In this document: positions 1 through 64,000 of the stretch, piece by piece
Layout of the letters: every line of letters begins with the position of its first letter
Position numbering within the stretch: the first letter of the stretch is position 1
Source: an uncultured Acidobacteriota bacterium
Lineage (GTDB): Bacteria > Acidobacteriota > Vicinamibacteria > Vicinamibacterales > CAVVIG01
Assembly (NCBI GenBank): GCA_963789075.1
Contig: CAWBJQ010000012.1
Location: forward strand, 23,306 to 87,305
Reading direction: 5' to 3'
Length of the DNA stretch: 64,000 nt
The notes under the pieces: generated by a model
The model's input: the letters and a program-made list of their open reading frames with translations, nothing else
Databases searched by the model: none
Told to the model about the DNA's origin: nothing
Program-made: the position numbers and the translations under genes

Positions 1-204
1 GTCACGGACATCGACGCAATCACACGGTCGCGGCGGATCACGTGGCGTCTGCCCTGCCGCTCGCATTCGTCAGCAAAGCCTCGTAACGACCTCGCGCATC
101 CTTCCGTTGGCTGTGTGGCTTTCTGACACAGCCGTGTTCCATTTCACCGCACTAACGCCCAAATACGTCGCAGCCGAAATACCGGGTGCCTATGTCTGTA
201 CCTG

Positions 205-1120
205 TTGAAGCCTCACGCCAACATCGCGACCGGCCAGAGCACGGCGCGCTTCTACCTCGCCGACTGCGTTGAGGTATTCCGGCAACTGCCGGCTCGAAGC
301 GTGGACGTCATCGTGACGTCGCCGCCCTACAACCTGGGCATCCAATACAACCGGTACCAGGACACGCTGTCGGCGCGGATTATCTCGAGTGGACCAACGC
401 CTGGGTGACGGCCGCGGCGCGCGTGCTGCATCCCGACGGCTCGCTGTTCCTGAACGTGGGCGCCAAGCCGAGCGATCCGTGGACCGCGCTCGACGTGGCG
501 CAGGCGGTGCGCTCCCACCTGCGGCTGCAGAACATCATCCACTGGGTCAAGTCGATCGCGATCGATCGACGATCGGCAGGCGCGGCGGCCGGGCTGACGC
601 GCGACCTCGCGGTCGGGCATTACAAGCCGATCAACAGCGATCGATTCCTGAACGACTGCCACGAGTTCATGTTCCACTTCACGCCGCAGCGGCGCGACCG
701 CGCTCGATCGCCTGGCGCTCGGCGTGCCGTATCAGGATCAGTCGAACGTCAGCCGCTGGCGCGCCGGCGCCGACGGCGTCCGCTGCCGCGGCAACACGTG
801 GTTCATTCCGTACGAGACGATTCAGCGGCGCGACCGCGATCGGCCGCATCCGGCGACGTTCCCGTCGCAGCTGCCCGAGCAGTGCCTGCGGCTGCACGGT
901 CTGTCGCGCATCGAGGTGGCGATGGATCCGTTTCTGCGGGCTCGGCAGCACGGCGGTGGCGTGCGCGCGGCTCGGCGTCAACTTCATCGGCGCGGATATC
1001 GACGAAACCTATCTGGACGAGGCGATCGCAGCGGAGTCCAGGCACCGCCGCGGCGCGCGAGCTGCCGGCACGCGCGAAGGGTATGCGCAAGGCGAGCCTG
1101 CGCAGCGCCGAGGGGTCTGA
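205..1120 (+). pseudogene. Beta-class DNA methyltransferase (N4-cytosine or N6-adenine type), disrupted by at least 3 frameshifts
   Basis: Motif IV SPPYN (VDVIVTSPPYNLGIQY) lies at the N-terminus, followed by PDGSLFLNVG, then HPATFPSQLPEQC and the motif I region AMDPFLGSGTTAVAARRLGVNFIGADID. These pieces sit in different reading frames (ORFs 205..408, 405..1139, 724..1797, 389..1120). No adjacent restriction endonuclease is visible. Confidence 0.7.
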
Positions 1121-1176
1121 AAAGGTCGCGAAGAGTTAGAGTCAGTGCGTCCCGAGCCGACTCACCTACCACGGCT

Positions 1177-2543
1177 TACACGGAGGTTCTTCGGCCTGGT
1201 GACTCGGCGTCAGGCGGTTTCTTCGTGGCGACGGCTTCGGCGGCTTGCAGCACGTATTCCTTGCGGGCGACGACCGACAGCGCCACGCCTTTCTGCACGA
1301 CCTTCACCTGCGACCGTTCGGCGGCGCTTGGTCGGATCCGGGTTCTTCGAGTAGTACCCGAGCACGTAGTAGTCGCTCGTCTCCGCGTCGATCTGCTTCA
1401 GCGCCTTGTCGAAGTCGTTCTGATTGACGACGGCGATGCCGCCGGTCTCTTCGGCGAGCACGCGCAGGCTGTCCTGCGACTTGCGGACGTAGTCGTTCCA
1501 CTGCGTCGGATCGACCTGTTCGTCGATGTCGCTGCCCGCCACGAGCCCGCGCGGGTCGATCGTGTAGATCGTCGTGTTCGCGCGATTGGCCGCGCGCGTC
1601 AGATCGCCGAGCTCGCGCGCCAGGTCCGCGTCGGCGAATTCCTCGTTCTGCTGCTGCTGCTGCGTCGAGCGGCATCGGGCCCGAGTCGGTGCTGCCGTTC
1701 TGCTGGTTCATCTGATTCTGCGCCCTTCGCGAACTCGTTCTGCGGAACGGCGAGTTCGGATCCATCAGGCCGAGGCGCGAATCCTGGAACGGATTGAAGT
1801 CGTAGCCGTCGCTCACGTAGACGAGCGCCTTGCGGCGGTTGTGCACCTTCTCGAGATTCGTGAGCACGTCGCTCACCGTCGAGAACGCCACGTGCGCGCG
1901 ATACCGCACTTCGGTCGGCCCTTCCGCCCCCGACGGTGCCGTTGATGATGTCGCTCGGCTTCAGCTCGTTGCCCGCCATCTTCTTGATCGCTTCGTCGAG
2001 CCGCGTCGCGGTCGTAGGTCATGTCGACCGCGATCGACGACGGTCCGCTCGAGACGATGCCGAACATGTCGCCGTCGTGCACCAGATTCTTGGCGATCTT
2101 CTTGAACAGATCGCGGACGCGGCCGGTGTTCTGGAACTGCAGGTGCAGGTCGTCGACGAAGAACAGAAAGATGCGGCCCGACGTGTCGTTCATCGGCCGC
2201 GCCGGCGGCAGGATGATGCCTTCGGGCGGCGGCGGCGGCGGCGCGCGCCAGCACGTTCGTCACGCGGCCGCCGTGGCTCATCGTCATCGACACGATGTCC
2301 TGCTTGACGCCGTCCTCGTAGATTTCGAACTCGTCCTTCGTGAGATCCGGGACGAAGCTGCCCTCGGTCGTCGCGCACGATCACGTCGTTCGTGACGAGG
2401 TCGATCTGCACCTTGAACGTCGGCTTCTCGGGCGGCTGCGGCGGGCGGCTGCGGCTTTGCCGGATGCCGGCGCTTGCGCGGACAGGCCCGCCACCAGGAC
2501 CACCAGCATGACCGTGGACCAGAAACCGTTCATTTTCAGACGT
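1177..2543 (-). CDS. VWA-domain protein of the Acidobacteria-type VWFA-related family, signal peptide MNGFWSTVMLVVLVAGLSA; at least 4 apparent frameshifts
   Basis: Ordered minus-strand fragments: PEKPTFKVQIDLVTNDVIVRDDRGQ, GRIFLFFVDDLHLQFQNTGRVRDLFKKI, ALVYVSDGYDFNPF, SDIDEQVDPTQWNDYVRKSQDSLRVLAEETGGIAVVNQNDFDKALKQIDAETSDYYVLGYYS, and C-terminus VKVVQKGVALSVVARKEYV. They lie across ORFs 2190..2603, 1873..2193, 1304..1909 and 1210..1542. Confidence 0.65.
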
Positions 2544-2904
2544 CATAGCGCCGATTATACCTCTAGTCGTCGTCGTTCGACGTCTGCGACTATCGGTCGG
2601 CATCCCCTGGCGTCGATCGCGTCAGCATTCGGCGCTGCGTCGCCGGTGCTGTCCGCGGACGGCAGCCGGACGATGCCTCGTGCGTGCCTGCGACCGCGAC
2701 GCCCAGCTCGCGCCGCGGCGCCGGCGGCGGGCTCGGCCTGCGGCGCCGCCGCCTCGGCAGACAGTCTCGCGACCGGCGCCATGGCCGACTCGCGGCGCCC
2801 GCATCGGCGACCGCGTCGCTGCTTCAGACGCATCATCCGCGTCGATCGGCCGCTGCTTCCGACGGCGCGCCGCCTGCTTCGCTGCGCGCTCGAGGCGCCG
2901 GCGC

Positions 2905-3174
2905 TCACGCCAGCGCTCGACGTCGGGCGCCGGCGGCGGAATCGGCGTCGTCGATCAGCGTTTGCCAGTCGAACGCGACGTCCGGGATACTGCGCTTCGA
3001 GCGCACGCCTGCATGTCGTCGTCGAACGGCAGGCGCCCGACCTTGACCCCGGGCGGCGTGCGAAACCAGATAGAGAATCCGCTTGCGCGTCTTGCCGCGC
3101 CGGTTCGTCGTGGCTGCAACCAGATAGAAGTGCTCGTAGCCGCGTTTGTCGCGCGAGAATCTGAGGAACGGCAC
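2905..3174 (-). CDS. Small basic hypothetical protein; a frame change is likely and the C-terminus is uncertain
   Basis: The ORF begins VPFLRFSRDKRGYEHFYLVAATTNRRGKTRKRILY. A protein-like continuation WFRTPPGVKVGRLPFDDDMQA lies in a second frame (ORF 2955..3491). Confidence 0.35.
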   Translation of the reverse strand: MPFLRFSRDKRGYEHFYLVAATTNRRGKTRKRILYLVSHAARGQGRAPAVRRRHAGVRSKRSIPDVAFDWQTLIDDADSAAGARRRALA

Positions 3175-3177
3175 TGA

Positions 3178-3846
3178 CTACTTCGCTTTGGCTTTTTCGC
3201 CGCTTCGCAGGTGCAGACCTGGCTGGACGCGCCGTTTTGACGATGCGGGCGGCCGCTTTCTTCCGATCGGCCGGTGACGCCGGGGCCTTGCGCGCCGCGG
3301 CTTTCTTGACAGCCTTGTTGGGCGCCGCCGGCCGCGCCGCGCCGCGCTCGTGCGCGGGCCGCGGGCGCCGCTTCTCGCGGCTGCGGTGCACGAGCGTGAA
3401 GCGAATCTCGTCGCCGATCGTGTGATAGCTCCAGATTTCGCGTGACGTGAATCTGGTTGTCCTCGCAGAGCCGGCGGGCGACATCGACCATGCCCGACCG
3501 GGACGTACAGGTGAAACGGCGCGCGCAGCTTCGCGAAATGCGCCCACTGGGCCAGCGCTTCGAGATGGTTGACCGACTCGCCCGTCTCGACCTCGATCAC
3601 GACCTGCAGCCGATGGCCGCGCTCCTGCGACATGCAGCACGAGGTCCGGGTACAAGGCGGTGGGCCGCGACCCGACCGGCGACGTTCTGCTCGGCTGCCG
3701 GGGTTCATCCCCACCTCGTACTTCCGGCGGAACTTGGCCTGCAGCAGGCGAATAATGCGGTCGTGCTCGAGCTGTTCGCGGACCGGCCGCACCAGAATCG
3801 GGCTCACCGAACGCCTCCAAACGGTTGGATAGATCAGGCGAATCAA
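3178..3846 (-). pseudogene. Hypothetical protein with a possible PD-(D/E)xK-like core and a Lys/Ala-rich histone-H1-like C-terminal tail; about 5 frame changes
   Basis: The N-terminus is MIRLIYPTVWRRSVSPILVRPVREQLEHDRIIRLLQAKFRRKYEVGMNPGS. Core-like fragments TALYPDLVLHV and HRLQVVIEVETGESVNHLEALAQWAHFAKLRAPFHLYVPVG follow. The tail AAPNKAVKKAAARKAPASPADRKKAAARIVKTARPARSAPAKRRK ends ...SGEKAKAK* at 3178. The pieces are spread over three frames. Confidence 0.4.
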
Positions 3847-3961
3847 ACCCGTAAGTCTAACATGAGTTTTGTCAAGCTCTTCGGGCGTCGAAAGCGACTA
3901 ATTCTCGGGCATGCGCCCGACAATCGCTCGCTCGGATACAATGCTTCCGTTGCCTGCCCTC

Positions 3962-4358
3962 ATGTCCGACCGCACGATGTCCACCATCCTCATCGTCGAC
4001 GACGATGAGGGGGTGACGCCAGACGTTTGCGCGCATGCTGCGCCTGGAAGGCTATCAAGGTCCGCACCGCGCTCAACGCGCGAGACCGGCCTGCGCGAAG
4101 CGGAACGAATGTCACCCGGACGCGATCATCCTCGATCTGCGGATGCCGCTCATCGACGGCCTGGGCTTTCTGCGGCGCCTGCGCGAGCGATGCGCGCAAT
4201 CAGCGCGCACGCCGGTCGCCATCGTCACGGGCGACTACTTCCTCGACGATGCCGTGTCGACCGAGCTGCGCGAGCTCGGCGCCGAGCTGCGGTTCAAGCC
4301 GCTGTGGCTCGAAGATCTGGTCGGGCTGGCCCGCAACCTCCTCAAGGTGACCCACTGA
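3962..4358 (+). CDS. Single-domain response regulator (CheY-like receiver); about 4 frame changes within roughly 120 nt
   Basis: MSDRTMSTILIVDDDEGVT, then LRLEGYQ, VRTALNARD, GLREAERMSP, then DAIILDLRMPLIDGLGFLRRLRER..TPVAIVTGDY..FKPLWLEDLV, ending ...KVTH* at 4358. The fragments were reassembled from frames of ORFs 3911..4774, 4027..4350 and 4035..4358. Confidence 0.65.
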
Positions 4359-5396
4359 TCGACGCCGGATTCCCGATTCCTGAAAGCCTGTCGTCTGCAG
4401 CCGGTCGACGCCACGCCAGTCTGGTTCATGCGCCAGGCCGGACGCTACATGAGCGAGTACCGCGCGCTGCGCGAGCGCTATTCGCTGCTCGACCTCTGCC
4501 GCACGCCCGATCTCGCGACCGAAGTCACGCTGCAGCCGGTGCGCCGGATCGACGTCGACGCCGCGATCCTGTTTTCCGATTTGCTGCTGCCGCTCGAGCC
4601 GATGGGCATCGCGTTCGATTTCGTCCACGGCGAAGGCCCGGCGATCGAACGTCCGCTGCGCTCGGAAGCCGACCTCGCCCGCGTGCGCCGCTTCGATCCG
4701 CGCGAGACGCTGTCGCACGTGCTGCGATGCGATCCGTCAGATCAAGCACGAGCTCGCCGGCCGCGTCCCGCTGATCGGATTTGCCGGCGCACCGTTCACG
4801 CTGGCGTCCTACGCGATCGAAGGCGGACACTCCGACGTCGTTCGCCCACACCAAGGCGCTGATGTACGGCGCGCCGGAGGCCTGGCATCGCTTCTGCGAG
4901 CTCCTGGCCGACATCGTCGCCGACTATCTCGTCGCGCAGATCGACGCGGGCGTGGACGCGGTGCAGGTGTTCGACTCGTGGGTCGGCGCGCTGAACGCGC
5001 GCGACTATCGCGAGTTCATCCTGCCGCACACGCAAAGCGATCTTCGACGCGCTCGCCGGCCACGACGTGCCGACGATTCACTTCGGCGTCGGCACCGGAT
5101 CGATTCTCGGCGAGCTGCGCGAGGCGGGCGGCGACGTCATCGGCGCCGACTGGCGCACACCGCTCGACGAAGCGTGGGAGCGCATCGGCGTCGATCGCGG
5201 CATTCAGGGCAATCTCGATCCGACGCTGCTGCTCGGTCCGCTCGATCGCATCTTCGCGGCGACCGACGACGTGCTCGCGCGGGCGGGCGGGCGGCCCGGC
5301 CACATCTTCAATCTCGGCCACGGCATCCTGCCGTCCACGCCGCTCGAGCACGTCCAGGCGCTTGCGCGGTACGTACATCAGCAAACGAGAATCTGA
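4359..5396 (+). CDS. hemE: Uroporphyrinogen decarboxylase HemE; at least 3 single-base frameshifts and no identifiable start codon
   Basis: [54 protein letters not shown], then [32 protein letters not shown], then [51 protein letters not shown], then [65 protein letters not shown]. Shifts are near 4735, 4850 and 5035 (the last in an AAA run). Confidence 0.8.
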
Positions 5397-5400
5397 GCCT

Positions 5401-5428
5401 GGATTCGGGATTCGGGATTCGGGATTCG
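5401..5428. repeat. Tandem heptamer repeat (GGATTCG)x4
   Basis: ggattcgggattcgggattcgggattcg lies directly downstream of the hemE stop. A degenerate GGGATTA / GGGATCA / GGAATC series recurs at 5531..5556 upstream of hemH. Confidence 0.8.
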
Positions 5429-5450
5429 CGTTGCAAAGTCACGCGCGTAG

Positions 5451-5473
5451 GCCGGGTCTTTTTGAGACCCGGC
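5451..5473 (+). terminator. Perfect 9-bp stem, 5-nt loop hairpin downstream of hemE (terminator-like; no U-tract)
   Basis: gccgggtct-ttttg-agacccggc. Confidence 0.4.
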
Positions 5474-5561
5474 GGCAAGGGGACCAAATCGAACCGGCCT
5501 TACAGCTGTAAAGTAGCGCGAAGGCTTTAGCTGGATCAGGGATTAGGGATCAGGAATCACG

Positions 5562-6441
5562 ATGCGCACCGGCGTGCTTCTGATGGCTCACGGGACTCCG
5601 TCCTCGCTCGACGAGATGCCGGAGTACCTGACGATCGTGCGCGGGGGCCGCACGCCGTCGGCCGAGCTCGTCGAAGAGATGCGGCACAACTACCGCGCGA
5701 TCGGCGGACGGTCTCCGCTCACCGATCTCACGCACGCGCAGGCCGCCGCGCTGCGGGCGCGCCTCGGCGGCGATGTGCCGGTCGCGGTCGGGATGCGCAA
5801 CTGGCGACCCTTCATCAAAGACGCGATCGCGGCGCTCGCCGGCGACGGCGTCACGCGGATCGTCGGCATCCCGATGGCGCCGCAGTTCTCCACACTGAGC
5901 GTCCAGAAGTACGTCGATGCGGCGACGATGGCGCTGCCGGCCGGCATGCGGTTCGACACGGCACCCTCCTTTCACGAGCATCCGCTGCTGCTCGACGCAT
6001 TCGCCGAGCGGATCCAGGACGCGGCGCCGCAGCGCGACGAGCTGGTCGTCTTCACCGCGCACGCGCTGCCGCGTGCGCGTCATCGAGGCGGGCGATGTGT
6101 ACGCCGACCAGGTGGCGGCGACCGCGCGCGGCGTCGCCGCACGGGCCGGCGTGGCGCGCTACGAGCGCGCGTTCCAGAGCGCCGGCCGAACGCCCGAGCC
6201 CTGGATCGGCCCGACGCTCGACGATCTGGTGCGGACGCAGGCGGCGGCCGGCGTCAGGAAGATTCTGGTCGTGCCAATCGGCTTCGTCTGCGATCACACG
6301 GAAATCCTCTTCGACATCGACGTGCAGGCGGCGGCGGTGGCACGCGAGGCCGGCGTCGCGCTGCGGCGCACCGAGTCGTTGAACACATCGCCGACCTTCA
6401 TCGCGCTGCTCGAGGATCTCGTACGCAGAGCAATGGCGTGA
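5562..6441 (+). CDS. hemH: Ferrochelatase; hemEHY context suggests the coproporphyrin ferrochelatase (CpfC) type; one frameshift near 6070
   Basis: MRTGVLLMAHGTPSSLDEMPEYL..YRAIGGRSPLTDLT..IVGIPMAPQFSTLSVQKY..ELVVFTAHALP, then shifts to VIEAGDVYADQV..ILVVPIGFVCDHTEILFDIDV (ORFs 5562..6605 and 5917..6441). Confidence 0.85.
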
Positions 6442-6453
6442 ACGGATTGTTTT

Positions 6454-6640
6454 TGCCACAGAGGCGCCGCGAGAATTCGACGGGCGTCGCGATGCGACGC
6501 GCGCGGCCGATCCGGTCGCACAGAACCGGCCTGCAACGCAGGCCGGCCGTCGAATCGGTGCGGCGCTTCTGTGTCGTGCTTCGGCCTCGCGGAGAGGCAG
6601 CATAAGGGGGCAGTGAATTTTCTCGGTGACTCTGTGGCAA
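6454..6640. mobile_element. MITE-like dispersed repeat, copy 1, with 11-bp terminal inverted repeats and an internal GC-rich hairpin
   Basis: ttgccacagag (6454..6464) pairs with ctctgtggcaa (6630..6640). The interior (gaattcgacgggcgtcgcgatgcgacgc...ccggcctgcaacgcaggccgg at 6527..6547...gtcgaatc) is homologous to the element at 55416..55577. Confidence 0.55.
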
Positions 6641-6645
6641 ATTTT

Positions 6646-6672
6646 CTTCGTGATCTTCGTGACTCTTCGTGG
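6646..6672. repeat. Heptamer repeat block CTTCGTG x3 abutting the MITE-like element
   Basis: cttcgtgatcttcgtgactcttcgtgg. The 20-mer ttttcttcgtgatcttcgtg (6642..6661) is identical to 46163..46182. Confidence 0.7.
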
Positions 6673-6694
6673 TTGAAGGACCTCCGAGTTACCG

Positions 6695-8072
6695 ATGTCG
6701 ATGGACCTGAACGCGCCACACGTCGACGTCGCCATCGTTGGCGGCGGCATTGCGGGGCTGGCCGCGGCGTTCGAGCTGTCGCGGCGCGGCGTGTCGTTCG
6801 TCCTGCTCGAGCGCAGCGACCGCGCCGGCGGCGTGATCATCAGCGAGCAGATCGACGGCTACACGATCGACGGCGGTCCCGACGCGCTGCTGGTCCAGAA
6901 GCCCGACGGCATCAGGCTCTGTCAGGAGCTCGGTCTCGGTGATCGGCTCGTCGCGACCAAACCGCCGCGGCTCGCCTACATCCAGCGCGCCGGACGGCTT
7001 CATGCCCTCCCCGCCGGATCGGTTCTCGGCATTCCGACGCGCGTCGCCCCGTTTCTCAGGACGCCGCTGTTTTCGTGGGCCGGCAAGCTGCGCATGGGCG
7101 CCGAGCTCTTCGTGCCGGCGAAACGCGACGAGGTGGACGAGTCGATCGGAGCGTTCATCACGCGCCGCTTCGGCGCGGAAGCGACCACGTATCTCGCGGA
7201 GCCGCTGCTCGCGGGCATCCATGCCGGCGACGTCGATCGCCTGTCGATGCGCGCGCTGTTTCCGCGCTTCGTCGAAGACGAGCGGACGCACGGGAGCCTG
7301 CTGCGCGCGTTCCGCCGGCGGGCGCCGGCGACGCCGCTCCGCCGACGGTGCCTTCAGGTCGCTGCCGGGCGGACTGAGCGAAATGGTGAATGCGCTCGCC
7401 GCCGCACTCCCGGCCGATACCATCCGTCTCAAAACGACCGTCGGCGCGCATCAGCGGCGCCGGTCCGTTCCAGGTCGAAACGGGCGCCGACCAAGCGGTG
7501 CAGGCCAGCGCGGTGATCGTCGCGGCGCCCGCGTACGCGACGGCGTCGATCCTGCGCGACTACGACACCGAGATCGCCCGGCTGTGCGGCGAGATCCCGT
7601 ACGCGTCCGCTGGCACCATCGCGCTCGCGTTTCGCCGCGAGGACGTCGGGCATCCGCTCAACGGATCCGGCTTCGTCGTCCCTCGCGTCGAGGCGAACGG
7701 CATCCTGGCCGCGTCGTGGTTGTCGTCGAAGTGGCCGCAGCGCGCTCCAGACGGCCGGGTGCTGCTGCGCGCGTTCGTCGGCGGCGCTCGCGATCCGAAC
7801 GTGCTCGAGCAGACGGACGCACAGCTCGTCACACGCGCGATCGCGGCGCTCACGCCGGTGCTCGGCATCCGCGCGCAGCCGCTCTTGTCGCGCGTCTACC
7901 GGTTCGAGCGCGCCAACGCGCAGCACGAGGTCGGACATCTCGCCCGGATCGCGGCAATCGATCGCGCCCTCGCGCGGCATCCAGGTTTGTTTCTCACCGG
8001 CAGCGGTCTGCGCGGCGTCGGCATTCCCGACTGCATCACGGACGCCCGCGCCACCGCACAACAGGTGACTGA
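6695..8072 (+). CDS. hemY: Protoporphyrinogen/coproporphyrinogen III oxidase (HemY/CgoX family, FAD-dependent); 2-3 apparent frameshifts
   Basis: MSMDLNAPHVDVAIVGGGIAGLAAAFEL..GYTIDGGPDALL..RFGAEATTYLAEPLLAGIHAGDVDRLSMRALFPRF, then SLPGGLSEMVNALAAAL, then PFQVETGADQAVQASAVIVAAPAYATASIL..GSGFVVPRVE..ILAASWLSSKWPQRAP..VYRFERANAQHEVGH..GLFLTGSGLRGVGIPDCI. There is no in-frame stop before the next gene, so a further shift near 8060 is inferred. Confidence 0.75.
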
Positions 8073-8733
8073 ATGGCTCACAGCCCGTCGCGCGACACTA
8101 GGCTCGCGCGCTCCTTTCCGACCGGTTGCCCTCGCCCTCGCATTCGCCTGCGCCCTGCTCGCACACCCTGCAGCGCAGCAGCCGGTCGAGATCGGCAAGC
8201 TGCTGGCGCAGATCAAATCGGCGGACACGAGTCTCCTGGCGGTCTCCGAAGAGGACGGCCGCTTCCTGCGCACCCTGGTCACAGCGAGCAATGCCAAGGC
8301 GGCGCTCGAGATCGGCGGCGCGTACGGCTACAGCGCGATCTGGATCGGGCTCGGCCTGCGCGAAACGGGCGGGCATCTGACGTCCATCGAATACGATGCC
8401 GCACGTGCCAAAGTCGAGACCGAGAACATCCGCAAAGCCGGCCTCGCCGACATCGTCACCGTCGTGCCGGGCGATGCGTTCACGGAGATTCCGAAGGTGA
8501 CCGGCGGGTTCGATTTCGTGTTTCTCGACGCGTGGAAGCGCGACTACAAGCGCTTTTTCGACATGGTGTTTCCGCGGCTCCTCCCGCACGGCCTGTTTCT
8601 CGCTCACAACGTCGTGAACAAGCAGAGCGAGATGCGCGATTTTCTCGCCGCGATCCAGAATAGTCCGCAGGCATTCTCGTCGATCGTCACTCCGTCCGGC
8701 GAAGGCATGTCGGTCACGGTGAAGGTGAAATGA
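8073..8733 (+). CDS. Class I SAM-dependent O-methyltransferase (family 3, caffeoyl-CoA OMT-like) with a signal-peptide-like N-terminus; one frameshift near 8120
   Basis: MAHSPSRDTRLARSF, then RPVALALAFACALLAHPAAQQ..LVTASNAKAALEIGGAYGYSAIWIGLGLRETGGHLTSIEYD..GFDFVFLDAWKRDYKRFFDMVFPRLLPHGLFLAHNV. Confidence 0.7.
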
Positions 8734-9641
8734 AACCGGTCCACATCATTGGCGTGCCCCTTGACCTCGGCGGCAACCGCCGGGGCGTCGATATGGGGCC
8801 GTCCGCTCTCCGCATCGCGGGGCTCGGCGAGCGCATCGCCGCACTCGGCTACTCCGTGGTCGACAAAGGCGATCTGCCGTCGCCGATTCCAGAAACGCAG
8901 GCGCCGCGCGACGAGCGGAAGAAGTACGTCCGCGAAATCGCGAGAGTGTGCCAGCGCCTCTATCAGACGTCGCTGCAGTCGCTCGACGAGGGTGCGCTGC
9001 CCCTCGTCCTCGGCGGGGATCACAGCGTGGCGGCGGGATCGGTGGCCGCATCGGCCGACTGGGCGAAGAAGGCGCGCGACCTGCCGCTCGGCCTGCTGTG
9101 GGTGGACGCGCACGGCGACATCAACACGCCGGCCACCTCCCTGTCCGGCAACGTCCACGGGATGCCGCTGGCGGCGCTCCTGGGCTCGGAGCCGGCGGAG
9201 CTCGCACGCATCGGGACCGTCTCGCCGAAGGTCCTGCCCGCGCACACGGTGATCATCGGCGTGCGCAATCTCGACGAGCGCGAGAAGGTCGCGGTGCGCG
9301 ACGCGCACGTCCACGTCTTCACGATGAAGGACATCGATCGTCAGGGCATCGCGTCGATCGTCGAGCAGGCCGTGAGCTTGGCGGGCACCGGCACGGCCGG
9401 CATCCACGTCTCGTTCGACATCGACGTCTGCGATCCGCAGATCGCGCCAGGCGTGGGCACACCGGTCAAGGGTGGCCTCGACTACCGCGAAGCGCACATG
9501 GTGATGGAGATCGTCGCCGATTCGGGGCTGCTGATGGCGCTGGATCTCGTCGAAGTGAATCCGACGCTGGATGTGCGGAACGCCACCGCGCAGCTGGGGA
9601 CGGAGTTGGCGTTGTCGGCGCTAGGGATGAAGATTCTGTGA
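8730..9641 (+). CDS. Arginase (ureohydrolase family), intact
   Basis: The 303-aa ORF carries GGDHSVAAGS, DAHGDINTP, SFDIDVCDP. Its ATG overlaps the upstream TGA as ATGA. Confidence 0.85.
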   Translation: MKPVHIIGVPLDLGGNRRGVDMGPSALRIAGLGERIAALGYSVVDKGDLPSPIPETQAPRDERKKYVREIARVCQRLYQTSLQSLDEGALPLVLGGDHSVAAGSVAASADWAKKARDLPLGLLWVDAHGDINTPATSLSGNVHGMPLAALLGSEPAELARIGTVSPKVLPAHTVIIGVRNLDEREKVAVRDAHVHVFTMKDIDRQGIASIVEQAVSLAGTGTAGIHVSFDIDVCDPQIAPGVGTPVKGGLDYREAHMVMEIVADSGLLMALDLVEVNPTLDVRNATAQLGTELALSALGMKIL

Positions 9642-10003
9642 GGTCTCGCTGAGCATCTCTTCGAGCGTTTCGACGAGCAGCACGAGCGAATAGGGCTTCT
9701 CGATCAGGCGGGTCCGCGCTCGAAGGCGCTCGAGCTCAGCGGACTCCGACGGTACGCCGGAGAAGATGATGACCGGCACGTCGGCCGGCGTGGACACTAC
9801 GACATCGCGCCCCGATCCGCGCCGGAGCCGCAAGTCGACGACGGCGGCGACCACGCGATTCTTGCGGAGGGCATCGAGCCCTTCGTCGGCCGTCTCCGCC
9901 GTGACGACGGAAAAACCGTGCATCTCGAGAAACTTGACCAGCGGCCGTCGGACAGAGACGTCGTCTTCGACGACGAGCACAAGACGGGCGGCGTCTTTGT
10001 TCA
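9621..10003 (-). CDS. Single-domain response regulator (receiver only), convergent with arginase and overlapping it by 21 nt
   Basis: MNKDAARLVLVVEDDVSVRRPLVKFLEMHGFSVVTAETADEGLDALRKNRVVAAVVDLRLRRGSGRD... Confidence 0.7.
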
Positions 10004-10044
10004 TGGTGAAATCCCGGCTCAGTATACGTGAAAGGAGGCATCCC

Positions 10045-10671
10045 TTGCCGAGAATGGAAATCGTCGCTGCCCTCGTCACGACGTCCAACGCAGAGCTCGC
10101 GGAGCACGCTGAGAGATACCGTCCTTCTGCGGTTTCTGTGGTTTCTGCGTTGGTCGTCGCGTCTCTGTTCGCGATCTTCGGCCTCGCCGCCGCCGTGGAG
10201 GGGTCCGCGGAACAGCGCGCCAGCCCGCACGAGACCGTGAGCGAAACGGTCGGCCGTGCGGCGATTTCGATCATCTACGGGCGGCCGTACATGCGCGGCC
10301 GAGCCATCTTCGGAGCGCTCGTACCTTACGGGCGGGTGTGGTGTCCGGGCGCCGACGAGGCGACAGTGCTCGAGAGCGACCGCGATCTGAGGTTCGGCAC
10401 GTTGACGGTGCCGGCCGGCCCGCACACGATCTGGATGCTGCCGACGGAGGATGCGTGGACGCTCATCGTCAGCACGCAGGCGAGCGGGTTTCACACGCGG
10501 TATCCGTCCTCGTCGGATCTCGGACGCATCGAGCTACAGAAGCGCACGCTGCCCGCGCCGATCGAGCAGTTGACGTTTGTGATCCGCGCGACTCCCACGG
10601 GCAGCGGCGGCACGCTGGCGATGCAGTGGGCGACGACCGAAGTGTCGGCGCCATTCACCGTAGTACAATGA
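10045..10671 (+). CDS. DUF2911 family secreted protein
   Basis: ISIIYGRPYMRGRAIFGALVPYGRVWCPGADEATVLESDRDLRFGTLTVPAGPHTIWMLPTEDAWTLIV. A TTG start 6 nt after an aaaggagg Shine-Dalgarno is inferred; an ATG lies at 10054. Confidence 0.6.
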   Translation: MPRMEIVAALVTTSNAELAEHAERYRPSAVSVVSALVVASLFAIFGLAAAVEGSAEQRASPHETVSETVGRAAISIIYGRPYMRGRAIFGALVPYGRVWCPGADEATVLESDRDLRFGTLTVPAGPHTIWMLPTEDAWTLIVSTQASGFHTRYPSSSDLGRIELQKRTLPAPIEQLTFVIRATPTGSGGTLAMQWATTEVSAPFTVVQ

Positions 10672-10685
10672 CCGCTTCCGCCGCC

Positions 10686-10760
10686 AGGCGCCTGTAGCTC
10701 AGTGGTAGAGCATCCGACTTTTAATCGGATGGTCGTTGGTTCAATTCCAACCAGGCGCAC
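10686..10760 (+). tRNA. tRNA-Lys (anticodon UUU), CCA encoded
   Basis: GCGCCTG-TA-GCTCAGTGGTAGAGC-A-TCCGA-CTTTTAA-TCGGA-TGGTC-GTTGG-TTCAATT-CCAAC-CAGGCGC-A-CCA folds by hand into a cloverleaf with a 7-bp acceptor stem. Confidence 0.85.
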
Positions 10761-10828
10761 CACTTTTCGCGGGTATTTTCCGGTCACATGGGTGACAGTT
10801 GTTCGCACGCGCTTGGCCACAGCCGGTG

Positions 10829-11515
10829 TTATCTCTCTGAGATACGGAACACCTCAGCGGTCAACGCGTCGTCGGCACGGAACTCTCGCCAGGGAACGGA
10901 CTGTCGCCGAAGCTGCGCGACGACGTCGTGGTTTTCAAACGTCGCGTGATTGTCCTGGACGATGACCCACGATGGCTGCCGCCCGTACGGGATGCCTTGG
11001 CCTGACAACGACCGAACCTGAAGATCCGTTCGGCCGGCGGCTTTCAGGTAATAGGCCACCACGCCGGGCGCGTCGCTGACGACAAACGCGGGCGGACCCG
11101 TCGTCCGAGCGATTGCCTCGACGGCTTCGCGGACGCCGTAGTCGTAGGCTTCCTCGGGGAACGTCTTGCCGGCGGCGGCGACCCGCTCGCCGACGCCGTT
11201 CCGAAACAGCGAATAGAACGGAGACGCGGCCTGCAGGCCCGCCGCGAGCTTCATGAGCATCGGATGTTCGGCATTCGCCCCGAAATGGCCGTGCCGATAC
11301 TGTTCGATGGCTCGAACTTTGTTGACCTCGTCTTCGCTGAACCCATACGTCGACAATGCGACGGCGCGGTAGCCGAACGCGAGGCTGGTCACGACCGCCA
11401 GCACGACAACGCGGACGGTAGTGCGCGAGATCGCGAACCGCTCGAGCGCGAGCAGCGGCCAGGTCGTTGGTTGCGCCGACGATGAGGCGGCAGTCGCCAT
11501 GACTGGAACCGGCAA
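10829..11515 (-). CDS. Membrane-anchored hypothetical protein (one TM plus a roughly 200-aa soluble domain); resembles the C-terminal periplasmic region of PMT/ArnT-type glycosyltransferases
   Basis: The 228-aa ORF has TM VRVVVLAVVTSLAFGY, then ..FSEDEVNKVRAIEQYRHGHF... It ends 69 bp from the tRNA. Confidence 0.45.
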   Translation of the reverse strand: MPVPVMATAASSSAQPTTWPLLALERFAISRTTVRVVVLAVVTSLAFGYRAVALSTYGFSEDEVNKVRAIEQYRHGHFGANAEHPMLMKLAAGLQAASPFYSLFRNGVGERVAAAGKTFPEEAYDYGVREAVEAIARTTGPPAFVVSDAPGVVAYYLKAAGRTDLQVRSLSGQGIPYGRQPSWVIVQDNHATFENHDVVAQLRRQSVPWREFRADDALTAEVFRISER

Positions 11516-11811
11516 TACAAGGTCGACGGCAGACAGCTCAGGACCACCGAGCTGATCGCGTAGAATCCTCCGTCGTCAACCACTTAGGTGCAGCGATCTG
11601 CTGGTGGGCGCCGGCCAAACCGGGCTGGTCGCACTGCGCGGGGACACGCAGGGTGCACGCCCGTGCGCAGTCGATGCGTGGAGCGCGATGGGTCGACCGG
11701 CGCGGCCGGGCCGAAGAGCCTTTAATGCCTTACGCAGTAAGATGGAAGTATGGTCCGGCTTCGCGCTTGGCTGCAGACGGATACGAGACTGTGGAACATA
11801 CCAGTTCGACG

Positions 11812-12679
11812 ATGAACCGCAAGAGCGCCACTCGGCTCCTGACGACGCTTCTCCTCCTCGTCATCTCCGCACTATGGAACGTCACCGCCCAGGAGATCGC
11901 GCTTCCGTCGGCACCAAACTCGGTGAAGTTCGCCGCGATCGGCGATGCGGGGACTGGGGACCGGCCGCAGTATGAGATCGCTGACGTGATGACGCGGCTG
12001 CATACGACGTTCCCGTTCGACCGCGTGATCATGCTGGGCGACAATATCTACGGCGGCCAGGGCGCGTCGGACCTCGTCAAGAAGTTCTCGCAGCCGTACA
12101 AAGCGCTGCTCGACGCGGGCGTCAAGTTCTACGCCTCCATGGGCAACCACGACGACCCCAAGAACGTGCGATACCCGCTGTGGAACATGGGCGGCGAGCG
12201 GTATTACACCTACGCCACGAAGAACGTTCGATTCTTTGCGCTCGACAGCAACAAAGTCGATCAGAAGGAACTGGCCTGGCTCGAGAACGCCCTGAAGAAC
12301 GCGAAGGAAGATTGGAAGATCTGTTATTTCCATCATCCGCTCTATTCGGATGGCGGCACGCACGGCTCCTCGGTTGACGTCCGCGTGCTGTTCGAGCCGC
12401 TGTTTCTCACATATGGCGTCAACGTCGTCTTTGCGGGCCACGACCACATTTACGAACGCCTCACCCCGCAAAAGGGCATTTACTACTTCGTCGAAGGAGC
12501 CGGCGGTCAGTTGCGAAAGGGCGACACGCGCCGCTTCGGCCATGACGGCCAAGGCCTTCGATCAGGATCAGAGCTTCATGCTCGTGGAGATCGACGGAGA
12601 CGTGCTCTCCTTCCAGGTCATCTCGCGCGCCGGCGCGACCGTCGACTCCGGCACCATTCAGCGCCAGGTGCACCGATGA
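11812..12679 (+). CDS. Calcineurin-like metallophosphoesterase (purple-acid-phosphatase-like), signal peptide; one frameshift near 12530
   Basis: MNRKSATRLLTTLLLLVISA..FAAIGDAGTG..VIMLGDNIY..ASMGNHDD..FHHPLYSDGGTHGS..VNVVFAGHDHIYER, then shifts to FMLVEIDGDVLSFQVIS. Confidence 0.75.
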
Positions 12680-13843
12680 GCCTCCACAAGCGGGTCGCCG
12701 TCCGCATCTCCGGCTTCGTGCTCGACTATCTGCTGGCGCTGCCCCTCGGCTGCGCGGCGGCGCTGGTGTGGGCGAACACGCTTCCCGAGAGCTACTATCG
12801 CTTCGCGCACGCGACCGCGTTCGCCGTGAACGACGTCGGCATGGTGTTCTTCTTTGCGCTGATTACCAAGGAAGTGGCGGAGGCCACGATCCCGGGCGGG
12901 GCGCTGCATCCGTGGCGCCGCGCCGCGCTGCCCGTCGCCGCCGCTGTCGGCAGCGTGGCCGTGTCGATCGCGTGCTATCTCGGGTTCGTCCACCAGGCCG
13001 GCGAATACATGCTCGAGAGCGGGTGGGTCGCGGCCTGCGCCATCGACATTCCGGGGAGCTACATCATCGCCCGGATGATCTTTGGGCGTCATCCCGCCGT
13101 GCCATTCCTGCTCCTGCTCGCGATTTCTGCCGACGCGATCGGCCTGGCGTGCGTCGCCGTTCTTCAACCCGTGAGTGACGCGCATCCCGCGATCGGCATC
13201 GGCCTCATGGCGGTCGCCGTCGGCATGGCTGCCGCCTTGCGGTACGGCGGCGTCAAGAATTTCTGGCTGTATCTGCTCGGGCCTGGCCTGTTGTCCTGGT
13301 GGGCCCTGTTTCTGGGCGGCGTTCACCCCGCGCTCGCGCTGGTGCCGATCGTGCCGTTCTTCCCGCACGGGAGACGCGATCGCGGGTCTGTTCGAGGATC
13401 CGGCGCCGCAGGCGCACGACACGCTGACGCTGTTCGAGCGTTGGTGGCGCCTTCCCGTGGAAGGCGTGCTCCTGCTGTTCGGGCTCGTCAATGCCGGCGT
13501 CCCGCTTCACGGGCTCGAGGCCGGCATGTGGGCCATTCCGATCGCCGCGATCGGACGGCCGATCGGCATCGTCGCGGCCGCCGGAGTGGCGCTCGCCGCG
13601 GGACTGCATCTGCCGCATCGCGTCGGCTGGCGGGAGCTCGTCGTGATTGGATGCACGGCGTCGATTGGACTCGTCTTCGCCTTGTTTTTCGCGGCGGCCG
13701 TGATGCCGCCGGGGCCCGTCCTGCTCGAGATGAGGATGGGCGCGCTCGTCACCATCTTCGGCGGCGTGCTGGCGTTCGCGGCGGCCCGATTGCTCCGAGT
13801 CGGGCGATTCGCTCACCGAAGCGGTGACGTCACAACGCGTTGA
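12676..13843 (+). CDS. nhaA: Na+/H+ antiporter NhaA family; one frameshift near 13370
   Basis: FAVNDVGMVFFFALITKEVAEA..GWVAACAIDIPGSYIIARMIFG..ISADAIGLACVAV, then shifts to HDTLTLFERWWRLPVEGVLLLFGLVNAGVPL. The ATG overlaps the upstream TGA as ATGA. Confidence 0.75.
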
Positions 13844-14831
13844 GCTCCGCGATTCTCCTCCGAACCACGTTCGTGTACACCTCGGTGTCCTCGGAGGCAT
13901 AGCCTGCGGCGCGGAAGCAGTCGCGGATCTGTTCCTGGGAGAGCATCGACAGTCTGCGCCCCAGCCATCTCGCATCGGCACGCGGGACGTGTTTGGTGAT
14001 CTGTTCCATCCGGGTGCGCGTCCGATAATTCGACACGTTGATCGCCGACAGGATGAACGGGCGGCTGTGCAGCACGAAATCAACGAAGCGAGGCGTCCGT
14101 CTCTCGATGAATTTCGAGTCCGCATAGTCCTCGGGATCGCCCTTCGACCGGGTGAGACTGTTGCCCGTGTTGCCGAACGTGGCGCCCACATCGGTTACGA
14201 CGTAACGGCGCTCCCCGCCTATTTCATCGATTGAGTTGTTGATCGTTTTCAGGTCCCAGTTGTTCAGCAACGACATCATCACCCGCAAGCCATTCAGCTC
14301 CCGCTTGTTGAGGAATGGATTGTGGAACCAGTCCCACGTGCCGAGCTTCTTCTCGTCCTTCACCTTGCGCTCCAGGCGCGCGCCACGGACCACCCCGCCC
14401 GGTGAGACAAACTCCTCGCCGCGGTGCAACGTCGGGAGATCCTTCACGGTGAGCTCCGCCACGTAAGAATCTTCATCAACGAAGTAGCCCGCTGCCCACA
14501 ACAGGCGTGTCGCCGCCGTTTCCGACTGAGCCTCCTCGCCGAGCTTCACCTTCCACTTGACGCCCTGCCCGTCTTTGACCTCGAACTTCGCGCTGGTCCC
14601 TTCGGCGTCTTCCTTGACGAAGGTAAATGTGCCGTCGGGGCGCGGTCGGTGACCTTTGCCCGCCGCGCCGTCGAGCAGATTCAGGGCGGCCACGTTACCG
14701 GGATCCCTCCAGATCACGCGCGGCAGCGATTTCTTCTCCGCGGTCAACGATGTCGGCAGCGCCACGAGCATCAGCGCCAGGAGGGCCGCGTACGACTTAC
14801 TCTTCGTTCGGTGCATGGCTTCAGGCCTCAT
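13830..14831 (-). CDS. Secreted hypothetical protein, intact
   Basis: The 333-aa ORF has signal peptide SYAALLALMLVALPTSLTA. I recognise no family. Confidence 0.5.
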   Translation of the reverse strand: MRPEAMHRTKSKSYAALLALMLVALPTSLTAEKKSLPRVIWRDPGNVAALNLLDGAAGKGHRPRPDGTFTFVKEDAEGTSAKFEVKDGQGVKWKVKLGEEAQSETAATRLLWAAGYFVDEDSYVAELTVKDLPTLHRGEEFVSPGGVVRGARLERKVKDEKKLGTWDWFHNPFLNKRELNGLRVMMSLLNNWDLKTINNSIDEIGGERRYVVTDVGATFGNTGNSLTRSKGDPEDYADSKFIERRTPRFVDFVLHSRPFILSAINVSNYRTRTRMEQITKHVPRADARWLGRRLSMLSQEQIRDCFRAAGYASEDTEVYTNVVRRRIAELNAL

Positions 14832-15259
14832 CTCGCCGGCTTCTTTATCTCGAGCTTGTCGACGACGCGCGTCACCCCGTCGGTGTCTTTGGCCAACCGA
14901 AGAGCGCGATCGCGCTCTTCGCTCGAGTCGACGATGCCCGTTAACGTCACGACGGATCCCGTCGTCTCGACGCTGATCGAACGGGCTTTGACGTGATCGT
15001 CAAGAGCCATCTTTGACTTGATCTTCGCCGTCAGGGCGCCCGTACTCAGTGTGCCCTCGATCTGCGTCACCGCTTCACGCCCCTTTGCGGCGGCCTCATT
15101 CGCAAGGCCGGCTCCGCGTTGCCCGGCGGTCGCGACGTCAACGCCGGCGGAGCTCGCCGGTGCGTGGAGCGTCCACCCATTGCCGGACCAGTGGTTGTAC
15201 GCGAGGACGCCGGCGAAGGCGACGACTGCGATGAGCAAGACCGTTCGAATGAAATGCAT
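14828..15259 (-). CDS. BON-domain (OsmY-like) periplasmic protein
   Basis: MHFIRTVLLIAVVAFAGVLA...DHVKARSISVETTGSVVTLTGIVDSSEERDRALRLAKDTDGVTRVVDKLEI. Confidence 0.65.
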   Translation of the reverse strand: MHFIRTVLLIAVVAFAGVLAYNHWSGNGWTLHAPASSAGVDVATAGQRGAGLANEAAAKGREAVTQIEGTLSTGALTAKIKSKMALDDHVKARSISVETTGSVVTLTGIVDSSEERDRALRLAKDTDGVTRVVDKLEIKKPAR

Positions 15260-15592
15260 GGTATTCACTCCTCGATGATCATCACGTGCTTGATCACCAA
15301 CATCTACAGACGCGACCAGAACAGAACGACAGCACAGATTTGAGAGTGACATCTTTGCATCGACTCGTCTGTTCTCTATTGCACGCGTCGGGCCAGCTGC
15401 CGACAGGAAGGCAACCTCTGCTATGGCTCGCCCGCGATAGCGATCACACTCGACTCGCCGGCGGCGTATGAACGCGGTGTGCTCTTCAGGACATCGAAGA
15501 TAGTCAGCTTCCTTCAAGATGTTGCCTGTCGGTAGCGCGTCGGTTCGCCGTACATTCCGTACGGCTTACGCTCGAACCAAAGGAACATCTTC

Positions 15593-16157
15593 ATGAAGAG
15601 TAATCCGGTGACCGCACTGGCCATCTTGACCGTCGGGAGTCTCGGTCTCGTCTTCGTCGGGTCAGCCGACGCACAAAGTCGCAGTCGAGACGACGACGAC
15701 GACGACCGTTCGCTCGGTCCAACAGCGCTATGGCATTCAGGGCGCGTACGACGGCACCAGCTTGCACCCCGATGGTCGTCGAAGCACGGCGGTGCCCGTG
15801 ACGATGGATGATGGGCGTACCGGAGAGTTCATCATCCCATCTGGCAAGAGCGACCCGAACGCTGTGTACTATCGCGACGACCAGGGCGGGGAGCTGCGTC
15901 CCGTGCGAATGGACAGTCACGCCACTCGTCAGGACTTCGTGCAGGCCCCGCGCGCGGTGAGGTATCAACCGGAGCCTCAGCCCAAGAACAAGCAGTCGTG
16001 GGGCTGGGCGCAGGACGCGCTGGTTGTGGGTGGCAGCGCAGGAGGCGGCGCACTCATTGGTGCGGCGGCCGGCGGTAAAAAGGGCGCCGGCGTCGGCGCG
16101 GCCGTTGGCGGCGTCGGCGGGTTGATTTTTGACCTGTTGTCGCGGAACAAGAAATAG
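15593..16157 (+). CDS. Small secreted glycine-zipper protein with a poly-Asp stretch; one frameshift
   Basis: MKSNPVTALAILTVGSLGLVFVGSADA..DDDDDD, then shifts to ..GGSAGGGALIGAAAGGKKGAGVGAAVGGVGGLIFDLLSRNKK. Confidence 0.55.
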
Positions 16158-16166
16158 GAGATGACC

Positions 16167-16205
16167 GGCGATCATGACCTGGCTTTCCGCCGGGTCATGA
16201 TCGCG
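16167..16205 (+). terminator. Terminator-like hairpin after the glycine-zipper gene
   Basis: ggcgatcatgacc and ggtcatgatcgcg form a 12 of 13 bp stem that extends over acctggc / gccgggt. Confidence 0.4.
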
Positions 16206-16220
16206 CCGCTTTCACGAACG

Positions 16221-16265
16221 AGGGGACATTTCTATCGAGTTAACACAGGGGACATTTCTAACGAG
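16221..16265. promoter_or_regulatory. Two 19-bp direct repeats upstream of a TonB-dependent receptor, followed by an AT-rich stretch with TTGACA hexamers
   Basis: aggggacatttctatcgag and aggggacatttctaacgag start 26 bp apart. ttgaca lies at 16268 and ttgacataaaag at 16290. Confidence 0.45.
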
Positions 16266-16386
16266 CTTTGACAACAATATGGGGCGCACTTGACATAAAA
16301 GTTTCGTATGTGCTAAGGCGCACTTCAGGCATTCCACGCGGCAGTCGACCGCTGCCCCTCGTCGAAATGTCTGAAGAGAGGTTGCG

Positions 16387-19155
16387 ATGACTCACTTCAG
16401 CCCTCGAATGTGTGTTGTCCTCATCTCGACGCTCGCCGTGCTCCTCCCCTCTCCCGCGCTGGCGCAAACGCAAACCGGCACCATCACCGGCGTCGCCACT
16501 GACGAGCAGGCTGCCGTGCTGCCGGGTGTCAATGTGACACTCGAGAGTCCGGCCATCATCCGGTCGCAAACCACGGTGACGAACGAACGCGGCGTCTACA
16601 GCTTCATCGCGTTGCCGCCGGGCGTGTACAACTTGAAGTTCAATCTTCAAGGGTTCGGATCCGTCGAGCGCCACGATATCCGGGTCAACGTCGCCGTCGT
16701 CAGCACGGTCGATCAGGTTATGAAGCTGGCCGCCGTCAGCGAGACCATTCAGGTGATGGGCGAATCGCCGGCGGTCGACGTCAAGAGCACGAGCAAAGGC
16801 ACGAACTTCGACAGCTCGCTGCTCACCTCGATCCCTCAGGCGCGCGAAATCTGGTCCACCGTCGAGCAGGTCCCTGGATCGACCGAGAGCGGCTTCAACG
16901 TGGGGGGCGCGGGCAGCGCGCAACAGAGCGGGATGGCCGTGCACGGGTCGGCGGCCGGCCAGCAGGAGTACGCCGTGAACGGCCTCAAGCTGAACTGGCC
17001 CGGCGGCAACGGCGGGGCCACGGCGTTCTATTTCGACCAGGACAGCTTCGCCGAGATCAACGTGATGACCAACGGCGCGCCGGCAGAGGTCGGCACGGGC
17101 GGTGTCTACATGAATACCGTCACCAAGTCGGGCGGCAACGAATTCAGGGGCGGGACCAGCGCTTACTGGGAGGACTCGTCGTTCCAAGGCGACAACGTCT
17201 CGGAGGAGTTGCGCGCACAGGGCGTCACGAAAGGAAACCCGATCAACTACATCTACGACGTCAACGGCAACGTCGGTGGACCGCTCAAACGCGACAAAGC
17301 CTGGTTCTTCTCCTCGTTCCGGCGGTTCGACATCAGCACGCAGGTGTTGGGCATTACGCGTCCGGATGGCTCGCCCGCGCCCGACCTGAACCATCAGTCC
17401 AACTTCGTCGGCAAGGTGACGATGCAGCTGAACGACAAGAACAAGATCAGCGGCGAGTTCAACTTCAACTACCAGAACCGCTTTTTCCGCCGCCCAACGA
17501 CCGACCTGGTCGAGGAAAAGGCATCGTGGCGCCAGATCGAACCGGCCTACATCGCACAGGGTCAGTGGACGTCTCTCCTGACGCCGAAGCTGTTCCTCGA
17601 CGCGCGCTACGGATTTCTCCACCTGATCTTTCCGCTGCACTACCAGCCAGAGGTCGGAGCCAACGACTTCGCGCGGCAGGACATCTTCCGCCACACGCTC
17701 ACTGACGCCGCAACGTACGACTACGAAAACCTGGCGACGCGTCACCAGGCGAACATCTCGGCGTCGTACTTCGTCAATTCCCACACGGTCAAGACCGGCT
17801 TCGAATATGGCCGGGCGTTCAACCAGAACCAGTACGCGGCCAACGGCAACTACGTGCTGCGGTACTTCGACGGCGCGCCGTTGGAAGTCCAGACTTACAA
17901 CACCCCCATCACAGGGAAGAACTACATCGACACCATCGCGCTGTACGCGCAGGACTCGTGGGTGATCAACCGGCGTCTCACCCTCAACGTCGGTGGACGC
18001 TTCGAGCGGCTCGTCGGTTCTGCGCCCCCGCAGTCGCGGCCGACCAACGACTTCTTCCCGGCCCAGACGTTCGGTCAGCTTGACAACGTCCCGAACTGGA
18101 ACAACGGATTGTGGCGGGTGGGCGCCTCCTACGACGTGAACGGCGACGGCAAGACCGCCGTCAAAGCGTTCTACGGCCGGTTCATGGTGCAGGAAGGCAC
18201 GCGACTGGTGCAACAGGTCAATCCCAACGACTTGGGAGGCGACTTCCGGAGCTGGACCGACACCAACGCCGACGGGATCGCGCAGTTGAATGAGCTCGGC
18301 TCGCCGACGCGCCCGTACGGCGGGCGGGTGAACACGATCGATCCGAGCCTCAAACAACCCTACTCGGACGAGATCAATGTGGGCGTGGATCACGAGCTGC
18401 TGCGGAACCTCTCGGCCGGCGTCACGTACTACTACCGGCACAATGGCCGCCGCTTCAGCGGGATCAACGTGGCGGTCCCCCCGAGCGCGTACACGCCGAT
18501 CACCGTCGCCGGGGGCGACGGCCAGCCGGTGACGGTCTACAACCAGGACGTGTCCACTCTCGCTCTGGCGCAAAGAGTCATCACCAATATCGACGGCCTG
18601 GAGGACACCTACCACGGCGTCGAGTTCACCGCGACCAAGCGGATGGCCGACCGGTGGCAGCTGATCGGCGGGTTCACGATCGGCCGCGACAAGGGCGTCT
18701 TCGACAACGGTCTGAACGATGACTTCAACAACCCGAACGCGAACCTCAATCGCCAGAACGGGTACATCGGGATGGACAGCACCTACGTGGCCAAATTGAT
18801 TGGCACGTACGTCTTTCCGCGCGATGTCACGTTCAGCACGAATTTCCGCTATTTCACCGGTCAGCCCGTTCAAAAGCTCAACACGGTCGTAGGTCTGAAT
18901 CAGGGGACCGTGAGCGTGCTGGCCGAGCCGGTCGGCACGACGAGGCTGGACAACGTCGCGTTGTGGGACGCGAGAGCTTCGAAGATCTTCCGGTTCGGCC
19001 AAGGCCGGGAGATCGAGGCGATGGTGGATGTGTTCAATCTCCTGAATCAGGACGCCAAGACGACCATCAACAACAACGTCGGGCCGCTGTTCGGGAGTCC
19101 CATTGCGATCCTCGCGCCGCGGGTCGCACGACTCGGCGTCCGTTTGGCATTCTGA
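16387..19155 (+). CDS. TonB-dependent receptor with carboxypeptidase-regulatory-like N-domain, intact, 922 aa
   Basis: Signal peptide then GTITGVATDEQAAVLPGVNVTLES..NERGVYSFIALPPGVYNLKFNLQGFG, with a beta-barrel-like C-terminus ...RVARLGVRLAF. Confidence 0.85.
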   Translation: MTHFSPRMCVVLISTLAVLLPSPALAQTQTGTITGVATDEQAAVLPGVNVTLESPAIIRSQTTVTNERGVYSFIALPPGVYNLKFNLQGFGSVERHDIRVNVAVVSTVDQVMKLAAVSETIQVMGESPAVDVKSTSKGTNFDSSLLTSIPQAREIWSTVEQVPGSTESGFNVGGAGSAQQSGMAVHGSAAGQQEYAVNGLKLNWPGGNGGATAFYFDQDSFAEINVMTNGAPAEVGTGGVYMNTVTKSGGNEFRGGTSAYWEDSSFQGDNVSEELRAQGVTKGNPINYIYDVNGNVGGPLKRDKAWFFSSFRRFDISTQVLGITRPDGSPAPDLNHQSNFVGKVTMQLNDKNKISGEFNFNYQNRFFRRPTTDLVEEKASWRQIEPAYIAQGQWTSLLTPKLFLDARYGFLHLIFPLHYQPEVGANDFARQDIFRHTLTDAATYDYENLATRHQANISASYFVNSHTVKTGFEYGRAFNQNQYAANGNYVLRYFDGAPLEVQTYNTPITGKNYIDTIALYAQDSWVINRRLTLNVGGRFERLVGSAPPQSRPTNDFFPAQTFGQLDNVPNWNNGLWRVGASYDVNGDGKTAVKAFYGRFMVQEGTRLVQQVNPNDLGGDFRSWTDTNADGIAQLNELGSPTRPYGGRVNTIDPSLKQPYSDEINVGVDHELLRNLSAGVTYYYRHNGRRFSGINVAVPPSAYTPITVAGGDGQPVTVYNQDVSTLALAQRVITNIDGLEDTYHGVEFTATKRMADRWQLIGGFTIGRDKGVFDNGLNDDFNNPNANLNRQNGYIGMDSTYVAKLIGTYVFPRDVTFSTNFRYFTGQPVQKLNTVVGLNQGTVSVLAEPVGTTRLDNVALWDARASKIFRFGQGREIEAMVDVFNLLNQDAKTTINNNVGPLFGSPIAILAPRVARLGVRLAF

Positions 19156-19371
19156 GCAACGGCGGCAACGCCCGAAGCGCCCGTTTCACGAAGATCCGGG
19201 CGCTCTCGGGCGCAATTGGACGCCGCCCATGGCAAGCGGCGCTCGCGGACGTTCCTCGAGCCCACAGCTCGACGTGATACCCTCCTCACAACGGTCCGTT
19301 CGACTCGAGCGGCCGGGCTGAAGCTCTCCCCGAAACATCACAGTCGCAGGACTTTTCATCGTGGATCGCCG

Positions 19372-20094
19372 ATGACTTCACGGATCGGTCTGGCCTTCGT
19401 CCTCGTGTGTTCGACAGCGCTGGCTGCGCAACAGCTGCTGCCGGTCCATGAGACAGGCATCAAGTACATGCGTGATAGCGAGGAGTATGCCGCGCTCACC
19501 CGCCAGACGTATCGTCTCGCCGGCGACGCCGTGACGCGCGCGGCGGCCGGCAAGGCGCCGGCGGCGTGGAGCGTGGTCCTCGACATCGACGAGACGGCCC
19601 TCGACAATTCGACGTATCAACTCGAACGCGCGGCGTATGGACTGCCGTTCGAGAGCGCGTCTTGGAGCGCGTGGATCGCCCGGCGCGGGGCGGCAGCGGT
19701 CCCGGGCTCAGTGACGTTCGTGACGCTCGTGCGTCAAGCCGCCGGTCACGTCGCGTGGATCACGAACCGCGACGCCTCGCTCATGGACGCCACACGCGAC
19801 AATCTGCGCCGGGTCGGTCTCTGGGATGATCGCGACCGCCTCTGTGGCCAGAACACACCGACACACACGAAGGGACAGCGGCGTCATGAGGTCGTCACGG
19901 GCGCGGGCGATTGTTCGTGGCCTGGTGTGCCGATGCGCGTGCTGGCGTTCATCGGCGACCAGCTCGGAGATTTTCCGGACGCGTCGGAACACATTCCGGA
20001 CACAGGGAGCGACGCGGCCTTTGGACGCACGTGTTTTCTGCTCCCGAACTCGATGTACGGCAGCTGGACGACTCAGGTGACACGCATCCCCTGA
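19372..20094 (+). CDS. HAD-superfamily class B acid phosphatase / e(P4)-type 5-nucleotidase lipoprotein family
   Basis: Signal peptide MTSRIGLAFVLVCSTALAAQ, then VVLDIDETALDNSTYQ, ..AFIGDQLGDF. Confidence 0.65.
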   Translation: MTSRIGLAFVLVCSTALAAQQLLPVHETGIKYMRDSEEYAALTRQTYRLAGDAVTRAAAGKAPAAWSVVLDIDETALDNSTYQLERAAYGLPFESASWSAWIARRGAAAVPGSVTFVTLVRQAAGHVAWITNRDASLMDATRDNLRRVGLWDDRDRLCGQNTPTHTKGQRRHEVVTGAGDCSWPGVPMRVLAFIGDQLGDFPDASEHIPDTGSDAAFGRTCFLLPNSMYGSWTTQVTRIP

Positions 20095-20261
20095 TGCGCC
20101 CGATCGCCCTTAGAGCAGGTTGCAAAATTGGCGAGCTGATTTCGCAACGGTGTTTCGAGCCGACAGCAGCTCGAATATGCATCGGGAAGCCGCGAAACCG
20201 TCCTCAGTCGGCATCAGCGACTTAGGCTGTGCGCACATTCTGGAAGGCCATTAGCACACTC

Positions 20262-21130
20262 TTAGTGAACAGCGGCGGCCCCGATGCTGCCTTCAACCCC
20301 TGACCAGGTCCACGCCTGCCAGATGATGACCAAGGTGCAAACAGTTTCGATCGTCGCGAAGAACAAGTACTCAGGAAAAGCGGGCGGCCTGCCCCATCCG
20401 GCCAGAGGCGGAACGAAGGTCAGGAAACCGTTTACAAGGGTCAAAATGCCACCCGCGATGATATTCGCCAGCCGGTTCGCTCTAAACGGAAGCAGTCGAC
20501 ACGCCAGAATCATGGCGATGGGTATTTCCATCAAGACCGCTGAACCCATCAGAGCCCATTGGGGGAGAGGCTCGAATGAATTTCGCGGCCAGCAATAGCG
20601 AACAGGGCAACGACGTCCGCATACAGGTAGTTCAATAACGCGAAGATCCACAGTAGAGACAACCGCTCCTTTGTGTCAGGCATGTCAACCTCCCTCCGGA
20701 ATAGTTCCGGTCCCGCCGCGCCCCGTCGCAGACTCCACAGTCCGCGCGCCGAAAGGATGAAGGTGAAGCCCCCGAGCCCGCCGAGCGCCCAGAGTGTCCA
20801 GACGAAGAAGAAGCCGCCGGTGGACCTGGCGATCTCGCCGTAGTGCGCCCCCCTCATGTGGATGACGGGCATGCCTGCCGCGAACAACCCGACGAGCAGC
20901 ATGATGACGTGCCCCGATCGCCGTTCGGCGAGCACGAGCGTCCCGTACAGGAAGACCACGAGGACGAGCAGCGCGGTGTTTGAGGGCTCGGCCTTCGATA
21001 TCCCGCGGACGATGTCGTCCGTCACGTGAAGCGTCAGCAAGAGGATCGAAAGCAGAGACGTGACGACCAAGGTTGCGTTGTGTCTGATCATGCGCGCCAA
21101 TAGAGTGGCGGCACGCGTGCGCTCGAACAA
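20262..21130 (-). CDS. Polytopic membrane protein with two similar 4-TM halves; one frameshift near 20640
   Basis: ORFs 20549..21130 and 20262..20651 join. The ATG for MIRHNATLVV is at 21091; the track begins at TTG 21130. Confidence 0.5.
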
Positions 21131-21172
21131 CCCGCTTGCGACGAAGAGCGGATTGGCGCGGACGAACGGCGG
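21092..21172 (-). promoter_or_regulatory. Copy A of a conserved roughly 90-nt element, in the 81-nt intergenic gap between the LytTR gene stop and the membrane-gene start
   Basis: Blocks gtccgcgccaatccgctcttcgtcgcaagcgg and tattggcgcgcat are shared with 23161..23260. Confidence 0.5.
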
Positions 21173-21964
21173 CTACATCTGACGAAACAGATGCAGGTAG
21201 TTGCGGCTCACCGGCAGAACGTCATCTCGACCCTTGACGTGAATCTCGGCCGTTTCGTTGTCATGCCGCTTGACATGGCTGATCGCGCGCAGATTCACGA
21301 CGACCGACCGATGGACTTGCGCGAATTGTTCCGCATCAAGCTGCTCGAGCAGCTCCTTGAGCGGCGTCCGCACCACCGCCTCGGCCGGTCTCCCTCCATC
21401 GCGCCAGGCGACGATGGTGTACTTCGCGTCGGAGCGAAGGTAATCGACGTCATTGATCGCGATGAGGCGCACGGTATTCCCCGCTTGCGCGCGAATCCAT
21501 CGCAGCGCCTCGCTCTTGCCGCCGCCGCTCTGCAGCTTCGCGAGCTGCTCGCTCAGTTGCTGCAACAGCTGCTCGGTGTTGATCGCCGGCCTCGACGACC
21601 GCACACGCTCTTTGAGACGGCTCACGGTTTCCGCGAGCCGCGCCTGTTCGACCGGCTTCAGCAGGTAGTCGAGTGCGCCCTGCGCGAAGGCCTGTACCGC
21701 GTAGTGATCGTACGCGGTCACGAACACGAGATGCGCGCGCCGGCCGATGTGGTTCGCGGCATCGACACCGGAGAGGCCCGGCATGTGGACGTCGAGGAAA
21801 CAGATGTCGGGATGACGCTCGTCGAACAACCGAACCGCCTCCCGCCCGTTCCGCGCCTCGGCGACAATCTCGAGCTCGGGCCACACGGTCGCAAGCTGGC
21901 GCCGCAGCGCGTCGCGCAGCAGCGGTTCATCGTCCGCGATCAACGCTGTCGCGTCGGTATTCAT
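21173..21964 (-). CDS. LytTR-family response regulator (receiver plus LytTR DNA-binding domain), intact
   Basis: MNTDATALIADDEPLLRDALRR..ICFLDVHMPGLSG..LVFVTAYDHYAVQAF..DYLLKP..VVNLRAISHV. Confidence 0.85.
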   Translation of the reverse strand: MNTDATALIADDEPLLRDALRRQLATVWPELEIVAEARNGREAVRLFDERHPDICFLDVHMPGLSGVDAANHIGRRAHLVFVTAYDHYAVQAFAQGALDYLLKPVEQARLAETVSRLKERVRSSRPAINTEQLLQQLSEQLAKLQSGGGKSEALRWIRAQAGNTVRLIAINDVDYLRSDAKYTIVAWRDGGRPAEAVVRTPLKELLEQLDAEQFAQVHRSVVVNLRAISHVKRHDNETAEIHVKGRDDVLPVSRNYLHLFRQM

Positions 21965-23031
21965 GTGTGTGCCGGCATATCGACTTCGACGGCGACGCCG
22001 CGGGAGGCGCCGGACATCAGGCGCAGTTGCGCTGCGTCGCCGAAGCTCAGCTGCAGCCGCTCGCGCAGAGTCGTGAGCCCGGTCCCGAGACCGCTCGCCG
22101 ATTGATGAAGTCCGGCGCCCGTGTCGGTGACGCGGACCACACATCGCTCACCACGCCGTTCGATGTCGATGTCGATCCGGCCTCCTTCTTCGCTGGGGTC
22201 GATCCCGTGTCGGACGGCATTCTCAACCAGCGTCAACAGGGTGGTCGGAGGACAGCGGATCTTCAACGCCGACGGGTCGACGTTCATCGCGTACTGGAGG
22301 CGATCGGGCATGCGCATCTGCATCAGCTCGAGATATGGTCGAACGAGCTGCAGCTCGCGCTCGATCGTTGCGGCGGACTCGTGGAGCAGCGGCACCGCCG
22401 CGCGCAGGTACGCGGTGAGGCTCCGCAGCACGACCGACGCATGCGGCGAGCCCGCATCGACGAGCGCCTGCACGTTCGCGAGTGTGTTGAAGAGGAAATG
22501 CGGCGCGACTTGCGCCTGCAGCAGATGCAATCGCGCGTCGAGCGCCTGACGTTCGAGCTCACTGCGCTCGAGCGCGAACGAGAGGTTCTGATCGCGAGCG
22601 AAGGCTTCCTTCTGCCGAACGACCGCCGCGAGCACCGTCCACGGCGCGAGCAGAAGGCCGATGAACGTCAGGTGCGTCCATCCGTCCATGCGGCTGGGAT
22701 CCTCCCAGAACGGCGGCGCACCGCGCCGAGTGGACAGAATGTAGATCAGCAACGTCGTCACCGGCATGAAGACGCCGACGGCAACGACTTGAAGCGCCCA
22801 TCGCTGCAGCCAGCGCGGCAGCCTCCGAGGCCACACTTCGAAGAGAGCGAACGCAGTCGTCGCGGACAATCCGATGATGATGGTGCGGAGGAAGAGTGAG
22901 GATGGAGAAGTTGTCCATCCGTGCATCAAGAGGAGCCCGACGCCGATCGACATGGTCAGCGCAACGGCAACGCGCCGCGACATCTTCGCAATCATGCCGG
23001 CCGGTCTCGCGGCCGTCTCCAGTTCGGACAT
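21961..23031 (-). CDS. LytS-type sensor histidine kinase, intact
   Basis: TM-rich N-terminus, then QVAPHFLFNTLANVQALV (H-box), LVENAVRHGIDP, VTDTGAGL (HATPase_c). Confidence 0.8.
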   Translation of the reverse strand: MSELETAARPAGMIAKMSRRVAVALTMSIGVGLLLMHGWTTSPSSLFLRTIIIGLSATTAFALFEVWPRRLPRWLQRWALQVVAVGVFMPVTTLLIYILSTRRGAPPFWEDPSRMDGWTHLTFIGLLLAPWTVLAAVVRQKEAFARDQNLSFALERSELERQALDARLHLLQAQVAPHFLFNTLANVQALVDAGSPHASVVLRSLTAYLRAAVPLLHESAATIERELQLVRPYLELMQMRMPDRLQYAMNVDPSALKIRCPPTTLLTLVENAVRHGIDPSEEGGRIDIDIERRGERCVVRVTDTGAGLHQSASGLGTGLTTLRERLQLSFGDAAQLRLMSGASRGVAVEVDMPAHT

Positions 23032-23160
23032 GACGTGAGAATACCTGCTTGTGGGCGACCGGAGTGCGTTTCCAGCGATCGAGCCTGAGTGTCAGGTACA
23101 CCGGTCTAGCGACGATCGACCATCCGACGTGCAGCGCCAGCGACGATGGGCGGTCTCTCG

Positions 23161-23260
23161 ATATGCGCGCCAATATCACGCCGCGCCGCCCTGAGAACAA
23201 TCGGATTGCGACGAAGTGTGGATTCGCGCGGACGATGGAGACCGCGAACAGCAGCGGTTC
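23161..23260 (-). promoter_or_regulatory. Copy B of the conserved element, upstream of the histidine-kinase gene
   Basis: About 85% identity to 21092..21172, including atgcgcgccaata and ttgcgacgaag. Confidence 0.5.
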
Positions 23261-23289
23261 GCATCCGGTCAGGGTTTTGTTACAGGCTC

Positions 23290-25942
23290 TTAGGGTGAAG
23301 CCGGCCCTCTGACCACCTGAACGAAGCCGTCCGGGCGAATCCACTTCGCGAACGCCGCCCGCACTTCGTCCGCCGTCATCGAAAAGTAGCGCTTCGCCGA
23401 TCGTGCCGGTTCGTCGAGCGGCAAGCCGATCTGCGCCCTGCCGAGCAGCCCTCCGGCGACGGCCTCCTCGCTCGATTCGCGAAGCGGCATCTGACGCAGC
23501 AGCAGCGCCTTGGCCTGGTGGAGCTCCTGTGCGGTCACGTTGGTCGTTTGCATCGACCGCAGGTCGCGCGCGATCAGGTCGCGCGCCTTCGAGACATTCG
23601 GCGGGTCGCATCCGTAGCTGACGCTATAGACGCTTCGCGTCCTGTCCGACGTGAGATTGTCGTCGACCGTGTAGACAAGCCCCGCTTCCTGACGCAGATC
23701 GTGATAGAGCCGGGTCGCGTAGAAGCCGCCGCCCAGCACGTGATTGCCCAGCTGCAGCGCGTAGTAGTCGGGATCGAAGCGCGTGAGGCCGACTTCGTGC
23801 GCGAGCACCACTGACGCCTGCACCGCGCTCGGATCGGGCACGGCGACTTCGGCGGCGGCGTTCGCCGGCACCGCGGCAGATCGAGCAGCGGCTTGGGCGC
23901 GGATGCCTTCCAGCCGCCAAACCATTTCGTGATGGTCGCCTTGGCGTCCTCTGGCGTGACGTCGCCGATCACGACGATCGTCGTGAGATCGGGCCGGAAC
24001 GTCTCGGCGTGATACCGCTTGACATCGTCGAGCGTGAGCACGGAGACGGTCTCCGGGGTCGCCTCCCGCAATCCGGGATCATTGGCCGGCAGCAAGCCCG
24101 GTGCGAAGCGCGCGATCCGCCCGGTAGCCGGGACTCTTCATCTCCCCGTCGACGAACTCGGCCGTCTGCTGTTTGACCACCTCGAACGCCTCGGCGGGAA
24201 GGGCGGGCTGCAGCAGGTTGTCGGCGAGCAGCTCGACGCCGCGCGAAAAATCCGCCTTCAGGACTTTCAGCGAGAAGTCATAGCCCGCGGTCTCGTTCGC
24301 GGCGATGTCGTCGAGCGCCTTCTGGAACGCCAGGCGATCGAGCGTCTTCGTGCCGTAGGAAAAGAGCTCGTCGAGGACGTCGGCGACGCCGTCCTTACCC
24401 GCGGGTGTCTGCAGGCGCGGCTCGTGCCGGACGTTGCCGAGCACCGTGATCGTGGGACTCGTTTTCTCGGTCTTGACGATCAGGCGAATGCCGTTCGGCA
24501 GCGTCGCGTCGGTCCAGGTCGGCGTCGACTGCGGAATCTGCAGCGAGGACAACGCCGATTCCGCCCAGGGCGGCAGCGTGACCGGTTTGGTCGGCGCGGA
24601 CGTCAGTTGTTCGCCGCCGCCGAATCCCTTCGATGACACCGGCTCGCCCGACGGCTTCGGCACCAGCGTCGCCGTGATCGAGTTGTCGGCAACCAGATAC
24701 TGTTTGGCGACGCGGTTCACGTCCGCGACGGTCACGCGTCGGATGGCTTCGACGTCTTCGTCCGGCGATTGACGACCCTCGGCGGCCAGCGCCTGCGACC
24801 AGGTGGCGGCCAGGTCCGGAATCGAGTTGCGCTGGAACTCGGCCGAGGCGATCTCGCTCCGCTTCGCGGCGTCGACCAGTTCGAGCGGCAGCCCCTTTTG
24901 CGCGTATGCCGACACGATGGCCGTCATGCTCGCGACGACCGCGGAGGGTTCAGTCGCGGCCGGCAGCACGCCAACCGCGAACCCGACGCTGGCCTTCGGA
25001 TACGTTTCGGCCAGCTCGAACTGCGTTTCGAGCGCCTTGCCCGCCGGCACGAGCGCGTAGAGATCGCCGCGCTGGCTCGCCAGGACGTCGGCCAGAACCC
25101 GCGCGGCGGCGAAGTCGGCGCTGTCGGTGCCCGGCATGCGATACGCGATGAACGCCAAGCGTGTACGGCAGGTTGCTGTCGAGCGTGAAGGTCTCCGGCT
25201 TCACGGGCTGCAGCGTCACGTCCGGGCGCGCCGGCAGCGGACGGCGTTCGATGCTTCCGTACAGCTCTTTGACGCGCTTCAGCACAGCGGCGGGATCGAC
25301 ATCGCCGGCCACGACGAGGATGGCGTTGTTCGGCGCGTACCAGTTCTTGTAGAACGTCTTGAGCATCGGGCCCGTCGTCGCCTCGAACGATTCGCGCGTG
25401 CCCAGCGCATCGTGCGCGTACGGCGTGCCGGAAAACAGGTCTTCGTTCAGGCGCGTCAGGAACTTGTAGGTCGGCTCCGACAGATCGCGCGCGACTTCCT
25501 GCTCGATCGCGCCTTTCTCCTGTTCCCACTCGGTCTGCGCATCGTCGACATCCTGCATGCACGCGGCGTCGAGGCGAAGCGCGACGTCGAGGTCGGCGGC
25601 CGGCACCGTCGTGAAGTACTGCGTGATGTTCTGCTGCGTGTCGGCGTTGCCGAAGCCGCCAAGCTGCGCGAAGATCGCGGCGGTCTGATCGGCCGATACG
25701 CCCGCGCACCCTCGGAACGCCATGTGCTCCTGCGCGTGCGCCATCCCCGGGAAGCCGGCCGGCGTCTCGTTCGCGCCGACGAGATAGTTGCTCTGGACCG
25801 TCACGACCGGGGCCAGCCGATCGCGAATGATCACGACTCGGAGACCGTTATCGAGCGTCGCACGGACGACGTCTGGCTCCGCGATCGCGGTTTGACGAGC
25901 GCTCGGCGCCGAGGGCGGCAACACGAGCAGTAAGGAAGGCAA
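23290..25942 (-). CDS. Secreted M16-family (pitrilysin-like) zinc peptidase, about 880 aa; at least 3 frameshifts
   Basis: The HxxEH zinc motif GMAHAQEHMAFRG sits in ORF 24950..25942. Downstream fragments lie in ORFs 24079..25158, 23574..24095 and 23290..23925. Signal peptide LLLVLPPSAPSARQ. Confidence 0.75.
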
Positions 25943-26072
25943 TGAGGCGGACCGCTTTGCTCATTGCCTTCTACTCTACTCGCTCAGCGAGGCGACGCGG
26001 CTGGGCTATCCAACGAATGGCCGCTTCCGGAGGATGGGCGGCTCGACGCGCGACAGACTCAGCTGGTGCAGA

Positions 26073-27510
26073 TCACTTTCGGCCTTGTTGCCACGCGATG
26101 AAGACGTTCTGCCAAATCAGGAAATCGTCCTGCGTCACGACGCCATCCCGGTTCATGTCCATTCGCCGGTCGATGCTGTCGTGCGTGCTGCTGCCGTGGT
26201 CGATCACGAGCAGCAGCGCTGTCCTGTCTTTGGCGTCCAGGACGCCGTCGTCGTTGAAATCACCGAGCAGCGGATTGAATCCGATGACGATGGGGTCGTG
26301 ATCCGAGGCGGCGAACTCGTCGGGTCCAAAGTACGCGACACGGGCAGCTGCGCTCTTCACGCCGCTGTCGAGCGCCTCCAGCGCCGCCGGTTCATCAGCG
26401 TTGACGTGGAGCTCCCTTACGTTCTTCACCAGCGGGAGCGCGGCAGCATTGACGAAAGCGTGGTCAAGGTAACCCGCCTGTGAATCGAAGTTGTAGGAAT
26501 AGGCGTTCGCCCCGAGCAGCAGGTTGATCAGATTGGTGTAGCCGCCGGACCCCACCAGCGCCTGAATGGGATCCTCCCCGAAATACGCGTTGAAATCGCC
26601 GATGACGACAGATCGGCGATTCACGCCTGCTGGATCCGATGTGGGATTGCCGTCGAGCCAGGAGATGACGTTGTTCGCCATCGAAACACGCATCCCGTTG
26701 CAGTTGCCTTGAAAGAGATCGTCGTTGCCGGGGCCGCATGCCGAGCCCTTCGAACGGAAATGGTTCACGACGACAGTGAACGTCTGCTGCTCGGGATGAA
26801 TGCCGGTCGCCGGCTCGAATGTCTGCGCGAGCGTTGGCCGGTTCTGGTCGTTTTGGTTGTAGAGCGCGGCCTGACCCACCGGCGTGACGGTGCTCGCGTC
26901 GTACACGAAGCCGCTGCGAATCGCGTCGGTGCCGTTGTCCGCAACGACGTTGCCCGTGGAAAGGTTGGCGACGTCAATGGTATCGACGTATCGATAATTC
27001 CTGCCGGTGGCGGCGGCGAGCGCAGACGTCAAATCGGCGATCGCGGCATTGGTGTACGTCCCGCCATTCGTTTGACCGTTGGCGAAATTCTGCAGCTCGC
27101 TGAGACCGATCACATCTCCGCCGGCCCGGCTCAACTCCGCCACGATTTTCGTGCGCTGGTGCGTCAGTTCTTCGGCGGTCGCCGCGCCGCGACTGCCCAA
27201 CGTGGTGAAGAAGTTGAGAACGTTGGCGCTGACGATTCTGAAACGCGCGCCCGCGGCAGCGGCCACCGCCGCGGTATCGGGACGCGGATTGGAGACGTTT
27301 GAGAACGTCACCGCGGAGGTGGGCTGGATGCGATAGGCGCCGAAGCGATCGTCGAGAATGCCGACCAGCGGAACAGGTGGATTCTCTCCGTTCGCGTTGA
27401 CGAGCGCCCCCCACGCGGAGCGTGTTCGAGTCGCTCAGACCCGGAGCAGGGTACGGAGCAACCGTGCCACCATTCAGGCCGGTGCCGGACAGCGTGCTGC
27501 CATCATCCAA
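26073..27510 (-). CDS. Secreted endonuclease/exonuclease/phosphatase-family nuclease with two C-terminal dockerin/EF-hand-like Ca-binding repeats; frameshift at the C6 run 27407..27412; N-terminus unresolved
   Basis: RFRIVSANVLNFF..VIGLSELQNF..VIGDFNAYF..ASDHDPIVIGF, then DFNDDGVLDAKD and DMNRDGVVTQDD. Confidence 0.7.
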
Positions 27511-27601
27511 CGCGATTCGACTGCGGCCAACGAGGTCAGTGGCCGCCGCCCACGTGGCGACGTCGCCGGCCTGCTGCGTCTTTGGGCGGTCGGAGCGGGG
27601 C

Positions 27602-28498
27602 TCAACGCTGAGAAGCAGTTGTGGCGCTCGCGGTCAGCAGCTGTTTGATCTGCCGGACGGCGTAATCGACCTTCATCTCGAACATCCGCTTACCGAGCTC
27701 CGTGCTGGAGCGGCGTGCGTCCCCGGTAATGCCGTTGTTCACTTTGCGCTCCGGTCGCTCGCCTGCCGCAGGCACAGGATCTCCGACCGCCGTCTTGATC
27801 AGATCCTTGCGGACCCAACCGTACGAGCCGCCGAGATACAGCATCTCTGACGTGTCCGGAATGCCGGCATGCGAGCTCTTCGGATATCCGTTCGTCGCGA
27901 GCCACGTGTCGAAGTCGGCATTGGCTTTGTCGTACACCTCGCCGCAGAAGACGACGCGAATGCCCTGAGATGCATATTTTTCATCGAGCCTCTTCGCCAC
28001 CTCGCCAAGCTCCTTCTGCCCGCCGCCGTGATCGCCCATGAGCACCACGCTCTTGAAGCCGGTCTTGATCAATTGCTCGGCCACCTGTTCGTTCAGCGCC
28101 GCGTACAACTGTGGCGTCAGGCCGATCGTCCCAGGAAGATCAGCGCTCGCGTTGTTGGGAGAGAACGGCATCACCGGCGCGGCGATGGCGTTTCCGAGTT
28201 TGAGCGCGATGGCCTTCACGGTCGCACGCCCCATCAGGGTGTGCCCGCCGTTGACATTCTGCGGACCTCGCTGCTCCGTGCCGCCGTTGTAGACGAGCGC
28301 GGTGGTCTTCCCCGCCGCGAGCGCGCTCTTCACTTCCGGCCACGTCATCATCTCGAATTCGACCAGCGGCGCGCTGGTACGCAGCGTCGGAGACATGTGC
28401 GGCGCGGCGGCGGAGTGCGATCGGGGGGCCGTCTGTCCGATCGCGGGAGAGGCGAACGTGGCGAGCGTGCAAACCATTGCAAGCGAGCGATACAACAT
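27602..28498 (-). CDS. Creatininase-family amidohydrolase with signal peptide, intact
   Basis: MMTWPEVKSALAAGKTTALVYNGGTEQRGPQ..AAPVMPFSPN. Confidence 0.65.
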   Translation of the reverse strand: MLYRSLAMVCTLATFASPAIGQTAPRSHSAAAPHMSPTLRTSAPLVEFEMMTWPEVKSALAAGKTTALVYNGGTEQRGPQNVNGGHTLMGRATVKAIALKLGNAIAAPVMPFSPNNASADLPGTIGLTPQLYAALNEQVAEQLIKTGFKSVVLMGDHGGGQKELGEVAKRLDEKYASQGIRVVFCGEVYDKANADFDTWLATNGYPKSSHAGIPDTSEMLYLGGSYGWVRKDLIKTAVGDPVPAAGERPERKVNNGITGDARRSSTELGKRMFEMKVDYAVRQIKQLLTASATTASQR

Positions 28499-28527
28499 GT
28501 GTCAACTCCTGAATTGAAAGATGAACG

Positions 28528-29461
28528 CTATTTCTTTCCGACAAACTGCAGATCGACAGACTTCGGATCGGCTCCCACCACGGTCTTGTCCATCTTCGGC
28601 AGCACGTCCTCCATCGTCTCGAGATACAGACGCGTCGCCGTTTCGCGTGGCGCCTTCGCGTATTCCTGAGCGAGTCCGCTGAAGCGCGCGGCGTCGCCGG
28701 CCGCGGCATCCACCGTCTGCGTGTTGTAGGCGAGCGCCTCCTGCCCGGTTTTCGGCGGCCTCGCCCCGCGCCACCGGGACGACGCCGTTGGCGTAGCTCT
28801 CCGCTTCGCGGACGATGCGGTCGCTGTCGGCGCGCGCGGCCGCCACCAGCCGAAACGCGTCGACCACGTCGTCCGGCGGCACAATGGCGTCCAGCACGAC
28901 GCTCAGCACGCTCACTCCGCAGTCGTATCGACTCACGGTCGCTTCCGACAGCGCTTGCACGCGCTCCTGCACCGCCACCTTCTCCGTCGTGAGCAGGTCG
29001 TCGACGCCGCGGCCGGCGACCACCTGCGCCAGCGCGCCGAGCGTGGCGTTGGAGACGAGCGTGTTCACGTCGGCCGTGCGAAACAGAAAGGCCGCCGGAT
29101 CGCTGATCGCGAACTGCACGACGACCCGGATGTTGAGCACGTTGCGATCGCCGGTCAGGAACTGGGATCGGTTGACGGGCTCCGTCTCCTCGAGTCCGAG
29201 CATCAGCCGTTTGGTTTCGCGCACGCGCAGCTTGTGCACGCGGGCGATGGGCGCCGGCCATGTCCAGTGGACACCGGACGGCACGCGGCTCTCTTGCACT
29301 TTCCCCAGCCGCACGACCACGGCCTGCTGATCGGCCGACACGGCGTAAATGCCGGAGAGCGCATAGACGAGCAGCAAGGCGGGCACCACGACACGGATGT
29401 CGAGCAGACGGCGCAGCCACGGCTGCTGAACGCTGACCGGTTCGCCGACGTCAGCGAGCAT
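28528..29461 (-). CDS. hflK: HflK (SPFH/band-7); one frameshift near 28880
   Basis: TM, then AVVVRLGKVQESRVPSGVHWTWPAPIARV, then C-terminus GDAARFSGLAQEYAKAPRETATRLYLETMEDVL. Confidence 0.75.
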
Positions 29462-30356
29462 CGGGCACTTTCCCTTGCGTGAGCAGCTTGAGCAGTTCGG
29501 AATCGCCCGACAGGATGATCGACGTCTTCTCGTTCAGAATCTTTTTGTAGGACTCGAGCGTGCGGAGGAACTTGTAGAACTGGGGATTCCGCCCGTACGC
29601 CTGGCCGTACACACGCGCCGCTTCGGCGTCTCCTTCGCCCTTCAGCTTTTCAGCATCGCGGTAGGCCTCGGCCAGCAGCTCCGAGCGCTGACGATCCGCC
29701 TCCGCGCGGATTTTGATCGCCTGCTCCTCGCCCTGCGCGCGGTATTCCTTGGCGATGCGCTCCCGCTCCGCTCGCATGCGTGCGTAGACGGCGTACTTGT
29801 TCTGCTCGGGAAAGTTGATCCGTTTGAGCTGCAGATCGACGACGGCGATGCCGAACCGCCGCTCGGTCTCGACCGTCGCCGACGACCGCACCTGATCGCC
29901 GAGCGCCTGGACGCGCGCCCGTCCTGGCTCGATCGACAGCAGGTCCGACAGATCCACGCGACCGATGTCCGCCGCGAGGGTCGCCCACACGAGGTCGTGC
30001 AGCCGCATCTCGGCACCAGTGGCATCGCCGACCGTCTGCAGGAAGCGGCTGGGATCCGTGATGCGCCAGCACACGGCCGATCCGAGCACGAGGTTCTTCT
30101 TGTCCTTCGTCAGGAATTCCGACGACCCGGGGTCGTAGACGATCAACCGGCGATCGAATCGCAGAACCGATTCGAAGGGCCATTTGACGTGAAGACCGGC
30201 GTCGGAAATGGAGCGGGTTGGCCGCCCGAACAGCGTCACCATCGCCAGGTCGGTCTCCGACACAGTAAAGGTCGATGCCCAGACCAGTCCGGCCACCACG
30301 ACCACCGGAACGACACGCCAGTAGGATTGGTTCAGTTTCATCTCATCGTTCCTCAT
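29451..30356 (-). CDS. hflC: HflC (SPFH/band-7), intact
   Basis: MKLNQSYWRVVPVVVVAGLVW..GLHVKWPFESVLRFDRRLIVYD..YARMRAERERIAKEYRAQGEEQA..NPQFYKFLRTLESYKKIL. Confidence 0.8.
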   Translation of the reverse strand: MRNDEMKLNQSYWRVVPVVVVAGLVWASTFTVSETDLAMVTLFGRPTRSISDAGLHVKWPFESVLRFDRRLIVYDPGSSEFLTKDKKNLVLGSAVCWRITDPSRFLQTVGDATGAEMRLHDLVWATLAADIGRVDLSDLLSIEPGRARVQALGDQVRSSATVETERRFGIAVVDLQLKRINFPEQNKYAVYARMRAERERIAKEYRAQGEEQAIKIRAEADRQRSELLAEAYRDAEKLKGEGDAEAARVYGQAYGRNPQFYKFLRTLESYKKILNEKTSIILSGDSELLKLLTQGKVPDAR

Positions 30357-33346
30357 CTTCAGATGGCGCCGAGGTCTGCCCCAGGATCTTCAGCAGGTCA
30401 CCCTCACCGAGGAAGATCAGCGTGCGCCGGCCGCCCTTCCGATCGTCGGTGATGATCACGCGCTTGCCCGGCAGCACGGCTTCGAGCGCCTCCATCTGCA
30501 GCCGGAACATGGTCAGCACGGTGGTTCCGGCCTGCGACACGCGAGAGAGGAAGCGCGCCGAATCGCCCTGGCTGTGGTCGATGAGGCTGATCCGATAGCC
30601 GGCCGCCTCCTCCAGCTTTGCCTTGGCGTTGCCGCGCGCGATGGGGACCGATTCCTTAGCTGTAGGCGTCGGCCTCGTTGATGCGCGTCACGCGCTCCTC
30701 TTCGGCGCTCGCCACATCGCGAAACGCATCGACGACTTCGACGGGCGGATGCACGTCGGCCAGATGAATCGCGAGCACGTCGACGCCGGCGCCGACCGCT
30801 GCAAGCCGCGCTCGCACCGCGTCGGTCCACCGCTCCTCGAGGTCTTGTCGATCCGTCGTCAGCATCGCGTCGAACCGATAACCGGCGGCCAGATTGCGAA
30901 GCGTGCCCTCCGCGACCATCCGGACGAGCGCCTCGCCGTCTCGGACGCCGAAGAGATACCGCGCCGGATCGGCGATCGTGTAGTGCAACACGGCATACAG
31001 CTCCAACATGTTTTCGTCGCCAGTGAGCACGAGGTTCTCGTCGGCGACCTGCTGCACCTGCCCTTCGCCGTGCGGCGTGTTCCATTCGAGATCGATCGCA
31101 CCGACGGGCGCGACGGCCGGCGAGCGAAACCCGAGTTCGAGCACGCGAACCCGTCGCGGCGCATGACGCGTGACGACCTCGATCGGCCACGGCGCCCGGA
31201 GGTGCAGACCTGGCGACAGTTGGGCGTCCACGAGGCGGCCGAAGCGCTGGACCGCGGCCGATTCGCCAGGGCCAAGGACGACGACGCCCGACAGCAGCCA
31301 CGCGGTGGCGACAACAGTCGGGACGCCCCGAGCCAGGGCACGACGGTGACGCGTCAGCCCGCGGTCGAGTGCGTCGCCGAGCGCTTTGCGCCAATGTCTT
31401 CCGCGCTCGGTCGCCTTCGCACCCCACTCGCGCCACGCGCGCGGGTCGCGGACGCGATGCTCGATCAAGAGGCTGACCGATCCGAGGATCACGACCAGCG
31501 ACACGATTTGATGGAGCAATGCGGACGCCGCCGGTTTCAGGTAGCCCATGCCAGCGGCCAGAATCGCCAGTGCATTGACGCCCAGCGCAAAGGCGATGAT
31601 GTTGAACCGCACCCTCCAGACGGTCTGTCGCGCCAGCACGATGAGCGCGGCGATCGCCTCGAGCTTCGGCTCCAGCGCCACCACCTGCGCGGCTTCCGCC
31701 GACAGGTCGGCCGCGCCACGGCCGAAGGCGAGGCCCACGTGCGCAGCGGCGAGCGCCGGTGCATCGTTGACCCCGTCCCCCACCATCAGGACTCGTCGAG
31801 GCGCCGCCGAGAGCTCTTTCAGCCGCAGCAGCTTGTCTTCCGGCAGCAGGGCGGCGTACACGTGGTCGCGCTCGATGCCGACGTGCTCCGCGACCGCCTC
31901 CGCGACCGCACGTTCATCTCCTGTCAACAAATAGATGTCTTTGATCCCTGCCGTCTTGAGCGCCGCCACCGCCGCAACCGCATCCGCGCGCGGTGTGTCC
32001 ATGAGGCCAATGAGCCCGGCGAGCACGCCGTCGACGGCGACGACGACGTGTGTGTCGCCGGGGCGGCCGCTGCTCGCCACGAAGTCGTCGATGTCGGCGG
32101 CCGCGTCTGAGCCGAGCTCCCGCAGGAACGCGACGTTGCCAACGTGTACGTCGCGACCGTCGACACGCGCGGCGACACCCTTCCCAGGCCGCGACGAAAA
32201 CGTCTCGGTCGGCGGCAACTCGAGCTCACGCCGCGTCGCCTCGGCAACCAGAGCGCGCCCGACAGCATGCTCTGAAAGCTGTTCGGCCGTTGCGGCGAGC
32301 CGCAGCACTTCGTCCGCGCTGAAGTTGGCAGCGGGAACGATGGTGGTGACGGAAGGACGTCCCTCCGTCAACGTGCCCGTTTTGTCGAACGCGACAGCGT
32401 TCACACCGCTGAGGGCCTCGAGTGTATCGCCGCCCTTCACGAGAATGCCATCGCGGGCCAGGCGTGCGATCGCCGCCGCGAAGGCGGCCGGCGCCGCGTA
32501 GACCAGCGCGCACGAACAGGCGACGAGCAGCACCGCAGACGCGCGAAGCGCTTCGCCGGTGAGGAAGTACACGACGACGGCACTCACGAGAATCACCGGC
32601 AGGAACACCTGCGATAGCCGATCGGCCGTTCGCACGATCGGCGGCCGGCGGCGTTTCGCGGCAGCAACGAGGCGGCCGATGCGCGCCAGCGTCGTGTCGG
32701 TGCCGACCTGCTCCGGCCGAATCTCGAGGGCGCCGTGGTCGAGAATGGTCCCGCAATAAACTTGCGCGCCCGGCCGCTTGAGCACGGGAATCGATTCGCC
32801 GGTGACCAGCGACTGGTCGACGGTGGCTTCCCCGCCGGCCACCACGCCGTCGACAGGAAGACGCTCCCCGCCCCGCACCACGACGCGATCGCTCAATCGC
32901 ACGTCGGCGCTGGCCACGTTCATCTCGTGGCCCTCGCGAATGACTGTCGCGCGATCGGGCTGAATGGACATCAACCCGACGATCGCGCGCTCGGCGCGAT
33001 GCATCGCCCAGTGTTCGAGCCCGTCGCCGACCAGCACGATGATCACGACTTCCGCAGCCGCCAGGAACTCGCCGGCGAGAGCGGCGATCAGGGCCGCGAC
33101 AGCGATCGCGACGTCGTAGGTAATCCGCGCCGAACGGATGGCCTGCCAGGCCCTCATGGCGAGCGGATAGGCGCCTAACGCGGCGACGAGGAGGGCGGTA
33201 TTCAGGCCGAAGATCTGTGTGAGCACGCCGGTCGCGTTCAGCCCGACGGTGACGATCGCAAACGCGAGCAGCCCGACGCGACCCTGCCATGTCGGCGGCC
33301 ACGGCTCGGCGTGATCGTGGTGGTGGAGATCCTCGGCATCTATCAT
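30343..33346 (-). CDS. P1B-type heavy-metal-translocating P-type ATPase (His-rich N-terminus) continuing in-frame into an HflK-like SPFH domain; one frameshift near 30640 inside the SPFH part
   Basis: MIDAEDLHHHDHAEP..TGESIPV..DKTGTLTEGRP..GDGVNDAPALAAAHVGLAFG..last TM LGSVSLLIEH. A 45-aa linker has no stop or start. Then TM, ..AVQRFGRLVDAQLSPGLHLRAPWPIEVV..AFRDVASAEEERV, then shifts to IARGNAKAKLEEAAGYRISLIDHSQGDSARFLSRVSQAGTTVLTMFRLQMEALEAV..*. Confidence 0.6.
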
Positions 33347-33537
33347 GACGAGAGAAGTTCATCCCGTCTCGTCAACCAGCGACAGAAGTTTTCAACCAAC
33401 TCCACTGTGAGACCGCCCAACGGTCCGGCCTGTGGCATGGACGGACGTTTGCCATCCCGGTCCACTCGACCCGCCTTTTCGGCTTTCCGTTGGGTTCGAC
33501 TGATCCAAATGCGTGTGTGCGACCATACTGTCGCCGC

Positions 33538-34233
33538 ATGGACACAGTGCTCGACGTCGAGGATCTCTCGGTCAGCTTCGGCGCGACACCAATCCTCCGT
33601 CACTTGAGCTTTCAAGTCGTCCGAGGATCGTCGGTCGCGATCATCGGACCGAACGGCGCCGGCAAGACCGTTCTGCTGCGGGCCCTCATTGGCGCCACCC
33701 CGCACACCGGGAGCGTTCGTTGGGCGCCAGGGATCCGCTTTGGCTACGTCCCGCAAAAACTGGATCTCGTGCGCGACGTACCGATCACCGGCTCGGACTT
33801 TCTACACGCGAAGGCGGCGTGCGACGGGCGTGCGACGACGCCGGCCGCCGACGTCCTGCGTGCGGTCGGCTTGTCGGAGCGGGCGTGTGCGCAGTCCATC
33901 GGGTCGCTCTCCGGCGGGCAGTTCCAGCGGCTGCTCGTGGCGTTCGCGTTGATGGGCGAACCCGACGTCCTGCTGCTCGACGAACCGACCGCCGGCGTCG
34001 ACGAGAACGGCCAGGAACGTCTCAACGAGCTCGTGCACCGGCTGCAGAGGGAGCGCGGCCTCACCGTCCTGCTCATCTCACACGATCTGTCGGTCGTGTC
34101 TCTTCACGCGACGAATGTGCTGTGCCTCGGACCCGATCGCGTCTGCTTCGGTCCGCCGCGGACGATCCTCACGCCAGAGCTGCTGAACGAAATCTACGGA
34201 GCACCGGTCGCATTTCATGTCCATGACCATTGA
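33538..34233 (+). CDS. Metal-type (Znu/Mnt/Tro-like) ABC transporter ATP-binding protein
   Basis: IIGPNGAGKTVLLRAL..LSGGQFQRLLVAFAL..LLLDEPTAGVD. Confidence 0.8.
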   Translation: MDTVLDVEDLSVSFGATPILRHLSFQVVRGSSVAIIGPNGAGKTVLLRALIGATPHTGSVRWAPGIRFGYVPQKLDLVRDVPITGSDFLHAKAACDGRATTPAADVLRAVGLSERACAQSIGSLSGGQFQRLLVAFALMGEPDVLLLDEPTAGVDENGQERLNELVHRLQRERGLTVLLISHDLSVVSLHATNVLCLGPDRVCFGPPRTILTPELLNEIYGAPVAFHVHDH

Positions 34234-34990
34234 GGCGTTGCTACTCTCAGCCGCGATGGCGGCCGCGGCCGGACTCGTCGGCTGCTTTGCCGTGATGCGG
34301 CGAATGGCGCTCGCCGGCGACGCGCTGTCGCATGTGGCGCTGCCCGGGATCGCCGTCGCGCTGGCGCTCCACGTCCATCCGTTGTTCGGCGCCGCAGCGA
34401 TGCTCTTCTTCGGCGCGCTGATCGTCTGGGCGATCGAAGATCGGTCGCGACTCGCAACCGAAACGATCATCGGTGTGATTTTTTCCGCTGCGCTCGCCGT
34501 TGGGAGTCTGGCAACATCCGGCGAAGACCTCATTGAAGCGCTGTTTGGCGGCGCGGCGGCGAGCCCTTCCCGCTTGGAGACCGTCTTCGGGCTGGTCGCG
34601 GCCGTCGGCGTGATGCTGTTCGTGCTCAGCCGCAAGAACGCACTCGTGATCGCCCTCGTGTCGCCCGATATCGCTCGAACGGTGGGGATCAACGTTCAGC
34701 GGCTCAACTTGCTCTACCTGGAAATGTTCGCGCTGACGGTCGCGCTCGGCCTTCGTTACCTTGGCGTGCTGCTCATGGGTTCGCTCATCATCATTCCTGC
34801 AGCGACCGCCAAACGCCTATCCGGCAACCTAAATCAAATGTTGGCCACGGCCGCGATCATCGCCATCGCGGCAACGCTGGCCGGATCCGCGACGGCCGCT
34901 TCGCTCCATCGGCCCACGGGTCCGCTCATCGTCTCGCTCGCTGCCGCCGGCTTCTTCCTCAGTTTTTTGGTGCCTGAACGAAGCGCCTGA
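34217..34990 (+). CDS. ABC-3 family metal permease (ZnuB/MntB-like)
   Basis: The 257-aa polytopic ORF ..DALSHVALPGIAVA.. overlaps the ATPase gene by 17 nt. Confidence 0.75.
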   Translation: MSMTIEALLLSAAMAAAAGLVGCFAVMRRMALAGDALSHVALPGIAVALALHVHPLFGAAAMLFFGALIVWAIEDRSRLATETIIGVIFSAALAVGSLATSGEDLIEALFGGAAASPSRLETVFGLVAAVGVMLFVLSRKNALVIALVSPDIARTVGINVQRLNLLYLEMFALTVALGLRYLGVLLMGSLIIIPAATAKRLSGNLNQMLATAAIIAIAATLAGSATAASLHRPTGPLIVSLAAAGFFLSFLVPERSA

Positions 34991-35008
34991 GCTCTCACGG
35001 CGCTGGCG

Positions 35009-36523
35009 TTACTCGGACGCCAGGCGCAAGGCGTTGAACAGGCATGCGAGCTCCGCGCCCGCTCGAACCAGAACCGCGACCACCGGGCTCAGGACGCCCG
35101 CGGCCGCCAGCGCGACGCCTGTGACATCGACGAGCAGCGTTCCCGTGATGTTCGCGACAATCACGCGGTGCGCTCTTCTGGCGAGGCACACGACGTCGAC
35201 CAGCGACCCGAAATCGTGGCGCGGCAGCATGACGTCCGCGGTCGTGTCCGCAGTCGCGATCGCGGGTTCGATCGTGATGCCCACGTGGGCCGCCTCGAGC
35301 GCCGCCGCGTCTTCGATCGCATCGCCGACCATCGCCACGCGTCGCCGCGTCATCAGATCCCGTACGCGCTGACCCCGTTCAGCGGGACCCAGATCCGGCT
35401 CAAAATCGTCGACCTTCAGCTCTCGGGCGATCGGTTCCGCCGCTATTCGTGAATCATCGGTGAGCAGATGCGTCTGGATGGCCAGCGACTTGAGTCCGGC
35501 GATCGCGCGCGTGGCATCGGGTCGCGGCCGCTTCGCAAGCGCGATGGCGCCCAGGTACCGCCCGCCGCGCACGACAAAGACGGTCACGGACGAAGCGTCG
35601 GTGGAAGCGCCAGCCAGCCGTCCCTCAGTCACGAAGGCCGTGCTCCCGACCAGTATCTCTTCGCCGCAGTGCACCGCCCTGACCCCACATCCCTGAATCA
35701 GGGAGAATTCGCCGGGTTCCGGCACGGTGAGGCGTTTCTCGGCCGCCGATCGGACGATCGCGCGGCCGATGGGGTGGTTCGACACTCGTTCGGCAATGGC
35801 CGCAGACTTCAGCACGTCGTGGACCGACACGCCCGTCGCCGGATAGATCGTGCTCACCACGGGTTCGTCGAAGACCATCGACGCCGTTGAACCGAGCACG
35901 ACGGTGTCGCACGACCACAACGCTTCGAGACACCTGCCACCCTGGACGATGGCGCCGCGACCGAGGCTTCGAGCGACCGCGGCCGATACGGCCACGCGTG
36001 CGCTCCGGCCCACGCCGCACGTCACAACGACGGCGACTGACGCGGCGGTTCGGACGTCGCGTGTCACCAGAAGCGTCACCGCGGCTGCACTCAGACCGCA
36101 GTAGACAAGGACTCGGCTCAGGCGATCGGCGGCGTCTTCTATCGGCGCGCACAGACGCTGGCCGCGGTCGATGGTGTCGACCATGCGCGCGGTCGCCCAC
36201 TCCCCCACGATCGACACCAGCCGGAATGCCAATGCCGTAATGAGCGCGGCTGCGAGCTCGCCCACGGCGAGCTCCGCGCCGATGACAATGGTGACCGACA
36301 CCGCCGTCGTGACGCGGCGCGCCGCGACGTCGTCGATCGCACGTTTCAGAATGGAAGAACCGCCAACGATGACGGCGACGAGGGGGAGAAGGGCGGGATG
36401 CCCGGACGGATTCAGGTGGAACCACGTCAGCAGGGCGGCGCCACTCAGCGTGGCAATCTGGAGCAGATCGAGGGCTGTTGCCGGCGGGCCAGAATCAGGC
36501 CCGCCGGCGACGGCTGAGATCAT
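35009..36523 (-). CDS. Degenerate, actuator-domain-less P1B-ATPase homologue with every catalytic motif substituted (putative pseudo-ATPase), intact 504 aa
   Basis: Aligns in one frame with P1B ATPases: CPC becomes VVTCGVG; DKTGT becomes DTVVLGSTASMVFDEP; the conserved HP is kept (SNHPIGRAIV); TGDN becomes LTDDS; GDGxNDxP becomes GDAIEDAA. The TGES domain is missing. The ATG overlaps the upstream receptor stop as TGATG. Confidence 0.65.
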   Translation of the reverse strand: MISAVAGGPDSGPPATALDLLQIATLSGAALLTWFHLNPSGHPALLPLVAVIVGGSSILKRAIDDVAARRVTTAVSVTIVIGAELAVGELAAALITALAFRLVSIVGEWATARMVDTIDRGQRLCAPIEDAADRLSRVLVYCGLSAAAVTLLVTRDVRTAASVAVVVTCGVGRSARVAVSAAVARSLGRGAIVQGGRCLEALWSCDTVVLGSTASMVFDEPVVSTIYPATGVSVHDVLKSAAIAERVSNHPIGRAIVRSAAEKRLTVPEPGEFSLIQGCGVRAVHCGEEILVGSTAFVTEGRLAGASTDASSVTVFVVRGGRYLGAIALAKRPRPDATRAIAGLKSLAIQTHLLTDDSRIAAEPIARELKVDDFEPDLGPAERGQRVRDLMTRRRVAMVGDAIEDAAALEAAHVGITIEPAIATADTTADVMLPRHDFGSLVDVVCLARRAHRVIVANITGTLLVDVTGVALAAAGVLSPVVAVLVRAGAELACLFNALRLASE

Positions 36524-39033
36524 CAGAATGTGACGCCCACGTTGACCTGATAGGCGCGCGGTGTCACGAAGTGCGTGCCGCTGAACGTCGAGAGGAAGTT
36601 GTACAGCGCTTCCTTGTTGGTCAGGTTGATGACGCTGAAACGGACCCGCACCTTCGCCTTCTGTCCCTGGAAGACGTTGTCGACGCCAAGGCCGAGATCG
36701 AACAGATTGCGGGGTGCGATGCGCGGCGGATTCGTCACATCGTCCTCGGTCCCTTCGGCGGGAATCCTCAGACGACTCGCCGTGAAGTTCGAGGGCGTGC
36801 AGTCCGCGGCCGTGAGTTGATGACCAAGGCTCGCGGGTACGCCGCCGCACGAGAATCCAATCGCCGCCTGCTGATCCGCCGTGAGGCCGAGTGCGTCCTC
36901 CAGGCTGCCGACCGAGCCTGCGACCAGGCCGGAGTCGTACCGCCACGACAACGCCGCCCACGCGCCCGTCCGCTTCTCGAAGACATACTGCAGGTTGGTG
37001 GTCGAGTTGAATTTCTGATCGTGGTCGATCCGGAAGTCGCCAGCCGGCTGCTCCAGCAGAATGCCGCCCACTCCAGGCGGCGAGTAGATGGCGTTGGTGT
37101 GGGCCATCACGAAGAACGCACTGAACCCTCCGTGCTCGACGAGATTCACGCGGCCGGTGAACCCGTTGATCCGCGAATGATCCCACGCGACGGGGAACGC
37201 GATTGGCGTGTTGAACAGGACGTTGAAGTCGTAGCCGTTCTGCGTGTGCTTGTTGAAATAGCCGAAGTCGGCCACAACCCAACGGCCGATTCCCTGCTGG
37301 GCGCCGACCTCGATCTCGTTACGAACGCCCGGCGGCGGCGGCGCGCCTACGCCAAATAGCCCGTTCAAGCCGACGCCTGCCGACAGCAGCAGGTTCTCGT
37401 TGTACGGCGTTTCCATGGTCCGCCCGTAGGACGCCCGCAGCACGGTTCCGGGACCGGGAACCGCGTACGACACGCCCACGCGCGGCTGGAGCTCTGTCTT
37501 CGTGGTGAGCCCGTCGTAGTGATCGAGGCGCAACCCGGCCTTGATCGTTGCATCGCCGGCCTTGATGTCATCCTGAATGTAGGCCGCCTGCTGCTTGATC
37601 GTCCCGGACTGGTCGTAGACGAGCGGTGATCCGCCGGCCGACAAGTCGAACGGCGCGAATGTCGGATCGAAGTTGCCGTCGGGGCCTGCAAACGTCGGGT
37701 CCGTATTGTCGGTGACGCCGAGGGTGAAATTCTCGTGGAGCTTGGTGGCGCTGACCGAGCCGCCGACTTTCACGTTCTGATTGCCCGTCGTGTACGACAC
37801 GTCGGCCTTGACGCCGTAATTGGTCAGCCTGCGATTCTGACTGATCGTGGCGGGCGTGTCGGCAAACGGATCCGCGCTCGGCTGGTACGTCAGATGGTCC
37901 TGGCGGACGAATCCGTTGGCCGTGAAAAGGGTCTTCGATCCGATGACGCGCGTATAGCCAGGCGCGATGTTGAACGAGTTGATGTTCTGGTGCTGCGTCT
38001 GGGCAATCTGATCGTACGTGTTCGGCACATCGAAGCTCGACCTGGCCGCCTGAATGTTGAGGTGCAGCGAATTGATGTCGTCCGGATGAAAGTCGAGGCG
38101 GTTGAAGAGCGACAGGCCGTTGCCGGTGTCGTGCAGCGCGGTGAATTCCGGCGGATCGAGGAACCGATCGGTGCGCATCCCGGACAAGGAGAGAAACTCG
38201 CCGACCTTACTTGAACCGGCGCCCATATTGAACTCACCGGTCGGGCTCTTGAACGAGCCGTATCCGACCGACGCGGTGCCGGTCGGCTTGGCCTGATCGA
38301 GACCGGACTTCGTGACGATGTGGACCACGAGGCTCGTTTTGTCACCGTATTCGGCAGGCGCGACACCCGTGATGATCTCCATCGACTCCACCGCATCCTG
38401 CGAGATCTGGTTCGAGTACAGCTTGCTCTGCTGGTCGGTGATCGGTTGGTTGTCGATCGAGAACTGTGTTTGCGCGTGGTCGCCGATCGGGTGGAAGAAG
38501 CCGTTGGAATCGGCCACGACACCGGGCGACGCGAGCGTAATCACTTGATTCAGCCCCGATGACGATTCGAGCGGCATCTTTTCGATGACGCTTCGGTCGA
38601 TGTCCGTGTGGGCCGTCGGATCGCGTTCCACGAGATCTTCGGTGTGGCCGACGACCTGCACCGTGCTCGTGGCGCCCTCCAGTTGGAGAACAAGGTCGAG
38701 GTCCATCGGCACCGCGGTCCGCACGTCCACGTCGCGCTCGAGCGCCTGGAACCCTTGCGCCTGAACCGACACGTGATAGGGGTTGGGCGGCAAGTTGCTG
38801 AACACGTACTTGCCGGACGCATCCGTGGTCGCCGTGCGGGAGAACCCGGTCACCGGGTTGCTGATCTTGACCTCAACCGCCTGCATCACGCCGCCGGTGG
38901 GATCCTTGACCGTGCCGCGCACAGTGCCCGCGCCGCCGAGGCTTTGAGCACTGGCGCTTCCGCTCACCAACAAGACAAGAGCCACCAGGCACGCCGCAAT
39001 ACCTGATGTAAATCCTCGCACACGAATACGCAT
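36523..39033 (-). CDS. TonB-dependent receptor with carboxypeptidase-regulatory-like N-domain, intact
   Basis: Signal peptide MRIRVRGFTSGIAACLVALVLLVSGSASAQ..GTVRGTVKDPTGGVMQAVEVKISNP..ASGKYVFSNLPPNPYHV...beta-barrel...YQVNVGVTF*. Confidence 0.85.
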   Translation of the reverse strand: MRIRVRGFTSGIAACLVALVLLVSGSASAQSLGGAGTVRGTVKDPTGGVMQAVEVKISNPVTGFSRTATTDASGKYVFSNLPPNPYHVSVQAQGFQALERDVDVRTAVPMDLDLVLQLEGATSTVQVVGHTEDLVERDPTAHTDIDRSVIEKMPLESSSGLNQVITLASPGVVADSNGFFHPIGDHAQTQFSIDNQPITDQQSKLYSNQISQDAVESMEIITGVAPAEYGDKTSLVVHIVTKSGLDQAKPTGTASVGYGSFKSPTGEFNMGAGSSKVGEFLSLSGMRTDRFLDPPEFTALHDTGNGLSLFNRLDFHPDDINSLHLNIQAARSSFDVPNTYDQIAQTQHQNINSFNIAPGYTRVIGSKTLFTANGFVRQDHLTYQPSADPFADTPATISQNRRLTNYGVKADVSYTTGNQNVKVGGSVSATKLHENFTLGVTDNTDPTFAGPDGNFDPTFAPFDLSAGGSPLVYDQSGTIKQQAAYIQDDIKAGDATIKAGLRLDHYDGLTTKTELQPRVGVSYAVPGPGTVLRASYGRTMETPYNENLLLSAGVGLNGLFGVGAPPPPGVRNEIEVGAQQGIGRWVVADFGYFNKHTQNGYDFNVLFNTPIAFPVAWDHSRINGFTGRVNLVEHGGFSAFFVMAHTNAIYSPPGVGGILLEQPAGDFRIDHDQKFNSTTNLQYVFEKRTGAWAALSWRYDSGLVAGSVGSLEDALGLTADQQAAIGFSCGGVPASLGHQLTAADCTPSNFTASRLRIPAEGTEDDVTNPPRIAPRNLFDLGLGVDNVFQGQKAKVRVRFSVINLTNKEALYNFLSTFSGTHFVTPRAYQVNVGVTF

Positions 39034-39376
39034 AACACCTCTTTCGCGAGCAGAACGGACCTTCCGCCCGAACCATTTCGTCCGGAGCACACTAGCAGCC
39101 GACGACCAAGCCCACGACCAGAACCACACGGATGGTTGGCCAGATCTCGTGGATGGCCGGCATCGGCCAACGAATGGATAGGCATCGGCACGGAGTGCGC
39201 ATCGCGCGCCGGAGTCGCGTCCTTCCCGGCGGCCCACGTCCGTTCGATGCCGTCGCCCACTCGTTCGTCGAATTGAACCGTTCGTGCCCGTCGGTCGTCG
39301 CCCGTTCGCGGACTTCAGATATCGGCGCGGCGCCGGGCAGCGCTATCGTGCTTCTGGCGTCAGCGACATCTATTCA

Positions 39377-41363
39377 ATGAGCGAGCTCCTGAATCTCATC
39401 GGCATCACCACCGGTGTTGCGCTTTACGCAATGTTGTTGACACTTGTTGTTCGGGCGACTCGCGCTTCGTCCGGCCACCAGACCTTCGATCCAGTGCTCC
39501 TCGCAACGGCGTTGCTCGGCTTGGTCTGGAATCTCTGCGCACTGCCCGCCTACGAGCTGCCGAAGGTCGGCATCGTCGGACCATTTCCCTGGCTGGTCGC
39601 GATCGGTTTCAGCGCACTTGGGTTCCTGCCGGCGGCGGTCGTGCACTCGATCCTGCGAGAACGACCGACGGGTATTCGTGGAGGATTGAAGCGAGCGCTT
39701 GCGGCGGCGGCGTATACCGTGAGCACCGTGGCGCTCGTGCTCCAGTTTCGCGCGGCGGCAACGGGCGCCACGGTGCCTTCGGCGCTCGCGATGGAACTGT
39801 TGACCTACGCCTTCATCGTGCTGGTCCTGCCGCTCGCGGCCGTCACCCGAGGGCAGCCTGGTGCGCGCCGCGCGCTGTGGATTGCTGCGCTCGCCACGTT
39901 CGCCGTGTCGGCGCTGCATCTCAGCCAGATCCACCAGGGCGAAGCGTCCTGGCCGGTTGAGCTGCTCGGCCATCACGCATCCGTGCCGTTGGCCTTCGCG
40001 ATGTTGTACCAGGACTATCCGTTCGCCCTGGCTGATCTGTTTCTGAAGCGGGCCGTGGCGCTTCTGCTGCTCGTCGTCACCTCGTTTGCGGCGATCGCGC
40101 TCTTCGCCGCTTCGTCTGCCGCGTTCGCGCGCTTCGTTCAGATGGATCCGCGCCAGATGGGCGTGCTCGTGACCGTTTGGATTGGGACGGCGTTGGTGTA
40201 CCCGACACTGCGTCGCAGTGCATTCTGGTTCGTCGACACCGTCGTGCTCCACCGGCCGAACTATCGCTCGCTGCGCGCGACGATCGCGAGAAGGCTTCAG
40301 GCCAGTGAATCGACACCGGAGGTGTTGTCCGACGTGTGCGAGCTGCTGGCTCAGGCCCTCAACGCGCGCGCCGTTGAGTGGCACGCAACAACGACTCGGG
40401 GGGACGAGGCGCTCGGCAGCGCCGGCGTGCTGGTCGATGCACGCGCCGTCGAGGCGGCGCAACGGCTCGCCTCATCATCGCTCGAGCCGAATGCGTGGAC
40501 GCGCATCCTCCGCCCGGCGGCCATTGTCGTGGTGCCGACGGCCGAGGAACCGCGGCATGCCCTCATCGTCGACGAGCTGATGGGCGGCCGCCGCCTGCTG
40601 TCCGATGAAGTGACGACGCTCGAAACCGTCGGACTCCTGGCGGCTCGGCGCATCGACGCCATCCGCATTACCAGCGAGCGCCACCAACGCGAGCTGCGAG
40701 AGCAGGAAGTCGAAAAGCTCGCCAGCGAAGCGGAGCTCCGCGCCCTGAGAGCACAAATCAACCCGCATTTCCTGTTCAACGCGCTGACGACGATCGGATA
40801 TCTGATTCAGACAGCCCCCGACCGCGCCCTCGAGACGTTGCTGCGGTTGACTCTGCTCCTGCGCGGTGTGCTGCGATCGGAAGGCGAATTCACCACGCTC
40901 GGTCGAGAGCTCGGAGATCGTCGAGTCGTACCTCGACATCGAGCGCGCACGCTTCGAACAACGCTTGCGAGTCCGCATCGACGTACCGCGGACGCTCGCA
41001 GGCGCCCGCGTCCCGCCCCTTCTCCTGCAGCCGCTGGTCGAGAACGCGGTCAAGCACGGCATCACGCCTCTCAGAGGCGGCGGCGAGGTCATCGTGTCGG
41101 CCAGGCTTCAACCGACGGATCGCGGAAAGACCGCGCTCGTGCTGACCGTGCGAGACACCGGAGCGGGGACGACGCCGGCGAACCTGGAGCAGCGACGAAG
41201 CGACGGCGTCGGTCTACGGAACGTTGAGCGGCGTTTGGCCTGCCAGTACGGCGCGGCGGCGGCGTTGACCGTCCAGACCGCACCACGCGAGGGGACGACC
41301 GTCACCATCCTGCTGCCGGCGGAATTCATCGCGCGAGAACATGCAGCCACGAGAGTGATATGA
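39377..41363 (+). CDS. LytS-type sensor histidine kinase with multi-TM N-domain; one frameshift near 40910
   Basis: INPHFLFNALTTIGYLIQ (H-box), then shifts to LLLQPLVENAVKHGITP..VRDTGAGT. Confidence 0.75.
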
Positions 41364-42142
41364 ACGCGCGTCTCCGCGTCGCGATCGCTGATGACGAGCG
41401 GCCGGCGCGCTCGTTTCTCCGCTCGCTGCTTCGATCGTTCGAAGACGTGCTCGTCGTCGGCGAAGCCGCCTCGGGTCATGAGGCAGTCACGATCATCGAA
41501 CAGGAACGGCCGGACCTGGCGCTGCTCGATCTCCACATGCCGGAGCTCGACGGCTTTGGCGTCGTCCGCATGCTGAAGAAGCAAACGATGCCACTCATCG
41601 CGTTCGTCACGGCGTACGACGAATACGCGGTCCGCGCGTTCGAGGTGAACGCCGTCGACTATCTGTTGAAGCCGGTCGACAAGAGCCGCCTGCGAGCGAC
41701 GTTGAACCGGGCGCAGGAGCGGATCGAGCACGCGGAAATCGTGGACGAGCAGCGGACGAGGGTGGGCACGGCGATCGAGGCGTACGAAACCGCCGCCAGA
41801 GGACCTTATCTCGAGCGGATCCCGGTGCGCCGCCGGGACGAGATCGCGCTCGTGCCCGTTCAGCAGATCGCGTCGATCGTCGCCGAGGGGGAGCTTCTGC
41901 ATCTGGTGACGGTGACCAACGACAAGTTCACGATCACGTATCGCCTCAAGGATCTCGAAACGCGCCTCGACCCCGCGCGGTTCATCCGGCTCGGCCGCGG
42001 GACACTCGCCAACATCGACGTGATCTCGAAGGTGGGCGTCATGCCGGGCGGCACGCACGTCGCGATTCTCAGCAACGGGCAAAAGCTTCAGGTGAGCCGT
42101 CTGCAGTCCCGGGTCTTGCGCGAGCGGTTCCTGCGGCTGTAA
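41360..42142 (+). CDS. LytTR-family response regulator, intact
   Basis: MNARLRVAIADDERPARSFLRSLL..LALLDLHMPELDG..AFVTAYDEYAVRAFEVNAVDYLLKP..LVTVTNDKFTITYRLKDLE. The ATG overlaps the upstream TGA as ATGA. Confidence 0.85.
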   Translation: MNARLRVAIADDERPARSFLRSLLRSFEDVLVVGEAASGHEAVTIIEQERPDLALLDLHMPELDGFGVVRMLKKQTMPLIAFVTAYDEYAVRAFEVNAVDYLLKPVDKSRLRATLNRAQERIEHAEIVDEQRTRVGTAIEAYETAARGPYLERIPVRRRDEIALVPVQQIASIVAEGELLHLVTVTNDKFTITYRLKDLETRLDPARFIRLGRGTLANIDVISKVGVMPGGTHVAILSNGQKLQVSRLQSRVLRERFLRL

Positions 42143-42259
42143 CGCCTCGCACGAGTCTAGCCGCTCATCGCATGGAAACCGCCGTCTGCACGAGTGACGC
42201 GACGTTCTGTTGAAAACGCTGCGACGGGCATGCCCCGAGTCGTGTTCTCTGACGTTGAC

Positions 42260-42502
42260 ATGCGGACACACACGACCGGCCAGGACCGTGGCGGCGCCTT
42301 CAGAGCAGGCAAGGTCTATCGGGGGTCTCGCCGGAAGGTGCGGCGGATCACGCTTCGCGGAAACTGGTCGATTGAACTGCTGCTGTTTGTCGCGTGGCTG
42401 CTGTTCTGCCTGCTCGTCCTCGTACCGTGGATGGTGCGTCATCCGCCGCAGGATCGCGCGCCTCAGCCAGCCGAATCAGAATCCATCACGCCTGCGCGGT
42501 GA
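42260..42502 (+). CDS. Possible small single-TM protein downstream of the LytTR regulator (speculative)
   Basis: MRTHTTGQDRGG..RRITLRGNWSIELLLFVAWLLFCLLVLVPWMVRHPPQD. Confidence 0.25.
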   Translation: MRTHTTGQDRGGAFRAGKVYRGSRRKVRRITLRGNWSIELLLFVAWLLFCLLVLVPWMVRHPPQDRAPQPAESESITPAR

Positions 42503-42691
42503 CGGCACGACCCCAAGTCAACATCGCCTATACTTCGCGTGTGCGTCGAGTCCCCGGCTGCGCGCTCGCGCTGGTCATCGTTTTCATTTCTGGAATCGAT
42601 CCGATCCCCCGCTGACAATTCATTCGTCAAACGATGGACGAAGGCGCCAGCGTGCGTCCGCGAGGAGAGAACCGTGACGCGACTATCAATC

Positions 42692-43220
42692 ATGAGGTCC
42701 AGTGGGATCGTCGTGCTGGGAGTGGCTCTGTTGGGCAGCGCGACGATGGCCGCCGCCCAGGTGCCCAGGACGCCGCAGACAACCGCGTCCGATGAAGACG
42801 AGCGTTCGATCGTCTTCGAACTGGGCGCCGCGGGCGACTGGTCGCGGGCCGAAGGGTTTCATCCCGGCGGCACGGTGGCGTTTGAACTGACCCCGATCGA
42901 GAACTGGCTCGAAGTGGAAGTCGGCGTGACGGCCATCCGGTCCGACAGCAGTACAGAGGTGCCGATCGACATCCTGTTCAAGAAGCCCTGGCAATTCTCC
43001 CGCGAGTTCGAGTTCATGATCGGTTTGGGACCGGAGCTCGTGCATGCCACGGGCCCGGACCATGCAACATTCTGGGGCGTCGAGGGCGTTCTCGATTTCA
43101 TGTTCTGGCCTCAAAAAAACGTCGGATGGTACTGTCGAGCCTGGGTACGAGCTGACGATGCGTGATGGCGTGAGACATCAAGGCGTAGGCATCGCCATCG
43201 GACTGCTGCTCGGCCGATAA
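42692..43220 (+). CDS. Secreted hypothetical protein; frameshift at the A7 run 43113..43119
   Basis: MRSSGIVVLGVALLGSATMAAAQ..FWPQKNVGWY, then shifts to VEPGYELTMRDGVRHQGVGIAIGLLLGR*. Confidence 0.5.
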
Positions 43221-43353
43221 TCACGACCGGTCCCTGTCAGCCCAACCAATCAGACGACTTTGGTGTCTAAGCGTGGCAGGACGCGGCGCGAACGACACGG
43301 TCCGCTGCCCCGTCTAAGCTCAAACCGGCCGGCCTTTTCAAGGAGACCAGGCG

Positions 43354-44391
43354 ATGCGCGAGTTGGGGTATGCCACGGTTGTGGCGGCATTCGCCGCCAC
43401 GTTGTATGCCACCGTCCACGGCCAGGCCACTGACGCCAGCCACGTGCTCGCCGCCGCGCGGGACGCGCTTGGAGGCGAGAAGAAGCTGTCTGCGATCAAG
43501 AGCTTCACCGCCACCGGACGGACTCGGCAAGTGCGCGGCAACAACCTGGTGCCGATTGAGTTCGAAATCAATTGCGAGCTGCCAGACAAGTTCGTGCGCA
43601 TCGACGAATTTCCGGCGCAGGACACCGACCCGACGACGCTCGGATTCAACGGAGACGAGCTGATTCAGTTTCCGCCCGCTCCAGCCGGTGCCGGGCGCGC
43701 GGGCGGACCGCCAGCAGCCGGTGTCGGCCGGGCGGGTGATCCGCTTCCGCCGAATGCCGGACGCGGCGGCGCGCCGCCATCGGAGGGCGCGGCCCGCGGA
43801 GGACCACCGCCGCTCAGTCCGGCGCAGCAGCGCGTCGCCAACGTCAAGCAGGATTTCGTCCGCTTGACGCTCGGCATGTTCGCGACCTCATTTCCCAGCT
43901 ATCCGCTGACGTTCACGTATGCCGCTCAGGGTGAGGCACCAGAAGGCAAAGCCGACATCCTCGATGTCGCGGGACCCGCCAACTTCAAGGCCCGGTTCGT
44001 CGTGCAACGCGACACACATCTGCCCGTGATGCTGATGTGGCAAGTGCCGGCCACCAACGTCGTGCTCCGCGTTCCTGGGCAGCCGATGCCGAATCCCGTC
44101 CCGCCCGGTGCGGTGATCGTGGACGCACCGGCGCCGCCCGCGGCGACCGCCGGGCAACCGGAGCGCGACGAGTACGCCGCGACGATCGCCACGCTCAGAC
44201 GAGAGGCGCTGACCCAGGCGAAACCGATTGAGTACCGGATGTACTACGGCGATTTCCGTGATGTCGATGGCCTGAAATGGCCGTTCCGTCTCAGGCGGGC
44301 GATCGCCGGTGACACGATCGAGGAGACCACCTTCGATCGAATCCGCATCAATACCAAGATCGATCCGCGAAAGTTCGAGGCTCGAAAGTAA
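43354..44391 (+). CDS. Secreted hypothetical protein with a Gly/Pro/Ala-rich middle, intact 345 aa
   Basis: I recognise no family. Confidence 0.5.
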   Translation: MRELGYATVVAAFAATLYATVHGQATDASHVLAAARDALGGEKKLSAIKSFTATGRTRQVRGNNLVPIEFEINCELPDKFVRIDEFPAQDTDPTTLGFNGDELIQFPPAPAGAGRAGGPPAAGVGRAGDPLPPNAGRGGAPPSEGAARGGPPPLSPAQQRVANVKQDFVRLTLGMFATSFPSYPLTFTYAAQGEAPEGKADILDVAGPANFKARFVVQRDTHLPVMLMWQVPATNVVLRVPGQPMPNPVPPGAVIVDAPAPPAATAGQPERDEYAATIATLRREALTQAKPIEYRMYYGDFRDVDGLKWPFRLRRAIAGDTIEETTFDRIRINTKIDPRKFEARK

Positions 44392-44472
44392 TGCGTTGCT
44401 ACATTATCGAGCGAGCTCTCACCACGGAGGAGACGGGGGACACAGAGGTGAAATCCTGAGCCAAGAGTTTTC

Positions 44473-46046
44473 TCACGAGCTGCGTGATATGAGCTCTCGC
44501 GCTGCCGGCGTGAGCTTGCGCGCATCGAGATAGGACGTGACCGCCGTGGCGCGCCCCTCTGGATCCGCCAGGGCCACGTAGCCATCGGGTCGCACGAGAT
44601 AGACGGCATCGCGCCGCAGGCCCGCACGACCCATTGCCGGGCGCCAGGGGAAGACGTGCAGCGGCAACATCCGCGCCTCGCACATGGCCTGCGATCGTCC
44701 GGGGCGGCGATGCCGTAGACGTGGACCTGCCAGTCGAGCGTCGTCAGCGGCGTGAAGTTGTCGGCACCGTTCGAGTCGATGGTCACCCACGGCAAACGGT
44801 CGCCGCCGTACACCGATCCCGCGCGTCCCTCGCTCAAGCGGCTGCCGCGATAGTTCACCGCCGTCTGCGAGACCGTCCGAAACATGAAGCGTCGCGTGGC
44901 CGCGAATCGCGAAGATCATCGGAATCACGGCCGGCACGACATTCAGCCGCACGCGCCGGGCAATCGGGCCGTTGCTGGTCACGTAGGTGAATGCCTGATC
45001 GGTCGTCGCGACCAGGCGCCGGGCGAAGGCGATGCGCTCCGGCTCGTAGCTGTCGAGAAGCGATGGATCCGCGCAGCCGTTCACGACAGCCGCGAGCTTC
45101 CAGGCGAGATTCACAGCGTCGCCGATGCCGGTGTTCATGCCCTGTCCGCCCACTGGACTGTGGATGTGCGCCGCGTCGCCGAGCAGAAACGCGCGACCCG
45201 CGCGGAACCGATCGGCGACCCGATGGTGGACGTGGTAGGTCGAGAACCAGTGCACGCGCTCGACGTCGATGCGCATCCACTCGATGACGCGCGTGCTCAC
45301 GTCGTTCCACGAGATCTCTCGTGCCCCTGTTCGGCGCTCGCCCGAACGGTCCCGATGAGCCGCGCGCGCCCGTTCTCCTTCAACGGAAACACGGCCAGAA
45401 ACTCGCTCGCGTCCAGCGCGACGTGCAGTTCGTCGTTCATCGCCGCGCCGCGCGCTTCGACGTCGGCGACATAAAACAGATGTTCGTAGGTGCCGCCCGC
45501 GAAACCGATCGCGAGCGCCTGACGGACCGTGGAATGCGCGCCGTCGCAGCCCGCGATGTAGGCGGCCTCGCACGCCTCAGTCGCTCCGTCTGCCCGCTTG
45601 AGCCGGGCGAGCACACGACCGGCCGCCTCCTCGAATGCCACCAGCTCGGTCTGGCGCTCCACCTCGACGCCTGCCTCGGCGAGGCGATCGATCAACAGAC
45701 GCTCGTGCTCGTCTTGCGGAAAGATCAGCGCGTATGGAAACGGACTGAGACCGTCGCCCATGTCGCCGAACACGGCGCGCGCCTTCTGCTTGCCGGCCAC
45801 CCAGAGATTGACGGCGGCCATCTTCCGTCCACGGGCGACGACCGCGTCCGCGAGGCCGATCGCGCGGTACAACTCCAGCGTGCGTGCCTGCACGGCAAGC
45901 GCGCGCGACGTCGTCCCCGGCTCGGCCGTCTTGTCGACGATTCTCACCCGCACGCCCAACAACGTGAGCCACAGGCCCAACACCAGACCGGTTGGGCCGG
46001 CCCCGACGATGAGAACGTCGGTGTTGGGGGTCATCGTGGCATCCAT
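44473..46046 (-). CDS. FAD-dependent aromatic-ring monooxygenase (PheA/TfdB / UbiH-like); at least 3 frameshifts
   Basis: MTPNTDVLIVGAGPTGLVLGLWL..YIAGCDGAHSTVR, then RAFLLGDAAHIHSPVGGQGMNTGIGDAVNLAWKL, and C-terminus AVYLVRPDGYVALAD. Confidence 0.7.
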
Positions 46047-46126
46047 TTTTACGGCGCGTTAGACAGCCGCGCGCCGTGAGCGTTCAGCGCGTCTCGTGCG
46101 CCAGCGCTCATTGTGCCATCGATCAA

Positions 46127-46192
46127 CCACGAAGCTCACGAAGACACGAAGAGCTCAAATACTTTTCTTCGTGATCTTCGTGGCCTTCGTGG
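46127..46192. repeat. Hairpin repeat: CACGAAG x3 on one arm, CTTCGTG x3 on the other
   Basis: ccacgaagctcacgaagacacgaag...cttcgtgatcttcgtggccttcgtgg includes the 20-mer shared with 6642..6661. Confidence 0.7.
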
Positions 46193-46213
46193 TTCTGGGT
46201 TGAGCGCTCCGAT

Positions 46214-46564
46214 TCAGCACGAGTGGACCCGTTCGAAGGCCGCGATCGCCTCGGCTTCAGTGGCGACAGTTGGCAGCAGCCCCAACAAGTGGGTGCGCGC
46301 GAGGAGCTCACGAGTGGACGCGGATCGAATCACGATCTTCAGCTCACCGCGCGCGGCTTGCGCGGTGGCGAATGCATCGACCAGCATCCCCAGGCCGGCA
46401 GCGTCGATGCCGGTGATGCCGACCAGATTGAGCACCACGCAGCATCGGCCTGTGGCGAAGAGTCCGCCGAGCGCGTCGTGGAGCGCGGCTCCGCTCTCGA
46501 CGTCCAAGCGCCCGTGCACGTCGACGATCGTGACGGCGTCCAGCGACCACGTGCGAATCAACAT
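46214..46564 (-). CDS. STAS-domain anti-sigma-factor antagonist (SpoIIAA-like)
   Basis: MLIRTWSLDAVTIVDVHGRLDVESGAALHDALGGLFATGRCCVVLNLVGITGIDAAGLGMLV. Confidence 0.65.
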   Translation of the reverse strand: MLIRTWSLDAVTIVDVHGRLDVESGAALHDALGGLFATGRCCVVLNLVGITGIDAAGLGMLVDAFATAQAARGELKIVIRSASTRELLARTHLLGLLPTVATEAEAIAAFERVHSC

Positions 46565-46764
46565 ATCCCATGGTCGCGCGCGACTATGACAATGCGATGA
46601 CTCATGCGAGCGGCCGTTCACCGTAACGCGAAAGGCTTTAAGCCGCGCGTCTTCGCGCGAGGGCCGACGGCTGCCGCCCGGGCAGCGCTCGGCCGATACA
46701 ATAGGGCGCTCGTCTGCGCGTCATTTCAGCCGCTGCACGCCGAGGCGCTTCCTGCGACATCTCC

Positions 46765-49332
46765 ATGCCATTGCTTCGTTCGCTCGCTGCCGCCCTTGCC
46801 CTCGCGTGCTGTACCACCATCACCATGGCGGCGCAGTCGCCGGCACGCGGCGTCGTGGTGTCGGGGACGGTGCAGGATCAGACCGGCGCCGTGCTGCCGG
46901 GAGCCACACTCACGCTCGCGCCGGCGGACGGCGCGGCATCGGCACCCATCGTCTCCGACACGGCCGGCACGTTCCGATTCGAGCGGGTCGGGCCGGGGAC
47001 GTACGAACTCCGCGTCGAGTTTCCCGGATTTACGACCAACGTGACGCACATCCGCGTGGCGGCCCGCGCCCCGAGTGCGCTGACGATCGTCATGCAGATC
47101 GAGGGGCTGTCGCAGGAAGTGTCGGTGTCGGGCGGCGGCGACCAGACCAGCGGCCGCGGCGCCGCCAATCTCGACGCGGTGGCGGTGGACGCGAAGGCGC
47201 TCGACGACATGCCCGTGCTCGACGGCGATGTGGTCGCCGCGGTCTCGCGCTTTCTCGATTCGAGCGCCCTCGGCACCAACGGCGCGACCATCGTCGTCGA
47301 CGGCGTGGAGGTGAATGCGCTCTCCGTCTCCTCGTCCGCCGTCCAGCAGATCAAGATCAATTCCGATCCGTACGCGGCCGAGTTCATGCGGCCGGGCCGC
47401 GGGCGCATCGAGATCATCACCAAACCGGGAGGCCGCGACTATTCCGGCACGTTCAACCTGCGATTCCGCGACTCGGCGCTCTATGCGACCAACGCGTTCG
47501 CGGCGACCAAGCCGCCCGAGCAGCGGCGCGTGTTCGAGGGCAGCTTGGGCGGACCGATTCAGGGCTTCGACAAGACGAATTTCGTGGTCTCCGGATCGCA
47601 CGATGCGGAGGACAGCCAGTCGATCGTGTTCGCCGATACGCTCGCGGGCAAGGTGCAGGCGAATGTGGCGACGCCGTTCACCAACACGCTCGCCTCGGCG
47701 ACGATCAACCGGCAGCAGGGCGAGAAGAACACGATCTCCCTGCGGTTCTCGCATCAGCAACGGAGCAGCTCGAACCAGGGGATCGGCGGCATCAATCTGC
47801 CGGAGGCCGGACGCAGCACGAGCCAGCGCGAAGACGACACGACCTACTCGCAGCAGACGGTCATCACGCCCGCGCTGCTGCACGAGATCAAGCTCATGGT
47901 CGGCTTCGAGCATCAGCCGTCGACCAGCCTGAGCGCGCAGCCGCGTATCGTCGTCAACGACGCGTTCGTCGGCGGCGGCGCACAGGCCGACTGGCTGCGC
48001 ACCGAGAAGCATTTCACGCTCCTCGATGCGGTCACGTGGTCGCCGGCCAAACACGTCATCAAGGCGGGTGTGAACATTCCCGACTGGAGCTGGCGCGGCT
48101 ACGTCGACAACACCAACACCGGCGGCACGTTCTACTTTTCGAGCCTGCAGAACTACGCGCTTGGCCAGCCCTACTCCTTCACCCAGCAGCGCGGCGATGG
48201 GCATGTCGCGTTCCTGGAAAAGGTGATCGGCCTGTTTCTGCAGGACGAGATCCGTCCGCGCTCGAACCTGACGATCGATCTCGGCGTGCGGTACGACTGG
48301 CAGACCGTGTTTCACGACACGAACAACGTGGCGCCGCGCGCGTCGTTTGCCTACATGCCGGACCAGCGCGGGCGCACGGTCATCCGCGGGGGCGCCGGCG
48401 TCTTCTACGATCGCACCGGACCGGGACCGATCCAGGATCTGCTGCGGTTCGATGGCCAGCATCTCCAACAGGTCGTCATCGTCGATCCGAGCTATCCCAG
48501 TCCGCTGGCGCCTGGGCAGAGCCTCGGCTCCGAGCCGTCGAACGTCGTCGTGCTGGCGCCGAACGTGACGATTCCCTACAGCCTGCAGTACAGCCTCGGC
48601 GTCGAGCAGCAGCTCGCGCCGAAGACGACGCTCGCCGTGACGTTCGTGGGATCGCACGGCTACAACCAGTTTCTATCGCGTGATCTGAACGCACCGGCGC
48701 CGCCGCTCTTTCTCGCGCGGCCCGATCCGAGCCGCGGGGTAGTGCGCGAGATCGAATCGACCGGCACCATGCGGACCAGCTCGCTGCAGGTCACGCTGCG
48801 CGGTCAGATGACGAAGGCCGTCAACGCCACCGCGCAGTATTCGTACGGCCGCGCCTCGAACAACACGAGCGGCATCGGCTGGATGCCGCCCAACAGCTAC
48901 GATCTCACGCAGGAGTACGGCCCAGCCGACTGGGATCGCCGGCACGGCCTCGAGCTCTTCGGCGCCTGGACCGCCGGCCGCTGGTTCACGCTGGGCGCGT
49001 CGTTCGAGGCATACACCGGACGTCCGTACTCGCTCACGCTCGGCACCGACGTCTTCAACACCGGCAATGCGAATGCCCGTCCTGCGGGCGTGCCGCGCAA
49101 CAGCCTCCGCGGACCGGGCTATGCGTCGCTGGATCTGCGCTGGTCGCACGACCTGGCGCTTTCGAGCGGCCCGAAAACCCGAACGCTCACACTCGCCGTC
49201 GACACCTTCAACGTCCTCAACCGGGAGAACGACAACTACTTCGTCGGCAACCTGAGCTCGCCGTTCTTCGGTCAGGCGGTCTCCGCATCAGCGCCGCGGC
49301 GGGTTCAGTTCTCGTTGCGCACGCGCTTCTAG
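46765..49332 (+). CDS. TonB-dependent receptor with carboxypeptidase-regulatory-like N-domain, intact 855 aa
   Basis: Signal peptide, GVVVSGTVQDQTGAVLPGATLTLAP..DTAGTFRFERVGPGTYELRV..., C-terminus RRVQFSLRTRF. Confidence 0.85.
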   Translation: MPLLRSLAAALALACCTTITMAAQSPARGVVVSGTVQDQTGAVLPGATLTLAPADGAASAPIVSDTAGTFRFERVGPGTYELRVEFPGFTTNVTHIRVAARAPSALTIVMQIEGLSQEVSVSGGGDQTSGRGAANLDAVAVDAKALDDMPVLDGDVVAAVSRFLDSSALGTNGATIVVDGVEVNALSVSSSAVQQIKINSDPYAAEFMRPGRGRIEIITKPGGRDYSGTFNLRFRDSALYATNAFAATKPPEQRRVFEGSLGGPIQGFDKTNFVVSGSHDAEDSQSIVFADTLAGKVQANVATPFTNTLASATINRQQGEKNTISLRFSHQQRSSSNQGIGGINLPEAGRSTSQREDDTTYSQQTVITPALLHEIKLMVGFEHQPSTSLSAQPRIVVNDAFVGGGAQADWLRTEKHFTLLDAVTWSPAKHVIKAGVNIPDWSWRGYVDNTNTGGTFYFSSLQNYALGQPYSFTQQRGDGHVAFLEKVIGLFLQDEIRPRSNLTIDLGVRYDWQTVFHDTNNVAPRASFAYMPDQRGRTVIRGGAGVFYDRTGPGPIQDLLRFDGQHLQQVVIVDPSYPSPLAPGQSLGSEPSNVVVLAPNVTIPYSLQYSLGVEQQLAPKTTLAVTFVGSHGYNQFLSRDLNAPAPPLFLARPDPSRGVVREIESTGTMRTSSLQVTLRGQMTKAVNATAQYSYGRASNNTSGIGWMPPNSYDLTQEYGPADWDRRHGLELFGAWTAGRWFTLGASFEAYTGRPYSLTLGTDVFNTGNANARPAGVPRNSLRGPGYASLDLRWSHDLALSSGPKTRTLTLAVDTFNVLNRENDNYFVGNLSSPFFGQAVSASAPRRVQFSLRTRF

Positions 49333-49439
49333 AGCAGTTCGCAGATGTAGCGCGAAGGTTGAGCCGAGCGTCTCGCCGGGCTTATACACTCTCTATGAAA
49401 ATCGGGCGCGGAATGTCCGCAATCGCTGCGCTCAGGACG

Positions 49440-49467
49440 TTGACACGCCTTAGGTACTCCGTAATAC
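49440..49467 (+). promoter_or_regulatory. Sigma70-like promoter: TTGACA, 16-nt spacer, TAATAC
   Basis: ttgacacgccttaggtactccgtaatac lies about 70 nt upstream of the small ORF at 49540. Confidence 0.45.
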
Positions 49468-49539
49468 CATCGCTTCAGACGCATGCGCACAAAGTCTCGG
49501 GCGCGAACGCGGCGCCCCACTCCCCCTCGACCCGGCGTC

Positions 49540-49701
49540 ATGCAGAAGCAACTGGCCGCCGTGATCACCAAGTGCGCCGAGAACACCCGCCGGATCGAGC
49601 GTCTGGAGTTCGACTACGCCACGCAGGTGCGACGATGCGCGGAGCTGCAGGTTGAAATCGATCGGCTCAAACGCCACCCGGTCCTACGGCCCGCCCGATA
49701 A
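49540..49701 (+). CDS. Small (53-aa) basic coiled-coil protein (speculative)
   Basis: MQKQLAAVITKCAENTRRIERLEFDYATQVRRCAELQVEIDRLKRHPVLRPAR. Confidence 0.35.
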   Translation: MQKQLAAVITKCAENTRRIERLEFDYATQVRRCAELQVEIDRLKRHPVLRPAR

Positions 49702-49719
49702 CCGCTCGCGTCACCTCAG

Positions 49720-49731
49720 TTCTGCACAGAA
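49720..49731. promoter_or_regulatory. Perfect 12-bp palindrome TTCTGCACAGAA; candidate operator about 25 nt upstream of a TTGACC -35-like hexamer at 49755
   Basis: ttctgcacagaa reads the same on both strands. Confidence 0.35.
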
Positions 49732-49795
49732 TCGCGCGGTTCTCGAAATTTGATTTGACCGCTTCGTCGCGGCGGTTTACTCTTATAGAAAGCCC

Positions 49796-50859
49796 ATGTT
49801 TTTCGTCGCGGAGCGCATCAGCTGCGTATAGGGTCGTCGCCTGCGTCGTGGCGCGGCGGCCTCGCGTTGGGCGCAGTCGCGCTCGCGTCGTGGGTCACAC
49901 ACGCATCGGCGATCGCGCAGCCTGCGACGCCAGACGAGATCGCGATCTCGCGGGCAACCCGTCTCATGGTCGTCGCCCCGCATCCCGACGATGGCGTGAT
50001 CGGCGGCGGCGGGTTGATTCAGCGCGTCCTGCGCCTCGGAGGCGCCGTCCGCCTCGTGCAAATCACGAGCGGCGACGCGTTTTCGACAGGCGTGAAGGCC
50101 GCGACCCACGTCACCCGGCCGACAGCCGCCGACTACCGGCGTTACGGCGTCATGCGCGAGCGCGAAAGCGCGAAGGCGATGGCGGCCCTCGGCGTGCATC
50201 GCTCGGATCTCCTCACGCTCGGTTTTCCTGACGATGGCTTGTGCGAGCTGGCGCCCGATCGCCACTCCGTGACCGCGGTCGCCTTCGAGTCGCCCTACAC
50301 GAAACGCGCGAGTCCTCCGCGCACGGAGCAGATGCTGTCGCGCGTCGCCTATCGCGGTGTCGATCTCGAGCGCGAGCTGCAGCAGATCCTGATCGCGTTC
50401 AGACCGACGCTCGTGCTAATTCCCGATCCGCGTGATGAGCATCCGGATCACTGCACCACGCATTTGTGGATGCACGAAGCGCTGCAGGCCGTCGCCGACG
50501 GTCGAGCGCCCGTCAAGCCGGTCCTGCTCCATTACCTGGTACATTATCCGCATTGGCCGCCGGCGGGCGGTGATGGCAACGCGGCTGTGTTGCCGCCGCC
50601 GGCCTCGCTGCTGACCGAGAGCAGCCAATGGAAGACGCTGACGCTGACGAATCGGGAGCGCGCGACGAAAAAGCAAGCGCTCGCACGGTACGCCACCCAG
50701 ATGCTGGCGATCGGTCCGTTTCTGAACGCGTTCGATCGGCCCAACGAGCTGTTTCTCGCGGCCGAGCCGGAGGGGCACTCAGCCTGTTGGTGCCGGGGAG
50801 TGGACATCGCCCCGGGGCGGCGCACGAGCGGACGCCCGACCCCGACCGCCAAGCAGTGA
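49796..50859 (+). CDS. PIG-L / LmbE-family N-acetylglucosaminyl deacetylase, secreted; frameshift at the T5 run 49799..49803
   Basis: ATG MFF, then shifts to ..RRGGLALGAVALASWVTHASA..LMVVAPHPDDGVIGGGGLI..PDPRDEHPDHCTTH. Confidence 0.7.
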
Positions 50860-51971
50860 GCGCGAGCGCTCACCGCATCGAATCGCTCGACGTGTTCCGC
50901 GGGTTCGCCGTCGCCAGCATGATCCTGGTCAATAACCCAGGCAGCTGGGATCATGTGTTCGCGCCGCTCGAGCACTCCACCTGGAACGGCTGCTCCTTCG
51001 CGGACGTCGTCTTCCCGTTCTTCATTTTCATCCTCGGCATGGCGATGCCCTTCGCCTTCGCGCGCCGCGTGCAACCCGGGCGCGCGCGGACGGCGTTGTA
51101 CGGCCGGATCCTGCGCCGCACGGTGGTGCTGATCATCCTGGGCCTGATCCTGAATGCGGCGGAGGCGCCGTCGGCCGCCCTGCGGATCCCGGGGGTCCTG
51201 CAGCGCATCGCGCTCGTCTATGGCGCCACCGCGCTGATCGTGCTGCACACCAAGCCGCGCCACCGGATCCCGATTGCCGGCATGCTGCTGCTCGTCCACT
51301 GGGCGCTGCTCACGCTCGTGCCATTCGGCGGTGAGCCCGCGGCTGCGCCGACCCCCGAGCACAATCTCGGCGCGTTCATCGATTTCTGGTTTTTCAGCGG
51401 CCACTTGCTGACGCCGCTCGGCGATCCGGAGGGGCTGCTCGGGACCATCCCCGCGATCGGCACGGCGCTGCTCGGTTCGGCCGCGGGTGACTGGATTCGG
51501 CGTCCGCAAGGGACGCGGCCGCGGGTGGCAGGACTGCTGCTCGGCGGCGGCGTGTCGATGCTGATCGGCCTGGCGTGGGCTCTCGTCTGGCCGCTGAACA
51601 AACCGCTTTGGAGCGGCTCGTACGCCTTGCTGACCGCCGGCCTCGCCGCGCTGGCATTCACGGCGTGTTACCTCGTCGTGGACGTGGCGGGCGTGCGCGC
51701 GTGGGCGCGGCCATTCGTGTGGCTCGGCTTCAATCCGCTGGCGATTTATTTTTTGTCCGGTCTGGCCGGCGATCTCGTCGAACAGCCGATGCTCCCCGCT
51801 GGCACCGGCGGGTCGATGAAGACGTGGGTGTTCTGGGAGCTCCTCGAGCCGAGAATCGGCGGCGCCTTCAACGAGGAGTGGGCGTCGCTCGCGTTCGCGG
51901 TTGCCCTCGTGGCCATCTCGCTCGCCGTCGCCGGCGTGATGTATCGCCGCAACATCAGAATCCAGGTATAG
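50856..51971 (+). CDS. HGSNAT-like / DUF1624 membrane acyltransferase
   Basis: RIESLDVFRGFAVASMILVNNPGSW..DVVFPFFIFILGMAMPF, 9-10 TM. The GTG start overlaps the upstream TGA as GTGA. Confidence 0.65.
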   Translation: MSASAHRIESLDVFRGFAVASMILVNNPGSWDHVFAPLEHSTWNGCSFADVVFPFFIFILGMAMPFAFARRVQPGRARTALYGRILRRTVVLIILGLILNAAEAPSAALRIPGVLQRIALVYGATALIVLHTKPRHRIPIAGMLLLVHWALLTLVPFGGEPAAAPTPEHNLGAFIDFWFFSGHLLTPLGDPEGLLGTIPAIGTALLGSAAGDWIRRPQGTRPRVAGLLLGGGVSMLIGLAWALVWPLNKPLWSGSYALLTAGLAALAFTACYLVVDVAGVRAWARPFVWLGFNPLAIYFLSGLAGDLVEQPMLPAGTGGSMKTWVFWELLEPRIGGAFNEEWASLAFAVALVAISLAVAGVMYRRNIRIQV

Positions 51972-52125
51972 CGCGATTCGATTTCCATTCTGTTCTAAAA
52001 TCTCTGTTCTAAAATCGTAGAGATCATCAGGTCGACTTCCTCCTGAACGTGACGCGGCCGTCACGTTTGTGGTACACAGCAATAAGGTGACACTCAATCA
52101 ACGCACACGCCAAAACGTCGTCGAC

Positions 52126-54561
52126 ATGGATCCCGCAAGCGACGCACAGATTCTCGATCTCTTTCGCCGCTGGGGTTATCTGCAGGCGCACCTGGACCCC
52201 CTCGGCCGCCTCGAGCCAGAGCCGCAAGCAGAGTTGGATGCGGTCGGCGACGCTGGCGCGGCGGCGCGGCGCTGGTACTGCGGCTCGATCGGCGCCGACT
52301 TCATGCACATCCCGGATCCGGTGCGCCGGCGATGGATCCAGGAGCAGCTCGAAGCGCCCGCACCGCCGTACGCGAAAGACCCGATTCTCGACCGGCTGAT
52401 CTCGGCTGAGATCTTCGAGGAAGTGCTGCACGCACGGTATCCGGGCACGAAGCGCTTTTCGCTCGAGGGCAGCACGGCGATGATCCCGTTATTGGACGAG
52501 ATCCTCGAAACCTCGTCTGGCCATGGCGCGGTCGAAGCCCTGCTGGGCATGAGCCATCGCGGACGCCTCAACGTGATGGTGCACATCGTCGGCAAGGCGC
52601 CGCGCGAGATCTTCGCGGGCTTCGAGGATCTGAACCCGCGCAGCGTCCTCGGCGGCGGCGACGTGAAATATCACATGGGCGCGACGGGCGACTACGTCGG
52701 ACGATCCGGCCGCTCGCTCCGCATCCAGCTCGTGTCGAATCCCAGCCATCTCGAGGCGGTGATGCCGGTCGTGGTGGGACGGGCGCGCGCGCGGCAGGTG
52801 CGCCTGGACGATGATGGGACGCAGATCGTGCCGATCGTCCTGCACGGCGACGCCGCGTTCGCCGGCCAGGGCATCGTCGCCGAGACGCTCAACTACGCGG
52901 AGATCGACGGCTTCGCCGTCGGCGGCGCCATCCACATCATCGTCAACAACCTGATGGGGTTCACGACGGTCCCGAAGGAGCTGCACGCGACACGCTTCGC
53001 AGCCGACGCGGCCAAGCGGCAGCCGATCCCGATCTTTCACGTCAACGGCGAGGACCTCCAGGCGGTGTCGCGAATCGGACGCCTGGCCGTGGAATACCGG
53101 CGCGCGTTTCACAGCGACGTCGTGATCGACTTGATCGGCTATCGGCGCCACGGCCACAGCGAGGTGGACGATCCGACGGTGACCCATCCGGTGCTGTACA
53201 AGGCGATCATGAGTCGTCCGCCTCTGTGGGAACTGTTCGCGCGCGAGATCGGCGTCGATGCCACGGCGCGTGCGCAGGCGACGTCGCACGGCGATGCGGG
53301 CCGCGCAGGAAGACGCGGGGACGCTGACCGCGCGCCCGATCCTCTCGCCGCTGCCGGACTACTGGCGCGACTACCGCGGCGGCAATCATCGTCCTGAATA
53401 CGACGTCGACACGCGGCTCTCCGCCGAGCTGATCAAAGGGCTCGGCGAAAAGCTGATGCAGGTGCCCGGAGATTTTCACGTCCATCCGAAGGTGAAGCGC
53501 CTGCTCGCGCAGCGCATCGAGATGACGATCGGCAAGCGGCCCGTGGATTACGGCATGGCGGAGGCGCTGGCGTTCGCGTCGCTGGTCAGCCGCGGGGTGC
53601 CCGTCCGGTTGAGCGGTCAGGACAGTCGTCGCGGCACGTTCAATCACCGCCACGCGGTGCTCGTCGACGTCGAGACCGAAGAGCCGCTACATGCCGCTCG
53701 CGCACATCGCGCCCGATCAGGCACGGTGCGAGATCTACAACTCGACGCTGTCGGAAGCGGCGGATCCTCGGGTTCGAGTACGGCTATAGCCGCGACTACC
53801 CGGAAGCGCTCGTCCTCTGGGAAGCGCAGTTCGGCGACTTCGCGAACAGTGCGCAAGTGATCATCGATCAGTTCGTCGCCTCGGCCGAGGACAAATGGCG
53901 GGGCTGGTCGGGGATTACGCTGCTGCTCCCGCACGGTTACGAAGGCCAGGGTCCGGAGCACTCGAGCGCACGCGTCGAGCGGTTCCTGCAGCTGGCGGCC
54001 GAAGACAATATCCAGGTCTGCCAGCCGTCGACGGCGGCGCAGTATTTTCACCTGCTGCGGCGACAGGCGCTTGAGCGTCTGGCGGACGCCGCTCGTCGTG
54101 TTCACGCCGAAGAGCATGCTGCGCCACCCTGGTGCGAGCTCGTCGATCGACGACTTCTCCACCACGACGTTTCGCGCGCGTGCTGCCGGATCGTCACACG
54201 CAGGACGCCCGCCGCATTCTTGTGTGCACCGGTAAGATCGGACACGAGCTGCGGCTCGAGCGCGAGAAGCGGAAGGCCGCGGATATCGGCGATCGTCTCC
54301 ATCGAGCAAATCTATCCATTCCCGCTGACCGAGCTCGCCGACGCGCTGCACGCGCACCCGGCGGCGCGCGAGATCGTCTGGGTGCAGGAGGAGCCGGCCA
54401 ACATGGGCGCACGGTCGTTCGTGATCCCGCGGCTCCGGCGGATCGCCGGAGAGAGACCGGTGCGATCCATCCGCCGATCCGCGTCGGCGAGTCCGGCGAC
54501 CGGTTCGGCCAAAGCCCACGAGATCGAACAGGCGACGCTGCTTCAGCTCGCGTTTGCCTGA
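52126..54561 (+). CDS. sucA: 2-oxoglutarate dehydrogenase E1 component (SucA); about 5 frameshifts
   Basis: ILDLFRRWGYLQAHLDPLG..MSHRGRLNVMVHIVGK..VLHGDAAFAGQGIVAETLN..IHIIVNNLMGFTT..RYGHSEVDDP, then ..AEALAFASLVSRGVPVRLSGQDSRRGTFNHRHAVLVD, then ..QFGDFANSAQVIIDQFVASAEDKW..LLLPHGYEGQGPEHSSARVERFLQL. The fragments span ORFs 52069..53397, 53258..53860 and 53857..54561. Confidence 0.75.
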
Positions 54562-54667
54562 CCATCGCGCGCGACGTTAGGCCCATCGGCGATGGTCCTT
54601 TCGTCCCATCGCGCTTTCGACGATGGTTGGCTATGCTCTGCGGCCCAACCCCCAAAAGGAGGTCCGC

Positions 54668-55375
54668 ATGTTCACGACCATTCGCCGGTATCACGTCAAG
54701 AAACCAGGGCAAGCCGCAGAGGTCGCCCGACGCGTCGAGCGCGGGCTGGTCCCCATCCTCTCGCGGCAGCCGGGGTTCGTCTCGTATTCCCTGATTGACG
54801 CCGGCCAGGACGTCGAGCTTTCCACCAGTGTCTACACAGACCGCTGTGCGGCCGATGCCGCCAATCGGGTCGCCGCATCGTGGGTAAAGGACAATCTGGG
54901 GGATCTCGTCGGTGCCCCCGAGGTGACGATGGGCGAGCGGCTCGTGACCGCCATCGCCGCGCCCGAGCAGCAGAATCTGAATGTCGTCCGCCAGGGCTAC
55001 GCGGCGTTCGGACGCGGCGACATTCCGTGCCTCTTGACCCTGCTGGACCCGCAAGTGTCCTGGACGACGCCGGGGCCGGCGGATCTGCCGACGGCCGGAA
55101 GCCGCCGTGGACACGCCGCGGTCGACGACTTCTTCCGCAGCCTGACGGCGGTCGGCGATTTCCTGCGCTTCGAGCCGAAGGAGTTCATCGCGCAGGGCCA
55201 CCGCGTCATCGTCCTGGGCGACGACACGATGCGCGTGAAAGCGACAGGCAAGAGCGTGGAGGGCCGGTGGACGCACGTGTTCACGATGCGCCAGGGTAAG
55301 ATCATCGCGTTCGAGGAGTTCGGCGATGTGAGCGCGCTCGTCGCGGAGTTGCGCTCGGCACACGCGCACGTGTAG
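54668..55375 (+). CDS. Two-domain protein: ABM/Dabb monooxygenase-like N-domain plus SnoaL/NTF2-like C-domain
   Basis: MFTTIRRYHVKKPGQAAEVARRVERGLVPILSRQPGFVSYSLIDAG...NLNVVRQGYAAFGRGDIP..QGKIIAFEEFGD. Confidence 0.6.
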   Translation: MFTTIRRYHVKKPGQAAEVARRVERGLVPILSRQPGFVSYSLIDAGQDVELSTSVYTDRCAADAANRVAASWVKDNLGDLVGAPEVTMGERLVTAIAAPEQQNLNVVRQGYAAFGRGDIPCLLTLLDPQVSWTTPGPADLPTAGSRRGHAAVDDFFRSLTAVGDFLRFEPKEFIAQGHRVIVLGDDTMRVKATGKSVEGRWTHVFTMRQGKIIAFEEFGDVSALVAELRSAHAHV

Positions 55376-55415
55376 CGACTCTCGATCGGCTTGCCGCTTT
55401 CGTCACGAAGACACG

Positions 55416-55577
55416 TTGCCACAGAGTCACGGAGTCACAGAGAAGCGGGACACGCGCACAGCAATCGCGTCGATCTCGATTCGAGGGGCGTCGCGACGCC
55501 GGTCGGCCTGCAATGCAGGCCGACCCCTCGAATCTGCAGCGCGGCGGAACCTCTGTGCCTCGGTGCCTCTGTGGCAA
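55416..55577. mobile_element. MITE-like dispersed repeat, copy 2
   Basis: Termini ttgccacagag (55416..55426) and ctctgtggcaa (55567..55577). The internal nested palindrome gattcgagggg...ggtcggcctgcaatgcaggccgacc...cctcgaatc is homologous to the 6454..6640 interior. Confidence 0.55.
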
Positions 55578-55631
55578 GAATTCCGGGGCGCCGTTCGAAT
55601 TACAATCGATATTCGAGCGGCCGCGATCCCC

Positions 55632-56577
55632 ATGCGCATCCTTTTTTGCGGCGACACATTTCCCATGGCGCGCGTCATGACGGCAGCGCGTCTGCCCTCC
55701 GACGACATCATCGTCTGCCGGCAGGACGCCGTTCTCCAGGCGCTCGAGGGCGTGGACGTGCTCGTACCGCTGATGACGCGGATCGATCGGCCGTTGATTG
55801 AGGCCGGTCGTTACCGATTGATTCAGCAGTTCGGCACCGGTCTGGAAGGCGTGGACCTCGATGCGGCGCGGGCGCGCGGGATCTGGGTCGCGAACGCGGC
55901 CGCGAGCGCCGCCGCCAACGCCGACTCGGTCGCGGAACATGCAGTGATGCTGATGCTGGCGGTGCTGCGCCAACTGCCGGCGGCGCAGGCGAACGTGCAG
56001 CGCGGGTGTGCTGGGCGCGCCGCTCGGGACGGCATTGACCGGCCGCACGGTCTGTATCGTGGGCCTCGGTGCGGTGGGGCGCGCGCTGGCGGCGCGGCTC
56101 GCGCCCTTCGGCGTCCGGCTGATTGGCGTGACGCGCCGGCCCGATCAGAACCGCACCTCCGACGCTGGGCTGGCCGCGTGCTACGGATTCGACGAACGGA
56201 TGACCGCGTTCGCCGCCGCCGATGTTCTGGTACTCTGTCTACCAGTGACCGCGGAAACTCGTGGCCTGATCGACGTTGCGGCGTTCTCGGCGCTCCCGGA
56301 CGGCGCGTGCCTTGTGAATGTCGCACGCGGCGGTCTCGTGGACTACGCAGCGGCGTTCGACGCCTTGTCAAGTGGACGACTGCGGGGCGCGGGCCTCGAC
56401 GTCTTCTGGCAGGAACCGATCGCGCCAGACGATCCGCTGCTGGCGCTGCCCAACGTCATCGCGACGGCGCACGTGGGCGGCGTCACCGACCGTTCGTACG
56501 CCGGCATCGTCGATGCCGTGGTCGACAACATCGAGCGCCTGCGTCGCGGCGAGCCGCCGGCGCACCGGGCAGCCTGA
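55632..56577 (+). CDS. D-isomer-specific 2-hydroxyacid dehydrogenase (NAD-binding); one frameshift near 56005
   Basis: MRILFCGDTF..GTGLEGVDLDAARARGIWVANA..VAEHAVMLML, then shifts to GRTVCIVGLGAVGRALAARL..CLVNVARGGLVD..LDVFWQEP..TAHVGG. Confidence 0.7.
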
Positions 56578-56593
56578 AGGACGCGGAGGGGTC

Positions 56594-56806
56594 GTGTTTG
56601 TGTGGTTCGAAAAAGGCGGCGACTTCCTGCGCTATGAAGCGCGGGACCTGTCAAATGGCCGCTACGAGTTGCGGATTATCGACGCCGACGGGACCGAGCG
56701 GACCGAAACGTTCACCGATTCAACCGCGCTGAACAAGCGTCAGATCGACTTGGAGCGCGAGCTCGCCGCCAACGGGTGGACCGGCCCGCACGGATGGAAT
56801 CTCTGA
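56594..56806 (+). CDS. Small (about 70-aa) hypothetical protein, GTG start after a ggaggg Shine-Dalgarno (speculative)
   Basis: VFVWFEKGGDFLRYEARDLSNGRYELRIIDADGTERTETFTDSTALNKRQIDLERELAANGWTGPHGWNL. Confidence 0.35.
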   Translation: MFVWFEKGGDFLRYEARDLSNGRYELRIIDADGTERTETFTDSTALNKRQIDLERELAANGWTGPHGWNL

Positions 56807-56807
56807 G

Positions 56808-58070
56808 ATGTCGCGCACAATCACCTGGAGTCTGGGAGCCGCGGCTCTGCTGCTGGCGTCATGCTTGGCGTTCGAAGTGTCTGCCACCGGAGCGTCGCAG
56901 GCTCCAGCCGTACCGGCGCCGCCACCGGCCGCGACGCCGGCCCGTTACGCCGGATCGGAGGCCTGTCGCACCTGCCACGCGTCCACCTACGATCGATGGA
57001 AGCGCACGCGCATGGCGAACGTCGTCCGCGATCCGCATACGAATCCGGATGCGATCATCCCCGACCTGTCCGTCCCCAATCCGCTCGTCACCTTCAAGGC
57101 CAGCGACATCGCGTTCGTGTACGGCAGCAAATGGAAGCAGCGCTACTTCACGCGCATCGGCGACGACTACTACCCCTTTCCGGCGCAGTGGGATGTGACG
57201 CATAAGCAGTGGCGTCCGTATTTCGCCGCCGCCGGTACCGACTGGTGGACGACGCACTACCCGCCGGACAACATGAAGCGGCCGACCGGGCCGCTCTGCG
57301 ACGGCTGCCATTCCGTCAACTACGACATTGCGACGAAGCGCGTGACCGAATGGAACGTCGGCTGCGAAAAGTGCCACGGCCCGGGCGCCGCGCACGTGGA
57401 CGATCCGTCGCGCGCGAACATCATCAACCCCGCGCGTCTCGACACGGTGCGTGCGAACGACACGTGCATCCAGTGCCATTCGCAGGGACAGCCGCTCACG
57501 AATCCGATCCGCGGCCAGTATTACGACTGGCCCGTCGGCTTTCACCAGGGGCTCGATCTGAAGAATTTCTGGAAGCTGGAAGATCACACGCTGGGCACGA
57601 CGACCTTCACGCATTACGCGGACGGCACCGCGCACAAGAATCGGATGCAGGGCAACGACTTCGTGACCAGCCTGATGTACACGCGCGGGGTCACCTGCTT
57701 CAGCTGCCACGACGTCCACGGCACGCCGAACAGCGCGGACCTCATCAAGCCCGCGGCCGAAGTGTGCCTGACGTGCCACGGCCCGAAATCGCCGAACGGC
57801 CCGCATACCGCGACGATTGAGCAGCACACCCATCACCGTGCCGGCTCGGCCGGCAACGAGTGCGTGTCGTGTCACATGCCGAAGATCGAGCAGACGCTCG
57901 GCGATGTGATGGTGCGCAGCCACACGTTCAAGTTCATCACGCCGGCGGTCTCGGAGACGCTGAAGGTGCCGAACGCGTGCGTGACCTGCCACAAGGACAA
58001 GACCAACGCGTGGGCAACCGAGGCGCTGGCGTCGTGGCCGGAGTTCTCACCGTGGCGCGTCGGTCGCTGA
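56808..58070 (+). CDS. Periplasmic multihaem c-type cytochrome (8 CxxCH motifs), intact 420 aa
   Basis: CRTCH, CDGCH, CEKCH, CIQCH, CFSCH, CLTCH, CVSCH, CVTCH, plus a signal peptide. Confidence 0.8.
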   Translation: MSRTITWSLGAAALLLASCLAFEVSATGASQAPAVPAPPPAATPARYAGSEACRTCHASTYDRWKRTRMANVVRDPHTNPDAIIPDLSVPNPLVTFKASDIAFVYGSKWKQRYFTRIGDDYYPFPAQWDVTHKQWRPYFAAAGTDWWTTHYPPDNMKRPTGPLCDGCHSVNYDIATKRVTEWNVGCEKCHGPGAAHVDDPSRANIINPARLDTVRANDTCIQCHSQGQPLTNPIRGQYYDWPVGFHQGLDLKNFWKLEDHTLGTTTFTHYADGTAHKNRMQGNDFVTSLMYTRGVTCFSCHDVHGTPNSADLIKPAAEVCLTCHGPKSPNGPHTATIEQHTHHRAGSAGNECVSCHMPKIEQTLGDVMVRSHTFKFITPAVSETLKVPNACVTCHKDKTNAWATEALASWPEFSPWRVGR

Positions 58071-59321
58071 GAGCGACGGCGCCGCGCTGACGTGCAGGAG
58101 CACCTTCCCGCCGGCCATGAGGACACCGGCAATCGCCGCGCACAGAAAGAACACCGCGCGGATGCCGATCAGCTCGGCGAAGATCCCGGACAGAATCAGC
58201 CCGCCGATCTGCGCGAGGAAGACGACCGACGTGACCGTGCTCGACACGCGGCCGAGCATCGCGTGCGGCGTCTCCTGCTGCATCAGCGTCTGGGCCGGCA
58301 CCATGATCGCCGCGAACGCGAAGCCGATGACGAACGCGCCGGCCAGCGTCGCCGAGATCAGAGGCACCGCGCCGAGCAGCAGCACGCCGGCGCCGATGCC
58401 CGCGAGGCCGGAAAACACGAGCGTGTCGTTTTTCACGTGCCGCGCGAGCACGCGGATGCCCTGCGTGCCGGCGAGCAGCCCGACGCCGATCATGCCGCTG
58501 ACGAAGCCGAACAGCCGTGCGGCGGCGTGAAGCGTTTCGCGCACGTAGATCGCAATCAGCGGCCCGAAGCACCCGATGGTGAACAGCCCCGCCGCCATCG
58601 CCAGCACCACGAACAGTACCGCCGCGTGGTGCAGGATGAATGTCATCCCCTGCCCCATGTCGGTCCAGATGGCATGAATGCGATTGCCAGACGATTCCGT
58701 CGGCGCCGCGACGGCTGGCGGCCGCCGGATCACGACCGATCCGATGAGACTCGCCGAGACGAGGAAGCTCAGGACGTCCACGGCGTAGCACGACGCCGGC
58801 CCGAACGCGGCGACCATCGCGCCCGCCGTCGCCGGCCCGACGATACGGCTGCCCAGGAACGCGATCTGCATCAGGGCGTTCGCCGAGATGAGCCCTTCGT
58901 TCGGCACATGACTGCGGATCGTGACCGATTGCGCCGGGCCGAAAAAGCTCGAGACGGAGCTGAGCAGCGCGAGCACCACGTAGACCTGCCAGATGGATGT
59001 CGTCCCGATCAGCAGCAGAGCCAGCAGCGCGCGCAGGAGATCGCTGGCGATTAGCGTCGGCTTCAAGGGCCAGCGATCGACGAACACGCCGGCAAGCGGA
59101 CCGAGAATCACCAGCGGCAGCATGTAGGCGATCTGCACACCGGTGAGCTGATTCGGCGTGCCGTGCATGCGGAACGACACGACGGCGATCACGGCGAAGA
59201 GCGCAAGGAAATCGCCGAACAGGCTGACGATCTGCGCGTACCACACGCGGCGGATGACGTCGCCGCGCAGCACCTGGCGGAACGTGAGCGGCGTCGGCGC
59301 GGCAGAGACGTTTTCCGGCAT
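58047..59321 (-). CDS. MFS transporter (12 TM), intact
   Basis: MPENVSAAPTPLTFRQVLRGDVIRRVWYAQIVSLFGDFLALFAVIAVV... converges on the cytochrome gene with a 24-nt overlap. Confidence 0.75.
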   Translation of the reverse strand: MPENVSAAPTPLTFRQVLRGDVIRRVWYAQIVSLFGDFLALFAVIAVVSFRMHGTPNQLTGVQIAYMLPLVILGPLAGVFVDRWPLKPTLIASDLLRALLALLLIGTTSIWQVYVVLALLSSVSSFFGPAQSVTIRSHVPNEGLISANALMQIAFLGSRIVGPATAGAMVAAFGPASCYAVDVLSFLVSASLIGSVVIRRPPAVAAPTESSGNRIHAIWTDMGQGMTFILHHAAVLFVVLAMAAGLFTIGCFGPLIAIYVRETLHAAARLFGFVSGMIGVGLLAGTQGIRVLARHVKNDTLVFSGLAGIGAGVLLLGAVPLISATLAGAFVIGFAFAAIMVPAQTLMQQETPHAMLGRVSSTVTSVVFLAQIGGLILSGIFAELIGIRAVFFLCAAIAGVLMAGGKVLLHVSAAPSLSATDAPR

Positions 59322-59465
59322 AGCGGGGATACCTGCGACACGGCGACGCCCATCGGCGCCGACCAACGGCACGGTGTTCAACGAGAATGCGAATGAGACC
59401 GGCTGGCTCGGCGAGACAAACCGCTGAGGTTGAACGGCGCCTGAATGTGCGCGATCATAGTCCAA

Positions 59466-59666
59466 ATGTCCACAGAACTTCGCGCGCCCCTGACGGGCTG
59501 GGAACTGATCTCGCTCGCGCAGAAAATTGCGCGAGACGCCGAGCATCACGCGATTCTGTCGGCGTCGCTGGCCAGTCAAGCGGACCGTTTGATGCGCGCC
59601 GGTCTGCAGTCGCTCGATCCGCCGGTTCCTCCGGCCGCGCGCACGTCCACCCGCCTGCACCCGTAA
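59466..59666 (+). CDS. Small hypothetical protein (speculative)
   Basis: MSTELRAPLTGWELISLAQKIARDAEHHAILSASLASQADRLMRAGLQSL... Confidence 0.3.
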   Translation: MSTELRAPLTGWELISLAQKIARDAEHHAILSASLASQADRLMRAGLQSLDPPVPPAARTSTRLHP

Positions 59667-59748
59667 CGATCGCATAAGTCGCGCCGCCCGCTTTCGCCGC
59701 GCCCGCGCCTGTGGGAGAATGGCGAGCCAGACCTTTCGAAAGGACAGT

Positions 59749-60144
59749 ATGCGTTTTCCGTTGGCGGCCGCCGTGCTATGCGCGGCTGTACTTGCAACAA
59801 TCTCCTGCGGCGGCGTCGTCGATCCGTCGAACAACGTGACCGAGACGTTCACGGGCACGTTGCAACCCGGCGGGGTCGCGGCCTTCCCGTTCTCGACGTC
59901 GAAGTCCGGTGAGTACGCCATCAAGATCACCGCGCTGGCGCCAAACACGAATATCTTTCTGCTGACGACGTATGGAGTCCCGCAAGGAGGGGGCTGCGCG
60001 CCGGTCGCGCAGAATCAATTCTCCGCGTTGAATACCACCGCATTGGCCGGCGCGATCACGCCGGGGACGTGGTGCGTGGCGCTTCAGGATCTGGGCGTGC
60101 TTACGGTCCCCGAAACGTTCACACTCACCGTGGCGCACCCCTGA
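59749..60144 (+). CDS. Small lipoprotein (lipobox ATISC)
   Basis: MRFPLAAAVLCAAVLATISCGGVVDPSNNVTETFTGTLQPGG... Confidence 0.5.
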   Translation: MRFPLAAAVLCAAVLATISCGGVVDPSNNVTETFTGTLQPGGVAAFPFSTSKSGEYAIKITALAPNTNIFLLTTYGVPQGGGCAPVAQNQFSALNTTALAGAITPGTWCVALQDLGVLTVPETFTLTVAHP

Positions 60145-60264
60145 CGTTATCGCGGCATCCTCGAGTGGCGTCCATCCGCTGATTCGACACTCAACGTTGA
60201 CCTACCCTCATCTCGTAGCGCAGGCCGCCGCGCTACGCCGCCCGCGATTAGGGATAATGGTCGA

Positions 60265-61062
60265 GTGTCGACGCTCGAGTCGAAGATCGATGACCTGTAT
60301 TGCGGAGCGCTCGACGAGTTCACCGCCGCGCGCAACGCGCTTGCCAAAACACTGAGCGGCGCCGAGGCGGCCCGCGTCCGCAAGCTCGCCAAGCCGAGTC
60401 TCGTGCCCTGGGCCGTGAATCAGCTGTACTGGCGCTCCCGCCCGACCTACGATCGCCTACTGACCAGCGGAGCGCGTCTGCGCAAGACGCAGATCGACGC
60501 GCTGGAAGGACGCCGCGCCGATGTCCGCGCGGCCGGCGAAGCGCACCGCGCCGCCATCGCTGATGCTGTCAAAGAGGCGTCGCGACTCGCAGCGGCCGCC
60601 GGCGTCCACCCTGCGCCGGACGCGTTGACGCGGACGATTGAGGCGCTGTCGCTGATGCGCGAGGCGTCGGACCCGCCAGGCCGTCTCACCGAGGCGCTGC
60701 AGCCCGCCGGCTTCGAGGCGCTGGCCGGTGTGCCCGTCCGCGCCGTTGCGCCGCGCGTGCGTTCCACGGAAACCGGCCGCAAGCGCCAAGCCCACGAACC
60801 TGGCGAACTCGATGAACCCCGCGAACCGCGCGAACCACGCGCACACGCGTCGGCACCTCGCGAACCCACGAAGCAAGAGCGGGAGGCAGCGCGCCAGCGC
60901 GAGGCCGCCACTCGCGCGCACGCCGCGGCGGTGCAAAAAGCGGAAGCGACGCTCGCACGCGCACAAAGCGCCGCCGCTCTGGCCCGAGAAGCCGCCGAGT
61001 GCGCCGACAAAGCGGTCGCCGACGCAGAAGCGAACCTCAGGACCGTTCAGACCAAGTCGTAG
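60265..61062 (+). CDS. Hypothetical protein with an Ala/Arg/Glu-rich coiled-coil C-terminus (GTG start)
   Basis: The 265-aa ORF starts VSTLESKIDDLYCGALDEFTAARNALAK... Confidence 0.45.
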   Translation: MSTLESKIDDLYCGALDEFTAARNALAKTLSGAEAARVRKLAKPSLVPWAVNQLYWRSRPTYDRLLTSGARLRKTQIDALEGRRADVRAAGEAHRAAIADAVKEASRLAAAAGVHPAPDALTRTIEALSLMREASDPPGRLTEALQPAGFEALAGVPVRAVAPRVRSTETGRKRQAHEPGELDEPREPREPRAHASAPREPTKQEREAARQREAATRAHAAAVQKAEATLARAQSAAALAREAAECADKAVADAEANLRTVQTKS

Positions 61063-61065
61063 CCT

Positions 61066-61161
61066 TCATCACGAAGGCACGGCGAACACGAAGGCCACGA
61101 AGATCATTTCGTACAGATACCCCCCTTCGTGACCTCCGTGTTCTTCGTCTCTCCGTGATGA
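61066..61161. repeat. Long imperfect hairpin built from CACGAAG / CTTCGTG-like heptamers
   Basis: tcatcacgaaggcacggcgaacacgaaggccacgaagatcat...ccttcgtgacctccgtgttcttcgtctctccgtgatga. Confidence 0.6.
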
Positions 61162-61185
61162 GCGGGGGTGGCCCCCTACCACCGC

Positions 61186-61254
61186 AGCACCCTAGCACCC
61201 TAGCACCCAGCACCCCAGCACCCCAGCACCCCAGCACCCCCGCCCCCAGCACCG
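61186..61254. repeat. Tandem heptamer/octamer simple-sequence repeat (AGCACCC[C/T])x8-9
   Basis: agcaccctagcaccctagcacccagcaccccagcaccccagcaccccagcacccccgcccccagcacc lies about 30 nt upstream of the gene at 61286. Confidence 0.8.
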
Positions 61255-61285
61255 CGGTCCGGTAGTCCCGTGTTAAGGTCTCCTC

Positions 61286-61735
61286 ATGTATACGACTGTC
61301 CTCGCCATTCATTCCTGGCTACGCTGGGTCGCGCTCGTCGCCGGCGTCGGTGCAACGTTGAGCGCGATGATGGAGCGCGGCGATGGCCGTCGCGCCGATC
61401 GATGGGGCCTCGCGCTGGTGACCTCGCTCGATCTCCAGATGCTGATCGGCCTGCTGCTCTACTTCGCGCTGAGCCCGTTCACGAAGGTCGCCATGCAGGA
61501 CTTCGGCGCCGCGATGAAGGATCCGGGCCTGCGGTTCTTCGCCGTGGAGCACGTCACGATGATGCTCGCCGCCGTGATCCTGGTGCATCTCGGCCGGGTC
61601 CTGGCGCGGAAGGCCGCTTCGCCAGGCGCCAGGCGGACGCGGATGTTCGTCTGCTTCGGCCTCGCCACGATTCTGATGGTCGTCGCGATTCCCTGGCCGG
61701 GCATGGCGCACGGCCGGCCGCTGTTCCGCGTATAA
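61286..61735 (+). CDS. Small polytopic membrane protein (4 TM), intact
   Basis: MYTTVLAIHSWLRWVALVAGVGATLSAMM... Confidence 0.5.
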   Translation: MYTTVLAIHSWLRWVALVAGVGATLSAMMERGDGRRADRWGLALVTSLDLQMLIGLLLYFALSPFTKVAMQDFGAAMKDPGLRFFAVEHVTMMLAAVILVHLGRVLARKAASPGARRTRMFVCFGLATILMVVAIPWPGMAHGRPLFRV

Positions 61736-61749
61736 TCGCGCACCCGCGA

Positions 61750-62184
61750 ATGAATCTTCTCGACGTCCCCGCGCTGGCGTGGTTGGCGGTGGCGACGATT
61801 GCCGCGATTCTCGAAGTCTCGCTGCCGCACTTCGGATCGGCGTTCGTCAGCGCCGGCGCGATTGCGGCGGCCGTCGCCGCGTTCCTCGGCTTCGGCCTCA
61901 CCGCGCAATTCGCCGCCTTCGTCGTCGTGCTGACGGCGTCGATTGCGCTGCTGCGGACGCGGATCCTCGAGCGCATCGGCGGTCCCGGTGTGCCGTCGCG
62001 CACCGCCCCGCTCATCGGCCGGCACGGCGTCGTCACGCACGATCTGGATCCGGCGATCGGGACGGGGCGCGTGAACGTCGGCGGCGAGGACTGGGCCGCC
62101 CGGAGCAGTGAGACGATGACGATTGGGACGAAAGTACGAGTCGTCGGCGCCGACGGCATCGTACTGGAGGTAACGCGCGTATGA
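61750..62184 (+). CDS. NfeD-family membrane protein (2 TM plus C-terminal beta-barrel), partner of stomatin-like proteins
   Basis: MNLLDVPALAWLAVATIAAILEVSLPHFGSAFVSAGAIAAAVAAFLGFGL..GRHGVVTHDLDPAIGTGRVNVGGEDWAARS. Confidence 0.65.
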   Translation: MNLLDVPALAWLAVATIAAILEVSLPHFGSAFVSAGAIAAAVAAFLGFGLTAQFAAFVVVLTASIALLRTRILERIGGPGVPSRTAPLIGRHGVVTHDLDPAIGTGRVNVGGEDWAARSSETMTIGTKVRVVGADGIVLEVTRV

Positions 62185-63098
62185 ATGCTGCCGTGCTCTT
62201 CGGCCTGTCGCTCGTCCTGTTGATCGTGCTGCTGCGGACGATCCGGATCGTCCCGCAGAAGCAGGTGAAGATCATCGAGCGGCTCGGCAAGTATCACCGC
62301 ACGGCGGAAGCCGGGCTCAACACGATCGTTCCCTTCCTCGACTCGATCCGCGCGACGATCGACCTGCGCGAGCAGATCACGAAGATCGAGCCGCAGCCGG
62401 TGATCACGCGCGACAACGTGACGATGGAAGTGGATGCGGTCATCTACTATCTGATCGCCGATCCCGTCCGCGCCACCTACGAAGTCCAGAATCTGCCGTG
62501 GGGGCTCGAGCAGCTGACGCTCTCGGCGCTGCGCAACGTCATCGGCCAGCTCGATCTCGATCACACGCTCTCGTCGCGCGACACCACCAACTCGCAGCTG
62601 CGCGCCGCGCTCGACAGCGCCACGCAGCAATGGGGCGTCAAGGTGATGCGCATCGAGCTCAAGAACATCACGCCGCCGGAAGAAATCCGTCTGACGATGG
62701 AAAAGCAGATGACCGCGGAGCGCACGCGGCGTGCGGTGGTCACCACGGCCGAGGGCGACAAGGCGTCGGCGATCCTGCGCGCGGAAGGCCAGAAGCAGTC
62801 GCAGATTGTGAACGCGGAAGGCGCGAAGGAAGCGGCGATTCTCGCCGCCGACGGTCAGGCGCAGGCGCGGCTGCGCGTGGCGCAGGCCGAAGCGCAGGCG
62901 ATTCAGCTCATTGCGCAGGCGCTCGGCACCGTCGGGAACCCCGCGCAGTACCTGATCGCGCAGCGATATCTCGAATCGTTGAGCGCGATCGCGACCGACG
63001 CGCAGAAGCTCGTGTTCCTGCCGTATGAAGCGAGCGGCGTGATGGCGTCGCTCGGCGGCATCCGCGAGCTGCTGCAGTCCACACCTCCAGCAAAATAG
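62181..63098 (+). CDS. SPFH/band-7 stomatin-like (paraslipin/QmcA-type) protein, intact
   Basis: IVPQKQVKIIERLGKYHRTAEAGLNTIVPFLDSIRATIDLREQ..ITRDNVTMEVDAVIYY..VMRIELKNITPPEEI. The ATG overlaps the upstream TGA as ATGA. Confidence 0.8.
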   Translation: MNAAVLFGLSLVLLIVLLRTIRIVPQKQVKIIERLGKYHRTAEAGLNTIVPFLDSIRATIDLREQITKIEPQPVITRDNVTMEVDAVIYYLIADPVRATYEVQNLPWGLEQLTLSALRNVIGQLDLDHTLSSRDTTNSQLRAALDSATQQWGVKVMRIELKNITPPEEIRLTMEKQMTAERTRRAVVTTAEGDKASAILRAEGQKQSQIVNAEGAKEAAILAADGQAQARLRVAQAEAQAIQLIAQALGTVGNPAQYLIAQRYLESLSAIATDAQKLVFLPYEASGVMASLGGIRELLQSTPPAK

Positions 63099-63158
63099 GC
63101 TTGGCGTCGATCGCCATGTAAATTCCTGAGCAGCTCTGCTGTAGAATGGCGCACCGAC

Positions 63159-64000
63159 GTGCGCAAGACACTTCGCCCCCTCCTCCTTCTGGGCCTGCTG
63201 CTGTCGTCGGCGCCGGCCTTGGCGCAGCCGTCCGCGCCCGCGCGGAATCCTGAAGAAGGGCGCCCATTCATCCGCAGCTACCGGCCTGCGGATCTCGGCG
63301 GCGACTTTCAGAACTGGGCCATCGTCCAGGACCGCCGTGGGGTCATCTATGTCGGCAGCCAGAGCGGCGTCCTGGAGTTCGACGGCGTCTCGTGGCGGCT
63401 GATTGAGACGCCGACGCTCGACACCGTGCGATCGCTCGCCATCGACGACACCGGCCGCATCTATGCCGGAAGCGTCGGCGAGCTCGGGTATCTCGCGCCC
63501 GACGCCGCAGGGGAAATGCGCTACGTGTCGCTCGTCGATCGCCTTCCGGAGAACGCACGCCGATTCTCCGACGTCTGGCGGACCTTCGCGACGCCGCGTG
63601 GCGTGCTGTTCCAGAGCGGAGAGTACGTGTTCCGCTGGGCCGACAATGCGATGCAGGTGATTCCGGCGAGATCGCGCTTCAATCGCTCTTCCATCCTGGA
63701 CGGCCGCCTGTATGTGACGCTGCCCGAGTCGGGACTCAACGTGCTCGAGGGCGACACGTTCCACGTGCTACCGGGTACCGCGGCGATCGCGCGGGAGGTC
63801 TTTCCGATCGTCTTGCGATACGACGACAAGCGTCTCCTGATCGGTACGCGCAGCAACGGCTTGTTCCTGTACGACGGCTCCGCGCTCGTCCCGTTTCCGA
63901 CCGATGTCGACCACCTGATCAAGGCAACCGTCCTCTACCGCGCGCTGACGCTGCCGAACGGAACCATCGCCCTCACGACCACTGGCTCCGGCATCGTGAT
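63159..64000 (+). CDS. N-terminal part of a large signalling protein with two-component-regulator beta-propeller repeats; truncated at the window end
   Basis: GTG start, signal peptide RKTLRPLLLLGLLLSSAPALAQP, ..IVQDRRGVIYVGSQSGVLEFDG..IDDTGRIYAGSVGELGYL. Confidence 0.55.
   Translation, partial: MRKTLRPLLLLGLLLSSAPALAQPSAPARNPEEGRPFIRSYRPADLGGDFQNWAIVQDRRGVIYVGSQSGVLEFDGVSWRLIETPTLDTVRSLAIDDTGRIYAGSVGELGYLAPDAAGEMRYVSLVDRLPENARRFSDVWRTFATPRGVLFQSGEYVFRWADNAMQVIPARSRFNRSSILDGRLYVTLPESGLNVLEGDTFHVLPGTAAIAREVFPIVLRYDDKRLLIGTRSNGLFLYDGSALVPFPTDVDHLIKATVLYRALTLPNGTIALTTTGSGIV

Follow-up and report, generated by a model that had tools for sequence, protein, structure and literature searches.

Inverted heptamer-array elements in a bacterial genome are probably gene-less members of a GxxExxY-associated palindromic cassette family

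The closest described counterparts of the elements reported here are the REPIN/REP-RAYT systems, in which short palindromic repeats form hairpins in intergenic DNA, the great majority of copies are gene-less, and a small minority flank or enclose one specific gene of nuclease type (PMC3116915, PMC2817692). These repeats cause no target-site duplication and come in genome-specific flavours; each REP is a single imperfect palindrome with a GTAG head, and the associated protein is an HUH/Y1 enzyme, the REP-associated tyrosine transposase (RAYT). Bacterial MITEs such as Correia and Nezha (PMC3184786) are small intergenic elements with terminal inverted repeats (TIRs), a non-coding interior and presence/absence polymorphism. 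BIMEs are mosaics of nested small palindromic modules. The nested small dispersed repeats of cyanobacteria are mosaics of the same kind, built from unit sequences that differ from those found here, and we know of no link between them and a PD-(D/E)XK gene. Heptameric SSRs have been described in the intergenic spacers of Xanthomonas (GGGAATC) and Nostoc (GGGGAYT) (PMC4692102) and of Beggiatoaceae (TAACTGA) (PMC4679880); these 7-nt tandem units lie near start and stop codons, vary in number between relatives, and in Xanthomonas some of the arrays form inverted pairs. Free-standing homing-endonuclease genes are small nuclease genes placed precisely in a recognisable sequence that also exists unoccupied.

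We analysed a stretch of 64 kb (the window, G+C content 65.6%) that carries two elements with TTGCC...GGCAA termini. In our assessment both probably belong, as non-autonomous elements that carry no gene, to a widespread palindromic cassette family, with the GxxExxY protein as the mobiliser that we infer for the family; a REPIN/MITE-like, non-autonomous member of a nuclease-associated cassette family is the best reading of both. By analogy the kind is already known, since REPIN-RAYT systems likewise tie hairpin repeats to a nuclease gene, and the heptamer-array cassette family itself is apparently undescribed so far: neither the family nor its repeat strings are described in the searchable literature available without subscription.

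The elements share with REPINs the intergenic hairpins that are mostly gene-less, the minority that flank or enclose a single nuclease-type gene, the lack of target-site duplication and the genome-specific repeat flavour. They differ in that the protein is of the PD-(D/E)XK (Cas4-like) type, the arms are tandem heptamer arrays, the arm sequence is common across phyla, the gene usually lies inside the hairpin and the cargo is variable. The earlier description of the elements as REP-like holds for intergenic, hairpin-forming inverted doublets without target-site duplication, and fails on the associated gene, which is GxxExxY in place of an HUH/Y1 RAYT. With MITEs they have in common the size, TIRs, non-coding interior, intergenic position and presence/absence polymorphism, but they show no target-site duplication and no parent IS or DDE transposase, and their termini are multi-unit arrays. 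As in BIMEs, modules are nested (a CACGAAG half array by a TTGCC element, an ATTCGA stem around hairpins, a CAGGGCAATCGCATCAAA TIR in Phototrophicaceae), whereas the unit sequences are others and BIMEs have no link to a PD-(D/E)XK gene. The heptameric SSRs are for the most part lineage-restricted direct repeats; they lack defined termini, and no gene has been reported to go with them. The arrays described here, in contrast, are short (about three units), strictly inverted, of fixed polarity, pan-phylum and tied to GxxExxY. Bare hairpins would correspond to the unoccupied targets of homing endonucleases, whose spread by cleavage and templated repair would also leave no target-site duplication; here, however, neither an intron nor an intein surrounds the gene, the 'target' is a dispersed repeat in its own right, and cleavage by the nuclease is putative.

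Table 1. Heptamer-array features of the window, in window coordinates.
Feature	Position	Strand	Length	Composition
Copy 1, TTGCC-type heptamer-array element	6453..6640	.	188 nt	
Copy 1 cargo core	6473..6556	+		outer stem ATTCGACGG/CCGTCGAAT around three GC-rich hairpins, one of them CCGGCCTGCAACGCAGGCCGG
Half array abutting copy 1	6645..6672	.		CTTCGTG x3 (CACGAAG flavour; CTTCGTG is the reverse complement)
Bare hairpin, CACGAAG flavour	46127..46192	.		CCACGAAG-CT-CACGAAG-A-CACGAAG, 15-nt loop, CTTCGTG x3-G
Lone CACGAAG unit, left flank of copy 2	55404..55410	+		
Copy 2	55416..55577	.	162 nt	
Copy 2 cargo core	55478..55534	+		ATTCGAGGGG ... GGCCTGCAATGCAGGCC ... CCCCTCGAAT
Bare hairpin	61066..61160	.		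4+4 partly degenerate units (CACGAAG/CACGGCG ... CTTCGTG/CTCCGTG)

The first-pass annotation had described a two-copy element with perfect 11-bp terminal inverted repeats, and these termini are real. The motif TTGCCACAGAG occurs exactly at 6453-6463(+), 6630-6640(-), 55416-55426(+) and 55567-55577(-), four sites that form two inverted pairs enclosing 166 nt in copy 1 and 140 nt in copy 2; with up to one mismatch it is found six times in the window against 0.8 expected, a count reached in 0 of 100 dinucleotide shuffles. The boundaries first given for copy 2 and for the end of copy 1 are unchanged, while the start of copy 1 moves from 6454 to 6453, where the exact match begins. As self-contained TIRs, however, the termini do not stand: they are the outermost units of inverted tandem arrays of the heptamer CACNGAG with a period of 8-9 nt. 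The left arm of copy 2 reads TTGC-CACAGAG-T-CACGGAG-T-CACAGAG and its right arm CTCTGTG-C-CTCGGTG-C-CTCTGTG-GCAA; in copy 1 the right arm is CTCGGTG-A-CTCTGTG-GCAA and the left arm is degenerate (TTGC-CACAGAG, then G-CGCCGCG).

We defined an inverted heptamer array as at least two to three units of the form C[AG]CN[AGC]A[GT] at 7-11-nt spacing, with the reverse complement on the opposite arm and forward...reverse polarity. The arrays of the window have this form (55420-55442/55551-55573, 46128-46151/46167-46191, 6622-6636 plus 6646-6671, and 61087-61102/61125-61140), and the polarity is always CAC..AG array, cargo or loop, CT..GTG array. A scan of the window finds five arrays of at least three units and nine of at least two, where shuffled sequence gives 0 and 0.44, the longer class never appearing in 50 shuffles. 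TRF independently reports CTTCGTG x3 at 6645-6671 and arrays at 55402-55442 and 55550-55573. The heptamers that had been noted as bordering both copies are thus borne out by TRF and by the shuffles, though as part of the element system and not as a mere border. The CTTCGTG half array has three to four units in filled orthologues and is missing from empty sites; the CACGAAG unit in the left flank of copy 2 derives in part from a GTCACGG that is already present at empty sites.

The two bare hairpins are the same kind of element as the TTGCC copies, built from CACGAAG arrays, so that 'two-copy' is correct for the TTGCC flavour within the window and not overall, the motif being abundant in other genomes as well. 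All four elements lie in intergenic spacers. Co-directional neighbours are shown for three of them: copy 1 lies between hemH and hemY and copy 2 between the ABM/SnoaL and 2-Hacid_dh genes, both placements as first annotated, and the hairpin at 46127-46192 has the stop of a STAS-domain gene (-) on one side and the start of a FAD-binding monooxygenase gene (-) on the other. The hemH, hemY and 2-Hacid_dh reading frames contain frameshifts, which may be errors of assembly. The interiors of the TTGCC copies are homologous and hold a nested GC-rich palindrome, as had been observed. Their common core (6473-6556 and 55478-55534) has the form ATTCGA-N-GGGCGTCGC ... GGCCTGCAAYGCAGGCC ... CC-N'-TCGAAT, an outer stem (ATTCGA-N-GG / CC-N'-TCGAAT) around GC-rich hairpins that include GGCCTGCAAYGCAGGCC, with hairpin modules gained and lost from copy to copy. 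Position 9/78 of the outer stem is C:G, G:C or U:A with pairing kept, among only three or four Vicinamibacterales copies. Neither copy contains an ORF matching the family, and a search of the cargo for a decayed GxxExxY gene finds no remnant even at E<=50.

Folding predictions give very stable structures for both copies (mfe -110.9 kcal/mol, z -6.9, for copy 1; -96.6 kcal/mol, z -6.8, for copy 2) and a z of -8.6 for the hairpin at 46127-46192. All window elements fold stably on either strand (z -4.4 to -9.7), the strands being about equal; at 61066-61160 the minus strand folds better (-55.3 versus -41.5 kcal/mol). The hemH-hemY and SnoaL-dehydrogenase transcripts would thereby gain a stem-loop of about -100 kcal/mol, as a consequence of the element rather than a demonstrated function, and because the arrays add such a structure to operon spacers they may affect mRNA processing. 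At the gathering threshold Rfam matches only a tRNA at 10688-10759 in the window, and at E<=10 no family is found for the elements, the best scores being 10-17 bits (E 0.5-6). Inspection of the sequence also led us to drop intrinsic terminators, sigma-54 promoters, integron attC sites and multi-site ends of the Tn7 or Mu type, as neither their consensus nor a T-tract is present.

Comparison with related Vicinamibacterales genomes shows that copies 1 and 2 are insertions into the intergenic spacers of co-directional genes. The hemH|hemY spacer, 253 nt in the window, measures 227 nt in L201 (HemY 93% identical), with the same element and CTTCGTG x4, and L202 (HemY 87%) has the element too, its cargo running opposite to that of the window and L201. 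L203 (86%) is empty at this site, where 27 nt remain (AGATGTGTTGAAACGTACGAGTAACCG) and the right part aligns to the right flank in the window, TTGAAGGACCTCCGAGTTACCG; it is empty in L204 (HemY 85%), with a spacer of 15 nt; in L206 (84%) hemH and hemY overlap and there is no element, and L207 (84%) has another bare hairpin, CCACCACGGAGG...CCTCTGTGGTGG. The SnoaL|2-Hacid_dh spacer is 257 nt in the window and, where the element is missing, 69 nt (L208 and L209, 73%) or 59 nt (L210 and L211, 71%), with conserved flanks ..GTCACGG|CCGTTCGAATTACAATCGAGGTTCGAGCGGCCGCGATCCC. The MAG DATATJ01, which has the empty hemH|hemY site of L204, nevertheless carries a copy with homologous cargo at L100, a locus dissimilar to the window. 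The similarity between copies is therefore not explained by conserved local gene context, as the elements are present or absent at orthologous sites and have homologous copies at unrelated loci, and their absence from close relatives indicates that the element is dispensable there. One element is kept at an orthologous site in two Verrucomicrobiia species (L048, L094), so turnover can be slow. In the two filled/empty junction pairs no target-site duplication is evident, copy 1 having at most an ambiguous 2-3 nt (TT/GTT) and copy 2 none. Each of the two insertion points adjoins a heptamer-like half-site that was there before the insertion (GTCACG| and |GTG-TTGAA); with only two cases we record this as an observation and not as a rule.

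These comparisons bear on two of the alternatives. A structured small RNA or cis-regulatory RNA in the interior, with the inverted termini as its closing helix, would account for the strong folds and for the C:G, G:C and U:A pairs at one position of the outer stem in three or four copies. We regard it as extremely unlikely: there is no Rfam match even at E<=10, the strands fold about equally, the cargo is flipped at the orthologous L202 locus, hairpin modules come and go between copies, the orthologous spacers of relatives do without the element, and identical arms in other lineages carry unrelated cargo. Slightly less improbable, though still very unlikely, is a classical MITE, an IS deletion derivative that is moved by a DDE transposase supplied in trans, with the 11-bp TIRs and the subterminal repeats as its binding sites. 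The small non-coding elements with perfect termini, subterminal repeats and presence/absence polymorphism look like one, and it fits as well that Leptospiraceae UBA2033 and Phototrophicaceae OZ243925 each have several diverged copies. Against this, neither junction pair shows the target-site duplications that a transposase would suggest, in at least 120 loci the arrays have no recurrent transposase family within 400 nt, longer relatives with the same arms encode a PD-(D/E)XK protein of 125 aa and no transposase, and in OZ243925 the TTGCC pair sits inside a larger repeat with different outer TIRs.

The distribution of the arms was examined by scanning one genome per species (GTDB) for TTGCCACAGAGKCRCSGMG, which yielded at least 120 loci; by our own estimate about 70 matches would be expected by chance in the whole 596-Gb collection. 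Among the matches listed, most are clearly not chance, since a third unit follows with the consensus TTGCCACAGAG-GCACGGAG-ACACAGAG, and for at least 71 non-redundant elements the inverted partner lies no more than 600 nt away. Again among the matches listed, this arm recurs across more than 12 phyla and extends to an archaeal MAG; the groups represented are Acidobacteriota, Gemmatimonadota, Chloroflexota, Leptospiraceae, Gammaproteobacteria, Planctomycetota, Verrucomicrobiota, Bacteroidota, Nitrospinota, Nitrospirota, KSB1, Calditrichota and the Methanoperedens MAG. Across loci the arm consists of about three heptamers, the outermost preceded by C and a T/A-rich tail, in the flavours CACAGAG, CACGGAG, CGCAGAG, CGCGGAG, CGCCGAG, CACGAAG, CGCAAAG and CGCCAAG. 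The distance between arrays in the matches listed falls into classes of 10-30 nt (bare hairpin), about 100-200 nt (non-coding cargo, to which both window copies belong) and about 400 nt (gene). The cargo is thus interchangeable, being a 10-30-nt loop, 100-200 nt of non-coding DNA or one GxxExxY gene of about 125 codons. Non-coding cargo is lineage-specific and repeated within a genome, and lineages with identical arms have unrelated cargo. In Vicinamibacterales it is a mosaic of GC-rich hairpins shared among members of the order; in the Leptospiraceae UBA2033 MAG at least 12 contigs have matches, several sharing an AT-rich cargo of about 200 nt; on the Phototrophicaceae OZ243925 chromosome there are, among the matches listed, at least seven loci, six with a 184-nt cargo, and here the TTGCC pair lies within a larger repeat that is bounded by an outer inverted repeat of its own, CAGGGCAATCGCATCAAA. 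In both of these genomes the copies are several and diverged.

The cargo of about 400 nt is a single ORF that begins directly behind the last forward unit and ends directly ahead of the first reverse one, and it encodes a GxxExxY protein of about 125 codons (TIGR04256, E 1e-38 to 1e-43; PF13366). At least seven such ORFs are found among the matches listed from the 120 or more DNA-selected loci, all less than 35 nt from an array. The gene lies between TTGCCACAGAGGCACGGAG... and ...CTCTGTGGCAA in L031, L036 and L039; L013 differs at the far end, which has the variant ...CTCCGTGGCAA, and in L133 and L181 CACGAAG arrays flank the gene. All-versus-all clustering of array-near ORFs identifies GxxExxY as the only specifically recurrent family among the matches listed, the only other recurrent family within 400 nt being generic ABC-transporter ATPases. 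No transposase is recurrent within 400 nt of the arrays in these loci (about 0.9 Mb of array-bearing sequence), so a transposase for these termini, which had been suggested as something to look for, is not associated with them. Gemmatirosa kalamazoonensis has a disrupted GxxExxY gene between two complete CGCAGAG hairpins, the arrangement seen for RAYT genes between REPs.

The association was also approached from the protein, with 80 metagenome loci chosen by GxxExxY similarity alone, 78 of which had usable flanks. Within 120 nt of the gene a forward array lies upstream in 50 of the 78, a reverse array downstream in 45, both in 34 and any array in 69. At distances above 300 nt the background per 126-nt window is 2.1-2.5%, and the enrichment around the gene is 25-30-fold. 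The inverted-repeat alignment score exceeds every shuffle in 55% of GxxExxY loci versus 7% of far flanks, and distant arrays on the same contig match the flavour of the gene-adjacent array in 24 of 62 cases against 8.6 expected (maximum 19 in 2000 permutations). Duplex energy between the flanks of the gene was rejected as a measure, since shuffled and far-flank controls are almost as low; for this reason array counts and alignment scores with controls were used instead. Forward units followed by G give an SD-like GAGG/GGAGG immediately upstream of many GxxExxY start codons.

GxxExxY (TIGR04256/PF13366, PDDEXK_3) is a small nuclease with a minimal Cas4-like PD-(D/E)XK fold. Across 55 sequences D67, E77 and K79 are invariant, as are E28, E32, E38 and Q91; the AF2 model has a pLDDT of 91.6, and a sequence search of the PDB returns no solved relative. 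Profile matches comprise 31,346 clusters at 50% identity (E<=1e-3), 12,813 of them at E<=1e-10. Some are proteins of 240-295 residues that match the profile twice; in these, neighbouring cassettes may have been annotated as a single gene. Clusters at 90% identity mostly have one or two members, each on one to three contigs, and the phylum labels differ among close relatives (70-85% identity). One survey lists the function as 'Unknown' and notes multiple horizontal transfers (PMC3424549); under this name, PF13366 or TIGR04256, no description of function is found in the searchable literature available without subscription.

From the company that the gene keeps, we infer that GxxExxY mobilises the arrays; the association could equally reflect a passenger gene or arrays that regulate GxxExxY. 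In the mechanism that we propose, a GxxExxY nuclease encoded elsewhere in the genome would recognise the heptamer arrays, as duplex or as an extruded hairpin or cruciform, and its cleavage, followed by homology- or microhomology-templated repair, would promote spread and cargo exchange with no cut-and-paste transposition. A trans-acting copy is assumed for this genome because neither the 64-kb window nor about 52 kb of related Vicinamibacterales loci contains a GxxExxY gene or remnant. Such breaking and copying would explain the missing target-site duplication, the flipped cargo (with palindromic arms the cargo can lie either way round), the nested, mosaic structure and the half-sites at the insertion points, and it would account for the near-obligate link between GxxExxY and the arrays. 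The GxxExxY clusters, with their one or two members on few contigs, are unlike those of a recently bursting transposase, and this counts against it, as do the absence of the gene from the window and the related loci and the slow turnover seen between the two Verrucomicrobiia species. That the cassettes are an unrecognised, pan-prokaryotic class of mobile element, in which GxxExxY recognises the heptamers and drives break-induced templated copying, is accordingly put forward only tentatively, as a possibility that we would not yet bet on.

The main rival is that the elements are host-useful or neutral palindromic spacers, REP/BIME-like or inverted heptameric SSRs, born by slippage and spread by recombination, with GxxExxY merely resident or regulated, and with roles in the transcript as an RNase III site, mRNA stabiliser, insulator or SD-sequestering stem. 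We consider this unlikely, although it draws on several of the observations above: the predicted stems are very stable on both strands, all four window elements are intergenic and three are shown between co-directional genes, SD-like motifs directly precede many GxxExxY start codons, the intergenic DNA of bacteria is enriched in heptameric repeats, some of them arranged as inverted pairs (PMC4692102, PMC4679880), and CTTCGTG unit number differs (three versus four) between orthologues. Slippage, however, gives no reason why a 27-nt arm should be identical across more than 12 phyla, and the conserved TTGCC/RCC terminal unit and the 25-30-fold enrichment around one protein family are likewise left without explanation; the empty sites of close relatives, where the element is dispensable, also speak against a useful spacer. 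Two results on pairing speak against it as well: a sense-strand G:U bias around GxxExxY is not significant (41 versus 30 loci, p=0.08, by a weak and non-discriminating energy measure), and Watson-Crick pairing of the arms within elements is no better than that of chimeric arms (22.2 versus 22.1 pairs). Complementarity is absent at position 16, where the second unit varies in its fourth base (0.23 observed against 0.21 expected). Ungapped arm identity is 0.66 within an element versus 0.55 between elements, mainly through the spacer register of the third unit, and arm covariation is equivocal, with none convincing. In view of these nulls the arms look constrained as sequence, which fits recognition by a protein, and not by compensatory pairing, as far as equivocal data allow.

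Under the preferred reading of the window elements as gene-less members of a nuclease-associated cassette family, the near-obligate link to the arrays provides a concrete candidate substrate for the GxxExxY enzyme, and a candidate explanation for intergenic repeats seen in Leptospiraceae, Acidobacteriota and the archaeal (Methanoperedens) MAG. If the cassettes prove to be mobile elements driven by GxxExxY, more than 30,000 clusters of this protein would gain a function, and the excess of heptameric repeats that has long been noted in the intergenic DNA of bacteria would in part be explained. The arrays mark sites of rapid intergenic turnover and are useful in strain typing. The pattern is also met outside chromosomes: six matches occur on viral contigs, of which only L214 and L217 look genuine, and eight plasmid records, for the most part megaplasmids, carry it.

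The TTGCC element between hemH and hemY in one relative (L202 1-161) occupies a site orthologous to that of the window copy (6453-6640) and of the copy in a second relative (L201 1126-1352), with its cargo in the opposite orientation to theirs, and the CTTCGTG array flanking the element is the same in L202 despite the reversed cargo. As the cargo is reversed while the array is unaltered, comparison of these sequences suggests that the cargo of L202 was turned round by inversion between the inverted arms. In Phototrophicaceae OZ243925.1, the TTGCC element forms the inner part of a repeat of about 290 nt (loci L012, L029, L043, L062, L099 and L101) bounded on the outside by a separate inverted repeat, CAGGGCAATCGCATCAAA...TTTGATGCGATTGCCCTG, an arrangement that shows nesting of palindromic modules.

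On the Gemmatirosa kalamazoonensis plasmid NZ_CP007129.1 (993600-994265; L218 1300-1965), a GxxExxY gene, apparently frameshifted, lies between two complete CGCAGAG-type hairpins; this species is cultured and its genome finished, which would make the locus a convenient experimental reference. Certain profile matches to GxxExxY (P0361-P0365 and others) are 240-295 residues long with two matched stretches; they may stem from a single gene call spanning neighboring cassettes, or they may be true tandem fusions. An 807-nt cargo between arrays at a further locus (L192 1924-2780) contains a 248-aa ORF other than GxxExxY, which could represent a second kind of gene cargo. Genuine TTGCC-type arrays are present on two viral or proviral IMG/VR contigs (L214 and L217), one of them as a complete bare hairpin, and phages could be vectors for spread between phyla.

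The neighboring hemE-hemH spacer holds heptamer arrays of its own, both in the window, where two direct, G-quadruplex-like (GGGN4) arrays lie on either side of a hairpin, and in relatives; these arrays are similar to the G-rich heptamer repeats of Xanthomonas and Nostoc (PMC4692102).

Repeat features of the hemE-hemH spacer and elsewhere in the window
Feature	Location	Remarks
GGATTCG x4	window 5401-5428	hemE-hemH spacer
GGATCAG x3.9	window 5533-5559	hemE-hemH spacer
GGGATTC x4	L203 1540-1591	orthologous spacer of relative
GGGTTCA/TGAACCC arrays	L206 436-652	orthologous spacer of relative; inverted
GCTGGTA-type arrays	L207 428-570	orthologous spacer of relative; inverted
Octamer CACCCCAG x9.5	window 61180-61253	tandem; TRF score 106
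Longest inverted repeat	window 21648-21729 / 41598-41679	82 nt, 77% complementary

The octamer array begins 20 nt downstream of the bare hairpin at 61066-61160, just upstream of an ORF with its start at 61286. The longest inverted repeat of the window, with arms separated by about 20 kb, may derive from paralogous genes on opposite strands.

Within three genes flanking the elements the codon-position GC signal shifts frame: hemH (near 6040), hemY (approximately 6950-7516) and the 2-hydroxyacid dehydrogenase gene (near 56000). These changes are either indel errors of the source assembly or true pseudogenes; HemY is on record as a 273-aa product (P0001), compared with 455-470 aa in relatives.

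Follow-up and report, generated by a model that had tools for sequence, protein, structure and literature searches.

AlgZ, the sensor of the AlgZ(FimS)/AlgR system of Pseudomonas aeruginosa, is a membrane kinase of the PF06580 type, about 350 aa long, and its partner AlgR is a receiver-LytTR protein. BtsS (YehU) and LytS share the PF06580 kinase core, and their regulators, BtsR (YehT) and LytR, activate a membrane-protein gene that is adjacent or nearby. In Staphylococcus aureus, AgrA binds imperfect 9-bp direct repeats, 12–13 bp apart, upstream of the −35 element (PMC5600425); of its sites at agr P2 and P3, one precedes the kinase-regulator operon, for autoregulation, and another precedes an effector. 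AlgR recognizes the 9-bp consensus CCGTTCGTC, derived from footprints and ChIP-seq (PMC4064291, PMC4787818). Altering the first two bases of this 9-mer abolishes binding (PMC4787818), and an AlgR site usually consists of one 9-mer, at a position that varies and is often distant (PMC4064291).

We analysed a locus within a 64-kb stretch of DNA from an uncultured Acidobacteriota bacterium (the window), whose features are collected in Table 1. An initial sequence-only reading had described a kinase gene, a LytTR gene and a membrane-protein ORF in this order on the minus strand, and ORF coordinates and Pfam bear it out: the ORF starts at an ATG at 21091, beyond an 81-nt gap (21092–21172) following the regulator gene. 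The kinase carries PF06580 His_kinase (LytS/YehU-type) and HATPase_c domains (Pfam, 69 and 30 bits) behind four N-terminal TM segments predicted from hydropathy, and a Pfam scan at E <= 0.01 returned His_kinase/HATPase-type matches only, detecting no sensor domain other than these segments. Both the PF06580 type and the four TM segments distinguish it from AgrC. Its homologs number in the thousands, many of them 85–96% identical, and an identical protein is present on a 92.9-kb public contig. The kinase stop and the regulator start overlap as ATGA, and the receiver and DNA-binding domains of the regulator score 80 bits (Response_reg) and 73 bits (LytTR). Its top NCBIfam match is BtsR at 157 bits, and it scores 110 bits against LytR, both far under the equivalog cutoffs of 246 and 375 bits. 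Over its full length it is 33% identical to an AlgR sequence, a level typical between different LytTR regulators.

The membrane-protein ORF had been taken for a single gene encoding an 8-TM, internally duplicated protein, a description that failed on closer comparison: it contains two unrelated genes, memA, of about 125–130 aa, and a DUF6326 (PF19851) gene, which orthologous loci encode separately, with a stop and a start for each, and between which hhalign of the alignments detected no homology (probability 0.3%). Orthologous memA proteins (n = 14) begin at the ATG and end at ...SARGLWSLRRGQPR after 125–144 aa, with four TM segments, whereas memA here, for want of a stop codon, continues in frame into the DUF6326 gene. 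At E <= 0.01, memA has no Pfam or NCBIfam match but a sub-threshold one to BioY (E 0.009), with no qualifying stretch. The DUF6326 gene has its own ribosome-binding site, GGAGGGAGG (20689–20697), and ATG (20681–20683), and is frameshifted at or beside a C5 run (20561–20565). Its C-terminal ORF (20262–20651) scores 34.2 bits and passes the Pfam gathering cutoff of 24, while the N-terminal part, read in another frame, scores 19 bits over model positions 11–35; intact homologs are found in loci L008, L073 and L133. The single ORF is memA and DUF6326 joined through the missing stop and the frameshift.

Table 1. Features of the locus, with positions in the window.
Feature	Position	Strand	Basis
Sensor histidine kinase, 356 aa	21961..23031	-	Pfam, hydropathy, homologs
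Response regulator, 263 aa, receiver + LytTR DNA-binding domain	21173..21964	-	Pfam
memA, small 4-TM membrane protein	20704..21091	-	Orthologs, hydropathy
DUF6326 (PF19851) membrane-protein gene	20262..20683	-	Pfam, intact homologs
Copy 1 operator (putative)	21140..21169	-	Sequence, PWM 60.3 bits, orthologous loci
Copy 1 distal 9-mer CCGTTCGTC	21161-21169	-	Sequence
Copy 1 spacer, 12 nt, cgcgccaatccg		-	Sequence
Copy 1 proximal 9-mer CTCTTCGTC	21140-21148	-	Sequence
Copy 1 promoter region (predicted)	21089..21139	-	Anchored alignment of sites
Copy 2 operator (putative)	23210..23239	-	Sequence, PWM 41.4 bits
Copy 2 distal 9-mer, degenerate, TCCATCGTC	23231-23239	-	Sequence
Copy 2 spacer, 12 nt, cgcgcgaatcca		-	Sequence
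Copy 2 proximal 9-mer CACTTCGTC	23210-23218	-	Sequence
Copy 2 promoter (predicted)	23164..23209	-	Architecture as in relatives
Weak scar of regulator 3' end (probable; match weak)	23240..23256	-	gctgctgttcgcggtct vs gcatctgtttcgtcaga before copy 1
DUF4386 5' remnant, first ~18 codons, start ATG -> ATA	23107..23164	-	Alignment to L082
DUF4386 3'-end remnant + kinase-proximal element GGTATTCTC	23029..23087	-	Aligns to L082 2946-3003

Related sequences lie in the gap before memA (copy 1) and upstream of the kinase gene (copy 2). Aligned locally, the two reach a score of 60, whereas 1000 dinucleotide shuffles averaged 18.4 (sd 2.6) and never exceeded 31 (z = 15.9). The similarity consists of a 41-nt core with 85% identity (21125–21165 vs 23195–23235) and an exact 13-nt block, ATGCGCGCCAATA on the plus strand (21090–21102 vs 23163–23175), separated by about 20 poorly conserved nucleotides with a 3-nt length difference. 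Over the full alignment of about 77 columns identity falls to about 77% with gaps counted, so the value of about 85% first given for the whole element is valid only for the core; copy 2, placed at 23161–23260, is indeed similar there, although the well-aligned part covers only 23161–23235. A common translation, VRANP[L/H]FVA..., had also been pointed out and is found in both copies, in copy 1 in a frame that opens right after the regulator TAG; it is a mere by-product of the DNA identity.

LytTR-type direct repeats were sought in both copies and found. Each contains a pair of 9-bp direct repeats, NNNNTCGTC, with a 12-bp spacer between them, the classical layout of a LytTR operator; the resulting 21-bp period puts both sites on the same helix face. 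The copy 1 operator starts 3 nt past the regulator stop codon, and copy 2 is found 171 nt ahead of the kinase ATG. When the window was scanned on both strands (128 kb) with a 42-nt PWM built from orthologous sites, the next best match after the two copies reached 8.2 bits, and of three exact matches in the window to TCGTC-N15-TTCGTC, two are these operators. Across about 40 sites, information content peaks on both 9-mers, giving a family consensus of CCGTTCGTC for the distal repeat and CCCTTCGTC for the proximal one. The layout resembles that of AgrA sites, with 9-bp direct repeats, comparable spacing and a position just upstream of a −35 element, here putative, whereas the repeat sequence is unrelated to that of AgrA, [TA][AC][CA]GTTN[AG][TG]. 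The resemblance to AlgR lies in the sequence: the AlgR core is identical to the copy 1 distal repeat and to the family consensus, while the proximal consensus, unlike AlgR sites, lacks CCGT. Taken together with the conservation described below, we judge it likely that the two copies are a conserved putative LytTR operator with its promoter (the module), one placed before a membrane-protein target and the other before the system's own operon.

A weak promoter is predicted to follow each operator. In copy 1, a conserved −35-like TTGTTC (21125–21130) begins 9 nt past the proximal repeat, and the candidate −10 is ambiguous, being either CACTCT (21102–21107, 17-nt spacer) or TCTATT (21099–21104, 20-nt spacer); the latter would have the sub-optimal 20-bp distance seen in agr P3. 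GC-rich GGCGCGC and the memA ATG (21089–21091) follow. In copy 2, TTGTTC (23195–23200), a 17-nt spacer that would parallel agr P2, GATATT (23172–23177) and GGCGCGC lead to A23164, the predicted transcription start. In an anchored alignment of 53 sites, GTTGTTCG and the −10-like block are conserved at fixed offsets. A strict scan gave no consensus sigma-70 promoter, as expected for a promoter that depends on an activator. Because the memA ATG lies at most 12 nt past the putative −10 and is preceded by no Shine-Dalgarno sequence, the copy 1 transcript would be leaderless or nearly so. No terminator was found between the regulator gene and memA, and read-through could therefore express memA without the module.

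Comparison with orthologous loci (80 species representatives; sites called at PWM >= 20 bits) revealed that the position and orientation of the module are conserved in dozens of them. Among close loci, defined by a kinase at least 74% identical (n = 33, of which 31 were testable for a site after the stop), 28 of the 31 carry a site directly after the regulator stop, and 12 of the 33 carry a same-strand site within 1.5 kb upstream of the kinase. This distribution supports autoregulation, and the two-thirds of close relatives that lack the upstream copy indicate that the system can work without being autoregulated from such a site. In none of the 80 loci does a site fall within the coding sequence of either the kinase or the regulator, and the opposite strand yields a single hit. 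After the regulator stop, the TCGTC cores are spaced by 21 nt (n = 23) or 20 nt (n = 4), and almost never otherwise. About 70 of 80 metagenome contigs with the strict motif are regulator-stop/operator/target junctions, and others read operator-DUF4386-kinase or operator-memA-kinase. The genes after the module differ (memA, DUF4386, DUF2306, a 138-aa family) while the module is unchanged, which is the pattern of a regulon operator. The sequence-only reading had left two explanations side by side, an operator before both operon and target or a remnant of a tandem duplication; the first gains support from the repeat substructure and from the conserved position and orientation. Orthologs lacking the upstream copy, which that reading would have counted against an operator, do not decide the matter so, since many of them (the 12 of 33 above) have one.

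The history of copy 2 partly bears out the second. Alignments indicate that copy 2 is the former promoter of a DUF4386 membrane-protein gene ahead of the kinase, of which about 1.36 kb has been deleted here. In L082, L060 and L128, where the DUF4386 gene is intact, it follows the same architecture, TTGnCC-17-GA(T/C)A(T/A)T, and A23164 is the first base of the ATA, a mutated ATG, that opens the 5' remnant, which aligns with the DUF4386 gene start of L082 (1529–1586; local score 55). Internal DUF4386 deletions of similar kind occur in L140, L154, L103 and L139. In relatives, DUF4386, kinase and regulator are read from the corresponding promoter with only 24 nt between genes, so autoregulation would predate the deletion. 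The upstream copies in L081, L082, L060 and L128 are preceded by ...CTGTTCCGGCAGATG(T/C)AG, about 21 nt matching the last codons and stop of the regulator, ...CTGTTCCGGCAGATGTAG. Relative to L081, the closest relative, whose copy 2 site scores 52 bits, the scar in the present locus is missing 11 nt, the old stop codon included. Duplication of the regulator-to-membrane-gene junction is upheld in part: it explains where the upstream copy came from, but is set aside as an alternative to function. That copy 2 might be a recent copy of this genome's own memA junction was considered and rejected: its promoter is of the DUF4386 class, and about 18 DUF4386 codons follow it.

On the proposed mechanism, the membrane kinase would sense a signal and phosphorylate the regulator, a dimer of which would sit on both repeats just upstream of the weak −35 TTGTTC and help RNA polymerase to start transcription; regulator binding, activation in preference to repression, the promoter hexamers and the transcription starts are inferred. 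Copy 1 would drive memA, and probably also the DUF6326 gene behind it, while copy 2 would place the kinase-regulator operon under positive autoregulation, its transcript carrying a leader of about 133 nt.

A second candidate source of kinase-operon transcription lies closer to the gene. TATTCT (23038–23043), inside GGTATTCTC, is located 6 nt ahead of the kinase ATG, and nearly all 80 loci, from different phyla, keep GG/ACTATCCTC, then 5–7 nt, then ATG, at the start of the kinase gene. This conserved −10-like sequence could supply transcription independently of copy 2, and it underlies a rather unlikely alternative in which copy 2 is a decaying scar, a dead DUF4386 promoter, the kinase operon depends for its transcription only on the start-codon element, a TATCCT-like sequence conserved across phyla, and copy 1 still works. 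The gene that copy 2 served is gone and its start codon is mutated; 11 nt are lost relative to L081, the site scores 41 bits against 52–66 in relatives, and most close orthologs do without an upstream copy. The degenerate distal half-site TCCATCGTC, considered with the effect of the first two bases on AlgR binding, implies that copy 2 may be weak or non-functional. A dead remnant would, however, be expected to lose the TCGTC cores, the 12-nt spacer, TTGTTC-17-GATATT and GGCGCGC, all of which are intact; the deletion leaves the promoter reading into the kinase with no terminator between, and the read-through in relatives would make autoregulation older than the deletion.

That the repeats are bound by another, unlinked regulator, or belong to a dispersed REP/MITE-like element at these junctions, is very improbable. 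The tie between the sites and the neighbouring regulator is drawn from sequence, and in L117 and L118 the motif precedes DUF4386 with no two-component system in the retrieved locus, which covers 3.7 kb or more upstream, but orphan sites such as that of L117 resemble distant regulon members. Some 100 independent contigs have the site directly at the stop of this regulator family, always in the same orientation toward the downstream gene, and the layout is specific to LytTR regulators; a repetitive element fits poorly with just two copies in 64 kb and no terminal inverted repeats. It is barely credible that the shared sequence acts as RNA (a 3'-UTR/5'-UTR structure, an attenuator or a small VRANP..FVA.. 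ORF): copy 1 would be in the regulator read-through transcript and one frame is common to both copies, but 19800–23700 has no Rfam family at E <= 1, minimum free energies do not improve on those of shuffled sequences (z = −0.77, −0.14), the copies fold differently, no terminator-like hairpin is present, conservation follows two 9-mers with a fixed 21-bp period and not stems or codon periodicity, the copy 1 frame has no start codon between the TAG and TTG 21130, and orthologous memA proteins begin at their own ATG.

Read as a putative LytTR operator before both target and operon, the pair is an ordinary, textbook LytTR arrangement in an uncharacterised soil-bacterial system. As in agr, one copy precedes the kinase-regulator operon and the other a predicted effector, but here both promoters point the same way at a distance of 2 kb, whereas those of agr are divergent and adjacent; peptide signal genes are absent, and the targets are small membrane proteins. 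A nearby membrane-protein gene as predicted target recalls BtsS/BtsR and LytS/LytR, with different target families. Unlike in the AlgR system, the downstream genes are memA and DUF6326, and those examined match only membrane-protein families.

More tentatively, and somewhat doubtfully as a whole, the module and the ~21 nt that end the regulator gene may form a portable cassette, repeatedly copied before memA, DUF4386, DUF2306, DUF6326 and the 138-aa family and thereby building and reshuffling the regulon of a widespread membrane-sensing system, in soil Acidobacteriota with apparent spread to Gemmatimonadota and Gammaproteobacteria. Such a cassette would place an AlgR-type half-site in an AgrA-type tandem and would yield leaderless target and kinase mRNAs.

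In the literature searched, no paper mentions DUF4386 or DUF6326 and no study of this system was found. A two-component system found very commonly in soil metagenomes now has a concrete predicted operator, which joins four or five membrane-protein families of unknown function in one predicted regulon. For these families the search for function is narrowed toward sensing within the membrane, by a kinase in which no extracytoplasmic domain was detected. The locus also offers a clean natural example of a putative regulatory site that is at the same time a duplication scar.

Local alignment of the gap between the regulator and membrane-protein genes with the region upstream of the kinase gene gave a score of 60, against 18.4 ± 2.6 (maximum 31) for dinucleotide shuffles, bearing out the similarity reported in the sequence-only reading. 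We refer to the element in the gap, upstream of the small membrane-protein gene memA, as copy 1, and to that upstream of the kinase gene as copy 2. The longest direct repeat of the 3.6-kb region is a 41-nt match (21125-21165 and 23195-23235), and an exact 13-mer is repeated at 21090-21102 and 23163-23175. The identity of about 85% first ascribed to the pair holds for the 41-nt match; across the whole alignment of about 77 columns, which contains a 3-nt length difference near its middle, it is about 77%. Likewise, the upstream copy, first drawn as 23161-23260, is well aligned over 23161-23235 but not beyond.

Features of the locus and its neighbours (window coordinates)
Feature	Position	Strand	Remarks
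922-aa ORF	16387-19155	+	signal-peptide-like N-terminus
HAD IIIB acid phosphatase	19216-20094	+	Pfam 102 bits
Membrane ORF	start ATG 21091	-	
Gap, regulator to membrane ORF	21092-21172	-	81 nt
Response regulator	21173-21964	-	263 aa; receiver-LytTR; overlaps kinase stop in ATGA
Histidine kinase	21961-23031	-	356 aa; PF06580 His_kinase and HATPase_c; four predicted TM segments
Intergenic region, M16 peptidase to kinase		-	258 nt
M16-type peptidase	23290-25942	-	split over several frames; ends at 23290

Read on the minus strand, both copies consist of two 9-mers, each with TCGTC at its end, separated by a 12-nt spacer that places the sites 21 bp apart: CCGTTCGTC-cgcgccaatccg-CTCTTCGTC in copy 1 and TCCATCGTC-cgcgcgaatcca-CACTTCGTC in copy 2. 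Direct repeats of the LytTR type, raised earlier as a feature to look for, are thus present in both. Exact matches to TCGTC-N15-TTCGTC number three in the window, and these copies account for two. A possible third half-site in the last codons of the regulator, 21 nt further upstream than the distal repeat, was rejected as an obligatory part, since many upstream copies do not have that sequence. Inside the M16 peptidase gene, at its 3' end, CGTCCGGGCGAATCCAC (23328-23344, plus strand) is a 16/17 inverted match to the copy 2 core CGTCCGCGCGAATCCAC (minus strand) at a distance of 93 nt. The TTCG that follows it sits nearer by 2 nt than it does in the operator. The match is absent from the closest relative, locus L081, which has a different neighbouring gene there, and it probably arose by chance in GC-rich DNA.

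The sites bound by AgrA are imperfect 9-bp direct repeats with 12-13 bp between them, placed upstream of the -35 element (PMC5600425). The AlgR consensus established by footprinting and ChIP-seq (PMC4064291, PMC4787818) matches the distal repeat of copy 1 at every position, although AlgR sites, unlike both copies here, are typically not 12-bp-spaced repeats (PMC4064291). The regulator is neither a BtsR nor a LytR equivalog and is 33% identical to an AlgR sequence; we therefore liken it to AgrA/AlgR-type LytTR systems in its presumed mode of working, and claim no AlgR orthology. Searched against PDB sequences, the regulator gave matches to the receiver domain only, none of them informative for the LytTR domain.

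Kinase homologs number in the thousands, the best 120 being 83-100% identical. Scanning species-representative genomes gave 80 loci whose kinases are 57-88% identical, mostly from soil MAGs labelled Thermoanaerobaculia, Vicinamibacterales or Acidobacteriota, the remainder from Longimicrobium, Eisenbacteria and Gammaproteobacteria (e.g. Dyella, Tahibacter, Rudaea). A 42-nt matrix built from about 40 of their sites (consensus GCCGCCGTTCGTCCGCGCGAATCCGCCCTTCGTCGCAATCCG) scored copy 1 at 60.3 bits and copy 2 at 41.4 bits, with everything else in the window at 8.2 bits or less. Among loci with a kinase identity of 74% or more, 28 of the 31 that could be tested have a site after the regulator stop, and 12 of 33 have one on the same strand no more than 1.5 kb upstream of the kinase gene; matrix sites become fewer as kinase identity falls. 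Across the 80 loci, the coding sequences of kinase and regulator contain no matrix site, and a single site is on the opposite strand. Past the regulator stop, the TCGTC cores are 21 nt apart in 23 loci and 20 nt apart in 4.

A strict-motif scan of metagenome contigs yielded 80 loci, about 70 of which are junctions of regulator stop, operator and target. The genes downstream of the module differ (memA, DUF4386, DUF2306, an unclassified 138-aa family). A constant site and orientation at a fixed position beside one regulator family, coupled with variable downstream genes, is the signature of a regulon operator, in agreement with one of the two explanations first offered, an operator placed before both operon and target. 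Two metagenome contigs of 1.3 and 1.66 Mb (L117, position 3696; L118, position 5059) carry a perfect operator motif before a divergent DUF4386 gene, a candidate distant regulon member; no kinase or regulator gene lies within 3.7 kb upstream and 7 kb downstream of the motif in L117, or within 5 kb upstream in L118. Two other loci, L009 (5083-5124) and L110, have an additional gene between those for kinase and regulator; it encodes a 138-aa membrane protein without a Pfam match and has a weak operator-like site (14 bits) in front of it. No paper in the literature searched names DUF4386, DUF6326 or their Pfam accessions; the one containing both DUF2306 and LytTR is a comparative-genomics study of halotolerance. 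The operator site is absent at the 922-aa ORF, which we take to resemble a TonB-dependent-receptor-type protein, and at the acid phosphatase gene, and both genes appear unrelated to the two-component system.

In the aligned sites, a conserved GTTGTTCG lies downstream of the proximal repeat at a fixed offset, followed by a -10-like block, and from these conserved elements we infer a promoter in both copies. That of copy 2 would read TTGTTC-17 nt-GATATT-GGCGCGC-A, the architecture found ahead of intact DUF4386 genes in three orthologous loci (L082, L060, L128); that of copy 1 would be TTGTTC-17-CACTCT or TTGTTC-20-TCTATT. When -35 and -10 elements were assigned automatically by target class, the spacer of memA-type promoters came out as 15, 17 or 20 nt according to which hexamer was taken, and a 20-nt spacer is therefore not claimed as established. 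With either hexamer, at most 12 nt separate the putative -10 from the memA ATG, and there is no ribosome-binding site, so that a leaderless or nearly leaderless transcript is predicted; some orthologs have a short leader instead (CATGTCGAGRA...) with a clear GGAGG. A scan of 20900-23400 for strict consensus sigma-70 promoters and intrinsic terminators found neither, a result that is compatible with activator dependence and also makes read-through from the regulator gene possible. Next to the kinase gene, a GG/AC-TATCCTC element (23029-23045, minus strand, here GGTATTCTC) precedes the ATG or GTG by 5-7 nt. It is kept at the DNA level in nearly all of loci L001-L083, from Acidobacteriota to Gammaproteobacteria, where kinases are only about 60% identical, and looks like a -10 positioned for a leaderless kinase mRNA.

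The membrane ORF, first read as one internally duplicated 8-TM gene, proved to be two separate families run together, memA and DUF6326, between which hhalign detects no homology (probability 0.3%). The memA product in 14 orthologs is 125-144 aa long, has four TM segments and ends in ...SARGLWSLRRGQPR; in the window memA has no stop codon and reads in frame into the DUF6326 gene, which has its own GGAGGGAGG and ATG (20681-20683). In the latter, the reading frame shifts at or next to a C5 run (20561-20565); the gene is intact in L008, L073 and L133. The damage in the window, all on the minus strand (split M16 peptidase genes, 23290-25942; DUF6326 frameshift, 20556-20565; missing memA stop, about 20684-20720), and a DUF4386 gene in three frameshifted pieces in L082 suggest homopolymer indel errors of long-read assembly rather than true pseudogenes.

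The origin of copy 2 can be read from L082, whose kinase is 92% identical and in which a DUF4386 gene stands between the upstream module and the kinase gene, 24 nt before the latter. Local alignments of the window leader to this locus are clear: 23164-23107, after copy 2, aligns to the first codons of the DUF4386 gene (ATGTCGAGAAACGCCCGCATCG...GTACGTCGGATGGTTGATC in L082, ATATCGAGAGACCGCCCATCG...GCACGTCGGATGGTCGATC in the window, with the start codon now ATA), and 23087-23029 aligns to the end of that gene and the kinase-proximal region. Since both ends of the gene are matched, about 1.36 kb has been lost by deletion. The same remnant occurs in L081 (kinase 96% identical), beside a different upstream neighbour, and independent internal deletions of the DUF4386 gene occur in L140, L154, L103 and L139. 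Ahead of the upstream module, L082, L060, L081 and L128 retain about 21 nt matching the last codons and stop of the regulator, a sequence that other upstream copies do not have; its presence indicates that the upstream copy arose by duplication of the junction of regulator end, operator, promoter and target.

Copy 2 could be a dying promoter, given the degeneracy of its distal repeat, the lack of an upstream copy in two thirds of close relatives, and a conserved TATCCT-like element 5-7 nt before the kinase start in almost all loci. This is the serious rival, and it concerns copy 2 only. We consider it improbable, because the cores, spacing, both hexamers and GC-rich block of copy 2 are all intact and its promoter now reads directly into the kinase gene. 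A dispersed repeat or an unrelated regulator behind both copies is unlikely, since there are only two copies in 64 kb and the element is strictly associated with this LytTR regulator family. Function of the shared sequence at the RNA level is not supported: Rfam has no match, and the two copies, folded singly, differ from each other and do no better than shuffled sequences.

We read the two elements as a canonical LytTR operator-promoter module present twice, with the regulator expected to bind both. Duplication, offered earlier as an alternative to function, stands as the origin of copy 2 but not as a substitute for a regulatory role. The non-functional part of the duplication scar decays while operator and promoter persist; copy 2 is at once a predicted autoregulatory site and a duplication/deletion relic.

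Follow-up and report, generated by a model that had tools for sequence, protein, structure and literature searches.

A P1B-type ATPase homologue without its catalytic parts, encoded with a TonB-dependent-receptor-like protein in an uncultured Acidobacteriota bacterium

Why would a cell keep open the reading frame of a metal pump that has lost the means to pump, and join it to the gene of an outer-membrane receptor? The question is raised by a gene, here called X, in a 64,000-nucleotide stretch of DNA from an uncultured Acidobacteriota bacterium (GCA_963789075.1 CAWBJQ010000012.1:23306-87305; the window). A first-pass annotation had described its product as a dead paralogue of the P1B metal ATPases and had suggested a metal-uptake or signalling module.

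X and its departures from the P1B pumps

X comprises 504 codons and a stop, all open and free of frameshifts, and its orthologues keep the start codon and the N-terminal peptide MxSAVxxG. The collinearity with P1B ATPases seen in the first-pass annotation is borne out by profile TIGR01525 (221.5 bits, E = 2.4e-65, below the cut-off of 346.25 bits; active relatives score 518-538 bits) and by ZntA (4UMV; E = 1.5e-39, collinear across residues 96-502); CadA and CopA match as well, and PF00702 (HAD-like hydrolase) scores 62.1 bits, above its gathering threshold of 26.4. On these matches X is a P1B homologue, with a similarity far above chance. The AlphaFold2 (AF2) model (pLDDT 87.3, pTM 0.82) predicts eight transmembrane (TM) helices and folded P and N domains, in agreement with the TM bundle, P-domain scaffold and HP-bearing N domain (SNHP, residues 248-251) proposed earlier, and its best Foldseek matches were CopA, ZntA and CadA (TM-score ~0.7; E 1e-26 to CopA and ZntA). 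The following features were assigned to X:

35009-36523, minus strand: X, 504-aa P1B-ATPase homologue without catalysis and actuator, 8 TM helices plus P and N domains (ORF/translation, profile matches, AF2)
36182-36187, minus strand: junction R113/M114, where the 105-codon actuator (A) domain of relatives is absent in frame (alignments, AF2)
36014-36025, minus strand: TM4 VTCG, residues 167-170, aligned to CPC of ZntA and G-A-C of the active parents (HMMER/MAFFT alignments)
35879-35893, minus strand: GSTAS, residues 211-215, replacing DKTGT; phosphorylated Asp changed to Gly (translation/alignment)
35771-35791, minus strand: ERVSNHP, residues 245-251, N-domain nucleotide-pocket motif (E...HP) kept (alignment)
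35450-35461, minus strand: TDDS, residues 355-358, replacing TGD(N/S) (alignment)
35303-35326, minus strand: GDAIEDAA, residues 400-407, replacing GDGxNDAP (alignment; clade A consensus GDAVEDA)
35051-35068, minus strand: TM6 VRAGAE, residues 486-491, replacing the family's IHVSSE (alignment)

Like the P1B pumps ZntA (4UMV/4UMW), CadA (7QBZ) and CopA (3RFU/7R0G), X thus has helices MA, MB and M1-M6, a HAD-type P domain and an N domain with E...HP and GxG, whereas it lacks their actuator, phosphorylatable Asp (HAD motif I nucleophile; Gly211 in X), unaltered TGD and GDGxND, P-domain catalytic Lys (Arg in X), CPx motif and N-terminal metal-binding domain. The exchange of DKTGT, TGDN and GDGxNDxP reported in the first-pass annotation was seen exactly as described, and so was the deletion of the actuator with its TGES loop: the gap is clean, PF00122 (actuator) found no match in X, and the AF2 model places a helix (90-118), an 8-residue loop and a second helix (127-154) there. 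The reported change of CPC to TCG is a genuine replacement but was set one position off, as CPC pairs with V-T-C (residues 167-169). As G-A-C stands at this place in the active parents too, losing CPC does not count towards the death of X. The TM metal site does not appear to be preserved, its ion-site residues being gone or replaced in the alignment, and the conserved Pro downstream of the TM4 motif is Arg176; N458 and D466 of TM5 and E491 of TM6 are conserved. In the N domain, the pocket motif together with G278, G280 and G293 varies hardly or not at all among the dead clades.

Relatives of X and the selection acting on them

X belongs to a clade (clade A) of at least nine equally dead proteins with 100% neighbour-joining bootstrap and about 52-76% identity, the hosts of which include several soil Acidobacteriota; all ORFs are open, though P0010 looks frameshifted or truncated. 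Throughout clade A the nucleophilic Asp position holds Gly, Ala or Thr, no member has kept the helix-breaking TM4 Pro (Arg in most), and the TM6 His has become Arg in eight of the nine; the TM4 Cys is lost in four of the nine and in all of clade B. X carries the longest list of losses in clade A, exceeding it by the A domain and the change of TGD to TDD. Further dead members of the family are clade B and the singletons P0121, P0128, P0131, P0135, P0165 and P0171. The actuator is also missing from P0004, and a sister grouping of the two proteins received 0% bootstrap; as judged from the tree, the two losses are independent, and both catalytic death and actuator loss are recurrent in this group of ATPases.

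The nearest active relatives are P1B ATPases of Acidobacteriota with GAC at TM4 (P0012/L005, L008, L012, L021; P and L numbers denote proteins and loci), a motif found in 86 of 86 active family members. X is 47% identical to active relatives, within the clade A range of 46-51%. Like X, these GAC-type ATPases follow the order kinase/regulator, receptor, ATPase and share the motifs EEILVG and FVxRGGRYLG; unlike X, they keep TGES, DKTGT, TGD, GDGxNDAP, TM4 AGACGxAAGTP and TM6 IHVxSE. Active pumps (TGES, DKTGT and GDGxNDAP kept) occupy the same operon slot in L005, L008, L009, L012, L013 and L021, and another active GAC-type paralogue adjoins an RcnR/FrmR-family repressor gene in L001/L002. The TM4 motifs given for P1B-1 to P1B-7 are CPC, CPH, SPC, PCP, SCA and CSC (PMC13460109, PMC4932525); GAC is absent from this list, and the parent group therefore appears to be uncharacterised and unclassified.

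Orthologues retaining DKTGT and TGES had been named beforehand as a sign of local decay. Same-slot genes in other genomes do keep these motifs, but the close relatives in clade A (52-69% identical) are all dead, so that the death is old and clade-wide and no local decay. Pairwise dN/dS (NG86, rough at dS ~1 in a 66% GC genome, all sequences coming from MAGs or metagenomes) points to purifying selection on the intact ORF, with 0.20-0.36 within clade A (dS 0.53-1.09) and 0.26-0.36 for X against clade A members (0.22-0.39 per structural region, 0.63 in the first 15 codons). Against its L001 orthologue X has 0.264, similar to the receptor (0.225); neighbouring genes are lower (0.03-0.11). By domain, values run from 0.17 in the N domain (lowest) over 0.22 in the A domain where retained to 0.37-0.42 in TM helices MA-M4 (least constrained), far from the neutral value of 1. 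Active orthologues have 0.10-0.22, and X is evolving 2-3 times faster. A reading of X as a local pseudogene is ruled out by the 100%-bootstrap clade of at least nine dead proteins and the low dN/dS.

The operon and its surroundings

Around X the following features were assigned:

36523-39033, minus strand: probable outer-membrane receptor, 836 aa, with signal peptide, CarboxypepD_reg, weak Plug, large predicted beta-barrel and C-terminal Phe (profile matches, homologues, AF2/Foldseek)
36521-36525, minus strand: TGATG, receptor stop and X start sharing one base, ...TTC TGA TG... (sequence)
39240-39308, minus strand: three exact CGAACGG direct repeats and one CGAACGA, candidate LytTR regulator sites (motif search/alignment)
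39377-41363, plus strand: LytS-type histidine kinase, multi-TM N-terminus without periplasmic domain, His_kinase and HATPase_c; this assembly has a frameshift near 40912 (profile matches)
41360-42142, plus strand: LytTR response regulator, BtsR-like; ATG overlaps the kinase stop (ATGA) (profile matches)
33538-34990, plus strand: ZnuC-like ABC ATPase (33538-34233) and ZnuB-like ABC-3 permease (34217-34990), convergent with X (profile matches)
30379-33346, minus strand: intact P1B pump (TM4 ACSCA, TGES, DKTGT, GDGVNDAP) fused to SPFH/Band-7; frameshift near 30660 (profile matches)

The naming of the upstream gene as a TonB receptor leans on its homologues; its own Plug match (PF07715, 19.3 bits) lies below the Pfam cut-off of 23.9. 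PF13620 matches with 71.5 bits; there was no direct Pfam barrel match, and phmmer gave no match in the PDB. At 75% identity or above its homologues fall into over 120 clusters, some of them with PF00593 or PF25183 and named 'TonB-dependent receptor [Vicinamibacterales]'. The AF2 model is poor (pLDDT 59, ~25 in the plug region), and its top Foldseek matches were all TonB-dependent transporters (TM-score 0.35-0.5). From the PF00593-bearing homologues, the source names and the matches of this low-confidence model, the protein is best called TonB-dependent-receptor-like. The reported overlap with X is exact (receptor TGA 36525-36523, X ATG 36523-36521) and kept in five of six clade A loci, as TGATG or TAATG in L001, L016, L017 and L018 as in the window; the exception is L002, which has lost the ATG but has a GTG 26 nt further downstream. 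The pairing is conserved together with its stop/start overlap, by which X is translationally coupled to the receptor gene.

A LytS/LytTR two-component system divergent to this operon was absent from the first-pass annotation. The best match of its regulator is BtsR (168 bits, below the cut-off of 246), and the kinase core is PF06580. The pair thus resembles BtsS/BtsR in its regulator and in the PF06580 core with a multi-TM sensor region, but differs in a kinase N-terminus matched by no Pfam model and in the operon presumably controlled, receptor plus P1B-like gene, for which no described counterpart was found in the literature. Kinase and regulator are divergent to the receptor-X operon in every locus with enough flank, and the order regulator, kinase, receptor, ATPase, with kinase and receptor divergent, recurs in more than 10 loci. 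The ATPase follows the two-component system more faithfully than the receptor does: neither of the two loci without ATPase (L019, L020) has an intact kinase/regulator pair, and in L003 kinase/regulator and a dead ATPase are adjacent with no receptor between. The CGAACGG repeats, three of the 34 matches in the window, lie inside the 343-bp divergent intergenic region (39034-39376), clustered in a span of 69 bp, and the first two keep their position across aligned loci.

The ZnuCB neighbours are present as reported, but a binding-protein gene is not found beside them, and their adjacency, which the window shares with L001 and L018 (in L016 only as a C-terminal ABC-3 fragment at the locus edge), is missing within 10 kb in L002, and is therefore weaker evidence for metal uptake or signalling. 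The SPFH-fused P1B pump, 1.7 kb from X, is a second P1B gene that had gone unmentioned. In what had been called a window full of frameshifts X is intact, but three breaks were found in neighbours relative to L001 orthologues (~28752, ~30660, ~40912), and since related MAG loci have similar breaks these may be assembly errors. A deletion likewise not noted before was found in a sister genome (L019, ~93% nucleotide identity), which has lost X, the kinase and neighbouring metal genes; it kept the receptor at 96% amino acid identity, so that over short timescales X can be dispensed with. L020 holds the receptor alone.

Possible roles of X

With moderate confidence, we read X as a pseudo-pump kept by selection and descended from an unclassified GAC-type P1B group, which may now serve the kinase/receptor module as an accessory or co-sensor that does not transport. 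All pumping parts are lost, yet the gene is kept by selection with receptor and sensor, so that its role is now probably a non-pumping one; a metal-uptake or signalling module is plausible. Transporter-fold proteins encoded beside and working with membrane signalling systems are known in UhpC-UhpB, DcuB/DctA-DcuS and LysP-CadC (PMC7096432, PMC5703999), and transporters are known to serve as co-sensors of kinases (PMC7096432). These trigger transporters offer a comparison of working mode only, for they are secondary carriers, most of them still transporting, whereas X has a P-type ATPase fold with catalysis destroyed and is linked to signalling by co-occurrence in the gene neighbourhood. The first-pass annotation knew of no described equivalent of a dead P1B protein in a receptor operon, and none was found in the literature. 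The P-type fold has also been recruited to signalling in guanylate cyclases of apicomplexans, which carry fused P4-ATPase-like domains, some with degenerate catalytic motifs; these domains are eukaryotic, effector-fused and of the lipid-flippase subfamily, unlike X, a stand-alone bacterial P1B protein. Several observations speak against the accessory reading. Given active pumps in the same slot elsewhere, control of a pump may be all that the two-component system does, with a purely transcriptional link, and the TM helices of X are its least constrained part, which would be odd if they touched a membrane partner. The deletion in L019, the faster evolution of X, its losses beyond those of clade A and the state of P0010 also count against it.

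The main rival is slow decay, in which this lineage had no more use for the pump and X is a vanishing remnant, its ORF held by weak or indirect constraints such as avoidance of toxic truncated membrane proteins or the need for intact operon translation. The long list of losses, the 2-3-fold relaxed selection, the frameshifted island neighbours, the deletion of X and kinase in L019, the lone receptor of L020 and the apparent truncation of P0010 all fit. We nevertheless regard it as unlikely, as the dead state is common to a fully supported clade with open ORFs at 52-76% identity, dN/dS (0.17-0.42) is never near 1 in any domain, the A-domain scaffold is still constrained where relatives retain it (0.22), the identity of X to active relatives lies within the clade range, and the frameshifts, shared by related MAG loci, are perhaps technical.

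Two further proposals are doubtful. X could be a passive conduit, its TM bundle serving without ATP hydrolysis as channel or facilitator for the receptor substrate in a two-membrane uptake route; coupling to an outer-membrane importer, all eight TM helices and the conserved N458, D466 and E491 would suit this, but the helices are least constrained (omega 0.37-0.42), the TM4 Cys and Pro and the TM6 His are lost or replaced as described, and we know of no channel-mode P1B protein. Similarly improbable is that X modulates or anchors an active P1B pump (SPFH-fused or RcnR-linked GAC-type), as pseudoenzymes often do: such a pump lies 2-9 kb away in the window, L001, L002 and L021, dimer-capable P-type ATPases exist, and conservation of the N and P domains is good, but the partner varies (SPFH-fused in the window and L001, RcnR-linked only near L002, with no pump seen around L004 or L017), and X is co-translated with a receptor rather than a pump. 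That X is still an enzyme, one that splits ATP or some other phosphoester in a non-canonical way to drive transport, can be practically dismissed despite its conserved nucleotide pocket, as nucleophile, P-domain Lys, GDGxND, A domain and TGES are altered or gone and, to our knowledge, HAD chemistry offers no bypass for the nucleophile.

In the accessory or co-sensor reading, X would have irreversibly lost the Post-Albers cycle while selection kept it as a folded protein of the inner membrane, and a LytTR-controlled promoter would yield X and the receptor in a fixed ratio. X would no longer move metal, acting instead as co-sensor or scaffold for the kinase in the membrane, the receptor pathway or both; the Arg residues in TM4 and TM6 probably fill the former cation site and fix one conformation, and the N domain, with its conserved pocket, may have retained nucleotide binding. 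X may then be a trigger transporter in which signalling or partner binding was kept once pumping had become redundant, for example beside the RcnR-linked active paralogue of L001 and L002.

Motifs and predicted fold of X

The following genes of the window are discussed, X being the P1B-ATPase homologue under study.

Genes of the window treated in the text
35009-36523, minus strand: X, 504 aa, directly after the 836-aa gene on the same strand
36523-39033, minus strand: receptor, 836 aa
30379-33346, minus strand: intact SPFH-fused P1B pump with a C-terminal SPFH/Band-7 (HflK-like) domain, 1.7 kb downstream of X

X scores 221.5 bits with TIGR01525, the model of P1B heavy-metal ATPases (E = 2.4e-65; below the cut-off of 346), in an alignment that starts at profile position 132 and extends to the profile end, and residues 96-502 of X are collinear with the structures of ZntA, CadA, and CopA. 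The first-pass annotation had described it as a dead, actuator-less P1B paralogue, and the replaced motifs it listed are all present: GSTAS (residues 211-215) where pumps have DKTGT, TDDS (355-358) where pumps have TGD, and GDAIEDAA (400-407) where pumps have GDGxNDAP, together with the retained SNHP of the N-domain (248-251). The deletion of the actuator was likewise borne out, as 105 codons are cleanly missing in frame between R113 and M114, where the relatives have this domain, and a Pfam search of X returned a HAD-type Hydrolase domain only, with the E1-E2_ATPase (actuator) domain absent. As for the reported replacement of CPC by T-C-G, CPC is indeed absent from X, but the alignment places V-T-C at this position. 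Loss of CPC was moreover rejected as a mark of death and is not part of the inactivation, because it is absent from the active parent family as well, which has G-A-C instead. Judged by its motifs, X is incapable of the P-type cycle. It had also been proposed to check whether such a protein still folds, and an AlphaFold2 model derived from 109 relatives reached high confidence (pLDDT 87.3, pTM 0.82); an 8-residue loop connects helix 90-118 to helix 127-154, and Foldseek groups the model with CopA, ZntA, and CadA at a TM-score of about 0.7. By this model, X folds.

Dead clades, their active relatives and selection

A search of 5.8 billion proteins yielded three kinds of relatives of X. The nearest form clade A (P0002-P0010; 52-69 % identical to X), in which the catalytic Asp is missing throughout (ASTTS, ASSAL, and similar), GDAxEDA is found in all members, and the P-domain Lys is changed to Arg; six members keep the scaffold of the actuator domain, with TGQP, TGQS, or TGRR for TGES. 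Clade B, at about 45 % identity to X, is without the actuator domain and carries DQTGT or DEVGA and GDGxDDAP. The third kind, 86 of the 109 aligned sequences, comprises active pumps with TGES, DKTGT, TGD, and GDGxNDAP, an invariable TM4 motif AGACGxAAGTP, that is, AGACG(V/I)AAGTP, and IHVxSE in TM6. This active parent family (P0011-P0120, P0123-P0147; in the related locus L021, 4926-6812) has eight TM helices and no N-terminal HMA domain, and its genes are often encoded after a TonB-dependent receptor. The TM4 motifs for comparison were drawn from two publications, in which those listed for P1B-1 to P1B-7 do not include GAC (PMC13460109, PMC4932525); by this motif, the GAC-type family may be an unclassified P1B subgroup. 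When 1.84 billion cluster representatives were searched with a profile, further isolated degenerate members of the GAC family were found (P0121, P0128, P0131, P0135, P0165, and P0171). The source databases label these proteins 'heavy metal translocating P-type ATPase'.

In neighbor-joining trees, clades A and B each received 100 % bootstrap support, and X is no outlier in its own clade, as its 47 % identity to active relatives falls within the clade range of 46-51 %. A sister relationship of X and P0004, the other actuator-less member of clade A, obtained 0 % support and a group of P0004, P0005, and P0006 73 %; a single actuator deletion common to X and P0004 was thus rejected, and loss of the actuator occurred more than once, at a time when catalysis was already dead.

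For six clade-A genes, pairwise NG86 comparisons at the nucleotide level gave dN/dS values of 0.20-0.36 at dS 0.53-1.09. Between the window and the syntenic locus L001, the values were 0.264 for X, 0.225 for the receptor, and 0.03-0.11 for the ABC, regulator, SPFH-fused pump, creatininase, and Band-7 genes. Resolved by region, constraint is strongest in the N-domain (0.17) and weakest in the TM helices MA-M4 (0.37-0.42), with 0.22 for the actuator scaffold where it is retained. The active orthologues that occupy this operon slot elsewhere show 0.10-0.22. Evolution of the dead proteins is therefore 2-3 times faster, yet far from neutral; an unconstrained 1.5-kb ORF would not be expected to stay open in every lineage at such divergence. 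The proposed distinction by dN/dS between purifying selection and decay accordingly falls on the side of selection. The first-pass annotation had further reasoned that orthologues retaining DKTGT/TGES would indicate local decay: the same-slot genes elsewhere are active, but the nearest relatives, clade A, are all dead. From these comparisons, X emerges as old, clade-wide, and selected, and not as a locally decayed pseudogene.

Gene order, coupling and neighbouring metal genes

Scans with the dead-clade profile identified only four loci in genome contigs and six in metagenome contigs, the context resting on exact-protein look-ups. Every locus with sufficient flank has the same gene order, namely a LytTR regulator and a LytS-type kinase, divergent to the receptor and then the ATPase. 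The latter is dead and of clade A in the window, L001, L002, L016, L017, and L018, dead and of clade B in L003 and L004, and fully active in the same slot in L005, L008, L009, L012, L013, and L021. At the junction in the window (...ACA TTC TGA TG ATC...), the ATG of X and the upstream TGA have one base in common; such a TGATG or TAATG overlap also occurs in L001, L016, L017, and L018, and in L002 the ATG has been lost to mutation, its place as start being taken by a GTG 26 nt further downstream. The pairing and overlap first noticed in the window are hence conserved, and the arrangement ties X to the receptor by co-translation and to the two-component system by linkage. Kinase and regulator are themselves translationally coupled, the second such case in the module, by an overlap of stop and start codon (ATGA, 41360-41363). 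Several TM helices are present in the kinase; it lacks a periplasmic domain, and Pfam recognizes no sensor in it. Three exact CGAACGG direct repeats and one CGAACGA lie at 39240-39308 (minus strand) in the 343-bp divergent intergenic region between kinase and receptor; the three exact copies fall within 69 bp, as compared to 34 matches in the whole window on both strands, and the first two are kept across the aligned loci. LytTR regulators bind direct repeats of such kind, the AlgR site being CCGTTCGTC, and the repeats resemble LytTR (AlgR-type) sites. They are candidate binding sites of the regulator.

A second LytS/LytTR-like pair is present at about 21602-22686 (minus strand; 32 % and 42 % identity to the module kinase and regulator, respectively), as are further CarboxypepD_reg receptors at about 16411-16836 and 46828-47217. 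In L009, a LytTR-like segment (8838-9260; 41 % identical to the C-terminal half of the regulator) lies between the receptor and the active ATPase.

The receptor belongs to a very well conserved family, in which some clusters go by the name TonB-dependent receptor of Vicinamibacterales and PF00593 is found in some. Its Pfam Plug match is sub-threshold, a sequence comparison with the PDB gave no match, and in the poor AlphaFold2 model (pLDDT 59), which was built on a shallow alignment of 75-96 % identical sequences, the plug is unmodelled; the top fold matches are all TonB-dependent transporters. That the receptor is specific to the module was rejected, since it occurs without the rest of the module in L020 and its family comprises more than 120 clusters at 75 % identity or above.

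In the sister genome locus L019 (DNA 92-94 % identical to the window), the receptor is intact and 96 % identical in protein sequence. Two deletions or replacements have removed window 39338-41644, that is, the kinase and the receiver domain of the regulator (L019 9616-9618), and an 8.9-kb block, window 27580-36448 (L019 12586-14415), holding X from about codon 25 on and the ZnuCB-like, SPFH-fused pump, Band-7, and creatininase genes. As both the ATPase and the kinase/regulator are missing, ATPase and two-component system go together, and the same link is seen in L003, where kinase, regulator, and dead clade-B ATPase are adjacent with no receptor between. Downstream of this intact ATPase ORF, L003 11779-14439 holds pieces of receptor-like sequence (34-56 % identity with the receptor of the window) that are spread over several frames and many short ORFs, reflecting a degraded paralogous receptor or poor assembly. 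Since X is gone in so close a relative, it is dispensable in the short term. This loss and the extra losses within X itself speak for slow decay, the foremost rival reading; against it stands the clade-wide constraint.

The reported adjacency to ZnuCB holds in so far as a ZnuC/ZnuB-like pair is convergent to X, though with no binding protein beside it. The SPFH-fused pump has ACSCA in TM4 (VACSCALVYAAP) as well as TGES, DKTGT, and GDGVNDAP; SCA/CSC is a P1B-6/7-type motif (PMC13460109). L001 shares the fusion (998 aa, 83 % identical), and L021 encodes the pump and three Band-7 proteins by separate genes. The first-pass annotation had also spoken of a window full of frameshifts, three of which we find in this island relative to L001 orthologues, at about 28752 (Band-7 gene), 30660 (SPFH-fused pump), and 40912 (histidine kinase). 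Genes are similarly split in related loci from metagenome-assembled genomes (the L001 kinase in three pieces, ATPase607 of L002, the L005 receptor), and the breaks may be assembly or long-read indel errors rather than real decay. In L001 (768-2964) and L002 (1030-3134), an RcnR/FrmR-family repressor (MSHTIRQ...) stands beside a fully active GAC-type pump, 1-5 kb from the module, and its residues H3, C35, H60, and H64 match the Ni/Co fingerprint of RcnR. This hints at a Ni/Co-like divalent metal as substrate of the GAC family and at an active paralogue whose redundancy could have released the copy in the operon from a pumping role.

Proposed role and significance

In X, the former cation site would be filled by Arg176 (formerly the TM4 Pro) and Arg487 (formerly the TM6 His), and nucleotide would still be bound by the N-domain pocket E245, H250, G278, G280, and G293. 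These residues, which correspond to E457, H462, G490, G492, and G501 of CopA, are invariant or nearly so among 20 dead sequences. X may act as a non-pumping accessory of the kinase and/or the receptor in the manner of trigger transporters, which serve as model for this role (PMC7096432). The full reading, which we offer tentatively and consider rather improbable as a whole, is that a P1B pump was repeatedly converted into a stand-alone pseudo-ATPase with an arginine-occupied ion site, a retained nucleotide-binding head, and a dispensable actuator, serving as signal-input or scaffold subunit for a LytS-type kinase and a TonB-dependent receptor. After slow decay, the rivals to the accessory role are, in descending order, that X is a passive conduit and that it is a regulatory subunit of an active pump; residual enzymology in X ranks last.

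P-type ATPases are regarded as obligate pumps. A full-text literature search found no account of catalytically dead P-type ATPases in bacteria or of the receptor/P1B/LytTR module, in agreement with the initial impression that no equivalent had been described. Even the active module, composed of kinase/regulator, TonB-dependent receptor, and GAC-type pump, combines an outer-membrane importer and a P1B ATPase in a way not described before. The finding, which concerns uncultured Acidobacteriota only, is of interest to specialists in P-type ATPases and pseudoenzymes. If the reading is true, the module would be the first of P-type-ATPase pseudoenzymes in prokaryotes, and its origin would lie in an unclassified P1B subgroup (TM4 G-A-C). 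The dead clade would provide natural variants locked in one conformational state, and it would mean that annotated metal-resistance gene counts in soil Acidobacteriota are inflated. Maintained by selection and with independent repeat losses, such a clade would show a second, non-transport use of the fold.
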